DNA from: Cyanophora paradoxa CCMP329
Taxonomy: Eukaryota; Plantae; Glaucophyta
DNA: 64,000 nt
Direction: 5' to 3'
Assembly: GCA_004431415.1 (NCBI GenBank)
Contig: QPMI01000159.1
Coordinates: 1 to 64,000 of the forward strand
In this document: piece by piece, positions 1 through 64,000 of the stretch
How positions within the stretch are numbered: the stretch's first letter is position 1
How the letters are laid out: each line of letters starts with the position of its first letter
Notes under the pieces: generated by a model
What the model was told of the DNA's origin: nothing
Database searches by the model: none
The model's input: only the letters and a program-made list of their open reading frames with translations
Program-made: the position numbers and the translations under genes

Positions 1-1375
1 CCACTGGGAGCGCCCCGGTGCGATCTGATCTGATCTGATCCGATCCGATCCGATCTGACCCCGGGCGGCAGAGGTGGCGACGGTCTCGGACGACCGCAGC
101 TGCCTCGTCTTCGACCTCTGGACCGGCGTGGCGCGCCCCCCTTTCCGCCCCGTACCCCCCTCTAGATCTTACCCCTGATCGCCCGCGCTGCAGGTCAAGC
201 AGCGGCTGGAGGGCCACAAGGCCGCCGTGTACGCCCGCCCGCCCGCCCGCCCCGGCGTACCCCCCCGGCCCTAACTTGTACCCCCCGCCCGGCGGGGCAG
301 GTACGGTGTGGCGCACCAGCCGCAGGGCGAGTTCCTCGTGACCTGCTCCTTCGACCGGACGCTGGCTGTCTGGGACCCCCGGGCCGGTGCCCGCCCCGCC
401 CCCAGATCCGACCCCCGAGCCCCTCGATCTATCTCGTCTCTAGCGCCAGTGCCTCTGAGACGAGGGCCGGACGGGCGGGCGGGGCGCGCAGGGGCGCTGG
501 TGCGGCGGCTGGAGGGCCACACGGACGACGTCATCGGCGTCGACGTCGACGCCTCCGGTGCGCCCGAGAGCAAGCAAGCTTGAGTAGCTCTCAGCTACAG
601 CAAGCTGCTTTTCTAGCTTATTCACCTCGAAGGCTTAGCTTGTTCAACCAAACGACTCACCTAGACTGCGGGAACAGCGCAGCGCCCCCTCCTCCCCTCC
701 CTCCCCTCTTAACACTTCGTGGGCAGGGACGCGGGTGGCGAGCGGGTCGGACGACGGGTCGGTGCGGCTCTGGGACGCCCGCATGTGGGAGTGCCTCGCC
801 CTCCTCCGCGTCCGCCCCCGCCCATTTCTTCTCGCCCCTAGGCCTCGCGCCCTCCTCACTCACGGTCCTCTCCGCCCTCCTCCTCCTCCGCAGGAGCACC
901 GCGGGGAGGTCAAGCGCGTGCGGTTCAGCCCCAGCGGCCGGTGCCCTTCCAAGGCCCCCGCGCGGCCCCGCGCGCCGCCCCCTCCGCCCCTCACGCCCCC
1001 CCTCACCTCGCCTCTCGCGCCAGGTTCCTGGGGTCGGCGAGCGGGGACGGGACAGCGCGGGTCTGGGAGCCGGCCGACCTCTCCTGCGTTTCCGTCCTCG
1101 AGGCCCGCCCCGCCCCTCCACCCCCACAAGCTAAGCCTCGAGAGAATCTAAGAACCTTATCCCTATCCTAAGGCACCTTAGAGCCGCCCGGCGGCCACCG
1201 CCGCGCTGCGCCGCGGCTGAGGGCGGGGACGGCGCAGGGCCACAGCGACCACGTGTTCGACGTGGCGTGGGGCGCCTCGGCGGCGGGGGCGCCGGCCGCC
1301 GCCGGCCGCCCGGGCTTCCCCTTCGCCGTCACCGCCTCCCACGACCACAAGTGGCGCCTCTGGCGGCCCGCCTAG
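1..1375 (+). CDS. WD40-repeat protein, 3' part (spliced, 5' end outside window)
   Basis: Spliced exons give repeated GH...WD units: LEGHKAAVYGVAHQPQGEFLVTCSFDRTLAVWD, LEGHTDDVIGVDV..VASGSDDGSVRLWD, LEGHSDHVFDVAW..VTASHDHKWRLW; stop TAG 1373-1375. Confidence 0.9.
22..58. repeat. (GATCT/GATCC)n intronic microsatellite
   Basis: gatctgatctgatctgatccgatccgatccgatctga; similar arrays at ~3415-3460 and ~5207-5253. Confidence 0.85.
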
Positions 1376-1977
1376 GTTAGATCTAGACCTGGAGCCAGGT
1401 GCCTCAGAGCGCGAAATGCAGCGAGTTCTGGATGCAGCGCCCGGCTCCCGACACCGCGCCGGCGGCCCTGCGCGGGCGCTCGGCTCCGGAGCCTCCGGCC
1501 GGGCCTGCGCCGCTTCTGCACGCGCGGTGCGACGGTCATTGCTATGAATGTTAAAAAGCGAGCCGAAGCCGCCGGACGCCGCGGGACGCGGGGGCAAGAC
1601 TAGTACTCGATCGCGTGCTGCGTGGTCGATCCGCTGGCGCTAGCGCTAGCGCTAGCGCTGTAGCTGGCGCGCGCTGCAGTCGGTAACACAGCGAAGGCGC
1701 ATCGAACGTACGTATACGTTGCCTTGCAGAAGAGGCACGCGCGCGCAGCTCATCAAAAGCGTAATGCGCTGCTCGGACAGCGAGCCGGCCAGCCGCACGC
1801 GTCACAGCTCCGAGCAGACCTTACCCCCCCCCCATCCCGCAAACCTCCAGACCGACCGACCAGCGGCTGTGAGCAATCCGGCGCCGCCCCTACGGCCGCA
1901 GAGCAGCAAAAGGACAGAACAAGGCGCTTTGTAGCGCCGAAGTCACTCCGCCGCGTTCGCCGCCGTCGACGGACGCC

Positions 1978-4900
1978 ATGGCACATGTACAGGCTCGCGA
2001 GTCGCTCGACCGCGCGAGAGTCATTAAGACAGCGACGGCAAAGGAGCTCTTATCGAAGCGCTACAAGCAGTTCAGCAGTCTCATCGGCGATATCAACCTT
2101 GTGCGTCGCGTGCAGCCTTCCGTGGGCTCCGAGTCCGCGGCGGCCGCGGCCCTTCCCCTAGCACGCTGCCGCCTGCGCCGCCGCTCTGTCTGACCGCTCC
2201 TTTTCAGGACTTCAACGAGGAGGATGTTGTGTGCGTCTCTGTCCGCGCCGTCGAAGCCGCCGTTTAGAATGGCGCGGTCGGAGGTTACCTGCCGCGGCGT
2301 CTGCGGCCGCCGTAGCGCCCCGGCGGGGCATACCAACGCTTCTATATCACTCTTGGAAGCTCGCAAAAATGACGGGCTGGTCGCCGACGGCTTGGCGGCG
2401 GCGATACCGGCCCGCATCAGAGTCGCTGACTCCCTTTCGTCCGCGGCGCAGCATCTCGTTCCACTGTGATTACGAGAAGCTTGGTCTGCAGAAGGGCACT
2501 CTCATCTCCGTTACGGGGTCGCCGGCGTGCCTGGGTGCGGACTCCCGGGATCAAATCGCGCGTGACGTCGCCCGCGTCCGGCCGCCCGTCCGACGCCCGC
2601 GCAGGCGCTTGGGAGGTCGAGAAGTCGATTCCCATCTCCGAGCACGGGGGACTGTTCATCCACATCTCGCGCGACCTCCTTCCTTTCGGCGCGCCCCGCC
2701 CCGCCCCACTCCGCGCGCGATCAAATCTCGCGCGCCGCCCTCCATCCGAGACCTGCGGCTCATCGTGGCACGCGCGCCTCGCTGCAGAGTTCAAGTTCGT
2801 GATCCGCGGGCTGGGCGACGAGGGCAAGATTCTCTGGCAGAAGGGAGGGAACTACACGATCTCGGCGGACATCCCGACGCGCTTCGACATCGACGTCGAG
2901 TTCTACCTCGGCGAGGTCACCACGCACGACAAGAAGCCCGTCACCTTCAACGACTACTCCTGGCAGTCCGCCCTCTCCTCTCCTTCCTTCTTCCTTCCTT
3001 CCTTCCTCATTTGATCCGCCCAGGCACTACGCGTGGGCGCTCACGAACCAGAACCGGACGCGCGTGACGGTCGAGGGGGACCACATGTGTACGCGCCCGG
3101 CCTCCGTCTCCGCCTCGCCGCCCTCGCCGGTCCCTCCTGAATCGAAGCGGTCTGCAGACCTCGACCCGTCCTGTCGCCTCCGCCGCCTGCTGGACGACGC
3201 GCTCCGCATGCTCGAGGGCTCCATGACGGTTCGTTCTTTCTCTCCTTTCCTTTCCTTTCCTTTCCTTTCCTTTCCTTTCCTTTCCTTTCCTTTCCTCTTC
3301 TGAGCGCGCGCCGGGCGGCGCGCAGCCGGACTGCGGCGAGGTGGACGACGCCGAGTACAAGCGCCTCTGCAAGCGCCTCGCCGAGCTCCTGGCCCAGGTC
3401 CGCGGGCACTCGGATCGCGTCAGATCAGATCAGATCGGCTCAGATCAAATTAGATCTCGATGCTGCGGGACGCGGTGCCGCGGGGCGCGGGGCGGGAGGC
3501 GGCGGACGCGGCGGACGCCTTTGTGGAGCAGGTGGCTGCCCTCTACGGCCTCTCCGTCGCCACCGGCGGCCTCGGCGGCGCCCCCGCCGGCGAGCCCGGC
3601 AGCCCCGCCGGCGCCCGTGCCGTCTCCTTTCGCCAGTCCGGCAGCACGCGGTCCGCGGCCGCCCCGATTCCCGTACCCCCCTTCCACGCGCCCGCCCGAC
3701 GTACCCCCGTGCAGGTCGCTGGCGGTTCCGAAGAACGGGAGCATGCACGCCCGCTCGTCGCTCCGGCCCCAGCAGCTCTGCTACAACCTCGTCTGGGACC
3801 GTCCCGGTACCCCCGCTCCTGCGTTTCCCCTAAATTCGTATAACCCTGAAGCTCGCGGCAAGGCTCGGAGTCCGAGGGCGTTTCCGGCATTCCCTGGGAG
3901 GTGCGTGCCCGCCAGACGAGCCGTAGCCCCGGGCCCGACCGAGTCCCGTACCCCCCGCAGGTCACCCAGATCTCGAGCCCCGGGGAGGCCCCCGTTGGGG
4001 AGTCCCGCAGCTTCCGCGTCGAGGTAAATACGTACCCCCCTGCTGCCCTCCGCCCCGCCCTTAACATCGTGTTTTCCCCAGGCCCGCGCCGGCAAGCAGG
4101 ACCGGCACCCGCTCGCCTCCTCGGCCACCGTTCGTCCATCCCTGAAACGGCGTACCCCCCTCGCATCCAACGCCGGGCCGCAGGGCCTGCTCCGGATCCC
4201 GGAGGCGCCCGGGGTGAACACGGCGAGCCGGCTGCCCTCGGCGCCGCAGTGCCTGCGGGCGGCCGCGACCTCCTCCCTCGGGAACGTCCCGGCGGCCGTC
4301 TCCCTCGAGTGGGCCGCCCCCGTCCACGCCGGCTCCAGCCCGATCAAGGTACCCGCCTTGGAGCGAGACGCGTGCACTCGCCAGAGATCGCCCGCCTGAG
4401 CGGGGCGGGGCGCGCCCCCCGCCCGCTCGCGCGCAGAGCTACGAGCTGATGTGCAACAACATGGTGATCGCGACGGTGCCGGCCGGCGAGCGCCCGATGT
4501 ACGTCGCGACGGCGCCCTCCCTCCCGCGGGCCGCCCCCGCCCCGGCCGCCCCCTACACCTTCACCGTCGCCGCCCGCAACAGGTGCCCCCCGCCCCCGCC
4601 CCCGCCCGCACCCCCGCGCGCTCACTCGCTCGAGCAGCGACGGGGTGGGCGAGTCCTCGCTGCCGGCGCTCTGCTACCCCGCGGACGGCGCCGGGGACGG
4701 CTCCGCCATCCCCATGGCCCTCTTCTTTGACGCCGCCCGCCGCCCGGTCCGTCCGCCCGTCCGCCCCTCCGCAGCCCGAGCGGCCCCCGGCCCGCTGCCT
4801 GTCGAGCGGCCCGCCCGCCCGCCCGCCCGGCGCGCAGGTCGTGGCGTGGGGCCTGCACGGCGCCGCCGTCGAGTGGGCCGACCGCGACACCTCCGTGCGC

Positions 4901-5806
4901 CCCTTCAGCCCTCTCCGCGCCCATCGGCGCCGTCGGCTCTTCTAAACCGGCCGGGCAGGAGGACCCGTCGGAGGAGGCGCGGATGCGGCGGGCGCGGCGC
5001 ATGGGCGAGTTCGTCAAGCTCTCCAAGATGGTCCGCCCTCCCCCGCCCGCCCCGAGATCTTAGGTCCGAGGCGAGGAATCTAGAAGCCAGGCCATCCTCG
5101 GCCGCACCGCTCCGCACGGCGCTCACGCGGGCGCAGGTGCCTGGGAAGGACGCCGTCGTCGCCGTCCTCCTCGCCCTCCGCGACGCCTACGCCCGCATCC
5201 GCGGTCAGACCAGATCTGATCCGATCCGATCCGATCCGATCCGATCTGATCCGGTGGCGACCAGAGCTGGAGGGCGAGTGCGAGCGGCTGCGGCAGCGCC
5301 TGGCCGAGGAGGTGGCCGAGAACGAGAAGCTCCGCGCCGAGATCCAGAAGAAGGCGCCCCCGAACGCTCCCTTGCACCCCCCCGTATCCCTCTGATGACG
5401 TACCCCCCGCGGGCGCAGCTCAAGGAGATCGCGGAGCTGCTCATGAAGGTCCAGGACCTCGAGCGGCAGCTCGCCGACGTGCGTACCCCCCCTCCCCCCC
5501 CCCGGCCTCTTCCGAACTCGCCCCGCCTCGCAGTGCGCGCGACCGGGGATGCCGCGGAGCCTGGAGGCGTCGGAGGTGGCGCCGACCTCGTGCCGCCTCT
5601 CCTGGCTCGGGCCCGACCGCGACTTCGTCTCCGTCCCCGGCGGCGACACCGCCGTCCGCTACTACGAGGCCCGCCCCTTGCTCTAGACCTCCTCCTCGGC
5701 CCCGAGCTTGGGAGAAGCCGGCTCGGCTCGCAAAGAAAGAACGCTTAAGCGAGCCCGCGTCCTCCCCCGCGCGGCTCGCCGGCGCCCTCTCCCTCCCTCC
5801 CCGCAG

Positions 5807-5847
<41 letters not shown>

Positions 5848-7635
5848 GGGCCCGGCTCACCCCCCTGCAGGTGTTCAAGGGGACGCAGCGGGTGGGAAAG
5901 GTGGACGCGGGGTGGGGCCCCTCGCCCTCCTCCCCCACTCCTTCAAGGTACCCCCTCCTCCCCCCCTTTCTCTAGAGCCGCCCCGTCTTCTGCGCCCGCC
6001 GAGCCTGACGGGGTACGGCGCAGGTGGAGGGCCTGGCGCCGGGCGAGCACGCGGCCTTCGCCGTGCGGGCCGTCTCGGCCAGGGGCGAGGGCCCCGCCAC
6101 CCTGCCCCTCTCCGTCTCCACCCCCCTCCACCCCCTGCCCCCGGCCCCCGGCGGCCTCCGCTGCCTCGACCAGGGCTACACCTCCGCCTCCGTCGCCTGG
6201 GACGCCGGCCGGCCCCTCGACGGCGCCGCCGCCGCCGCCGCCGGCGGGGGCGCCTCGGACCAGGGGTACAACGTGTACCTGGACGGGCGGGCGGCGGCGC
6301 GGACGGACCCGGGCGTCTGCAAGGCGCGCCTGACGGGCATCGACCCAAAAGCGCCGCACGTCGTCACGGTCGCCGCGCTGGGCCCGCACGGCGAGGTGCG
6401 CGGGCCCGCCGCCTTCATCCGAGATCGAGATCGAGCTCGCTCTGCCCCCGGCTCCCTCCCTCCCGACTTCGTCGGCCCCTCACCGCGCCCCCTCTTCGCC
6501 GCCAGGGCCCGAAGTCTGCGCCGCTGGCCATCTACACGGGGGCCATCGGCGGCTCGGTCTACAGCCTGAAGGCCGCCCAGGACGGCATGCGCGGCGTCAA
6601 GCTCACGTGGAAGGCGCGCCCGCGCGCGCGCGCGCGTGCCCGCCCCCCCCCCCCCCCTCCCCCCCCCCCCCCCGCCCCCCCCCCCCCCCCCCCCCCCCGG
6701 CACCTCTCGCCTCGCCCTCGTGCTTGCCCCCGTACCCCGAGCTTGCCTGCTCACTCCCACCCCAGCTGCCGGCGGTGCTGCTGGACTCGGGGATCGAATC
6801 CTTCGACGTCCTTTGCGACGGCGCCAAGGTCGCGAACGTCCAGGTCCGGAGCCGAACCCTCGCCCCCGCCCTCGCCCCCGCCCCCGCCCTCGCCCGGCCC
6901 TCGGATCGGAGCCCGAGCCGGCGCGCGCAGGTGCCGCCGCCGCTGCCGGCGACGCGCGAGGTGGCCCTCGAGCACCTCCACACGTCCTTCAAGAGCGGCG
7001 AGTCGCGGTGCGCGCCGGCCCCGCCCCCGCCCCCGCCCCAGCCGCTCTGACCATGACGGCCGCGCAGGGCCTTCACCGTGTCGCCTCTGCCCGCCGGGAC
7101 CGGCCCCGCGTCGAACCCGGTCATCGTGCTCGCCATCGGCGTCGAGTCGGTCCGTCCGCGCCCCCGCCCGCCCGCGGAGCGTCGCCCGGACTGATCGCCG
7201 GGCCGGGGGCGGACGGGCGCGCAGGACGGGGCGATCGTGGTGGGGGTGGTGGACCTGGACCAGAGGTCCGCGCTCACGGACCGGGCCCCGTTCCTGCCCC
7301 CGCGGCCCCGCGCCATCTTCGCCGACGACGACGAGGACGTGCGCTCATTTCCACACGAATCGTATTATATATCTGGCTTCGTTTCCAGTGATATTGCATT
7401 TTTCCATTTCCCAATTTTCAATCTAGACTGCTTTTTCTGTACAATTCTGAGCAGAGATCGGAGAGATCTGAGGCGGGCGCCGGGGCCGCAGACGGAGGAC
7501 CTCTTTGGGTGCGTCGCCAGCAAGAAGAAGAAGGAGAAGGAGGCGGCGAGGGCGGCCGAGGCGGCCCGCGCCAGGCCCGAGGGCAACGGCGAGCCCCTCC
7601 TCTCCCCCCGCTCCTGGCTCAAGCTCTTCAGCTAG
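1978..7635 (+). CDS. Large multi-exon protein: CBM20 starch-binding domain, fibronectin type III repeats and coiled coil
   Basis: ATG 1978; CBM20-like ISVTGSPACLG|AWEVEKSIPI...EFKFVIRGLGDEGKILWQKGGNY; FN3-like PSAPQCL..VSLEWAAPVHAGSSPIK|SYEL..YTFTVAARN and EGLAPGEHAAFAVRAVSARGEGP; heptad-like exons ~5260-5480; stop at 7635. Exon boundaries partly inferred. Confidence 0.75.
3236..3300. repeat. (CTTTC)n intronic microsatellite
   Basis: tcctttcctttcc... run inside an intron of the CBM20-FN3 gene. Confidence 0.85.
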
Positions 7636-8859
7636 CCCCGATGCCCGAGCTCGTTGGCCTAGGCCTCTTCATTCCGGGCCCTCCTCACGGCCGCCGCGCG
7701 CGGCATCACACACCGACACACCTTCGAATTCATGGCATTCGATCATTGCAATGCATGCAGGCTACGTTACTTGTAATACTTGGCAGACGAATTTCCGTTT
7801 AGCTGTGTATGGTTAATTCTTTGCGCCTCCCGCGCTGCGCCTGTTGTGGCCAGTATCTATAGTGTGGCTGTATTCGTAGAGCAAACGTCGACTCAGCAGC
7901 CTGGCAGCTAGAGTAATACTACTATGATACGCCGGTAGGCCGAAAGGGAGTCATGACTCATGATCAGTGGCGATATGGATGCCATATGCATCATGTACAG
8001 TTGCAGAAGTGACCCAGCCTGGGCCAGTTATTAATATTTGAATTTGAATCATTTGCACATGAACCGTTGAACCGTCACGACGGCGTTACGTAACTTGCGT
8101 TCACGTTGATCATGAAACTGCACGTGAGGGCGCGGCATGAGGGAGGGAATCTCAGGGAAGTCATACGGGAAGTCCGCACTGCGGCAGCTACCAGCTAGGC
8201 TAGCGCACCGTGGCACGTGCACTGCGGGATATCGATGCCGCAGTGCGCCGCGCCGGCATTAATTGCGCCGCGAATTTGCGCGCAGAACCGTGAGAACTAG
8301 AATTCGAAGCGGCACTGCTGCGGCATGCGCGCGCAGGCTGCGCAGCTGCTCAGGCTGCTGACTCATCATGATCAGTGCTGAGCTGCAAAACTTCCGAAGT
8401 TCCGATCATCCGATCATCGGATCGCGAAGTTCCGAATTCGAATTTCGAAGCTCGATATCGAACTTCGGAATTACAAGTATATACAATGAATTCGAACATG
8501 ATTCATGACCGTCGGACCATGTTGATCCGACTTGATCGGCCTTGATGCCAACATTGCCAAGTTCATGGGCCATGGCCAAGGCCAATGATGGCATCGTAAA
8601 ATTCCAATTGCATGAATCTGCAGCCTGCAGGCTGCAGCTGAGGGCCTGAGGCTGCTGAGCACGATCGCGATCGATAGCTATAGATTCATGGGACCGGATC
8701 ATGATCATGATCTAGATTTTTAGTACTTAAACTGTACTTTAGCTTTAGCTAGATACTCGAGCTCTATCTTTTTCTGTAAATCGTTTACGATCGTGATCTT
8801 GTAAGCTTTTGTGTGAACTTGAAGCTTTAAAAATATTTCAAGATAAACCAAGTTTAACG

Positions 8860-9365
8860 CAGTGATGCTAAACTTTCACTTTCCAAACTTTCAACTTGAA
8901 AATTTTCATGTAAATTTTCAGTAAATTTTCACCTCCAAAATGAGCAATGAAAACTTTCAATAAATTTGCAAGGGGGGTACTCTTGAAGAGGCCATTCTGG
9001 GGCGTTTCACGCCATAAACGAGGGTCAAATCCGTCGAAATACGAGACTATGGAGGCCTGGACACATTCTGGCGGTCTCTGCTGGTGTTAAGAGACCTGAG
9101 TATGCACTTTCTCAGGAACCGTACCCCCCTCCTCAACGTGAAAAGAACGGCAAAGATACATCTGCACATCGTGCACTTGTAATACAAAGGTTGTCGATGA
9201 CATCCTAACGCATATCGCTCGTGTCTAGAGGCTTCTCTGCAGAGAAACGTGTCACTTTCGCTGTGCAAGTAAACTTTGTATGGGTGAAAATATTTGCTGA
9301 AAGTTTTCGAAAGTTTACTGAAAATTTACAGGGCATTTTGGGATAATAAAATTTCAGCAACACTG
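8860..9365. mobile_element. hAT-type non-autonomous element (MITE), ~506 bp
   Basis: Imperfect TIRs CAGTGATGCTAAA / CAGTGTTGCTGAA; perfect 8-bp TSD GTTTAACG at 8852-8859 and 9366-9373; AT-rich subterminal repeats (aaactttc/aaattttc). Confidence 0.85.
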
Positions 9366-9441
9366 GTTTAACGTTACTAGTTAACCAACTTGAAACGCCC
9401 GCGCGCACAACGCCGCACATGTACAGCGGCGTACGCGTAAC

Positions 9442-9935
9442 CAGGGATGTGAAAATTATTGGGGGTCCCCCGAGGGTCCAAAAATTATGGCGATAATTTT
9501 TGCCTTGTATGTATAATTTATGGAAAATTATGGGAAAAATTATGCCATACAAAGCGGAAAAGTTTCGTTGCTCAGCCTTGTTTCGTTGCTCAGAAGCATT
9601 ATATGCATGTTAGAGTGCTTTATTGACTCTCACAGATATGTCCTGGGCCGCTAATGACGCTCTGGAGCAAGGATGGCTGGGTGACAGAGGGGGGGTAGGG
9701 GCTCTTAGAGGGGGGAAGAGGCGCCGACGCACCTCGCATTCAGCACCCGCAAAGCAGCCTTATTTGCTTCCAACACACTGTAGATCTATCTTATAACGTT
9801 TAGAGGCGCCAGGGGGGTGTCCTCTAAAAATTTTCTATAAATTATGGATGGCCGAAACGGGGGGCAAAAATTATCCCATAATTTTTCGAAAAATTATGGA
9901 ATACTTTTTCCATAATTTATGGGCGGCGAACCCTG
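9442..9935. mobile_element. hAT-type non-autonomous element (MITE), ~494 bp
   Basis: Ends CAGGG...CCCTG; perfect 8-bp TSD CGCGTAAC at 9434-9441 and 9936-9943; clustered AAAATTATGG subterminal repeats at both ends. Confidence 0.8.
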
Positions 9936-10533
9936 CGCGTAACATGCATATGTACAATGTACAGCGCTAGCGGCGCACACGCAGAGTTTCTCGCGACCTG
10001 TTCCTTTTTTTCGTTTTTGATTTTGTTTTTGAAGCGAGTCACTCGCAATTAAATCGTCGAGTGACTCATGTCCAAAGTTGCTCATGGGACGTCAAGCCCT
10101 CCAGTTGGGCTTCGAAAAGAAGGCCTGTTGGCCGGCACATGACAGACAAGACAGATTGTGATACGCACCGTGAATCCGTGATGATTCACGTGACAACAAG
10201 CTAATTGAAGCTATATATAGCTAAATCACCATCCGAAGTATATACGAATCATAATACGATCATGTTACGAATCTTACGATGGGCCATGGCCCATGGGCCA
10301 TGGGCTAGAGCCTAGAAGTAGCCGCACGTGCAGTGGTGCACTCGATCTCTCGAGAGTCGAGATCTAGACTCTCGAGCTCGCCTACTCGACGACGATCGCG
10401 ATTCGCGAGTACGTAATGGAGCCAAGTATACTAGTCGCGAGACTCGCGCGCGACTCGCGATCGACGTACGCGCGTCCGGATCCGCGACTCAGTGACTGTA
10501 CATGTCGACGTCCGGCCGCGGCGGCGGCCTATA

Positions 10534-10899
10534 CTGTAATTCGGGTAATATCTAAGACCCCAAAATAATTAGTAATCCCGCGGGCCGGGTCTCGTCGGTT
10601 TAATAGGCTGAAAATAATTAAGAGATGGCCACGCGGATCGAGCGCTTGAATTAGTAGCGGCCTTTAGAAGGGGGTGGGCGCGGCGCTCGCTAGGGGGTCT
10701 TGATCTGTTGGAACGTCCGGGAGCCCCCTCGCACCACAGCTAGCTTCTCCCGCGCGGCAACTATGGCTGCGCGAGTGGGGTACAAGCGGCTGACCTCTCT
10801 AATTATTTTAAGGCGAAGTCAAGACGAAATCAAGAGTCAAGACTCAAGAGGCTGGCGGATTAATTTTCGCCAGCATTTCCGGGTTTTGGCGAATTAAAG
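10534..10899. mobile_element. Possible degenerate TA-target (Tc1/mariner-pogo-like) MITE
   Basis: TA|CTGTAATTCG ... CGAATTAAAG|TG (9/10 inverted match); inverted AAAATAATTA/TAATTATTTT subterminal motifs; right TA not intact. Confidence 0.35.
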
Positions 10900-11002
10900 T
10901 GCTGGCGGATATTCGATCGTACTATGAGTCTATGATATGATAGCGCTAGATGTATAGCAGTATTATAGCTAGCTCCGATCCGGATACTGTATACAGTATA
11001 CG

Positions 11003-11465
11003 TAGGAATGCTTAAATTGCTGCGTAGTGAAATTGCCGAATTCGACCAAAACCGGAATTGCCGTGGCGATAAATTGCCGAAACTCTGGATTTTTTCTATG
11101 GCGCCATACAAAAGCGGCCGTTTAGCCCTACCCCCGGAGAATTGCCGTGGCTTACAATTGCCGAATTCAGCAGCGAATTTCAGCCTCTCGGCAATACTGT
11201 AAAACATGCAATATCCACTGTTATCCAGCGTCACTTTATTTCGGCAAAACCCGAAAAATGCGCCGAAATTGTGGTTCGTCGGCATCATATTTTCGGCAAA
11301 ACAGCCAGTCCGACCAGGCGGCGGGTACATTGATCCCTCTTCTGCCATACATCTGCACAATTCTGGCAGCTTCAAATATTCGGCGTCGCGAGGCTATGCC
11401 GAATATTATAAGTGCCGCCGGAGATTTCATGTTTTACAGTATACGGCAATTTAAAACATCGGCTA
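11003..11465. repeat. MITE-like remnant with many AATTGCCG/CGGCAA motifs
   Basis: Loose inverted ends TAGGAATGCTTAAATTGC vs rc TAGCCGATGTTTTAAATTGC; repeated aattgccg; no clean TSD. Confidence 0.35.
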
Positions 11466-13072
11466 AAAAAGCACCTGAAAGTAACGGTACCCACCTGATC
11501 ATGAGCGTACGCCGTACGGTACGGTCGATCTCAGCTGCAGTTACTGTAGTACGGTCGATCTGCAGCGCGCGAGCGGCCGCGGCGAGCGAGCTCTGGACTC
11601 TGGAGGCAAGCCTTGAAGTTCAAGTTAAGGTGCGCAGCAGCTAACTTAGATTAGATTGGGTTCGTGATCCTCGGTGCAGCCCTGGCAGAAGCGTTCATGT
11701 TGAACAACGGTTGCCGCCGCAACTTCAAGGCTTGCCGGCCGGCGACTCATAATCAAAGTTGCGGACTTCTTCGCGTGTGCGATCCTCTCAAGTGCGCATG
11801 CTCTCTCTACTCTTACATGCGCTTCTCTACTCTTACATGCATATGCTGGACTCTTACTAAGTTAGTCTGTCGCAGGAGCTGGACGTGTGCGGTTGACGTC
11901 GCGGCGGCCGCGGTCGAGGTCGGCGACTTGAGCAAGGCTACCGTGGCCGACGCCGCTGCAGCGCCTCGCGAGCAACCGCAGCGTTAACGTCTGACGAGCT
12001 CGAGCAACTGGCGGAGGCGTCCAGCTGCAGGCTGCAGGCTGCTCTCGGCGCGCGCGCGCGCTCCGACAGTCGAGGTCGATCGTCCGACGGCCGCGGCCGC
12101 GGCCGCGGTCAAAGGCCCGACGGCGGCGGCCGCGCGCGGGCGCACGCAAGCGATCGAGAGCATCAATAACCAGAACAGCAGCACCTATACGTAGTTAAGC
12201 GTGCAACGTATGGTCCAGCGAGTACTTCCCGCTGCAGCTGATTCGAGAATGGCCGACAACACGTTTCGGCTGTCCAAGCGCAAGTCCGTGCACACGCATA
12301 TCGTTCCGTTCGCATATCTTCTCATTTGCTGACCGAACATGCACCGCACGCGTGCTTGCAACTGTCGACGTCGTCGTGCAGCTTGGCCAAAGTTCAAGGT
12401 GGGTCTGGATGAATATTGTCGATGCCATCGCTAGCCTTTATCCAAAGCCTGGAAGCTTGACTTTGCGAGAACGTATGAGTCTTGGCTAAAGTTTAAGCTC
12501 TAAGCATGCGCATCTATAACGATACGAATGCGTACACACACATATATGTTCGGCCCGCCTGCGAGTATATATGCGCATGACCTCTTTCGATATCGCGGCC
12601 AGGGAGTTTCTTTACGGCGGAGGACTACCAGGTGGATGCAGGCGGAGTACGGTCTTTTATTATGATTGCAGAACAGGTGCCTGCGCCCGCGGCCTTTTAA
12701 TTATATGATTATGCTTGCGTTGGCGTCGACTTGGCACACGGACTCGGCGGTGCATTTAGATCCTGTGATCCCCGTACGCTGTGACTCCTTCTCCTAGATC
12801 TCCCCGCCCACGCATATGCATTGAATATCTGCTCTACAGCGCTAGCTATAGCTTAGCTATAGGCCTTCCGTTCTTTCCATGGCCGTTAAGACATCCATCG
12901 GATTCGAATATATATATTTTTAAACATCCAAGCTTGAGTCTAGAGATTCAGATCTAGAAGACCTCGCTCGCGATCGCATCCACGTCGACACATTAACCTC
13001 GAATTCGAAGTCTCGAATGCTGACGCGCCTCGTGGGCGCAGCGCTACCGCCTTGGCCTCTCGCGCGCCTTCG

Positions 13073-13634
13073 ATGAGGGCGAGCGGGCCCGGTGGGCCGG
13101 CAAGGGGGTCGCCGTCAGCCTCCTGTACGGTGCCCCACGCGCTCCGGCGCCCGCGCGCCCGCGCTCGCCCCGACCCACGCGTGTGGTCTTGACCCCCGGC
13201 GCAGAGACGGGGCAGGTGGTCACGCACAAGAAGCAGAGCGCGCGGGACCGCGGGGAGGCGGACAAGCCGCCTTTCATCCTCTTCCCCGGCGTCACGGGCG
13301 GCAAGGGGCAGCCCTGCGTCACCCTGGGTCCGTTCCCTTCCCTTTCTGCTGCCCCCGTCCGACGCCGACGGCGGGTTGCACCCTCCCGTCGCCCTCGGCC
13401 ACGCGGCAGCCGGGCGGGTACAGGAGGATGGCGAGTGCGATTTCACTTTTTCTGTCGTGACAACCTCGGTGCGCCCGGCCGCCCGCCCCCCGCCCGCCGC
13501 CGGGGCCCCTAGGCCTGCCTTCCCGCCGCCAGTTCGAATTCGCGGCCTCGATCTGATCTCCGTCGCGCGCGCGCAGTTTATGGTGCGAGCCGCACGCCGG
13601 TCGCGGTCTGGGGCCCGCTCGCGCTTGAAAGCTT

Positions 13635-13668
<34 letters not shown>

Positions 13669-15071
13669 GCCGGGCGTGCAGCACCGGCGCTGCTGGTTTA
13701 TCCTCGAGGTCACGTCCCCAGACCTCCCCGTGACGGGCCCGATGCGGGTGCGCCGGCCCCGGCGCCTGTCCCCTGACGAGGCTCACCTGAGCCTCGGCTC
13801 GGCTCGGGTCGGCGCGGTCGCGCTCAGGTGTACATCAAGGCCCGGGGGGTGCAGGAGCACGGGCCGGGGCGGCGGGCCTCGCTGCCCGCGTCCGTCCGCG
13901 CCCGCCGCTTCGCGGACGAGGGCGAGGTCGAGGGCAAAGGCGGGGGCGGGGGCGGGGGCGGGCTGCTCGAGCCGGGCGACGCCGCCTCAGTCGGCTCCTC
14001 GCCGCGCTGCGCGAGGAGCTTGAGCCCCCTGGACTCCCCCCGGGCACCCGCCTCGGCCTCCGACCTCGACGCCCCCGGGGGCGCCGCCGGCGCCGCCGCT
14101 CTCGCCCTCTCCTCCCACCTCCACTCCATCTCCTTCTCCGTCAAGCGTGCGCCGCGCCCGGCCCCTAGGCCTCCCCCCGGCCTTCGATCGCGGCCCCGGT
14201 CGCGAGCCTCCCCGCGCGCGCAGGGCGGAGGTGCAGCGCGCCCCCCGAGAACCTCATCCAAGTCAAAATCGAAGGGCCCTCTGGCCCCGCTCACGGCGGC
14301 TCCCTCGCGCTCACGGAGCCGGAGGCGGAGGCGGAGGCGGGTCGGGCAGGGCCGGGCGCCGCGTCGGGGGCCCTAGGTCTCCAGAGGGACCGGGCCAGCT
14401 CGGCCCCCAGCTCCTCGTCCGACATCTACGGCGCTGGCTCGGGGGCCCTCGCGATCGGGCCGGGGCCGCTGGCCATGGGCGGCGCCGGCTGGCCGCGGCC
14501 CCCGCCCAGCCACGTCCTCAGCCACTGGCCCCCGCACGCGCAGCAGCAGCAGCAGCAGCAGCTGGCACAGGGTGCCCGCCTCGTCCCCTCCCCGGCCGCC
14601 GCGCAGCAGCTGGCGCCCGTGCGCGCGAGCGCGCATGCGCAGCAGTTCGGCTGCGCCGCAACGTTAACGCCCTCGAGCTCGTGGCCGTGGTACCCCTCCG
14701 AGCCGTCCCCAGTTCACGACCAAGGGCCGGGGCGCCTCGTCATGCAGCTGCCCGTCTCCGTCTCCGCGTCCCATGATCAGGGCCATAGCCACGGCGGCTG
14801 GGTGCCCACCTCAGCCCTCGGCCTCCGCCCCCGCGCCTTCCCCGCCCCGCCCCTCGCCTCGCCGCCCGGCGCCCCCGCACCCTGCAGCGATCGCGACGCC
14901 CAGGGTGCGGGTTCGATCCCCGAGGGCGCCCTTTCCACCTTCTGGGGCCCCGCGGAGGAGGCGTACCCCGCTCCGGCCCCGGGCCAGGGGCCCGCTGCCG
15001 CGTACTTCCATGTATTCCCGGAGGGCATGTACCCCCAAGGCGGCTACCCAAGCGGCCAGTCCCCCTGGTGA
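13073..15071 (+). CDS. Hypothetical spliced protein with Q/P-rich low-complexity C-terminus (possible transcription factor)
   Basis: Exons VVTHKKQSARDRGEADKPPFILFPG..|GRVQEDGECDFTF|..|VQHRRCWFILEVTSPDLPVTGPMR|VYIKARG; poly-Q at 14541; stop 15071; start uncertain. Confidence 0.55.
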
Positions 15072-15713
15072 CCCCTCGGCGTCTGTATATCTGCAACTGT
15101 CCCTGCAGCCTACCCCCGCCCAACCATTTGCAACGATACGGCCGAGCCGCTCGAAACAGCGGCGCGCCTGGCCGGAATAATCCGAGCAAATCGTTTCTGA
15201 TCCCCGGACAGCCAACCGAATCCAGTGCCCGCTCTTTTTGCCCGCGCTCTAGATAGATTTCGCGCTTAGCTGTAGATATTATCGCGCTGCGCTGTAGATA
15301 GATTACGCGCTTCCCACTAATCGTAACCGCACGCGTGCCCTGCCAAGTTGGACGTCGACTTGAGTTTAGGTATGGAGTATCTATCGACATGATTTCGATC
15401 GTTCTATATTATCAATTGCAATAGTACTAGTCAACTGCAGCTTATTTGCAGACTCATCTGTATGATGTATGTGCATTTCGGCCGGAAGTGAAGTCTTGAA
15501 GAATCATTGAATAGTCGTAATCAGCTTCTTTTCAGACTCGCCCGGTTTTTGCCTTTTGCAAGCATAGTCGTGTTAGTCTTCACAGATTTACAATACACGC
15601 TCCTCCTCCTCTAGTTACCGCACAGCTAGACTCTGCCGTGTAGACAAACGACGAGTAGCCGCGAAGCAGCGACCGCAAGCAACCGCTCCGGATCAGGGGC
15701 CCCGGTCGGCCCC

Positions 15714-17504
15714 TCAGTCGAAGCGGATCGGGGGGCCGCCGCCCCCGCCGAGGGGCCCGGGGCCGCCTGGGGGCGGCCCGAAGCGAATGCCCCCTGGGCC
15801 GGCCCCGGGGCCGCCGTCGGGGGCCGGCCCCGGGGGCCCAAACAGCGAAGAAAAGGGTCCCTCCGGCTGAAGCATCCCGCTCCGCTGCGCCCCACCCGCC
15901 CGCGTCAGCCGGCGGCCGGCGGCGCCCGCATCCGCTAACATAATACGGGAGGGTGCCAGCGAGCAGAGCAGAGGGGTTCAGAGACCGGCGCACGAGCGCA
16001 GCTCTGAGCGCAGCTCGGGGGATAGAGGGGGCAGAGCCCTTGAAGCTAAGCTCGGCTTCGAGACGCTTTGGATCTCGAGCTCTGAGAGGGGCGGCTCGCG
16101 ATCGAGCGCACGAGCTTGAAGAGGCGGCCCATGCGGTCGGCCTTGCCCTTCCAGCGCGCCGCCAGCTCCCCCAGCTCCTCCGTCGACTGCGTCTGCGGGC
16201 GGCTCGTCGGACGGGGCGGGAGGGGTACGCCTTGAAAGGGGGCGGGGGCGCGCACCTGGGAGACGATCATGCCCATGGCCTGCTCCCAGACGAGGTGCTG
16301 GCTCTCCTCCTGCGCCTGCTTGATCTCCGCCACGATCTGCGGCGAGGCACCGGCTCGACTCGGGCCGGGAAGGGTTTGGGCGGGGCGGGCCTGCTCGGCG
16401 TCTTGGCTGCGCTGGGCGGCGAGGCGCCCGTGCTCCTCGGGGTCCCGCGAGTTCGAGTAGGACCACTCCCCCATCGGGTACGCCCCTGCCCGACCCGGAG
16501 TCAGGGGGTACGCCGATTCCGAACGAATCCGAGGCCGCCGTCTCTCGCGCGCCCCAGAAGAGGGAGGAGATGGCGAAGCGGGCGGAGTGCTTCTCGAAGC
16601 GGTTCGCAAACTCCGAGAAGAGGTCGTCGGGCTCCATGCCCGCAGACTGCGGGTTCGAATCCGGGCGCGGCCCGTTGTCGGCCTTGAGAGCGGCCGCGCC
16701 CGGGCTCGATGCGGGGCGCGCACCATCCTCGCGATCGCGGTGCATGCGGCGGCGAGCTCCCGAGACTCGGAGGCCAACGTCCGGCTGGGCCGGCGCGGCT
16801 TGGAGGGGGGGTACGGGGCGCTCGGCGCGGCGGGGGGGTACCAGTTGTTCGCGAAGTTGTCCGTGTCCAGAAGGAGGGGCTCCTGCGGGGGGGGTGCGGG
16901 TTCAGGAGAGGGGAAAGGGTGATCGTGGGGCATCGGGCCGCGCCTCCGGCATCTTCAGGTGAGCAGCGAGCATCCTGGGGCGGGGCGTGGCGGGTGAGGG
17001 GCCGGCGTGGCGGGGGATGCGCGGGGGGCCTCGGAGGGTCCGGCACCGCCGTACCAGTTGCAGTTGCGGCGGATCTGGACGTAGACGTGGTTGAAGAGCC
17101 GGTCCATGTCCGCGCACGCGCCCTGCGCCCCGCGCGCGCGCGCGCGCCGCTCAGCGAAGCTCGAGGAGCGCCGGCCGGCCGCGGGTGGCCACGCGCGCGC
17201 GTCGGGCGCACCAGCAGCTCAGCGAGCATGTCCAGGGTGAGGCCCATCTGCTCGGCGGCGGCAGCGCCGGGGCCGTGGGCGGCCAGCCGCAGGGGCCGGG
17301 GCCGGGGCGGGCGGCGGAGACGCACGTTGGTGACCTTCGGGAGGTCGGCCTCCGCGTCGTGCTGCACGTCAAAGTCCGGCTCGCTCCTGTAGCGCTTCCC
17401 CGGGCCAGCCCCGCCAGGGCCGGGGCTCTCTCCGCCGAACTGCGGCGCGCGGTCAGCTGCGGGTGCTCTCGGGCGTCGGCTGAGCTATCCTTCAGCTTGT
17501 GCAT
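15714..17504 (-). CDS. Hypothetical spliced protein
   Basis: Host-like codon usage in exons bounded by GT/GC..AG: EPDFDVQHDAEADLPKVTN, MDRLFNHVYVQIRRNCNW, DDLFSEFANRFEKHSARF, IVAEIKQAQEESQHLVWEQAMGMIVSQ; G/P-rich last exon ends PIRFD* at 15714; start uncertain. Confidence 0.6.
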
Positions 17505-18377
17505 TGGTTGCGATGCAGGAGCACGGTACGCGACCGCATGCGCACCGAGCTCGACGAATCTTCCGCGGCGCGGATAGGCGGCATGTGGCTTGTATGCCGC
17601 GCGCGCGCATGTGCCCTTGCCCGTTCAAATGATATCTTCTGCCCGCAGAGGCTCCACGCGAGCGCCGGCGCGCGCCGCGTTGTCAGCCGCCGCTCCGCTG
17701 GCCGCGCCCGCGCCTCTGACTGGTTCGGGCATACCGCGCCAGCGCGCGAGGGCCCTGCTACGCTGACCGGCGCGCCGTGCGTGAGCACGATCGCGCAGCT
17801 GCTGAAGGCGCCGGGCGACGTCGACATAGGCATCCGCTGACTGGGTGCACCCCCCCACCGGCCTTCTCGCCGCGGCAGCCGCCCTCCGGAGGATGCGCGC
17901 GGCAGCAACCTATTGCTAGCAGTAGCTACGATTCCTCTCTTTGGCTCGTGCCTTGCAATTGGCGACCCGAGGCCTCTTGCGCGCTCAGCCAGAAAAGAAA
18001 CACAAACCGAGGACTGCACCATGTTCCGAAATGAAAAGATGGACGGATGAGCCTCGGAGATCGTGGGGATTGCTGTCCTTAGCCCAGCGGCCCGGGCCGC
18101 GTGCGGGACTCTAGCCTGGAGCTCAGGCCCCCGGTCGGCCGCGAGATCGGGCCGGATAACCCATAGATGCTCGCCCCCGGACCCCACCCCAGACCGAAAA
18201 GGGCGCGTTGTTGCGGGGACGGATCAATCACAGGGGATCGATTGGCCACAAAACCGAGTGCGGGACGGCACACGGCTCCTGCCAGATTGAAAGAGGGACG
18301 ACCTCTGTTCCCGCGCTGCGCGACGCCTGATGCACGCTGCGTGTCGGCGCCCGCGCTGACGGCTAGCGGTGTGCCGC

Positions 18378-19220
18378 TTATACGAGGTGCTCGTAGGGGA
18401 TGGCGTGGCAAGTCTCCGGGACCTGGCCCTTCGACTTGATGATCGCGCCAGCCTTCGGCAGCACCGGGAGGCGCTTGGTCGACGGCACCGGGACTGCGAG
18501 CGGAGCAATCAGGTGGCGCTCGAGAGATGCGGCGTGCAGCGGTCGAGGCGAGCGGGGTGCTAGCGGAGGCGGCCACCGGAACCAGCTTAGAGCTTGAAGA
18601 ACCGGCAGAAGGGCGGTGACAGGGAAGCATCCGCCACCAATGCTAGCCCTAGGAAAAGCATCGCTCCTGCAGAAGGAGGGCAAGAACGCACGCTTGGCGA
18701 CGTGCGCGTCGTGCTTGATCTTGTCGTTCTCCTTCACGCGCTTGAGGAAGCTATCGCGGCAGGACGACTTCTTCACGTGGTCGATGCGGACGTGGATGCG
18801 CTTCTTGATGATGCGGTGGCGGACCTGAGGAGCGAGGTGTCGGCACGGAAGCGAAGGCGATCAGCACCGCAGCCCAGGCGGCGTGCCCAGAGCTAAGAAG
18901 GCAATACTACATTACTCCAAGGAGATGATAAGCCTAGCACGAAAGCGGCAGCCGCGGCAGAAGAGCCCCCACGAGGCACGGACCCGCTTGTTGATCTCCA
19001 CACCGATGGCGCGCTTGGTCACGTTCCAGACGATGCCAGTGCGGCCGTGGTAGTACTTGAAGGGCATGCCCTTGTGCACCGCCGCATTGCCAACAACGTC
19101 GACGTACTCGCCGATCTTGAAGTTGGTGAGGTAGGTGCTAAGGTGCACCGGGCCATTGGTCTTGAAGGCCCGCGCGAACAGAGCGCGCGTCCGAGCGCGA
19201 TAACCGTACGAGTGCGGCAT
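18378..19220 (-). CDS. RPL21: 60S ribosomal protein L21 (eL21)
   Basis: [15 protein letters not shown]...[30 protein letters not shown]|[23 protein letters not shown]...; exons 18984-19220, 18692-18824, 18378-18493; probable 5'UTR intron 19226-19365. Confidence 0.97.
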
Positions 19221-19505
19221 TGTCCCTGCGGGCGCGGCGGTAGGTCAGCTCCCGATCGCAGGCGCCGCTGGCAGCATAGAGTGCTTCTATCTGCTGCGAA
19301 GATCCGAGCGGCTCGCAGGCGGGAGGCTGCTAACGCTGCGGGCGAAGAAGGGGCGATCGGCACACCTTTTTTTCCCCTGACTGCCGGGTACGGGAGCGTG
19401 AGCGGGGGATGGCTACGCGACCGGGTACAGCTACAAGGCAACGCGCCCTGCTATCCGCCTAGCGCCTACGACCGCGTAACGCGCCAGCACTACGGGGGCT
19501 TAGCG

Positions 19506-21371
19506 ATGGGTCGGCTCCTCGTTCTGGTCGTCGCGACACTCGCACTCGCCGCTTCGGTCCGCCGCGCCCCCAGCGCGAGGAAGCGTTGAGACTTACGCAT
19601 GCTCAGGTGTACGCGAGGAATGAACTGCCCGCGCACGTCCGCTTCGTGCACGCCGTGCCAGGCGCGCGCCCCTCCGCGGCCCGTCGCCCGCCGCCCTGAC
19701 TCGCTGGAGCAGATGCGCCCGCAATGGATGTGTACATCGGCGACGCGGAGGAGCCGATCGTCGCGGGGATTGAGTGCGCCGCAGGATGCGACCCGCCGAA
19801 ACGTTCTTCGTTCGAAGCCCGGCGCAGGTTCGCCAAGGTGACGGGCTTCCACAAGATCCAGGCCGTAAATCACAGGCACGTTTCTGTGTCGTGTTTCGTA
19901 CCCCGTCGCCCGCCCGCCGTGACGCGCGGCGCCCGCGCAGCATCTGGATCTCCCAGGCCGGCGCCGGCCGCGCCCAGGCGAGGCAGTTTGGCCCGATCGG
20001 GCCCTTCCAACCTGGCAAATTCTATACGATTGGAGTGCGCACGCGTTTCGTTCACGACATTAAACGCCGCGGCACCGGCGGCGAGCTACGCGCCCAGCTG
20101 CGATAGGGGCTGCGGTTAGCGCTCGAGTGGAGACGAGGGCGTGTTCGAACAGGCTAGACGCGTCGGAGTGAGAGCTTAGCTTCGGGGCGCGGTCCCCGCC
20201 TTGATAGCGTGCCGCCCCGTCTCACCGGCCTGCAGGGAGTCGGCGTGCTGAGGCTCGACAAGGTGCGCCCGCCTCAACCCCCCCCCCCCCCAACACACAC
20301 ACACACACACACCCTCTCCCCTTCTACTACCCCTCCCCCGCTACTTCCCCCTCGAGCCCACTCCGTGCAGGTCCAGATGGTCCTCAAGCAGGACCACGTC
20401 ACGCCCACCTGGAAGGGCTCCAAGATCAAGTTTGTGCGTACCCCGCCACCCGAAGGGGGCGCGCTCGGTGTACCCCGTGACATCTTCCCCCCCCCCCCCA
20501 GGTCAACTTCGCGCCGGAGCTATCCTTCATGGACGTCGTCAACGTCGAGGAGGACCTGTGCGCCGTACCCCCGCCGCGCTTTCCGGCCCCTCCCAACATC
20601 CCGTACCCCCGCAGGAAGGGCAACATTCACCAGAAGTACATCTTTAAGGTAACCTCCCCTGCGATCGTCGCCGCCGATCGGTATCGGGCCCTTCTGACGC
20701 GCGCCCCGACAGCACGTCCCGTACGGCAAGGCCTCCAAGCAGACGACGCTCAGCGGGGACAGCGGCTACCGCTTCCACTTCCTTCTCACCCGCTCCAAGT
20801 GCGGCACACCCCTCCCGCCGCCCGGAAACGCGTACCCCCCTGAATCCTTTTCCCCTACCCCCCAGGTCGCTGTACGTGGACGCGAAGAACGTCTACCTCG
20901 ACTCGAGCGCCGTGTTCACGTGCTTCATCATGGGCTTCATCGCCCGCGGCGACCTCGGGGGTACGAACTCACGCCCCCTTCACGTACCCCCGTCCAAACC
21001 CCGGTGACGCTGTACCCGCCTCCCCCGGGCAGGCCACCCGCGCATCCGGGCGGTCGTGGTGCGGGACTCGATCTACACGGGGCCCGACGGCGGGGTCGAG
21101 ATCGCGGAGGACGGTACCCCCCTCCTCGAGCAGCTCGACCTCGAGCCCTCCTTCGTGGACGTCACCCACGGCGATGTCGTACCCCCCGCCGACTACATGC
21201 CCGCCCTCGAGATCGCGGAGGCCATCCAGGTACCCCCCCACCCCCCCGCCCCCGCCCTCCCCTCTAGGCTGAGCGCGGCAGCAGGCGGAGCGCTCTCCGG
21301 CCCTGTGGGAGGCCTGGAGTGCCTTGGTCTCTGCCTGGCTCGACCGCCTGCGGCTCGCCGCCGGCCTCTAG
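19506..21371 (+). CDS. Secreted DUF4397-domain protein
   Basis: Signal peptide MGRLLVLVVATLALAAS; spliced HVRFVHAVP|DAPAMDVYIG matches the DUF4397 VRvvHasPDAPavDvy motif; second repeat-like KIKF|VNFAPELSFMDV; stop 21369-21371. Confidence 0.75.
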
Positions 21372-21481
21372 GCCGGGCGCGCGCCCCCCGGGCCTCGGCT
21401 GGGCATAAGCACTGTTGAATTTACATGCGCATCTGTCCAAATACCCTCCCGATACCCAGAGAAACCCAGCAGCATGGACGA

Positions 21482-23545
21482 TCAGAACGCTATGGAGGCC
21501 TGCGGGGGCGGGGAGGGGACGGGGTCAGGGGCAGAGGGAGGAGGGCGGGCGCCGCAGAGGAAGGAATGCACCTCGTAGATGGCGACGGGGTCGGGGGGCG
21601 CCTCGGGTCGCTTCTCCCCTTTCCGCTTCCCGCTCTTCGCGGTCGTCCCCGGCGCCGTGGCCGTACCCCCGCCCTTCCCATCGCCGCCGCCGCCGCCGCC
21701 GCCGCCTCCGCTGCCGCCGCCGCCGCTGCCGCCGCTGCCGCCTCCGCTGCCGCCCTTGCCGCCACCGGCTTCCTGTTTTCGCTGCTTGGCAGGCGCCGCC
21801 CCTCCTGACGAGGAGGTCGCTGCCGCTGCCGCCGGCTCCGCGCTGCCGTCCGCCGGAACGCCGATGACGGGCGGGTCGAAGAACGGCTCGTCAGGCACGC
21901 TGGGGATGTCCACCACGGCGTCCTGCTTCGGATCGTACGGACGGTCCCTGCAGCCCCGCAGCGTCAGCGGCCGGCCGAGGCGGGGCGGTCGCCACGCGCG
22001 CCGGCGCGTGCGCACAGCGGCTTGTTGTAGACCCAGGTGCCGTCCCCGTGCTCGTGGAAGAGCCGGAGGCGGGGCCGCAGGCCGCGCTCTTCCCGGATCT
22101 TCGCCTGCCGCCGCTGCTCGTCCTCCAGCTCCGCCTTGAACCTGCGGCCGCGAACGGCCGCTCAGCGCGCGTGCGCGCGGGGTCGGGAGGGGCCGCACTT
22201 GGTGGCGGTCTCCTGATCATTCGCGAGGAGCGCCTTGGTGACCTTTGCCCAGAGCCTGGCGGCGCCGCGCTTGGATTCGGGACGCGATGACGCGCGGGGA
22301 GCGCGCGGGCGGACCTTCGCGACTCGTACGGGACCTGCTTCTCTTCGGGGAGGACAATCTGCGGGACAACAGGCGCGCCCTCACAGTTGAAAAGGACCTC
22401 GGTCTCCTGAAAAACCACTCTCAGCGGTCGGGGACGGGGCGGGTGTGGGGCGGGCTCCGCGCGGAGCGCACCGAGGTCTCGGCGTCAGTGATGTCAAACG
22501 AAGTGTCCCACAAGCCGTCGATGGTGTACAGATCCTCGTCCACGTCGACGTGCCGAATGGTGCCGACGACCCGGTTGTACTTGCCGCCGAAGAAGCCCTG
22601 CGCACGGCGCATGAGCACTCTGTTGCGAAGCGTTCTCGGGAAGCGTCACGCGCTGCGCACTTTTGTTTTGAACTCAATCTCCGTGTAATACCCAGACTTC
22701 TCGCAGCGGATGTAGGTCTTGCCGCCCATCTCCATGAGGAGAGAGCCGATGATGATGCCGCGCGCGTACACGTTCGGCCATGTCATCACGTACTCCTCGT
22801 CGTGCGGGAGGAACCGGAGGAAGGACTGGCCTGCGGGAAGGATGAGAAAGCGCACGAAAGAGACAGGGGAGGAGACGCGCGCCTTCCATCAAGCTCGCGG
22901 CAGAGTTGCCCAGGAAGCGCGACTTAGGACATACGTTGCCGTGGAACACGATTCCCTTCTTGCGGTTCTCCACGTAGAAGGCAGAGACCGGGGGGTGGTG
23001 GGAGACCTGCTCCGCGACGCAGACAGTGGTCCCGTCCTTCGGCCCATGCTCATACTTGCATCGAAACACCTCGCCAAGGATGGGATTGTACGGCTTCTTC
23101 ACGCCCTGCGATTCGGGGACGCGAGGGATCGGCCGCGCGCTGGGACGCACATGCTCGCGAGCGCGGACCTTCGGACGCAGATGCCAGCCCGAGAGATACC
23201 ACCTCGTGACGCCGATGAGGCGCTGCAGTGGATCCTCCGCCTCGGACGCCCTGTGCAGAGCGGGAGAGAACAAGTTTTAGCACTGGCGGCGGGCCGCAGC
23301 GCAGACAGTGCGGGGCAGCGTGCGGACCGCAGAAGGAGATCGGAATGCGTAAGGAAGTCGGTCAGCTTCTCCAGGATGCTTCGCGGCTCGAGAATGAAAG
23401 TTGGGAGAGGAACTCTGGAGAGGTCCATTCCGACGCGCAGCTGACTGATGATCTCCAGGAGCAGAGAGCGAGGCCTGTCGTCGAGCTCCTCGCCCTCGCC
23501 CGCGTCCACCGGGCTGTCCGGCTCGGGGCTGCTCCCGTCCGCCAT
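21482..23545 (-). CDS. Oxysterol-binding protein-related lipid transfer protein (ORD only; Osh6/7-ORP5/8-like)
   Basis: [32 protein letters not shown], signature [16 protein letters not shown]; ATG 23545. Confidence 0.93.
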
Positions 23546-23740
23546 CGTCCCTACAACTCGAGCGCCAAAGCTGTCTAGCAACGAAAGGGCGCTGTTACGT
23601 GGCCGCGGGCTTGCTCCTTCGGACGCAGCCGGCTCCCTTCCCGGGTACAGTTGACGTTTCGCGGCACCTGCGGGCCTCAGCTGCAGCTGCAAGCGGCTTC
23701 GACTGTGAGCGGCGTCACTGCAGAGGCCCGCGCAGGGTCG

Positions 23741-24610
23741 ATGGAGTACTATGATCCAGCTGAGGATACGCACCTGCTGCTGGACGCGCTCAACGAGGAC
23801 GCCGAGCGAATCCGGTCCATCGAGCCGCTCTTTTGCGTTGAGATCGGGTGCCTGCTAGAGCAGGATTCGCGCCCGCGCGCTGGTCTGACGCGAGCGCAGT
23901 TGCGGCAGCGGTGTAGTGATCGTGGAGCTGGCGAAGATCGCCCCTGGCGCGGTGCGATTCGCAACAGATATCAATCCTGCGGCGCTAGCAGCGACGCAGC
24001 GGCTCGCGGCAGACTCGGGAGTGCGCTCGAGCCTGCCCCGTCGAACGTCGCTGCAGGCCCGAGCGTTCCGCGCAGGTGCCGGTGGAGCTGGTGCGGACGG
24101 ACCTGGTGGCGGCGCTCGAGACGCGGCTGCGGGGCCGTGTGGACGTGCTCGTGTTCAACCCGCCGTACGTGCCGACGGAGTCGAGCGAGGTCGGCACGCC
24201 GGACATCTCCGCCGCGTGGGCGGGCGGCTTCGACGGCCGCGAGGTCATCGACCGCCTGCTGCCCCGCCTCCCGGTTCGCGCCCCGGCCCGGCCGCGCATG
24301 AATATTGCACCCGCGGGACCGACGCGCGCGCGCGGCGCAGGCGCTGCTCGCGGACCGCGCGCTCTTCTACATGGTCGCCCTGCAGGAGAACCGGCCCAAG
24401 GAGATCGCAGAGACCATGCGCCGCATGGGCTTCGACTCGAAGGCGCGCCGCCACCGCCGCCGTCGCCACGCGCCCCGCGCTTGCGCACGCGCGGCAGGGC
24501 CTTCGCTGACGGCGGCGCGCTCTCGTCTGCAGGTCGTCCTGCGACGGAGAGCGGGCGGCGAGTCTCTGTACGTCGTGCGGTACTCGCGGACCGGCGCCGG
24601 GGGCGGGTGA
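23741..24610 (+). CDS. N6AMT1: HemK2/N6AMT1 (Mtq2) eRF1 glutamine methyltransferase
   Basis: [18 protein letters not shown]|[41 protein letters not shown]. Confidence 0.92.
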
Positions 24611-25863
24611 CCTTGCATGGCGGGCGCGCATCAGGGCATCACGTGCACCCGACTGTCACAAAGCGAGCCGGGGCGAGCGATTGCGGCAGCTTCGCGCGCA
24701 TCCCAGCGGCCCATCGCTGTCGGAATCGTGGGGGACAAGGTCAAGCCTTCCGGGCGCCGGCGCTAGCACCTCGCCTTGCAGCCGCAGCTGGAGCTCGAGC
24801 TGACAGCGACAAACGCCGATCGAGATCACCATCTGCAGCTGCATCTTCATCCGCGTGGCAGTCCCGTTCGAATTAGCAGGCCGGGCAGGCAGCCGGGGGC
24901 ATGCGAGCCAGGGCCGATGTCTTCTTCAGCGCCGCGCCGCCGGCGCCCGCGGCCGCCCGGCGGCCGGCATCCAGGGCCGGCTAGCGCTCGGCAGTATTCC
25001 GGGACCCTGACATCAATGTAGCTTTAGATCTGTATCTAGAAACTGTATACGAGAAGACGATACGATTTCGGCGCGCGCTTTAGTTAGCGGCCGGCCGCGC
25101 GCGGCGCCGGCCGCGGCCGCGGCCGGCGTATACGTACGCGTACGTATACGTGCGCGCGCGTGGCCATGGCGTACGCGCGTATACGTACGCGCGCGCGCGT
25201 TAACGTTGACTGGCCATGGGCAATACGGCAGCGCCGGTTAGGGGGTTAGGCACGGACCGTACGCTGCGCATGCATCTGGCCTGTCGCATTTCGCTGTACC
25301 CCGCGTCCAGTGTGCGCCGTGCGGCCGTGCCTGTCGCTCACACGTCAGGCGCATTGCAGGTGCAAAGCAAAGCGCGTCCCCAAGCTCGAAGGTATCGGTA
25401 CCCAAGCTCGAAGACCGCCGACCTTGATCTTAGCTAGAGGTATGCAAGACAAGCGGCGAGCGCAGCTGTGCACTGGAGGCGCTAGCTACGAAGAGTGGAG
25501 AGCGCCATAGACCCCGCAGGCTCCGCAGGTGACGTGGCCAGATTCGTGCGGCAGCGCAGCAGGCCGCTTGCTCTTAGCAGCGTACTGAGAGCGTAGATGC
25601 GTGGTGCGCTGGATCGGTCCCCGCGAGCTCCCGTTGCGCTCTCCAGCTGCGCCGACCTTGGGAGAAGTTACTCACCCGGGCCCAGGTTCGGCGCAGCTCC
25701 CCGCTCTACAGCAAAGGGATCTTGAACTAATGTAAGAACGCCACTTGCATGCTTTCAGCCCGACCTGACCCGATCTCGCCGATCGATCAGTCGGGAACCT
25801 CCGTCAGCTGCAGCTGGGCCAGTACTAGTGGCGTCTTTGCACGCGTGCGGCGCGCGCAAGGCA

Positions 25864-28096
25864 ATGTCGTGCCCTCGTCAGACCTCCGAGCCGGCCGGGA
25901 AGCGAGCTCGCGTCACGGCGCCGATCATGAATGCGCCGGCGCCGGCGCCGCGTGCTCCGGAGACGGCGGGGGCGCTCGATCGACTATCGGACGCTTTGCT
26001 GGTGAAGGTCTTCGAGTGTCTCGGTCTCCGGACGAGCTGGCCTCTTCGCGCCGTCTGCAGGTACGCACATACTCGCCGGCCGCGGGCGCTGCTGCTGCTG
26101 CTAGCCGCGTTGGGGCTGCGTACCTGATGCTTCGTCGCAGGAGGCTGCGCCGAGTGATCCAAGACGCGGGGTGGCCGAGCCTGGAAGTCTGGGGCGGCGG
26201 ACGGGCCTGCGAGGAGGCGCGGGCGCTGCTGGAGGTGGGACGGCTGCGGCTCGCGGCGGGCGCCCGCGTCTCGCTGCGCTCAGAGATCGGACGGCAGTAC
26301 CGCGCGGAGAGGTGCAGCGCCTTCCACGTCGACCCCCGCATGCAGCAGCAGATGGAGGGCGCGCACCGGGCCACCGCGACGGCCTTCTGCGAGCTCCTCG
26401 CCTCCGTGGCGAGCGGGCAGACCGGCGGAGCGCAGCTGCGCGGAGTGGAGGCGGACATCGGCGTCGTGAGCCTCAGCATGCCGGGGCTCGGCTTGCTCTA
26501 CAGGGCCTGCGCGGGGCCCTTCCTGGTCGGAGTCCTGCGGGCCCTCTGGCCGCCGGGCGGCGCCCCCAGCGGCCTCGAGAGCCTCGCCATCGGCTCCAGC
26601 GGCGGCCAGCTCAAGTGCGCGCGCGAGGGGGACTGGTGGCCGCCGCCCGCCGAGCTGCGGCCCGCGCTGGCGCCCTTCGGACGGCTCCGCTCCCTCGTGC
26701 TCGCCTTCGCGCACTCCGAGGAGGGCGCCGGCCCCGAGTTCGCGGCGGCGGTCGCGGCGAGCTGCCCCCTGCTCCGCGCCCTCGCGATACGCCCCCGGGC
26801 GGGGTCCGCCGACGCGGTGCTGGCCGCCCTCGCGGGGCTGGCGCGCCTCGAGCAGCTGGTCGTCGTGCTGCGGGACGAGTGCGTCGACCGCACCTTCTGC
26901 TCCGTGCGGCACGTGGAGGCCAACCACCGCTCCGACGGCCACGACGTCACGCCGGGCGTCGTCGCATTGGCCGACGGCGAGGCCGGCAAGAGCCTCAGGC
27001 GGCTCGCCTTCTCGCCCACCGGCGACCTGCGGGGGTGCGCACGCACGCTCGCGCCCCCCGGCGGCGCCCGAGTCGCCCGAGACTCACTGGCACGAGCGCG
27101 CGCGCGCGCGCGCAGGCTGGAGGGGATACAGCAGAAGGCGGAACCGGCGCGCCCCGCGATCGCCGTCCTCCGCGCCGACGGGCTGCGCGCCCTCGCGCGC
27201 ATGCCGAACCTCGAGTCCGTCGTCCCCCTCCGGGTGCGGCGCCCCGGCCCGGCCCCGTCCTTGCCAACCGCTCTCCTCACACGAGCGCGCGCGCGCATGC
27301 GGGGCAGATCGACTGGCGCACCGCCGGCGCGCCGGGCGAGCGCAGCCACGAGTCGGTCGCGGTGCTCTCCCGCCTGGCGAAGCTGCGGGAGGCCGCCGTC
27401 TTCTGCCTCTCGGCGGCGGAATTCGAAGAGGGCTGCGACGACATCGAGGCGCGCCTGTGCGCCGCGGCCGGCCACGCGCTCTCCTCCTGGCCGAACCTCT
27501 CCACGCTGCACCTCTGGTGGCGCGGGCGCAGCGCCGGCGACTTCGGCGCAGCGCTCGGCAGCCCGACCGCGCGCGCGGCCGTGGCGCACCTGCACCTGTG
27601 CGCCCTCGCGCCCTGGGGCGGCCCCGCCGTCGCGGCGGCGCTGGAGGGCCTGCCCTCCCTGCGGAGCCTGGAGCTGGAGCTGCGCCGCATGGCCGAGGGC
27701 GACGTCCTCGCCGTGCTGCGCAGCCCGGCCGCCCGGCGGGCGCTGACCACGCTGGCCATCTCCATGCGCCGCCCCCTCTCGATGGCCGAGGCCGAGGCGA
27801 TCACGGCCCTCCCCGCCCTACGGAGCCTCGTCGTGCACCCCATGCTGGCGTCGAACGAGGACATGCTCCCCATCCAGGTGCCCCCCCCCGCGCCCGCATC
27901 CGCATCCGCCCCGGCCGCCTCGAGCCCCTGTCTAAGCGCGCGCCGGCGCCAGCTGCTGCGCGGGCTCAGACCCCGTGCCGAGGTCTGGGTCGAGGCGCAG
28001 CACAGCGAGCGCCCCGCCCGCGGCTTCGGGCGCAACCGCTTCGCGCGCGCCTGCTCCGAGATCCAGAGGATGTTCCTTTTCGATCATTTAGAATGA
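25864..28096 (+). CDS. F-box / leucine-rich-repeat protein
   Basis: F-box-like LDRLSDALLVKVFECLGLRTSWPLRAVCR|RLRRVI; LxxLxL repeats (CPLLRALAI, LPSLRSLEL, LPALRSLVV). Confidence 0.8.
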
Positions 28097-28697
28097 GTGG
28101 CCGTAGCCCGCGGCTCCGCCGGCGCCGGGGCTTATCGAGCTTATCGATATCGGGGCCGGCGCCGCCCGAGGGCCTCCCAGGTCATCGGATCTTCGCGGTC
28201 AAGAGTCGCTTTTACATATTTCGTATAGTTTCGTATTCGGAAAGAGCACGTGCACATTCTCCCGAGTCGATCTTGCTACATACTTATAATTATAGCTACT
28301 GTCCGACGGTCTCGTGAGGTCTACAACTGTGTTTAAGTAAATTAAATTAGCTATAGACTGCATGTAGATATGTACAAAAACGTGCGAAAAAAACGCGCGA
28401 AATTCTTGTTGATGCAATTAAAATGCCGCAGTGCTACAGCTATAGCTACATGATATAATATTATACGCAATTAAGCTTCTAAATTCAAGGGCGATCTTCG
28501 GAATCGACGAATTAAATGAAAGCGAAGGCTAGCTCCAGGCGGATCGATGGAAAGAGCTCGCAGCCGGGCTGGTGGGGTCGTCCCGCGGCCGGTCCCGCGG
28601 CCGGTCCGGGTCGGAAATTTCGGGCGGAGAAGAGCTGCGGAGCAAAGCCTGCGGGTTCGATTCCGGGGGCAGGGAGGGGAGGGGGCAGGAAATGAAA

Positions 28698-29534
28698 TCA
28701 GCGAAGGCGGGATCCGATGATCGGAGTCTGGAGGAGAAACAGAGGCAGGCGGACCAGGAGGCCTGGGCTGGCGCTGTGCCTCCGCCCCTCGAGCTCGGCG
28801 TCGGCGCCGCCCTCGGAGGACGCGTCGGGGTCCGCGGAGCGAGCTCCGTCGCCGGCGCCGTCGCGGGACAGGGAGCAGGCGCGGGAGATTTCGCCGGCCA
28901 GAGCCTCGGCGGCCCCCGGGTCCGGAGACTGCAGCGCCAGCTCGAGCGGGGAGCCGGGGCCGGGGTCCGGGTACGGGTCCACCCCCCGCGAGAACTCGGA
29001 GCTCCAGCTCGGGATCGACATCGAGGGCTCCGGCGGGCCGATCGCGACGCTCAGGCCGTAGTCGGAGCCGGAGCCGCCAAGCTCCAGCTCCGAAGCGGGG
29101 TCCGAGGACGCCGGTCGTGAGGCGGGCGGGGCGATCGCGACCCGCCCAGGGGTCGCGGCGGCCGCGGCTCGGGCGGCTTGCAATCGCACGTCCCGCCGGT
29201 ATAGCGCGAAACCGCTCATGCGGCTGAGCACGAACGACGGCAGCTGCAGCTCTGTCGACGTCGCTGTTGCTGTTGCTGCAGATGCTGCGCTGCCCAGACT
29301 CGACGCTGAACTTAGCTGGGTCGGCATCTCTCCGGATCCGTCCTCATGATCAGCTGGCGGGCCTGCGCCCGGAGGAACGGCGGCGCGCGGCGGGTCGCCG
29401 TAAGCGCCGCCATAAGGTTGCGCCTCCCCGAGCGGCACCGCGGTCGAGCTCAACGGTACCAGGCCTAGGGGGAGCTCGAGGAGTGGCCGCGCGACGTACG
29501 CGGGCGATGCTGGCGAGCCGGGGGGGGATTCCAC
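28698..29534 (-). CDS. Hypothetical low-complexity protein
   Basis: 278-codon ORF with host-like C/G-ending codons in its 3' half; no recognisable domain; ends uncertain. Confidence 0.35.
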   Translation of the reverse strand: MESPPGSPASPAYVARPLLELPLGLVPLSSTAVPLGEAQPYGGAYGDPPRAAVPPGAGPPADHEDGSGEMPTQLSSASSLGSAASAATATATSTELQLPSFVLSRMSGFALYRRDVRLQAARAAAAATPGRVAIAPPASRPASSDPASELELGGSGSDYGLSVAIGPPEPSMSIPSWSSEFSRGVDPYPDPGPGSPLELALQSPDPGAAEALAGEISRACSLSRDGAGDGARSADPDASSEGGADAELEGRRHSASPGLLVRLPLFLLQTPIIGSRLR

Positions 29535-32500
29535 GGGGAGAAAGATGGGTTCCGAGACGATGCGCCGGGCGAGCTCCGCCTGCCCGCAAGAAATTCATTA
29601 GTATAAGCCTTACGAGTTACGAGCGCGAAAATAAAATAAAGCTTTTTAAGCGGATGCGAGGGCCCGCGGCGCTCTCGATTCACCGGAGCGAGGCGGAATG
29701 GCGTCGTGTCCGACTCCCAAGGCCTGGACCGGGAGCTCGCGCTTGCCCCCGATCCGCTGCGGCTGCCTCCGCCCCCGCCGGCTTGTACATGACGGGTCGG
29801 CATCAGCGCCGGCGCCGCAGTCGTCGACGTAGACGCCGTCCCGCGGCCGTCGACGCGTACGCGTGAGTCGCCAGCTGCAGCGGTATCGCTTCGCGGCTGA
29901 TCACAGCCTGTCGTCGACTCTGGATCCAGCGCGATGTCAGCTGCAATGGCCGCGCGCCCACTGCAGCCGCGAACGCGGCTGCCGCTGGCGCTGACCGGTA
30001 CCTGGCCGAGCACGTAATTATACCTGACGAGCTCGAGATCTAGATCCGGATCCCCGCGGCCGGAGTTCAGGGTCCAGCCGAGAAGTTCTCAGCGGCTGCA
30101 GCCTGCAGCTGCGCAAGCAGGAACCGAGCATGCGTACGTATGTAGTAGTACAGTAGTACGAATTCTCGACGTGCTGCGAACTAGTACTACCGAGTCGACG
30201 TCCTGACTTCACTGAGTCAAGGCTTGCTTCACCGAGTCGACGTCCCGAGTCGACGACGACTCGACGTTGGTGCAGCTACTAGCCTAGTAGTACTGCTAAG
30301 CAGTGCTAACTTACAGTGCTAAGCGGCGGCCGCGGGCGCTGGACCGGAGCGCTAGCGGAGGGGGCGGGTGCCTCCCCGTCCGACGGTCGGTCTGCCAGGC
30401 TGCACGCGTACGGCTTGCAATTGCACGTGCCACGGTGGGGCGGCCGGGCGCGGCGCGCGGGGCGGCGGCCGGGCCGGGCCGGCTCGGCGGGGGCGCCGAC
30501 AGGCCTAGTAGGTGATCATCGATCCCGGCCGCGGATATCGCATCTTGGCAATCGATCATCGGATATCGCTGTCGATATCGGCGCATGCGCGCGCAGCGCC
30601 GCACTGCGGCAGCGCGCGCAGGGCCGCATGCGCATGCGCAGCCGCGCGCTCATGCTCAGCGCACGTGCAGGTCCCGTAGAGTCGGCGACGTGCTCGGCGT
30701 ACACTAAGGTAGTACCGTACTACGGTAGTACGTATACAGTATACTGCAACAGTCTGCAAGACGGCAAGAGATCCAGTACCCCCTGGTAACAGTGTCAAGT
30801 CACTGCCGCAGTGCGCATGCAGCTGTCAACCGTCGACCGTCGGACGTCGATATCGATTCGCGGCGGCCGCCGGCCCGGCCCGGCGCCGCCGCCGCGGCCG
30901 CCGCGCCCGCGGCCGGCCGCCGGCGCCGGCCCGGCGGCCGGCGCCGCCCGGCGGTTATAATTAGTCGCCGGCGCCGACTCGCCGCCGATCGCGACTCGCC
31001 GGTTTCTATTAGGGTAAAAAACTTTTCACCGGCGAATCGCCGCGGCCGACGCACGGCCGTCCACTCGCCGAGCGAGGGGCCGTGATCGTTTGACGGTTTG
31101 AGCATATGCATAATTCTCGGCATGTGCATATGCATGGGGCAGGCCCTGTTCTGATTGAGATATTTTAATCGGCTGATTGATACAAAAATGAATGAAAGGG
31201 CTTTTTATGCGGCGCGATTGGCTTACTTCTGTTTATCCGGAATGCATGCATATGGAATGCATGTTCAAGTCTTCAAGAGTCCCTTAAGCAGTGCTGTCAT
31301 TATAATGGACACGGGAGGTCGGGCATTATTTAATGAGGCATTATAATGCATTATAATGTATTATTATATTAAATACACATTAATTACGTTTAAACGCACT
31401 TTCCGCTCATCTTTGGCGCTGTGAACGCTATCTAAAGATTCTAAACGCCGCAAAAGCATGTCTAATGCATCTAGAAGCCACCTGGAGTCGTTTATGACCC
31501 TCCTGGAAGCCTTGAAGGCTGGAGATGGCCTGGAGCCCCAGGGAAGGCCTCACTGAGACTCATCCAGCACCTCAACTAAGCCTTCCGAAGCTTGTACAAG
31601 CGAGTCCCTGCGGAGCAGGAGTGGCCTTGGGTCTTGGGGACTCAAGGCGTGAGGGTGGTCGCTCTTTGTTTTTAAAACGCGTACGGGGGCCCGCAACCGC
31701 GCGCGGTTATTGGGGAAGGGTAAAACACTTCCCCTGTCCCTCTCCTTTGGGCCCAACCCTACCCCAAATCTCATTTCCCCGACCTCCGCAAAACCCGGGC
31801 CGCGCGGTACGTCCTGAAAGCGCATCCCAAAAGGACCTCGAAACCATGTCTCCCGGTCCCGTACGACCAAAGGGTGACCCAGGAACAGGCACCAACACCC
31901 GGGACAAAAACGGGTCCAGCGACGCACAGGGTGCAGATATACGGGCCAAACCAGTTCGAGGTCGTTGCGCACATCATATCCGACATTCCGTACTGCAAGA
32001 GCGAGGCCGTGCGCGAGCGCGGTAGCGCAGGAGATCGCCGCGCGTGCTAGCCAATCACGTTGCAGAGTCAGAAACGCTCTGCAAAAGTCTTTTTACGGAA
32101 CCCCCCATTCCTCTTCCCCCCCCCCACTGGCCGATGCGCAGTGGCCCCGGCCGCAGCTCCGCTCGGTTCGACACTTTCGCTCTTCTCTCGCGCGCGCACG
32201 GCAGTTTGCTATATAGCTAGCCGAGCCAGCCGCGCACGACCCAACCGCGCCAACTGAGCGAGCCGGCCGCATGCACGTGCACACCAGCTTTCGCCTACGG
32301 CCGGCCATGCCCACGCCCATGCGGCGCGCGCGCTACCGGCCCCTCGACGCCATGGCGCATGCATGCGCGAGCCGCTGCGCGCGCTGCCATGGCGCCCGCT
32401 AGCGATGTGCGCTGTGCGCGTGCACGTGCGCAATGCTTATGGATCCCCTCGGCCGCTTACCCAAGAGCAGCCAGCGCGCTCCTCCGCGCCGTGCACCTGC

Positions 32501-33812
32501 CAGCCGCGCCGACGCGCGCTGGCCCGTCGGCGCGGCTGGCCCCGTCACGGCGTAAGCCATGGCTGACATCGCTAGCTTCTGGCCACGCGCGACGTCGATG
32601 GGCCGGGGCAAGCTCGAGCTCGATGGGGACACGGCCGCGGGCACAACTTGGCAAGGTACGCATCCCCCCGCGTCCTATACCTACCTCTTCTAGAATTTCG
32701 AAAACAATCGCTGAGACTTGAAGACTCTGAGACAGCTTGCCAGTTGCCTGGCGCCGGCCCGGAGGCCATGCATATGCATATGGCCCGGCGTCCAGCCTTG
32801 ATCATGAGTTTCTTCCTTTTCCTGCTTTAGATCTAGATCTCCGAATTTGCCAAACCTTATTTAATTAAGTCGAGCCGTCGCACCTTCAGCCTAGCTGTTG
32901 TTTCAATTTCCCTTCCCCGGACCCAACTGACGCGCTCAGCAAGTCAGTGGCCCTTTATTACTAGTATATATATTTACTGCTGCAGCTGTTGAGCCCGGAG
33001 AGGACTACCGTAGTACGCGGCTGTACGCCGCCTAGTAGCTTCTAGCCTAGTAGCTTGGTCTAGCTAGCGCCAGCGATTCGTGCCGGCGCCACGGTGCGCC
33101 ACGCCGCGCGCGCCGCGCGCGTGGCGGTCTCGTACGCGTATATCGATATCAGCTGCAGTGACTCTGAGCTGAGCGAAGCGACGCGTGACGCGCGCGGCTC
33201 GGTCACGTGCACGGCCGCGGTGACTCCAGCCTACCAGCCGGGTACAGAGGCTTTTTGCAATTTCCATCGGCGAAGGGGAAGCAAGCTGGAAGCCAATGAT
33301 ATTTGCGCTTGTCCGTGAATGGGGCGATTGAGCTTTTTGGCCAATGGCGATCGGGCTTCACGCGAACAATTTCGTTCGTACGTGCTGTTAGTGCTTGTTA
33401 GAGGTGTCACATTTGAAAAGTAGCGCCGCCATCGTGCTCCCTAGGGTCGAAAATGGGTACCTAGGTCCAAAAATTTTGTCTATAAAATCAAGTTGAAGTT
33501 TGACACAAGATAGGCACAGACCTAAGGGCCTCTCCTTTCCCCAAGGCCGAAAGCCTTCCTAAGTGTTAAGGAAGTGTTAATCGGCTTATATAGAACGTTT
33601 GAGCGTTGATCGTGCGCCCCCCTTTAGCTCCGCCACGCCTAAGGGATGGAGTCGATGTACCCCCCCTCCAACTCGTCAACCTCTCCTAAGGCAGCAAGAA
33701 CCGCTCCGAAAGTGATTTAAAGCGTTCCGGCGGCTCTGTTTAGCTGTTAGAAGGTCGGAGATCAACTTCTACGCTCTAGATTCGCCGAAAAACGTCGCGC
33801 CGAAAATAACCA

Positions 33813-35880
33813 TTTTTTTTTTGAGAGACTACGGTGGGGCGAACCCCCCGTAGGTAGTGATATTAAAGACAACAAAGCAATCACAAATCAAAGATACAGT
33901 AAACTAGCACAAAATATATACAGAATCAAGAGGGATCACGAGAAAGGACACGATCAGAAGAACGCAAAAGATAAGGAGAACGAGCACGAGGAGAAGGAGT
34001 AGAAGAGCTCAAGGGCGTCGATGCAGAAGTACTAGTCACACTAGAACGACGAGGAGCACGGGGACGCAGCAAATAAGGAGAACGAGCACGAGGAACTACA
34101 GTCGAAGACGAAGATCTAGACGAAGACGACAAGACAGAGCTAACAGCAGAACTAGAAGACGTAGTCGCAGGAGGCAAAGGCGGTAGAACAGTAGGAGAGG
34201 CGAAACGTAGGACACCACTAGAGGGGAAAGTCGAAGCTGGCGGAGTGTCTAAACGGAATCGAGATTGTAGAGTTGGTAAAACAATGGACGGCTGAAGACT
34301 AATCTGAGGAACTGGGGACGACACGAGGAAAGGGGCAGAGCTCGGGTGCAGACTCGGAATCGGCAGTATAAGAGGAGGGCGAAACGCAAGCCAGTAGTGA
34401 CAGGGAAGGCAGACGATGGGCTGAACCAGGCGGGAGAGGCAAATATAGCGAAGTAGAAGAGAGAGAAGGGTACACACGAGGAACGTCACCATACACAAAA
34501 TACTCGCTGCCAAAAACTATACGGTCTGACGGTCGCTGAAGATAAAGAGGCGGAACTGCCTGAGGGCTAACAGTGAGAGATGGAGGAGGAAGAGGCAGAG
34601 CTAACGACAAAGGGAACGGAATCAAAGGTACAGGGAAGGCATGGAATACACGAGGAACTGGAAGGTGGAGGGGGCCAGTGCTCCTAACTAACATCGATGA
34701 AGCATCTGATGGAGGTGACGGCAAAACAACTGAGGGTAAACTAAGTTGAGGTGAAGCGAAGATTGATACAAGACTATCATGAATCAAAGGGGCCATGCAG
34801 GAACCGGCGGGCGAGGTGGATCTGGCGGGACAGCCAGAGGGGAAGCCGAAGGTACAGGAGAGGAAAGCCGCAGGCGCCGAGACACATGGACAGGGGACGG
34901 ATCGGCATCGGGAGGCAAGGTTGAATTCGACGGAGACCGGGGCGGCGGATTCGTGAAACGGAAGGTATCAGAGAAGGACTAGGGGGGGCAGGGAAGTACG
35001 GAGCCGCTGAGCAGGTGGCGACGGTGAGGGTGCAGGGGAGCGAATCCGTCGCAAAGTCGGAACAGGCTGACGGGGCTCGGCATATGTAGCCGCAGCTGCA
35101 GGAGCTGGAGCAAGCACTGGGGGTGCCGGATCCGGAGACTGGAGGCGGGGGCGCTGGGCAGGAGGCACAGGATCTGGAGGATTCTCTGAACTAGAGGGGG
35201 TTCGAGGTCGGCGAACGCCACGGGCGTTAGCAGGATGTTTATCAGCCCGAACATGACGGTCACGATCAGCAGAAGACTGAAAGTTCTTCCCACAAATAGG
35301 GCATATTAATGTGGAGGCAGAAGCGGCGCTAGCGCTAGCATCGGCAGACGAGCTCAAACGAGAACTCGAGGGAGCCGGGACCGAAGCTGTATCAGCGCTA
35401 GCAGATGGCCTCGCAATGTGCTGAACTTGAGGATTCACGCCGACGCCATTAACTGTAGTAGCAGGCCTAGGGGTAGCGACTGCAGGGGGCCCGGGACCGC
35501 GACTGCTGGGGGCCCGAGCGCTGTAGAGGGATAGCTCCGCGCACAGAAAAGAAGCTCGCATCAAAAATAGATTGAGGGGGCTAGGGCGGTCACGTGACTC
35601 AGGGTTTGAACCATCGTAATCAGAGCCCTCCCCTAAATGCCGTAAACGAAGAAGCTCAATGCGCTCGACAGCAGGAGGCAACGTAATCTCGAGAATATCC
35701 AGAAAACGTTTCCACAGGTTTAGCAGAGCATTAACGGAGTACACTGGTACCCGCTCAGCAAGTAAATTATCGGGTGAGAGATATGCACGGGACAGCTGAA
35801 AAATTGCGTAAATGCCCGCCAAAATATAACCGAGATACCGAACACAGAAATCGGCATCCACAGAAGATGTGATCAATGTC
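33813..35880 (-). mobile_element. Poly(A)-tailed non-LTR-type retroelement, copy 1 (~2.07 kb, probably 5'-truncated)
   Basis: T10 at 33813-33822; 13-bp TSD CCGAAAATAACCA (33800-33812, 35881-35893); near-identical to 47517-49270 and rc of 37551-37649; lower GC than host genes. Confidence 0.9.
33926..35880 (-). CDS. Element-encoded C2H2 zinc-finger, Pro/Ser/Arg-rich ORF (broken by homopolymer frameshifts)
   Basis: CPICGKNFQSSADRDRHVRADKH; track ORFs 34968-35900, 34299-34796 and 33926-34513 can be joined at G/C runs; T-ending codon bias; C-terminal PRARSPYLLR twice. Confidence 0.6.
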
Positions 35881-36502
35881 CCGAAAATAACCACCCACAT
35901 TAAATAATGTCCATTATATATATATATATTTACGCCGGTTTATAATTAATGTATACGTACTTAATGGACATTAAATAATGTCATTAATTAAAAACGTACA
36001 TTATAATGACAGCACTGCCCTTAAGCTTGCCAAGTTGTGCGAATCGGCCTAGGCCTACAAAATAAAAGGCTGCAATGAGAATCACACCTTCGATTCTCGC
36101 CCGTTCCAATTCTAGATCATGCATATGCCCCTAAAATTGCTGGCTAAAATGCTTGCAAATTTATATTTGCTACTGAATGGCAAGCTAGAAAAGAAATTAA
36201 TAGCCCGACATGTACGAGGTTTCGGCTGTACGGGTGCCACTGTCGGGTGGCAAGTTACACTGGCAACGGGCCAAATTAAGTTTTCCCGGCGGAGTCGATC
36301 CTGCTCTACGCGTACGGTTAAACGTTAGGGCGCTGGCGGCCCAGTGGCGGGATCCCGAAGGCGAATCCGATGATCAAGGATACTAGTATCATGAATCATG
36401 ATCAATCAGGGACGTGGACGGACGGAAGTGCTGAAGCCACACGCTCCGGCCGCGGGAGCCGGCGCTGATCGTGGAGCTCAAGCCTGCTGGGAGCAGCGGC
36501 TG

Positions 36503-38073
36503 CTAAGGGGCGGGCGCTGGGGCGGAGGGGGCGGTCGCCTCCCCGTCGGTCTGCGCGGCTTGCGCGAGGGGCGGCGGCGGGGCGGCGGCCGGCCCCGGCT
36601 CGGCGGGGGCGCCGACGGATCCGCGGCGGGGCGCCCACTTCGAAATGACGGAGAGCAGGAGCGAGCGCGCGACCGGCTTGCTGCGCACGCGCCCCGAGCC
36701 CCGCCGGACACGTTCAGCGAACCAGCCCCAGCCTCTGGCGGGAAGGGCGGGCCCGGTCCCCGGGGCGGCTCACCTGAGGTAGTCCGACATGCCGGAGCTC
36801 ATCACGCCGGCGCGGTCTGCGCGCGGCAGCGGCTCGGGCTCGGGCTGTGGAAAATCAAAGCAATGAAATCAAATTTGAGGCACCGTGGGAGGAGGAGAAG
36901 GCTGTGCAGGCGACGATGGGGGTCGGGGAGGCGAGGCCGAGGCCGCGCTCGACGCCCCGGATCGCCCGCGTCGCCCCGTGCCCGTCTAACCGCGGCATCT
37001 GCACCTGCGCGCGGCGTCTGTAAAGGAGGGGGGAGGGGGAGGAGGGGGTACGCACGTCCATGAAGATGACCTGAGGGGGGGGGGGGGGGGGGGGCGGTCA
37101 GCGAAATTTCTGGGGGAGGGCGGGCGGGGCGGGGCGGGGCGGGGCCGGCTCACGTCGTAGATCTGCGAGGGAGGCGTCAGGGAGTTCAACGAAGAGGGAA
37201 AAGGGGGGGGGGGGGGGAGGGGGGGGGAAGGAACCGTCGCGTCGGGGGGTAGGGAGCCGCCGCGCTCCGCGGCGAGCTGCCGGGCGCGAGCCTGGGCGAG
37301 AGAAGGGGTTCGCGTGAATGAGAGGAAGGCGAAACGGGAGAAACGGAATGGATGGGACCAGTAGGATCGGGTGCCTAAGAGCTAAAGCGGAGCGCCGCGC
37401 TGCGGTCCGACCGGCTTGACGGCTGGAGCTAGACGGCTGGACGGCTAGACGGCTGGAGGTGAACCGCGTCGCGGCGCCGGTCGGCGCTGGACTGGAGCGG
37501 GAGCGGGGGCCCCGAACTCTTACATACGATAATAATGGAGCTCGTATAAATAGTTTACTGTATCTTTGATTTGTGATTGCTTTGTTGTCTTTAATATCAC
37601 TACCTACGGGGGGTTCGCCCCACCGTAGTCTCTCAAAAAAAAAAAAAAATAAATACGGTTTAAACAAAATGCTGGCGGGGGCCCCGCGGGCCCCGAGCTC
37701 TTACATGCGATGTCGTCGGGCCCCAGGAATAATGGAGCTCATATAAATACGGTTTAAGCAGAATTCTAAGGGTGAGTTGGGGGGGGGGAGGAGGAGGGGG
37801 GGTACCTCGAACTGGGCGACGGCGTCGGCGCCGTCGACGGCGAGGGAGACGACGTGCCCGTCGTTCTGCAGGAAGGCCGCCAGCACCCGCCGGTTCATCT
37901 GCGGAGGCGCGAGCGCGGGCCCGCCCCGCATCAGCATCAGCATCTGATATCCCTTGCGGCGGGATATAGACGCAAGGGATATAAGATACTGATGCGGGGC
38001 GGGCCCTCCCCAGATGAACAGGGAGGGGCCAGGAAGGGCGCGGGGGGCGGAGCAGGAGTTCCGCGTGTGTTGG

Positions 38074-38107
<34 letters not shown>

Positions 38108-41030
38108 AGGAGCGGGTAAAGAGAGTGAGGCCATTACAGGGTCTTTTTTATCCTGTCTCTTATATCGTTTGAGGTCCTCGATGTCGTCGACTATGTAATT
38201 ATGTATCTTATACCCTGCATTTTGTATCTTGTTTATTGTAGCTCACTGGAGGCCGTCTCATAAGGTCTCTTGAATCTTGTGTATGTGTCCTGCATCTCAC
38301 ACACGCGGACCTCGACGACGTCGACGACGACATATCACATATCTTTTGAGGACCTATTGTGACTTGTATCTTATATCCCTTGCATCTTGTATCCCTTTAT
38401 CTTATATCCCTTGTGTCTTATATCTTGGCGGACCTCGACGTCGTCGACGACGAGTATGTGGAGGGCCTCGGTCCGCGACGCGCTCCGCCCCTTGCCCCCG
38501 GCCCCCCGGCCCCGGCCCCCCGCCCCGCCCTCTGCTGCCGGGCGGCCGGCCAGCGTGAGGGGAGAAGAAGGGGGGGGGGGGGGGGGGGGGGGAGCAGCGG
38601 GGCGCACCGGAGGGGGAGGAGGAGGAGGAGGAGGCGAGGGCGCTCATGGAAGCGGGGGCCTGCCGCTGCGCCCGGCCTGCCCCGCCCCGCCCCCGTCAGG
38701 CCGAGCGCGAGGAGGAGCCGCGGGGGCGCCGGCCTCTCCATCGCAATGCTGTAAGACGACAGCGAGATCTATCACTTCTAGCGCTCCGTCTTATGTCAGC
38801 GTTTTGGAGGAGGAGAAGTGTAGGGCGGGAGCGGGTCCCGTCGCTACTGTTGCGGGGCCTTCTAATCGCGCGGGGGTTCTCTGCGAGGGGGCCTTCTAGA
38901 GCGCCACCGTGCCTCTCACGCGCGATAGGAAGCTTAAGAAGATTAGAAGGCATCACGTGCGGGGGCGCACTGCTGGGACCCTTGAAGGAGTTGCCGGAGG
39001 AGGAGAATACGTCAGCGGGGCCCCAGGCGCCCAGGGCGGGGCCCCCGGCGGCCCCGGCCCCGGCCCCGGCGCCGGCGGCGGGGCCGGCGAGGTGCAGGTC
39101 CGGCATGGAGGCGATGGCGGGGCCCGGCGCGGGGCTCGCCGGGCTCCCCGGCGAGGCGGGGGCGGCCTCCGGGGGTACGAGAGCGCCGAGTCGGGGGTGG
39201 CGGAGCCCGGCCCGGCGCCGGCGCCGGCGCCGAGGCCGCCCCGGAGGGCCCCCGCAGCCGCCTCCGACTCGCGCAGCTTGTCGATCTTCGCGAGGAGCAG
39301 CGGCTTCCGCAGCGGCTGCAAGGGCGTCGGCGAATTTCGAAGAAAGGGGAAAAAGGGCTCCGGCGGGATTCGAACCTTGGAGAGGTACTCGTCCATGCCG
39401 GCCGCGAGGCACCGCGCCTCGTCCTCGGCCGTCGCGTTCGCCGTCAGCGCCACCACAAAGTGCCGCTGGGGGGTACAGGGTTGGAGGGGCGGGGGGTAGG
39501 GGGGAGCGAAGAAGGGAGCGGGGGTACCGGGAGCCCGCGCTGGGCCTCGAGGGCGCGGAGGGCCCCCGTCGCCTCGTACCCGTTCATCACCTGAGCGGCG
39601 GTTGGGCGCCGCACCCGGAAGGGAGGGGGGTACATGGGACCGACGCACCGGCATCTGCGGGAAGAAAGGACGGGCGACGAGCGGTGAGGCAAGGAGGGAG
39701 CGGCGTGAGCGGGCGAAAGAAAGAAAGAGGGGGGGGAAGGGGGGGGGGGGGTAAGGACCTCGCAGTCCATGAATATGACCTGTCCGGGGCGGCGACAGAG
39801 TCGGAGCAGTCAGAGGCGGCATCAGAAAGGAGGGCGGGGCGGGGGCGGGGCGGGGCGGGCGGGCGGACGTCGAAGGCGGGGCGGCCCGGGGGCGCCGCCT
39901 CGAGGCGGCCCGGACGGCCGCGAGGGCCCGCTCCCCGTCGTCCGCCACGGCCACCTGAGCCGATCAGGAGGGAAGGGGAGGGAGGGGGGGGGGAGGGGAG
40001 GGGGGGAGGAGGGGGGGTACGCACGGAGTGGCCGTCGCGGGAGAGCATGGAGGTCAGCACGCGCGCGTTCACCGCGTTGTCTGCCCGCCCCCCGCCCGCG
40101 TTGAGAGGGGCGGGAGGTATGGCGGGAGGGGGGGCGGGTCGGGGCTAGGGCGCTCTAGCTCTAGATCTAGGTCTAGGTCTAGGTCGCCGGAGAGCGGGCG
40201 GTGCGGGCGGCCTCTGCCACCCTCTGCCACCCTCTGCTGGCTGTGAAACCCTCTGGAACTAGATCGCTGCGGGCCTTTAGAAGGGGGGGCGGGGCGGGGG
40301 GCCCCTTTACTGTACCCTCGACGACGAGGATGGAGAAGGGGCGGCCGGGGGGGCGCAGGCGGCCCGTGGAGGACCCCGGCTTGAACGAGTCCGAGAGGCC
40401 GGCGCCGCCGCCGTCCAGCCCGCTGAGCACCCCGCTGCCGGGTGCCGGGCGCCGCGTCAGCGAGCTAGAAGGGGAAGGGGGTTTAGGAGCAGTTGTCGGA
40501 TTGCAATTGTCCTCAGAGAGGAGGGCGCGTGGGGTGGCGCGGGTGGGCAGTGGGAGAAGCCCTTTGGAAGAGGAGGGGGCCCGCGAGATCCCAAGTGGAG
40601 AGAAAGGCAGCGGAAAGCACTCGGCCGTTCTCTCCTAGACGGAAGGAGGCGTCTAGTAGAGAACGAGACAGCGGGTACGCCAAAAAGAGCGTAGACGGGT
40701 CCCTCCCGGGTGGCCGGCGGCGTCTAGCCTTCTCTGCCCGTGCCGCCCGGCCCGGCCCGGCCTCGGGGGCCTCCCCCGCACCTGAAGGAGACGCGGGAGC
40801 GCGCGGCGTCGAGGTCGCGGCCGAGCGTCCCCGAGGAGAGCGTCGACTCCCGCGGCGTCGCCAGCGCCAGCTGCCGCCTGCCCCGCCGCCCGCCCCGCCC
40901 GCTCAGAGGCCAGCATCACAGAGCCGAGCGGGGCGGGGCGGGGCGCGGCGGGCGCACGCGCTGGGGTCGGAGACGCCGGCCGCCGCCTCGTGGGCTCCCG
41001 GCCCGGGGCGAGGGAGCCCAGGCCCGACAT

Positions 41031-41080
<50 letters not shown>

Positions 41081-44000
41081 CGGGGGCCCCAAGCAGAAGA
41101 CCCTCGCTCTGCCCCCGCCGCCCGCTCAGAGACGAGAAAGAGAGGCGAGGAGGGGGCGGGAAGCTTTGAGGGGGCGCACGGCGGGGCGGCCGCGGATTGA
41201 GGGCGAGCGGGCGGCGGCGTCGGTGTAGAGGAGAGAGCCGGAGGCGAGGACGGGCGGCGAGGGCGACACGACGAGAGAGGCCTCCGAGCGGGGCCCGACC
41301 CCGGCGCCCTCGCCGCCGCCGCCGCCGGGCGTTCCCCCCTCCTCCGCCGCCTCCAGGGGCGCGGGGCGGAAGGGCATGTGGAACCAGAAGGTGGAGCCCT
41401 GCGCGGGCGTAGCGCAGGGCTTAGAAGCAGCCAGAAGAACGAACTGGCAGGACGGGCCTGGCCGACGCGGGAGGTGCAGCCGATGTCGCCGCCGGCGCGG
41501 AGGACGATCTCGCGGGAGATGGCGAGGCCGAGGCCCGTGCCGCCGGGGTCGGGGGCGCCCCCGGGCAGCCGACGCACACGGAAGAACCGCGTGAAGAGCT
41601 GCGCGGGGCCCGGGCGCGGCGTTGTTAGGGTCGGGAGGGGGCGGGCGGGCGGGGCGGGTCGGACCTGCGCCTGGGACTCGGCGTCGATGCCGGGGCCCGA
41701 GTCCTGCCGCCCCGCCGGCCCCGCCAAGCGTCAGCTTCAAGCGGGGGAGCGCGGCTCGGGAACCCTCGAGGCGCAGCTCTCTACAGCCCGGGGCGGGAGG
41801 GAGGGGGAAGGGCGGCGCGGAGACCTGGATCTCGAACATGACGGAGACGGCGCCCGGCTCGATGGCCGCCGCCTCGCGCACGTACACCCGCACCGCCACC
41901 TCCCCCTGCCGGAGGGAGAGAGACGAGGGTCGCCGCGGGCGCCCGAGCGGGGGCGCCGGGGGCGGGGCGGGCTTTCCCTGCAACGAATCTCCCTAACACT
42001 AGGAAAAGATGTGATTCTTTGACGAACCTGGTTGGTGTACTTCACGGCGTTGCCCACGAGGTTGAGCATCCTGCGGGAGGAGGCTCGACGCGGCGGCGCG
42101 GGGCGAGCGGCGAGCGGCCGCGTACACTTGTCGCAGGCGGTCTGCAGGGGCGCGTCGGCGCGGCGGAATCGGGAAGGACGAGGGGAAGGAAGGGGGGGGG
42201 GGGGGGGCGGACCGGGGTCGCCGGAGACGACGGGGGTATGCGCTCGTCGAGGGCGATCCCCAGCCGCACGCCCTTGTCCGCCGCCTGCGGGGCGGGCTCG
42301 AGCGGGCGGGCGGGCGGGCGGGGGGGGGGGGGGGGGGGCTGGCGCCTTCTGCTGGACGATCTTGACGGCCGTCTGCGCCGCCGCCCGCACCGACATCGGC
42401 ACGCTCTCTGCAATCCAGCCGCGTCAGCGACGAAGGAAGGAAGAATGAGAGGCGGGCGCGGGGGGTACGGGCGCACGGAGCTCGATGGCGCCGGCCTCGA
42501 TCTTCTGGAGGTCCAGCACGTCGTTCACCTGCGCGCGGGCTCAGCCGAGGAGGAGGAGGGCGGGGGGAAGCGGCGGGGCGGCTCGCTCGCCAGGGAGAGG
42601 AGGTGCTCGCCGGAGAGCGCCGCCGCCTCCACGTACTCAAACGCTGCGCGGCGTAGTGGGCGGGGCGGAGGCGGAGGCGGGGGCGGGGCGGGCGGTGCAA
42701 GCAGCGGTGACGGTGGCGGGCGGTGCTAGCAGCGGGCGGTGCTAGCAGCGGTGCTAGCCTCCACGTACTCGAAAGCTAGGGCGGCGTAGTGGGTGGGCGG
42801 AGGCGGAGGGGGCGGGGAGGCGGGGCGGGGGGCGGTGGGGCGGAGGCTCCGGCGGGGCGGGGCCCGGGGCGCACCGTCGGACGGGAGCTCGCACTCGCGC
42901 GCCAGCTGCAGCATGCCTGGAGCGCGGCGCGGCGCGGCGCGGCTCGAGCCGGGGCGGGGCGGGGCGGCGGAGGTGGGCAGGGGGGGAGGGAAGGCGCGCA
43001 CCGAGGATGCCGTTGAGTGGCGTGCGCACTGCAAAGAGCGCTCACAGCTCAGGTGGGGGCGGGGGCGGAGGGGCGGGGCGGGGGCCGGGGCGGGGCGCGC
43101 TCTCGTGGGACATGGTGGCGAGGAACTTGCGCGTCTCCTCGCTCCGCACCTCGATCTCCAGCTGCGCCCGCCCCGCCCCGCCCCGGCTCGGCCTCAGGAA
43201 CCCGACCAAAGGGAGGAGGGGGCGGGGTAGGGTGGGGCGGGAGGGGAAGAGAGGGGGCGGGGCGGGGCGGGGCGGGCGGACCTTGGTCTTGCGCTCGGCG
43301 AGGAGGGTCTTCAACAGCGCCGTCTCCGTCGACGAGAACTCCCGGAACGCCAGGAACCTGGGGGGGTACGCTCTCAGGGGAGGTAGGGGGCACGGGGGGC
43401 GCGGGGCCCGCTCGCCTCCTCTGGAGGTCTCCGACCTGAAGGGGGGGGGGGGGGGGGGGCGGAGCCGCGCGCGATCGGTCCCGGGAAGGGGAAGGGGTAG
43501 GGGAGTTCAAGGGGGTACCGCGTTCTCGAAGGCGACGAGCTCCGCGAGACCGGCGCCCAGCGCCATCGCCTGCCGCTGCTGCGGGAGGAAGGGACGCGCG
43601 CTCAAGGGGGGAAGGGTAAGAGGGGTACGGGGCGCCGGGGGCCGCACGGCGCGCTGGCCGGCGGACTGCGCCGCTGCGCCGTCGAACTGCGAAGGGCGGG
43701 CGGGCGGGGCGTGTGTCAGAGGCCCCGCCGGCGGCGCCTGGGCCTCGCCGCGGGCGACCCCCCGCACCTCCTCCGTATCCGATGTGGCGTTGGACATCGT
43801 CGTCGCCACGGAGCCGTGCCGCTACGCGCGCGCGGGATCGGCGCGGGCGGCGGGCGGCGCGGCGCGCCGGCGCGTCTGTCATCGTGCGCGCACCGTCGGA
43901 CGACGGACGGTGTGCGCCTGGGGGCGGGCCGGCGGCGAGCAGGCGGGGCGCGGCCGTCAGAAACGCAGGCCAAGCCACGCGAAGCGAAGCGGGGCGGGGC

Positions 44001-46946
44001 GAGCTGGGCGGGGCCGCGCGGGCGCACGAGCGGCCGAAGCGGATGCCGAGCCACGATCGGCGGGCCCCCGCGTGCGGATTCGCCTCCGCAGGCATCGCCG
44101 CAGCCGCCGCCTCCGCCGCCTGCGCGCCGGCTCAGCGCCGCGCGAGCGCTCGAGCTCTGGGGCGGGGGCCCGGGTGCGGGGCGCGCCGCCTCGATGGCGA
44201 TGGCCGGGGCCGGGGCCGGGAAGCCGGCCATGGAGGGCGGCGCGATCCGCGGCCCGTCCCCCTGCGACCCCGGCGTCGCCCCCTGGCCCCCGTTCGGCCG
44301 GTCAGAGCACGGGGAGGAGCGTGGGTTGGGGGAGCGGGGGGGTACGCGCACGTTCTCGGTGCTGGCGCGCTGGAGCTGCTTGTCCCTCTTCATCTCCCGC
44401 GTCGTCTTCGTGATCGTCTGGAGGGGGTACGGGACTGAGGTGCTGGGGGAGGAGGGGGGGGAGGGGGGGGGTACCTCGACGAGGACGCGGATGGAGGCGC
44501 GCAGCTCGGAGAGGGGCTGCGGGGGCGCTCAGGGCGGGGGCGGGAAGGGGGCGGGGGCGGGGGCTGGCCTTGGAGATGCGCCAGGCGAAGACAGCGGATA
44601 CGGCGACGCAGAGGACGAGCCACAGCGCGTTCGCCACCGCCGTCCACCGCGCCGACTCCTGCCGCGGCGCGGTTCCGAGGGCGGAATGAACGGGATGGGG
44701 GGTAGGGGGTAGGGGCACCTGCAGGCGGGAGAGGACCTCGGACTGGGGTACCGCGATGTACCTGCAGGGGGCAGTGAGGCGGAGGGGGGGGCGCTGCTCA
44801 AGAGGGGCGGGGGCGGGCGGGCGGGCGCGCATTTGCCAGCGAAGGTCCGGCGACATGGAGATGGACTCTGCGGTGGAGGGAAAGAGGGAAGGAGGAGGGC
44901 GCTCAGGAGCGGGCGCGCCTTGGGGGAGGGGGGGGGGAAGTGGGCGGGGGTACCGCGAAGGACGAAGTAGGACCTGCCACCGCTGCCGGCGGTGATGAGG
45001 ACCCCGCCGGCCCCCGCCGCGCTCCCGTCCTGCCCCCCCGGCCAGCCCCCCGCGTGAGTCACGGGACCGAGATCTGATGGTGGGGGGTACGGCGTGGGCG
45101 CGCACGGCGGCGCCGGCGATGTCACGGATGGTCTGGGAGGGGCTGGCCGAGGCGGGGTACGGGGCGTTGGCCGTGGTGTTGTAGATGTCGGCGAGCTGGG
45201 CCGTCGAGGAGGCCAGCAGCGCCCCTGCGCGTGCCGCGCGCCGTCGGGCCGGGCGGGGGCGCGATCGGCTCGAAGCTCAAGCTCAAGGGCGGCACCGGCG
45301 CTGGTGGTAAGGAAGACGTAGGAGCCGGGGAGGGGCGCCAGGCCGGCCAGCACGCGCGAGAGCTGCCCGATGTTCACGTTCGCCTGCGCACCGCCCGCCG
45401 CGTTCGCCTGGGCAGGAGGCGGGGCACGAGGGGAGCGGGGGTACGTGCGCACGCCCACGCCGCCGAGGCGCTCGCCCGCGGTGAAGGCAGAACTGGGGGG
45501 TACGCGCAAAATCAGGTGATCCGGGGGGCGGGAGGGGGGTGCGGGGCCGGGGCGGGGGACGGGGCGCACGAGGCGGGGTCGACGGCGGGGGCGGCGGCGT
45601 CCGGCGCGGGGGCCCGGAAGACCGCAGCGAAAGTGACCATCAGGTTCGCCAGCTGGTCGGCCTGCACAGAGAGGGAGGGGTTCATCGAGGCGCAGGCGGC
45701 CGGCCGGGGGGCGGGGCGGGGGGTACCAGCGGGTTGTTGGAGAGCCGGACCGAGGTCCACGTGGCGTTGTTGGGGGAGGCCATCAGGACGGGGTACCTGT
45801 TTCCGGGACGGTGAGGGGGGTAGGGGTATAAATAATGGGGGAAGGGGCGGGGGCGCACCAGTCGTTGGGGCGCATACGGAAGACAGAGGGGCCGGACTGA
45901 GGCGGGGGCGCTTCAGGGGTACGTGGTGCGGCGGGAGGGAGGGGGGGCGGGAGGGGAGGGGGTACGCACGACGAGGCGGATGGGCTGGCCCCGCCCGTCG
46001 GAGGAGTGGGCCATGAATGTCGTGCCTGCAGGCCGGCCCCCCCTCGGCAAGGGCGGGGGCGCGCGCGCGCGCCAGACAGGGGGTACAGGGTGCGCACCCG
46101 AGAGGTTGTAGGACTGGTAGCCGTAGGGGCAGACGGGGGTACCCTGGGGGCAGCGCTGTACCCCGTAGAGGTCGGTGGCGTTCCAGTAGATGTAGTTGCT
46201 GAGGACGGCGGGGTACAGGTCGAGGTTCTGCTTGAGGGTGGCCCACGTGACGCGCCAGACGCCCAGCGAGACCCGCCCGGCTTCGAGGTCCGCCACGGTC
46301 CGCATCACGAGCCGCTGCGCGTACTGCGCGGCCACGGCGAGCCCGGCCGATGAGCACGCACACTGCGGGATGGGGAGGGAGGGGAAGCGGGGCGCGCCTG
46401 CAGGTGGTGCTCGACCTGGACGCGGATCTCGCGCTTGATGCCCGTCATCAGGCTCTCCACCAGCACCTCGTGGCCCCGCAGCTGCGCATGCGCGGCGCGC
46501 GCGCGCTCCTCAGCCGCGCCGCGCTGGCCATGGGACGCCGGACGCCAAGTCGTGAGGGGCGCGCGCTCGGGACGCACCGCGAGGAAGTACGTTAGGCCCC
46601 AGCTGAAGGCGACCGCGCCGGCGACCTGCAGGATGGCGAGGACCACCGACACGCTCCGGATGCTGACCCAACGCGACCCGCGCCCCCGCCGCTGCTTCTT
46701 CCGCGCCGCCGCGGCCGCCGGATGGCTGGCAGACGCCTCCCGCACATTCAGCGGGGCCTGCAGCGGTGTTGGATCTGTGCGCGCATCGAAACTTTAGCCG
46801 AGCGACGCTGCGCCCGCGCGCCGGAGGTGGGCGGACGCGCCATGGCCGTCCCGCTGGAGCCCGGTCGAAGGCGGCGCGGTGGGCGGCAGTTGTGTAGAGA
46901 AAGAGAGCGCTGCTTTAGGGGATGACGGGCCGCCCGGCCCGGCCAT
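36503..46946 (-). CDS. Membrane-bound hybrid sensor histidine kinase with extracellular sensor, HisKA, HATPase_c and two receiver domains
   Basis: TM1 [25 protein letters not shown]2 [16 protein letters not shown]; H-box [17 protein letters not shown]; [10 protein letters not shown]; DSGPGI; [10 protein letters not shown]; REC1 ILVVE|DNAVN..IFMDCE|MP|VMNGYE..ALTAN..K|P; REC2 ILVVDDVE|MNRR..IFMD|[11 protein letters not shown]; stop 36503; start uncertain. Confidence 0.92.
37551..37649 (+). mobile_element. Retroelement copy 3: ~100-bp 3' fragment in an intron of the histidine kinase gene
   Basis: Reverse complement of the 3' end of copies 1 and 2; A15 tail; TSD ATAAATA (37546-37552, 37649-37655). 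Confidence 0.9.
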
Positions 46947-47516
46947 GCCGCCACCGCCACCCGCGTCGGCCCGGGCGGCGAAGCGATGCAAATAGCTCCG
47001 GGAGCCGCGCTGCGGCTGCGCGCGAGGGCTGCCGTTCGTGGGCGGAACTTCGGAAGCTCACCCTGACGGTCTAGACAGCTATATAATAGCTAGCTAGATC
47101 GTGCGCATGCGCGTAACTCGGCCGCTGCTGCTCTGCTCCGTTGCTCCGCGCACAGCATTTCTCTCCCCCTAGCTAGGCTGGGTCCCCCCCCCCCCTGCTC
47201 ACAATTGCAATTTCCAATTTCCAAGCCTTTGTTCGATGACGTCGTCACAAGCCGCGTCCCAGCGCGCCATTGGCGGCAATTTGGCGCGGCTTGCTACTAG
47301 TTGCTAGGAGGTTGCCGAGCGATCCGCATTCATTTGAATCGTTGATACCGGTGGTCTGGACCGTCGGTACGTACTGTACGCGTTAATCATTGAATCGGCC
47401 TTGGGGGGGAGGGGGGGGGTAAAGGAGAGGCCCTGGTTGGCGTCGAGTCGTCGACTCGCGATCGATCGGCGACTTCGAATTCGTTTTCCGAAGTTCCGGT
47501 TTTCAAGTTTTAGATC

Positions 47517-49270
47517 TTTTTTTTTTTTGAGAGACTACGGTGGGGCGAACCCCCCGTAGGTAGTGATATTAAAGACAACAAAGCAATCACAAATCAAAGA
47601 TACAGTAAACTAGCACAAAATATATACAGAATCAAGAGGGATCACGAGAAGGGACACGATCAGAAGAACGCAAAAGATAAGGAGAACGAGCACGAGGAGA
47701 AGGAGTAGAAGAGCTCAAGGGCGTCGATGCAGAAGTACTAGTCACACTAGAACGACGAGGAGCACGGGGACGCAGCAAATAAGGAGAACGAGCACGAGGA
47801 ACTACAGTCGAAGACGAAGATCTAGACGAAGACGACAAGACAGAGCTAACAGCAGAACTAGAAGACGTAGTCGCAGGAGGCAAAGGCGGTAGAACAGTAG
47901 GAGAGGCGAAACGTAGGACACCACTAGAGGGAAAGTCGAAGCTGGCGGAGTGTCTAAACGGAATCGAGATTGTAGAGTTGGTAAAACAATGGACGGCTGA
48001 AGACTAATCTGAGGAACTGGGGACGACACGAGGAAAGGGGCAGAGCTCGGGTGCAGACTCGGAATCGGCAGTATAAGAGGAGGGCGAAACGCAAGCCAGT
48101 AGTGACAGGGAAGGCAGACGATGGGGCTGAACCAGGCGGGAGAGGCAAATATAGCGAAGTAGAAGAGAGAGAAGGGTACACACGAGGAACGTCACCATAC
48201 ACAAAATACTCGCTGCCAAAAACTATACGGTCTGACGGTCGCTGAAGATAAAGAGGCGGAACTGCCTGAGGGCTAACAGTGAGAGATGGAGGAGGAAGAG
48301 GCAGAGCTAACGACAAAGGGAACGGAATCAAAGGTACAGGGAAGGCATGGAATACACGAGGAACTGGAAGGTGGAGGGGGCCAGTGCTCCTAACTAACAT
48401 CGATGAAGCATCTGATGGAGGTGACGGCAAAACAACTGAGGGTAAACTAAGTTGAGGTGAAGCGAAGATTGATACAAGACTATCATGAATCAAAGGGGGC
48501 CATGCAGGAACCGGCGGGCGAGGTGGATCTGGCGGGACAGCCAGAGGGAAGCCGAAGGTACAGGAGAGGAAAGCCGCAGGCGCCGAGACACATGGACAGG
48601 GGACGGATCGGCATCGGGAGGCAAGGTTGAATTCGACGGAGACCGGGGCGGCGGATTCGTGAAACGGAAGGTATCAGAGAAGGACTAGGGGGGGCAGGGA
48701 AGTACGGAGCCGCTGAGCAGGTGGCGACGGTGAGGGTGCAGGGGAGCGAATCCGTCGCAAAGTCGGAACAGGCTGACGGGGCTCGGCATATGTAGCCGCA
48801 GCTGCAGGAGCTGGAGCAAGCACTGGGGTGCCGGATCCGGAGACTGGAGGCGGGGGCGCTGGGCAGGAGGCACAGGATCTGGAGGATTCTCTGAACTAGA
48901 GGGGTTCGAGGTCGGCGAACGCCACGGGCGTTAGCAGGATGTTTATCAGCCCGAACATGACGGTCACGATCAGCAGAAGACTGAAAGTTCTTCCCACAAA
49001 TAGGGCATATTAATGTGGAGGCAGAAGCGGCGCTAGCGCTAGCATCGGCAGACGAGCTCAAACGAGAACTCGAGGGAGCCGGGACCGAAGCTGTATCAGC
49101 GCTAGCAGATGGCCTCGCAATGTGCTGAACTTGAGGATTCACGCCGACGCCATTAACTGTAGCAGCAGGCCTAGGGGTAGCGACTGCAGGGGGGCCCGGG
49201 ACCGCGACTGCTGGGGGGCCCGAGCGCTGTAGAGGGATAGCTCCGCGCACAGAAAAGAAGCTCGCATCAA
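47517..49270 (-). mobile_element. Retroelement copy 2 (~1.75 kb, more 5'-truncated than copy 1)
   Basis: T12 at 47517-47528; collinear with 33813-~35564; differences are mostly single-base indels in homopolymers. Confidence 0.9.
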
Positions 49271-49467
49271 TCGGCCTTGGGGAATTCGACTTCTGGGTTT
49301 TTATAAAATTAGATACCGGTGGCCATGGCCATGGCCCGCGGTGAGCGCGGTGCATGCATATGGGCCCGCGGCCGCAGGGTAGGCGGCCGTAGGCCCGCGC
49401 GCGACTTGAGAGACTTGTTGAGGACTTGCCGTGTGGAGGTCGCGCGATTCGAATATTAACTCGCGGC

Positions 49468-51934
49468 TCACAGGCGGGCGAGGCGGTGGACGAAGTTGCG
49501 GGGCCGGCGGGGCGGGGGCGCGGCGGCGGCGGCGATGCCCCCCGCGACGCTCCACCCGTCGCGGTGGACGATGTGGCGGAGGTCGAGGAGCGGGCGCGGC
49601 TCCCGCCGCCCGGCGAGCCCCGCCGCGTCCGAGGCCCCCTGGCACCCGTCGTGCCCCTCCTCCCCCTCCTCGTACGGGTCCGGCTCCAGCATGTGCAGGA
49701 TGATCTCTGCCGCCCCCGCCCCCGCCCGCTCAGCCAAAGGCAGGGGGGAGGAGGGGGGGGGGGGGGGGGGGGGGGGAGTGCCCACCCACGTGCCCGCAGT
49801 CCTCGTACCCGATCACCCGGACGGGCTGTACGGGGGTACAGGTACAGGTGTCTTCAGCAGCGGTGAGGGGCAGGGGAGCCGGGCGCCGTGCACCTGGCTC
49901 GACGCGCGCAGGGCCTCTCCGAGGCGCTGGGAGGAGGCGAGGGGTACGGTTTTGTCGTCCTCGCCGTGCAGCAGGTAGATGGGTACCCCGCCGGGAAGGG
50001 GGCACCCCTCGCTGCGGCCGCCGGCGTGAGGCGCGCGGCAGGAGGGTTCCGGCGCGAGAAGACGCTGTACCCCGGGCGAGAGAGAGCGCGGGCAATGTGG
50101 GTAGGGGAGTACGCGTCGAAAGATTCGTGGGTAGCGCCTGCGCGCGGGGGGCGAGGGATCAGGGGGGTACAGTGAATGACAGACTCGAAACAGAAAACGG
50201 CGTACCCATGCAGGGCTTCATAGAGCTGACCTCGCTCACGCCCCGCCCCGCCTCCCACCTGTAATGCTCCAGGATGTGGTACGGCTGCGCCGAAAGAGCG
50301 GGTCGGCGGGCGCCGGCCGGCGCCAAAAAAAAGCGGGCCCGGCGGGATTCGAACCCCGGACATGCCGATGAAGCCGCGGACGTCGGCGGCGCGGTACTTG
50401 TCGCAGGCGGCGGCCTCGACCCCTGCGGCGACGTGCCTCGCGATGCGGGCGGGCGTGTAGGGCGGCGCGCCGCCCCGCTCCGACAGCGTCTTGTACATCA
50501 GGGCCAGGAGTCCTGCCGGCCCGAGTCGGCAGAGGCGGTGGGGGCGGGAGCGGGGGGAAGGGGGGGAGGGGGGTACGGACCGATGTGGGCCCCGGACGAG
50601 TGCCCGCAGAGGAAGATGCGCGAGGGGTCGCCGCCGTACCCCTCGATGTGCCCTGCCGGCGGCGGCGGGGCGGGCCCGCGTCGGGGCGGGGCGGGGCGGG
50701 GCAGGGGGCGGGGGGGCGCGGGGGCTCCCGGGCCGCACGGAAGGTCCAGCTGAGGGCGCGGCTCACGTCGCGGATCATATCCGTGCACCGCGCCTGCGCG
50801 CGCCGGCAGCCGCTCAGCTCGGAGCCCAGAGCTTCGGGGGCCGCTGGGGGCGGGGCGGACGTCGGGGAAGAGCGTGTAGTTGATGAGGACGCCGACGATG
50901 CCGTTGCGGAGGAAGAGGCGGCCCCCCAGCGCGTAGTCGTCCTTGCAGCCCGACGCCCACGCCCCGCCATGCACTGCCCCCGCCGCCAAGTCAGACGCGC
51001 CGAATCGAACCACCGATTTCGAGGGGGCTCGGGGCGCGCGCGCCGAAGAGGACGACGGGGAGGGGCCGGCGCCCCGAGGCGGCGAACTCGGCGGGGTTGG
51101 GCAGGGCCGGCGAGTAGACGTCGAGGACGTTGCGCTCCAGCGGGCCGTACCGCACGTTCTTCGCGCAGCGCACCGTCTTCGCGTAGAAGCGGTTCGACCT
51201 GCGCGCCGCGCCGCGCCGCCGTCGGTCGCGGACATGTACAAGAGATCGCGGTCCGCGGCCGCGCAGCGCGCCGGCATCTAGAGCGCTGGCGTCGTGCTCG
51301 CTATTCGGGATCAGAATCCGGCTTAAGCTTCGGTCTGAGCTAGGGGCCGCGCGGCAGCGGTCGAAGCTAAAGAGAACGCTCAGGCCGCGAGCCGCCACGC
51401 ACGACGCCTATGCTCGCGTGTGGCGCTGCTAGATAGAATCGGCGGCCGCGGGCATGGGCAGTTTCACGCACTTGAGACGCAGCGGGAACGCCGTGCATGC
51501 GAACGCAACCATTTCAACGACCCGCAGGCCGATCTGGAACGGCGAGCGCAGGCGCTCCGCCCAGGTACGCTCAGTGGCGTCGATCTCATCGTTCGGCCCG
51601 AAGACCCCCAGCATCCTTGCGCGCGCCGCCGGCGCTCCGCCGCGTACACCTAGCCGCCGCGTACTGGCCGGCTCAGCAGGAAAGTCGGCGAAGTCGTACC
51701 CCGCCCACAGTTCGATCAACTTCGACGGTTTCGCTCAGGCTGAGCTCATGATCAGTAGTAGCATCAGGCTGAGCTCAATTGCAGCATCACACGTAGGTGG
51801 GACGATCCACAGTTTCCTGGTGGTCGGCTTGCAGCAGCGGCTGCCGACGCATCCGTCGGCACCGTATACACGTCGGAGGTTGCATTTTTGTGGCGTTCGA
51901 CTCGCAGCGGCGGGTGCTGGCGTGCCGCACCCAT
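49468..51934 (-). CDS. Alpha/beta hydrolase, isoprenylcysteine methylesterase (ICME)/AFMID-like
   Basis: NVRYGPLERNVLDVY, PVVLF|VHGGAWASG, YGGDPSRIFLCGHSSGAHI (GxSxG), LLHGEDDKTVP, CGHV; ends ARL*; probable ATG 51934. Confidence 0.85.
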
Positions 51935-52118
51935 GCGGCTTGCGAGCGCGCGCAACGGAGCGTATCTGCGGGCGGATATCTGAGAGATCGTTGCGAGAGC
52001 GGTCCGGCCGCGCCGCCTGTCGCTAGCGGACGCGCGTGCGGCGGCTCTGGACGCCGCTGCGCATGCAGAGCAGCGCGGATAGGCAGCGCACCGCGCAAGC
52101 ACGAGACCGCAACAAGAC

Positions 52119-54583
52119 ATGCACATGCTGCCGAGACTCCCGAAGCGTGCGGACGGAGCGAGCCGTCGCTCTCCACGTGGGCTGCTCCTCGTTCTCTTTC
52201 CGCTCCTCCTCCTCCTCCTCCTCGGCCTCCCTCGCACATCAGCCGCAGGTGCGCATGCGTCGGAGCGCCTTACGCTCCACATTGCCTTGCCTGAGCGCAC
52301 TTCAGGATGCGGGCTACTCAGTAACATGTACAACCGGCACCTTGTCCTGCGCGACGGCGCATTCCTGCGCTTCGGCCCCGGCGGCGGGCTGAGCCTTGCG
52401 CCCACGTCGTCCTTCTCCGTCTTCCTCCGCTTCCGGCTGCTCGACGCGCCGGCCGGCGAGGCGTCGGCGTACGTCCTGCGGCAAGGCTCCGGCACGGCGC
52501 CCTTCCTCTCCATTGCGATGCTGGAGCTGCGGGGGCCCGCGCTCGTCTCGGGCGGCACGGCGGCCGCCTCCGTGGCGGGAGTCGAGGCGGCCCGGTCGCT
52601 CCAGGTCAACGCCACCGTGTGGCAGAACTGGATCGGCGAGCGCCCGCCCCCGCGCGCGCGCCCCTGCAGGGCGCCCCGCTGACGCGGCCGGCAGTGACCT
52701 ACGACGCCGCGACGCGGCTCCTCTCGCTCTACCAGGGCCAGGGATCCACCATCGTCGAATCCAGCTCCACCGACGACGGTGGCGGCGGCGGCGTCGGCTT
52801 GGGCGCGCCCCGTGTGCCCGAAGTGCGCGCTTGCCCGCTGCGAAGCGGTTTGATTTCGTTCGCACCACTGAGCGCTCGCGCCTTGGCAGTCGGCGGGCAG
52901 CGACGTGTACATCGGCCTGCCCGCGCCGTTCGGCCTCGCGCTCGATAACCTCCGGTACCCCCTCTTCCTTCGGCCCCGCCTCCTCGTCCGCGCCGCGCCG
53001 ACGCTGGCGCAGGATGTGGACCGTCGCGCTCCCCGCGTCCGATGCCCGAGCGTGCGCCCCGCCCCGCCGTTCCTCGCCCGCCGCAGCCTCTCTCTGCCCT
53101 TGCAGCTGACGTCCTTGCAGCTTCCTGGAGCGGAGGGACCCCATCGAGGGGAGCCTCTCGGTCTTCTTCTGGGTGCGCGCTCCCGCCGCGCCACCCCGCC
53201 CCGCCCCGCCCAGATCCTCCTCCTCTTCCGCCTCCTCTGAGATTTGACCGGGCCCAAAGAACGGCGAGGGGGACGCGAGCCAGTCGTGCCGGAGGGAGCT
53301 GAGCCCGTTGGCGAAGTTTTCGGAGGAAGGTGGCGGCAGCTCGTCGTGGGGCAAAGTAAACGAGAAGGAGAGGCCCGATATGATCGTGATGTACATGATA
53401 ATCGTGGTGTTCGTCGTCGGCTCGGGCATCCTCTTCGCGTTGGGCGCCGGCGCGCGGCCCCGCTCCGCCCCGCCCCGCCCGAACGAGCACAGACCGTCGC
53501 TAGAGCTGAGCCTCTGGGTTCGCAGCGTCGCGGGTGCGGCAGATGCTGGCGATGCGGCGGGCGGCGCGCGATGCCGACCAGGTGCGGGTGATGCTGCGGG
53601 AGGTACGCGCCGCTCTCCACGACATCCGCTTCGAATTCCTGGTTCGCCCTCGGCCTCATTCTCATGATCAGCGATTCTTCTCAGCGAGTTTGACTCAACG
53701 AGCTCGCGCAGAACGAGGTCGGCTCGGTCGCCCCCGCGGGCCCGGCGGTCGATCTCTCGCGCTTCCCCCGCATCGGCCGCGGCGCGGCCGCCGACAAGTG
53801 AGACGGCGCCTGCCCCGCCCCTCGCTCTGAGTGCCCATTGTACTTAGGCCTAGGGTGAGCGCCGAGCAGGTGGGGGCCGACCCGCTGGGCCCAGCAGCCC
53901 GGGCCGCCGCGCAGCAGGAGTGGTGCGCTGTACCCGCCACCGCGCCGCCTCGCACACCCTATCCGCCTCACCGTGTCGTCCCCCCCGAAGCACAATCTGC
54001 TTGGACGCTCTCTTCCCGGAGGCCGGGCCCGACCCGGCGCCCGGAGCGGGGGCCGGGACGGGGGGGGAAGATGTGATTCTCCTCCCCTGCTCCCACGTCT
54101 TCCACGTCTCCTGCATCGCCAGGCCCGCTCCTCTCGCTTCATTCTGTACCCCCTTGGTCCCCCTTGACGTCACGCCGCGGCAGGTGGGTGGAGGGGCACA
54201 GCGCGTGCCCCCTCTGCAAGCGCGACCTGCGCCCCTGCGCGCCCGCGACGGCGCCGGCGCCGGGGGCGGGGCCGGGGCCGGAGCTGGACGCGATGCAGCT
54301 GGATGCGGCCCCCGTGCACCCGCTCCCGCGGGCGAGGACGGCCCCGGATCCGGAGGCGGGGTCGGCCCCGCTCCCGGATCCGCCGGCGCCCGCCGGCGTC
54401 GCCGTAAACGTCTTCTTACCGACCCCGCTCCCGGATCCGCCGGCGCCCGCCGGCGTCGCCGTAAACGTCTTCTTACCCCACGTCGTGATGGTTTACGAGC
54501 CCCCGCTCCCGCCTCTGGCCCTCCCGGGCCCCTCGAGCTCGGCCCGGCCCCGCCCCCCCTCGCGCTCCGGGGGGGCCGCCTGA
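52119..54583 (+). CDS. Signal peptide-LamG/ConA-like ectodomain-TM-RING-H2 E3 ligase, copy A
   Basis: Signal GLLLVLFPLLLLLLLGLPRTSAA; WI|VTYDAATRLLSLYQG; TM MIVMYMIIVVFVVGSGILFAL; EC|TICLD..LLPCSHVFHVSCIA|RWVEGHSACPLCK. Confidence 0.8.
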
Positions 54584-55148
54584 CCTCTCGGAGATGCATC
54601 AGCTGCTTCCCATACTTTCAATGTGAATGTGTATATATGTACAGGACGAGTCAAGTCTGACCCCAGATGCCCGAGACGCTGTACATATATATGCATGTGT
54701 TATAATTACTTAACGTTCTATATGATCTAGTCGTGCCTGCCGCGAACCTCTACTTGGTCCTCTAGTACTAGTACTAGTACTAGTCGGGCCGCCGGGCTGC
54801 AGCAGCAGCTGCAGCTGCAGCTCAGCGGCTGGCCATGGTCATGCCGCGGCCGGCGCCATGATATCGATATATATATCGATATCGATGATCATGAGGGTGG
54901 GCGGCCTCATGATCATGAGGCTGCGGGCTCCGGCGCCTCCGGCCGGATCGATAATATCCGGCCTCCGGGCCTCCGGCCGCCGGGCCCGGCTGCGCATGCG
55001 TGGAGGAAGCTAGACGACTGTACCCCGCCCATTGCGCAACGCCGCAACCGCGGCAACGCCGCAACACGTCGCAACAACGCCGCAACAACGCCGCAATTTC
55101 GCCGGTTTGCTCATCAGGGAACAGCGCGACTTAGGCCACGGCCTTCCT

Positions 55149-55330
55149 GTAGCATCAGGCTGAGCTCAACTGCAGCATCACACGCAGGTGGGAGGATCCA
55201 CGTGCACAGCTTCCTGGTGGTCGGCTTGCAGCAGCGGCAACCGACGCATCCGTCGGCACCGTCTACACGTGGGAGGTTGCAGTTTTGTGGCGTTCGGCTC
55301 ACAGCGGCGGGTGCTGGCGTCCGCACCCAT
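55149..55330 (-). pseudogene. Orphan duplicate of the esterase first exon
   Basis: Diverged copy of 51757-51934 including the ATG (55330); downstream esterase exons are absent. Confidence 0.65.
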
Positions 55331-55490
55331 GCGGCTTGACCTTTAGATGAATATGTACATTCCGAGGTTTGCTCAGGCGGCTCGGGCCTGTCGCTAGTGG
55401 ACGCGCGTGCGGCGGCTCTGGACGCCGCTGCGCATGCAGAGCAGCGCGGATTGGCAGCGCACCGCGGCAAGCACGAGACCGCAAGAAGAC

Positions 55491-57924
55491 ATGCACCAGC
55501 TGCCGAGACTTCTGAAGCGTGCGGACGGAGCGAGCCGTCGCTCTCCACGTGGGCTGTTGCTCGTTCTCGTTCCGCTCCTTCTCCTCCTCGGCCTCCCTCG
55601 CACATCAGCCGCAGGTGCGCATGCGTCGGAGCGCCTTACGCGCCACATGGCCTTGCCTGAGCGCCCTTCAGGATGCGGGCTTCTCAGTAACATGTACAAC
55701 CGGCACCTTGTCCTGCGCGACGGCGCATTCCTGCGCTTCGGCCCCGGCGGCGGGCTGAGCCTTGCGCCCACGTCATCCTTCTCCGTCTTCCTCCGCTTCC
55801 GCCTGCTCGACGCGCCGTCCGGCGAGGCGTCGGCGTACGTCCTGCGGCAAGGCTCCGGCACGGCGCCCTTCCTCTCCATTGCGATGCTGGAGCTGCGGGG
55901 GCCCGCGCTCGTCTCGGGCGGCACGGCGGCCGCCTCCGTGGCGGGAGTCGAGGCGGCCCGGTCGCTCCAGGTCAACGCCACCGTGTGGCAGAACTGGATC
56001 GGCGAGCGCCCGCCCCCGCGCGCGCCCCCCCGCAGGGCGCCCCGCTGACGCGGCCGGCAGTGACCTACGACGCCGCGACGCGGCTCCTCTCGCTCTACCA
56101 GGGCCAGGGATCCACCATCGTCGAATCCAGCTCCACCGGCGACGGCGGCGGCGGCGGCGTCGGCTTGGGCGCGCCCCGCGTGCCCGAAGTACGCGCTTCC
56201 CCGCTGCGAAGTGGTTTGATTTCGCGTCGCTGAGCGCTCGCGCCTTCGCAGTCTGCGGGCAGCGACGTGTACATCGGCCTGCCCGCGCCGTTCGGCCTCG
56301 CGCTCGATAACCTCCGGTACCCCCTCTTCCCTCGGCCCCGCCTCCTCGTCCGCGCCGCGCCGACGCCGGCGCAGGATGTGGACCGTCGCGCTCCCCGCGT
56401 CCGATGCCCGAGCGTGCGCCCCGCCCCGCCGCTCCTCGCCCGCCGGGCCCTCTCTTCCTCCTCCTTTCGCCGCTGACGGCCGCCCGTGCCAGCTTCCTCG
56501 CCGGGGGCCGCAGGGACCCCAACGAAGGGAGCCTCTCGGTGTTCTTCTGGGTGCGGGCGCCATCCCGCCCCGCCCCGCCCCGCCCCGCCCCGCCTCCTCT
56601 GAGATCTGATCGGGCCCGAAGGCGGGGGAGGGGGACCCGGGCCAGTCGTGCCGCGGGGAGCTTAGCCCGTCGGCGACGTTCTCGCAAAGCGGCGGGGGCG
56701 GCTCCTCGTGGGGCAGCGAGGTGGCCAGCATCCGCGTCAACTGGGCGCTCATGACCATCGCGGTGCTCGTCGTCGGCTCGGGCGTCCTCTTCGCGATGGG
56801 CGTCGGCGCGCGGCCCCCCGCCCCAAGCCGAGCCGAGCCAGCCCTAAGCTGATCATGAGCCCCCGGCTTCGGACGCGCAGCGTGGCGGATGCGGCAGGTG
56901 CAGGCGATGCGGCGGGCGGCGCGCGCCGCCGACTTCCTCGTCCTCTCTTCCGCCCTCCACGACATCCGCATCGTGGCCCGCCCCCTCCCCCCCCTCCCCA
57001 CCCCCCCCCCACCCCCCACCCCACCCCGCTTCCTCCCGCTCCTTCTCAGCGCGTTCGGCTCTTTGAACGAGCCCGCGCAGAACGAGGACGGGTCGGGCGC
57101 CCCCGCGGGCCCGGCGGTCGATCTCTCGCGCTTCCCCCGCATCGGCCGCGGCGCGACCGCCGACAAGTAAGCCGGCGCCGGGCCCGCCCCTCGCTCTGAG
57201 TGCTCATTGTACTTAGGGGAAGCGCCGAGCGGGCGGGGGCCGCCGACCCGCTAGGCCTAGGAGCCCGGGCCGCCGCCCAGCAGGAGTGGTGCGCTGTTCT
57301 CGCCACCGCGTCGCCTCGTACCCCCCTTCGCCTCACCGTATCATACACCCTCCGCAGCGCGATCTGCTTGGACGCTCTCTTCCCGGAGACCGAGCCCGAC
57401 CCGGCGCCCGGAGCGGGGGCCGGGGCCGGGGCCGCGGCGGAGGAAGAGGAGGCGATTCTCCTCCCCTGCTCTCACGTCTTCCACGTCTCTTGCATCGCCA
57501 GGCCCGCTCCTCTCGCTTCATTCTGTACCCCCGTGGCCCCCCCGTGACGTCACGCCGCGGCAGGTGGGTGGAGGGGCACAGCGCGTGCCCCCTCTGCAAG
57601 CGCGACCTGCGCCCCTGCGCGCCGGCGCCGGCGCCGGCGCCGGGGGCCGAGTCAGAGCTGGACGCGATGCAGCTGGAGGCGGCTCCCGTGCACCCCCTCC
57701 CGCGGGCGAGGACGGCCCCGGATCCGGAGGCAGCGTCGGCCCCGCCCCCGGATCCGCCGGCGCCCGCCGGCGTCCACGTCGCCGTCGACGTCGACGTACC
57801 CCACGTCGTTATGGTCAGCACCGAGCCCCCGCTCCCGCCTCTGGCGCTCCCGGGCCCCTCGCCCCGGCCCCGGCCCCCCTCGCGCTCCGGGGGGGCCGCC
57901 CCCGATCCCCGACCCGCCTTCTGA
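55491..57924 (+). CDS. Signal peptide-LamG/ConA-like ectodomain-TM-RING-H2 E3 ligase, copy B
   Basis: Paralog of 52119-54583 with the same exon structure; TM WALMTIAVLVVGSGVLFAM; EC|AICLD..CSHVFHVSC..CPLC. Confidence 0.8.
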
Positions 57925-58075
57925 CCCGCCCCCCCTCGGACCCGCTTCCCGTGTCTTCCAACGTGTACAGAACCAAGTCAACATGCACATGTCTGTACAG
58001 GCCCGGGTCCGAGATGATCGAGGCGCTGTGGCAGTACTAGCCGTGCACGCAGCCGCGGCGCGGGGCGCGCAGGGC

Positions 58076-59405
58076 TTAGCTAGGGGATAGATCCTCCGAG
58101 CCGCGCACGTTGCGCCACGCTCCGTGCGCGCCGAGGCTTCGCCCGCGGGCGGAGGCGGGGGCTGCGGCCGCGGCCGGCGCCGGCGTGCGTGCCCGAGGGT
58201 CCCGCACCGCAGCCGAAGCGCTAGCCGCGGCCGCGGCGGGGGCGGCCGCGGCCAGCTCGTCGCGGAGCTCCATGAGCACCTCCCCGAGGCGGTTGTGGCC
58301 GGAGCCGTCCCCGCCGTCCCCCCAGTAGCCGTCCGCCCCCGTCCGCTCCACCAGCCGCCTCCGCCCCGTCCCCAGCAGCTGCCACCCCGCCTATGCATAT
58401 GGCATGCTTATGATGACCGGGCGCGCTTCAAATTCAAAGGCTTTAATGGATAGGCTTAAGCTTGTGCTTTATTTCAAATTTCCACTCCGGTTCGGCTTAA
58501 GTATAAGCTATGTATCAATTTGCGCGGCTCATTCGATTCGTTTCTCGAGCTCGCACCCTGTCGCGGAGGGCGGCGTCCTGGGAGAACTTGGCCCGCACCG
58601 CCTCCCGCATCAGCGCGTCCCGCTGCGTCTGCCCGCGTCGAGATTAAACTTATCTTGTGCTCGATTTTAAACTTAAGCTTGAGAGAGGTTAAGGTCGAGG
58701 TGGCTTCATGATCCGGGTTCGAGGGCTCGGGCTTGCCTCCCAGCCCGGCCGGAGGGCGTCCGAGGAGGCCCACGCGATCTCGAGCGCGAGGCGCGCGCAG
58801 GGCGCCCGCCGCGCGCGCTCCGCCACCGCCGCCGACGGGCCGCGAGCGCCCCGCGCGTGCCGCGAGAACTTGAGGTACTGCAAGCGCGAACACGTTAATT
58901 ATCATAGTATATAATTGCAGGGGCAGGCGCGAAAACCTGATCATGATATATAGCGCGAGGATCGCCGAATTCAATGATTCGAATCGGTGAGAAAAGAGAT
59001 CTAGAGCCCGCACCTGATAAAGGTGCTCCGCAGTCGCGAAACTTCTCCCCTCGTACTGAATTGGAGCCCCTTCCTGCGAAAATCAGAGCATGCGAAAATC
59101 AGAGCATGACACTCGCGACTCGCCGTCTTCAAATTAAAATCAAGCCCTTCAGCGTCTCACATAGAAATTGGTAAACTCGAAGTACGGGTGGGCCCGGTGG
59201 TAGAAGAAGATGGTGTTCGGCGGGGGCTCCGGCGGGGGCCCCGGGTCCCGTGCCGGCGAGGGCGGCCGCCGCAGCGGGGAGGCCGGCCTCGCGGCCGAAT
59301 TCGAAGCGGCCGAAGCGGACGTCAACGTCGACGCTGTTGCCGGCGCCGGCGGCCGCGGGCGCTGGTGGCCGACGGAGACGGATCGCCCGCGAGGCTGGAC
59401 TAGTA
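58076..59405 (-). CDS. NADAR (DUF1768/YbiA-like) family hydrolase; start not located
   Basis: TIFFYHRAHPYFEFTNFY|EGAPIQYEGRSFATAEHLYQ|YLKF..LRPGWE|TQRDALMREAVRAKFSQDAALRDR|LLGTGRRRLVERTGADGYWGDGGDGSGHNRLGEVLMELR. Confidence 0.9.
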
Positions 59406-60444
59406 CTGCTGAAAGATTCGCGGGGGGCGCTGCAGCTGCGGCTGGGATTGAACGCCTGCGAAAATAGAAGAATTGGTTTAAGCTCTGATGCCGGCGCCGG
59501 CCGCGGGACAACGTCAACTGCAAGCTAGGAGCGCGAGCTTGTCTGAAATGTATATAATTTAAATAAATCGCACACTCTTTAAAGCTTGACGGCGAAAAGT
59601 TACTGTGATCAGAGGCACGTGCACATCCAGAGCTCGGAATCGCCGCGGCTGGCCACGGCGAGCTCCAGACGTCGACTGGTCTTCGAATGCGCGAGCTGTT
59701 CGAATTCGCTGCCGGATACGCGAGTAAGCTCTCCCTTGTCCGCGCACGCGGCTGATCATGATGATCATGAGTCTGCACGTGCGCGCGATTCGCTTCGACT
59801 TCGGCTTGGCTCGAGCTGCGTGAGCTCGCCTCGCGCGCCGGCGAATTTAATAGAATGCGCCGGCCGTGGATGTAAGCACGTGTACGGGCCGGCTCCAGGT
59901 CTGCGAAAGGACGACCATCAATATTTTGGCCGCGCAGGGGCATTCGCAACGACGGCGCGGCGATATCTAGATTTCGATATCGCCGTGGAAGGTTGCGAGG
60001 TCAAGAAGCCCGGACCAGCGATGCGCGCCGTCGACTCCGGCCTGAACATCGTCGCGGGCTCCATGTGCCGCCTCAGAAATTCTGTGATATTAAACGAATT
60101 CGAATTGCGTTGCGAATTCTCTGGGTTCGGGTGCTCCCGGGTCTCCATCGGCACGGAAAGAGCGGGGAAGGCCTAGGGCAAAGTGCATGAGAGCTCGCGG
60201 AGGGATATCGGGGAAGTGAGAGAAGAGGCGGCCCACGGCATTCAAGAAATTTAAAGAGGAGACGGCAGTTGGGGAACTTTCGCGGCAGTTAAGAAAGAGG
60301 AGATCTCGAAATCATGGAGCTCGGAAAACAAGCTAGGCCCGGCGGTCTGAGGGATCGGAGCTCGAGCTCAAGCCAGAGTTGGTACTCCAGAATTATTCGG
60401 CCGAACAGCTGCGCAGTCGGCCAACAATCGGATCCGCTGGCGCG

Positions 60445-61482
60445 ATGTGCTACAGTTTGGGCCACATTTGCGAGCGCACCGGGTGCCGTGTGAGCACGCA
60501 GCGCAAGTTCTGTTCCGTCTCCTGTGCCAACCCTGACCTGCTGAACGTCGGTGCGCGCTTTTCGCGGCTTTTCGCGATCGAAGAGCAAATTTCGCCGAGC
60601 CGAAACGTCCGACGGTCTTTACCGGGTGGCAGCGGCGCGCACGAAGGACGCGGGGCCGTGCGCTCTCCTCGGCTGCGCGAAGGCCCGCGCCTTCGACTCG
60701 TCGACGGGTCAGTTCCACCTGTTCTGCTCGCGTCAGCATGCCCTCGCGTTCAGCGGTAAGCTCCGCGCGCGATTTTAGTTTAATTTGCGAAATTGAAATT
60801 CAAATCCAACTTCGTAGCGCCGGCGCCGGCAGCGTCCGCCGTCTCTGCGCAGGCTGCAGCGCTAGCTGCTCCGGCTGTCGTAAATCTTCCGCCGGCGCTT
60901 CAAAAGGCGAAGGTGCCCACGACCTTGAATGGGGGCCGTAATTCGAAGCTCAAGGCGCTGCCCGATAAACAAACGGGTTCGTGCACTGGGCCCGCTGCTA
61001 GCGCTGTCAGATCTAGTTTAATTTATAGTCACTTCAATTCGGTTCGCAGCGGGACAGGCCGAGGGGAGCTTCCTGGTGTTCGCGATCCCATCCTCAGCAG
61101 GCTCCACGCTCAGCGGCGAGTGGTGCGGGGCAGTTCCTTAAGCTTCCTTTAATTACAAAGGAAGCACATGCACAATATAAACTTTATAAAAAATTACGAG
61201 CTCGCGATCGCCGACTAGGCTAGTCGCGCGCGGCTCGAGTTGCGCGGCGATCCTTTGAACAGCAATTGCAATATTAATTTCATATCCGATGATCGTCTCT
61301 CGCGCAGGATGCCCGCCCAAATGCGGCACGTCCCCGCGCGGGTCCTGGCCCCCCTGTTTGCTGCGCGCGGTGAGCGACTGACTATAATCACCGCGAGCCT
61401 CGGAGGCACGTGAAACCTTGAAGCTCACAGCTCATCATGTTCAGGGCCGGAGGCCGGTCGGGTGCTCGAGCTCGAATCTTGA
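60445..61482 (+). CDS. Small spliced protein with two C-x4-C...FCS-x2-C/H zinc-finger-like motifs
   Basis: CERTGCRVSTQRKFCSVSC and CALLGCAKARAFDSSTGQFHLFCSRQH in successive GT-AG exons; downstream exons and stop tentative. Confidence 0.5.
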
Positions 61483-62507
61483 GCGTTCAGCGCGCGAGCT
61501 GCCGCGGATTCTTTCAATAAACAGAATTCGAATTTGCAATTGAAGCTATATTTTCTAAGAGCTTGACTGCATGTACGCATATCGATATCGTTAATGTGAA
61601 CGTAAGTTGCCCTTAGATCCGGGGGAAGGCGCGCGGCGGCCGCGGGAAGGGAGGGGGGGCCGGGGGGAAGGGGGGCGGGGGGGCGCCGGCGGGGTCGCAC
61701 GCGTACGAGCACGGTGTGCTAGCGCTGGAGGGCGGCTGGGGCCGAGCATAGGGAGGGGAAGGGGTGGGGGGTGGGGGATGGGGGTGGGGGGTGGGGGTGG
61801 GAGTGGGGGTGGGCGATGGAGGGTGGCGGGGGCGAGGCGCTGGATGCGCGGGCGGGGTGTGCATGCTGGAGGGCCGAGGGCGACATGTACAGGGGCATGC
61901 GCAGGGCGCTAGCGATATCGATGGGCGGTGGCGGGGGTGGCGGGGCTCTGTCCATGGCCATGCATATGGCCATGGGTGACGGCGGCCGGGGGGTACCTGT
62001 GAAGCGCTAGCTAGCTATAGGCTGGAGGGCGGCGGCGCGGGGGCGGGGTGCGCATGCTGGAGGGCGGGGGCGGGGCGCTGGAGGGCGGGGCCGGGTCGAG
62101 GCGCTGGTGCTGGAGGGCGGCGGCCACGAGCGGCGCCGGCCGGATCCGGAGGCGGGGTGCTGGAGAGCTCGCCGCGGCCGAGTACTAGTCGAGCAGCGGG
62201 GGCGGGGCGCTCGAATTAGTTTGCGGCGGCTATCGATATCGATGCATGCGCATTAAATCGAGATCTCGCTATACCACAGGGTTAGCGGCTACGAGGCCAG
62301 AGCTCGCGTCCGACGGTCTTCGAATTGGGCGTGCGCGTCGCCCGCCGGCGCGCCCTTCCTCTTGCGGTTGGCACTTTCCCTCTCCCATTGCTGCCTAGGA
62401 CCTAGGAGATGAGGGAACAACGAACGCAGCGCTAGCGCTAGCCTCGAAATTCGAAGACGGTCAGGGGTACGCCCTCAAAAACTTGGCGCGACCAAGGCCC
62501 GGTATCG

Positions 62508-64000
62508 ATGGCGAGCGCGGGCGTGAAGCGCGTGTCGAAGCAGCTTATTGAGGCGGAGGATGCAATTCCTTCGGAGCTCACGAAGCCCGCCTGGGGCGCC
62601 GGCGCGCGGGACGGCTTTCTGCGCGACGCGAAGGCGGCGACGACAGCGGAGGATCTGAAGAGCGCGCTTAGCTCGTTTGTCGAGGTCTGCTCTGTCCCGT
62701 CGCGTCGCGGGCCTGCCTGACGCATGTACGGGCAGCACCTGGACCACAGCGCCCTCGACAGCGCGGCGAGGAGCGATCTGCTGGCAAGCATACAGCGGAC
62801 GAGCACAGTGGAGGGCGTCGGAGAACGCATCACAGAGCTGCTGAACGCGACCCGCAGCGCTGCGGTCGCGGAGGGCGGCGTGTGCGTGTTCGCGCCCGCT
62901 CTCCCAAGCCCGCGGGAGGCTCAGCGTCTCGCGCAGGTCGAGGCGCGAATCGAGGCCGGCGGCCGGCCCCTCGGGCGTGCAGGCCGGGGTTCGCCCGGGG
63001 GCCCCCGCCGGCCCCGCCGGCCCCGAGCCGCCCCGCTGAGCGGGCGAGCGGCGCGCAGGGCCCGAACTCGAAGGCGGAAGACAGGCAAGCGGGGGACTGG
63101 TCGAGCGATGAGGGGGAGCCCGGGGGCGGCGAGGAGGACGGGGAGGAGGACGAGGACGAGGAGGACGAGGTGGACAGCCGGCGCGGGAGCGACCACGAGG
63201 AGCCGGACCTGAAGGCCTTTGGCCCCACGCTGGCCGCCAAGGACACGCGCACCGGCCGCTTCGTGCTCCCCCGCTCCGGCATCTGGGCCGCCGGCCTGAA
63301 CAAGGCGCGCGGGGCCGGGGCGGGGCCGGGGCTCGGCGACCCGCCTCCCGCCTCTCTCCACGGCTGATCGACGCGCCCCAAGCAGAACGGGCAGCTGGGG
63401 ATCGGGAGCGTGCGCTCGCAGCGGGGCCTGGCCTACGTCGCGGACCTCGACGGGCGCCGCATCGCCAGCATCGCCGCCGGCGCCTCCCACTCCATCGCCA
63501 TCACCGCCGCGTCCGCCCCTTCCTGTTCTCTTGGCCGCCCTCGCTGAGGGCGGGGCGGCAGGGGCCAGGTGTACACGTGGGGCGCCAACGCGGCGGGCCA
63601 GGCGGTGCACAGGGGCGTGCTGTACCAGCCGCGGCCCAAGGCGCCCGTGCTCCTCTCCTCGAAGCACACGCAGTTCGTCTCGGCGGCCGCCTCCGCGACC
63701 GTCTCTGTCTTTGCGTCTCTCGAGGGCGCCGCCTTCGTGTCGGGCGGGGAGGGGCCCCTGGGCGCCGCCGGGCGGCACGAGGTCAACGCGGCCGTGCCGC
63801 TGCCGCTCGGCACGCGCATCCGCTCCGTCGCCTGCGGCGCCGCCCACTTCCTCGCCCTTGCCTCCGACGGCGTCGTCTGGGCCTGGGTGCGCCCCGCCCG
63901 CCCCGCCCGCCCGCCCGCCCGCCTCGGCCCGTCCGCGCTCTTCGGCGGCCCACGCGGCGTCTCGCAGGGCTCAAACGAGTACGGGGCGTGCGGGCAGCCG
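62508..64000 (+). CDS. RCC1-repeat protein, 5' part
   Basis: AAGLNK|NGQLGIG, IASIAAGASHSIAIT, GQVYTWGANAAGQ, IRSVACGAAHFLALASDGVVWAW|GSNEYGACG; acidic linker. Confidence 0.88.

Follow-up and report, generated by a model that had tools for sequence, protein, structure and literature searches.

Three poly(A) retroelement copies in Cyanophora paradoxa are probably truncated inserts of an L1-like LINE with a long, C2H2 finger-bearing ORF2 tail

Within the stretch of the Cyanophora paradoxa assembly analyzed here (64 kb; hereafter, the window), three poly(A)-tailed copies of one retroelement show coding sequence for a C2H2 zinc finger and a Pro/Ser-rich tail, with no reverse transcriptase (RT). 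What kind of element leaves such copies? The first-pass annotation had offered two answers: a non-autonomous coding element conceptually similar to HAL1, or a LINE with an unusual extra 3' open reading frame (ORF). Both drew on the premise that autonomous LINEs usually have RT or nuclease sequence within their final 2 kb. The copies and their boundaries are as follows.

33813..35880, minus strand: copy 1, a 2068-bp 5'-truncated probable LINE insert (ORF2 tail, 3' UTR and A10)
33813..33822, minus strand: 10-nt poly(A) tail ending copy 1
33800..33812: target-site duplication of copy 1, left, CCGAAAATAACCA
35881..35893: target-site duplication of copy 1, right, CCGAAAATAACCA
~37551..37649, plus strand: copy 2, a ~97-bp insert (end of the 3' UTR and A15)
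37546-37552 and 37649-37655: target-site duplication of copy 2, ATAAATA, 7 bp
47517..49270, minus strand: copy 3, a 1754-bp 5'-truncated insert with A12

As first annotated, the three poly(A) copies have a common 3' end, identical in all three, and were cut at different 5' points (2068, ~97, and 1754 bp from that end). Pure A tails of 10, 15, and 12 nt in copies 1, 2, and 3, respectively, lie directly at the insert ends; no other A/T run in the 64 kb reaches 9 nt. The 13-bp duplication around copy 1 is perfect. A 7-bp duplication previously assigned to copy 3 belongs instead to copy 2; no duplication adjoins the ends of copy 3, around which the sole shared 7-mers lie 11 and 33 bp off. Because their flanks differ, the copies represent separate insertions. 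Over 1,752 bp, copies 1 and 3 differ by two substitutions and eight one-base indels, and all eight indels are changes in the length of G-runs. The A tail, target duplication, and 5' truncation support the earlier proposal of target-primed reverse transcription.

The identity of the coding sequence was revealed by a single full-length relative. A HMMER search against 1.84 billion representative proteins returned one relative covering the non-finger part (P0002; E = 1.6e-32), a protein of 2,084 amino acids encoded by one uninterrupted ORF on a 6,697-bp public contig (L001, from run SRR31724264). P0001 and the other weak HMMER matches were rejected as relatives, being generic multi-finger proteins. 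The whole 2 kb of copy 1 matches P0002 residues 1343-2084, from first codon to stop (tblastn, E = 8e-105), and the two share the finger, the islands in the tail and the terminal RSPYxLR motif. The first codons of copy 1 align at residue 1343 (60% identity), inside a conserved block. At the DNA level, similarity between the family of copy 1 and its relative is detectable across 215 bp only.

P0002 has the domains expected of an L1-type ORF2 in its N-terminal part: an AP-type endonuclease (Exo_endo_phos, residues 7-241, E = 1.7e-12) and an RT (RVT_1, residues 559-821, E = 7e-27), followed by a weak zf-RVT match below the Pfam cut-off (residues 1269-1300, E = 0.0021). Its CX2C..H..C block matched a set of 12 L1-type C-termini with 69% probability (hhalign), and the best solved match of the protein was human LINE-1 ORF2p (E = 1e-42). 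Pfam gave no RNase H match to P0002. No convincing ORF1 was found in the 382 nt that precede ORF2 on L001, a contig that may be cut at its 5' end. The nearest database ORF2 proteins are mostly ~1,150-1,290 amino acids long, compared to 2,084 in P0002; an ORF2 of this type runs ~640-770 amino acids beyond the usual end. No other protein matched this extra portion by HMMER, and a word-based search with the P0002 tail found P0002 alone. Measured against this relative, copy 1 comprises the following coding features.

35577..35879, minus strand: conserved helical segment of ORF2 corresponding to P0002 1343-1440 (61% identity, E = 9e-32)
35235..35303, minus strand: single C2H2 zinc finger, CX2CX12HX5H, CPICGKNFQSSADRDRHVRADKH
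34431..34775, minus strand: conserved island in the Pro-rich tail (50-55% identity to P0002 1755-1885)
33929..34123, minus strand: Ser/Arg/Pro-rich C-terminal end with two RARSPYLLR repeats
33926-33928, minus strand: stop codon TGA

The C2H2 motif, Pro/Ser richness, paired RARSPYLLR repeats, and T-ending codons of the first-pass annotation are all present. Both AlphaFold runs used two-sequence alignments, and confidence was low outside the helices and the finger. The helical segment was modeled as helices at pLDDT 59-77, has a dN/dS of 0.14, and possibly represents the final part of the canonical L1 C-terminal domain. The finger matches C2H2 Pfam families below their cut-offs (E = 0.02-0.05). 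Its spacing is the same in copy 1 and P0002, with DRDRHVRADKHP identical in P0002, and it was modeled as two short strands and a helix at pLDDT 83-84; both the spacing (within CX2-4CX12HX3-5H) and the predicted β-β-α fold are those of a C2H2 zinc finger. The tail island has a dN/dS of 0.16, and AlphaFold predicted no fold for it. The C-terminal end has a pI of 12 and a third-position T fraction of 0.6-0.76, and its repeat units lie in the DNA at 33937-34006 and 34039-34108. Third-position T tracks the reading frame along nearly all 2 kb of copy 1 and climbs toward the 3' end in both this element and that of P0002. An alternative in which the tail is a noncoding, pyrimidine-rich UTR left open by chance was rejected on the grounds of T periodicity in one frame at a time and low dN/dS. 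Judging from sequence comparison, parts of the tail are under purifying selection, with a dN/dS of ~0.15 in the conserved islands.

The frame itself is broken. Followed by homology and third-position T, the coding frame of copy 1 shifts at least five times, each time at a G/C run, and copies 1 and 3 share an in-frame TGA (34968-34970) in one frame and a TAG (34299-34301) in another. With these frame breaks and shared stops, an intact tail is demonstrable in no copy. Of the earlier description of a visible ORF without RT, the absence of RT and nuclease sequences from the copies holds, but there is no one single ORF. Introns were rejected as the cause of the frame changes, as these fall at G/C runs that differ between copies 1 and 3; the continuous ORF of P0002 also disfavors introns. 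The breaks may be assembly errors, and the confinement of one-base differences to G-runs cautions that this assembly may contain non-biological frameshifts in its GC-rich repeats. At its upstream end, the coding frame of copy 1 is open to the first base without its own start codon; the ATG of the 310-amino-acid ORF called here sits in the flank, outside the copy.

Downstream of the stop codon, the element ends in a short structured region.

33823..33925, minus strand: 3' UTR, 103 nt from the ORF2 stop to the poly(A)
33829..33853, minus strand: 3'-terminal hairpin, its 10-bp stem carrying one bulge and capped by a UUCG loop

The hairpin lies 6 nt ahead of the poly(A) and folds at -17.2 kcal/mol (z = -3.56; 0 of 200 shuffled sequences fold as well). 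The end of L001 keeps the 5' arm of the hairpin and the upstream ACTACCTACG, giving a shared 3' UTR motif of ACTACCTACG.GGGGT. The 3' UTR had no match in Rfam. We suggest that the conserved hairpin is a putative recognition site for the RT.

Other searches add little to this picture. No RT or nuclease domain was detected in the copies, nor any RT or endonuclease homology in the 64-kb window, and eight large flanking ORFs had no Pfam match. The tail is also free of any protease domain. A word-based protein search with the 303-amino-acid ORF returned nothing; its length window excludes the 2,084-amino-acid relative, and its candidates were probably swamped by low-complexity words. Exact look-up of an internal ORF and two metagenome scans, one by protein pattern and one by 30-nt DNA word, also returned nothing, and the protein atlas gave generic C2H2 clusters only. 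There is no full-length copy of the copies' own family in the window, and public searches yielded only the 45-60% identical relative.

Taken together, the three copies are very probably independent, recent, 5'-truncated ("dead on arrival") inserts of one autonomous L1-like LINE family. In the proposed mechanism, the LINE endonuclease would nick the target, the RT would prime at the poly(A) terminus of the element RNA, and reverse transcription would halt early, after ~2,070, ~1,750, or ~100 nt, leaving inserts that keep the 3' end only. Beyond the RT and zinc-knuckle region, ORF2 would continue as a short helical segment, then an Ala/Pro/Ser linker, a single C2H2 finger, and finally a basic Pro/Ser-rich tail of ~400-490 amino acids. 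Short conserved islands dot this tail, which is predicted to be disordered and ends in RSPYxLR; the ORF2 stop would fall only 103 nt ahead of the poly(A). On this reading, no RT is visible in the copies because ORF2 extends far beyond the RT and zinc-knuckle region, and the long ORF2 tail is likewise why the premise of RT or nuclease sequence in the last 2 kb fails for this family. The family's own full-length copies presumably have the layout of P0002. Points against an L1-like LINE are the lack of such a full-length copy, the broken frame, and the absence of a target duplication at copy 3.

Could the copies instead belong to a non-autonomous coding retroposon, HAL1-like in concept, that encodes only the finger/tail protein and is mobilized in trans by a LINE with a common 3' end? 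RT is missing from all three copies in the window, and the 3' UTR hairpin is common to the autonomous relative, much as SINE/LINE partners share tails. However, each of the three copies has its own 5' end, the frame of copy 1 runs open to its first base with the ATG in the flank, and its first codon aligns at residue 1343 of P0002, within conserved sequence. We consider this half of the first-pass proposal very unlikely, and these observations do not support it. The other half, a LINE with an unusual extra 3' ORF, comes near the mark; in the sole full-length relative, however, the extra 3' coding sequence continues ORF2 and is not a separate ORF. A further alternative, an autonomous LINE with the tail as a third ORF behind ORF2 and the tail protein made alone, gains some room from the fact that the 5' end of the tail region in the copies' family lies outside the visible sequence. 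Against it, the P0002 tail is in frame with the RT with no stop between, and copy 1 keeps an open frame across the block equivalent to P0002 1343-1440, all the way to its truncated 5' end; it is an improbable arrangement, if slightly less so than the HAL1-like one. Processed pseudogenes of a host zinc-finger gene would also have a poly(A) tail, target duplication, 5' truncation, and no RT. Yet the sole homologous sequence belongs to the C-terminal portion of an ORF encoding endonuclease and RT, the T-ending codon usage contrasts with the ~68% GC host sequence around it, and an element-type 3' hairpin is conserved, making a host gene origin extremely unlikely.

The truncated L1-like LINE inserts favored here can be compared to three known systems. 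HAL1 elements, non-autonomous L1 derivatives in mammals, have a fixed ORF1-only structure. Like HAL1, the copies are poly(A) retroelements that show coding sequence and no RT. In contrast, what they encode is the tail of ORF2, homologous to the inside of an RT-bearing ORF, and they are random 5' truncations. A HAL1-like element would have a defined 5' end and a start codon before its only ORF, with ORF2 absent from every member; the copies have three different 5' ends, and copy 1 lacks its own start codon. Annotation should mask the copies as truncated LINE inserts rather than record them as zinc-finger genes or as a new class of coding retroposon.

A functional parallel may be L1Tc, an ingi-clade LINE of Trypanosoma cruzi, whose C-terminal C2H2 region (C2-L1Tc) acts as a chaperone of nucleic acids (PMC2805920). 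Two fingers and an RNase H domain are present in L1Tc, which has no classical ORF1. As in L1Tc, a C2H2-type finger with basic flanks lies at the 3' end of the LINE coding sequence. Unlike L1Tc, there is one finger here and P0002 has no RNase H match, which places the element outside the ingi/L1Tc type with its RNase H and two C2H2 fingers; the Pro/Ser tail is also much longer. There is no detectable sequence similarity between the two, and the likeness is functional, by inference only. The finger and basic tail may putatively bind element RNA or cDNA in a chaperone-like manner. We speculate, tentatively, that the 550-640-amino-acid basic tail, predicted to be disordered, could with its finger be a built-in replacement for ORF1p in an ORF1-less L1-like LINE, binding and chaperoning the element's RNA, perhaps with the conserved UUCG hairpin as a handle, while conserved short motifs would recruit host factors. 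Such an arrangement would be lineage specific, so far seen only in this alga and one public contig. If the tail does replace ORF1p, the minimal requirements of a LINE for RNA packaging could be studied in a compact system.

LINEs of the L1 superfamily combine an APE endonuclease, an RT, and a C-terminal Cys/His knuckle, with zf-RVT in plant-type L1. P0002 has an endonuclease, RT, and candidate CX2C...H...C knuckle in L1 order, and the inserts in the window, as in L1, end in poly(A), are truncated at the 5' end, and vary in their target duplications. Compared to the nearest database ORF2 proteins, P0002 adds 640-770 amino acids comprising a C2H2 finger and a predicted disordered basic tail, and a structured 3' hairpin precedes the poly(A) in the copies' element. 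For transposon biology, the family would be a further case of an L1-like ORF2 extended at its C-terminus by a very long addition that is under selection, largely disordered by prediction, and equipped with a C2H2 finger.

Three poly(A)-tailed inserts in the window share one 3' end:

33813-35880, minus strand: copy 1, a 2068-bp insert whose 3' end is A10
33800-33812 and 35881-35893: perfect 13-bp target-site duplication, CCGAAAATAACCA, flanking copy 1
~37551-37649, plus strand: copy 2, only the last 85-97 nt of the element, with A15
47517-49270, minus strand: copy 3, with the same 3' end as copy 1 and an A12 tail

The common 3' end and tail described in the first-pass annotation are borne out: a 36-nt word taken at the element's 3' terminus has exactly three matches in the window (0 expected), and the only A/T runs of at least 9 nt in the 64 kb are the three insert tails. 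The 13-bp duplication of copy 1 was likewise present, but a 7-bp duplication previously assigned to copy 3 is ATAAATA and flanks copy 2 instead; no duplication adjoins either end of copy 3, whose 5' side ends 316 bp short of that of copy 1. Segmental duplication is ruled out by the unrelated flanks, which show the insertions to be independent. The inserts, themselves ordinary, carry the hallmarks of target-primed reverse transcription. Following established L1 biology, the LINE endonuclease would nick the target, reverse transcriptase (RT) would prime on the poly(A) and, by stopping early, would leave inserts of the three lengths.

Only 2 substitutions and 8 single-base indels separate copies 1 and 3 across 1752 bp, and with so few differences the family is very young. 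All 8 indels are length changes of G-runs of 3-6 bases; together with the indel-to-substitution ratio, this suggests homopolymer assembly errors rather than true mutations.

The surrounding DNA has several features of its own. Copy 2 is enclosed by a local host repeat of ~190 bp (37503-37552, 37675-37749; units GGGGGCCCCG...CTCTTACATRCGAT...AATAATGGAGCTCRTATAAATA), and its insertion site, ATAAATA, is present again at the end of the next repeat unit. Just outside copy 1, 4 bp past its right target duplication, lies an imperfect 34-nt inverted repeat centred on (TA)n (35897-35981), overlapped by a second 14-nt inverted pair; it could represent a small element able to form a hairpin, or simply AT-rich intergenic DNA. 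Many pure G-runs of 20-30 nt lie on the plus strand at 37073-49778 (e.g., near 37075, 38075, 38575, 43443, and 49750); long pure G tracts are the sites at which long-read assembly is least reliable. The motif GGGGGGTACGCAC (at most 1 mismatch) occurs 9 times, compared to 0.2 expected, mostly ending long G-runs, at 37043-50580 on the plus strand and also at 5479 and 20434 on the minus strand. Read on the opposite strand, as GTGCGTAC plus a C-run, it looks like the intron starts of host genes that lie on the minus strand around these two copies, 2 and 3. Low-GC islands (41-53% in a ~70% GC background) lie at 8000-12500, 15000-15500, 28000-28500, and 31000-31500, and ORFs at 7.5-12.5 kb look non-coding. 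GC content of the window is similar to the 67.6% of the published Cyanophora paradoxa PacBio RSII assembly (PMC6704402).

Since the element strand is rich in pyrimidine (58-73% C+T), the long open stretches in all three of its frames mean little by themselves. At any one point, T is concentrated in a single codon position (up to 0.5-0.76), and the enriched phase tracks one frame over almost the whole 2 kb, ending at TGA 33926-33928. Codon-position T and conservation in a distant relative (P0002, below) together show the 2-kb insert of copy 1 to be protein-coding. The coding character and T-ending codons of the ORF noted at first pass are therefore real, but its frame is discontinuous, and the 310-aa ORF starts at an ATG in the flank, outside copy 1. 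Frame changes fall at G/C runs 35576-35580, 35508-35512, and 35485-35489, three changes that restore the net frame, so that a 303-aa frame is open by chance. Further changes occur at 34982-34988 and 34789-34792, and the last between ~34440 and 34227. In copy 3, the correct frame is kept at some of these sites and lost at others.

Pfam found nothing in the copy but a sub-threshold C2H2 finger. When the first 225 residues were searched with HMMER against 1.84 billion representative proteins, there were 22 matches, and all but one were generic multi-finger proteins. The exception, the 2084-aa ORF2 protein P0002, alone aligns beyond the finger (E = 1.6e-32; query 2-170 to P0002 residues 1344-1509). 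P0002 and its alignment to copy 1 comprise the following:

P0002 residues 7-241: AP-type endonuclease
P0002 residues 559-821: RT
P0002 residues 1269-1300: weak zf-RVT knuckle
Helical segment: 61% identity to copy 1 over 102 aa
Zinc finger: 66% identity over 29 aa
Pro-rich tail island: 50% identity over 131 aa

The last three are the blocks that survive in tblastn with low-complexity masking on. Overall (tblastn, E = 8e-105), the first codon of copy 1 aligns with residue 1343 and its stop with residue ~2070-2084. Both proteins share the CX2CX12HX5H finger spacing, an identical DRDRHVRADKHP helix, and an RSPYxLR motif in their last residues. The best solved-structure match of P0002 is human LINE-1 ORF2p (E = 1e-42), and hhalign pairs its CX2C..H..C block, at a probability of 69%, with the C-terminal knuckle found in 12 L1-type ORF2 proteins. 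The P0002 ORF is uninterrupted on L001 (6697 bp), a contig from the assembly of a public run. L001 ends within a 3' UTR that has ACTACCTACG.GGGGT in common with the window copies; DNA similarity between the two elements is detectable over only 215 bp (68%). Outside the three copies, nothing in the window matches P0002 at the protein level or L001 at the DNA level. These alignments show that the inserts are 3'-terminal pieces of an element with a single full-length relative, an endonuclease/RT LINE. With synonymous sites near saturation, dN/dS was 0.14 in the helical segment and 0.16 in the tail island; the tail is therefore protein sequence that the LINE maintains under selection, rather than junk behind it.

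That no RT is visible holds for the 64-kb window, where RT and endonuclease homology was found nowhere, but not for the relative, in which RT lies upstream of the tail. ORF2 proteins closest to P0002 are mostly ~1150-1290 aa and co-linear with its first ~950-1080 residues. From its position, the helical segment at 1343-1440 plausibly completes the usual L1 C-terminal domain; if so, the P0002 extension is ~640 residues, or ~770 when counted from the knuckle. In the window family, ~550 aa separate the end of the helical segment from the stop, which places a 5' cut made 2 kb from the 3' end downstream of the RT. Judged from sequence, the family is L1-like with an unusual, apparently lineage-restricted ORF2 extension, present among the 1.84 billion representatives in one other protein only, P0002; no description of such a tail was found in the searchable, incomplete literature.

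Structure prediction and folding gave the following:

Residues 1-85 of the copy 1 frame: predicted helices (pLDDT 59-77)
Next ~100 residues: no predicted structure
C2H2 finger: predicted beta-beta-alpha (pLDDT 83-84), upholding the finger proposed at first pass
Conserved tail island: no predicted secondary structure (pTM 0.12)
33829-33853: 10-bp hairpin, capped by a UUCG loop, that terminates the 3' UTR; UCUCUC and poly(A) follow

Disorder of the tail is a prediction only, because both structure models use two-sequence alignments. The P0002 tail behind the finger contains 24% Pro and 16% Ser (pI 11.6), and the C-terminal 121 aa of copy 1 contain 29% Ser and 12% Arg (pI 12.0). The 103-nt 3' UTR had no Rfam match. 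Its hairpin (-17.2 kcal/mol, z = -3.56; 0/200 shuffles fold as well) is conserved as far as its 5' arm, the only part visible in L001, and may be the RT recognition site.

More tentatively, the finger and basic tail may bind nucleic acid. Such a tail would make sense if the family were without ORF1. No convincing ORF1 was found in the 382 nt upstream of ORF2 on L001, which is possibly cut at its 5' end; positions 1-382 hold only a hydrophobic, implausible 134-aa frame overlapping the ORF2 start. The trypanosome LINE L1Tc offers a parallel: the basic region at its C-terminus, which carries C2H2 motifs, acts as a nucleic acid chaperone (PMC2805920), and the finger and tail of the window family resemble it in joining a C2H2 motif to basic sequence.
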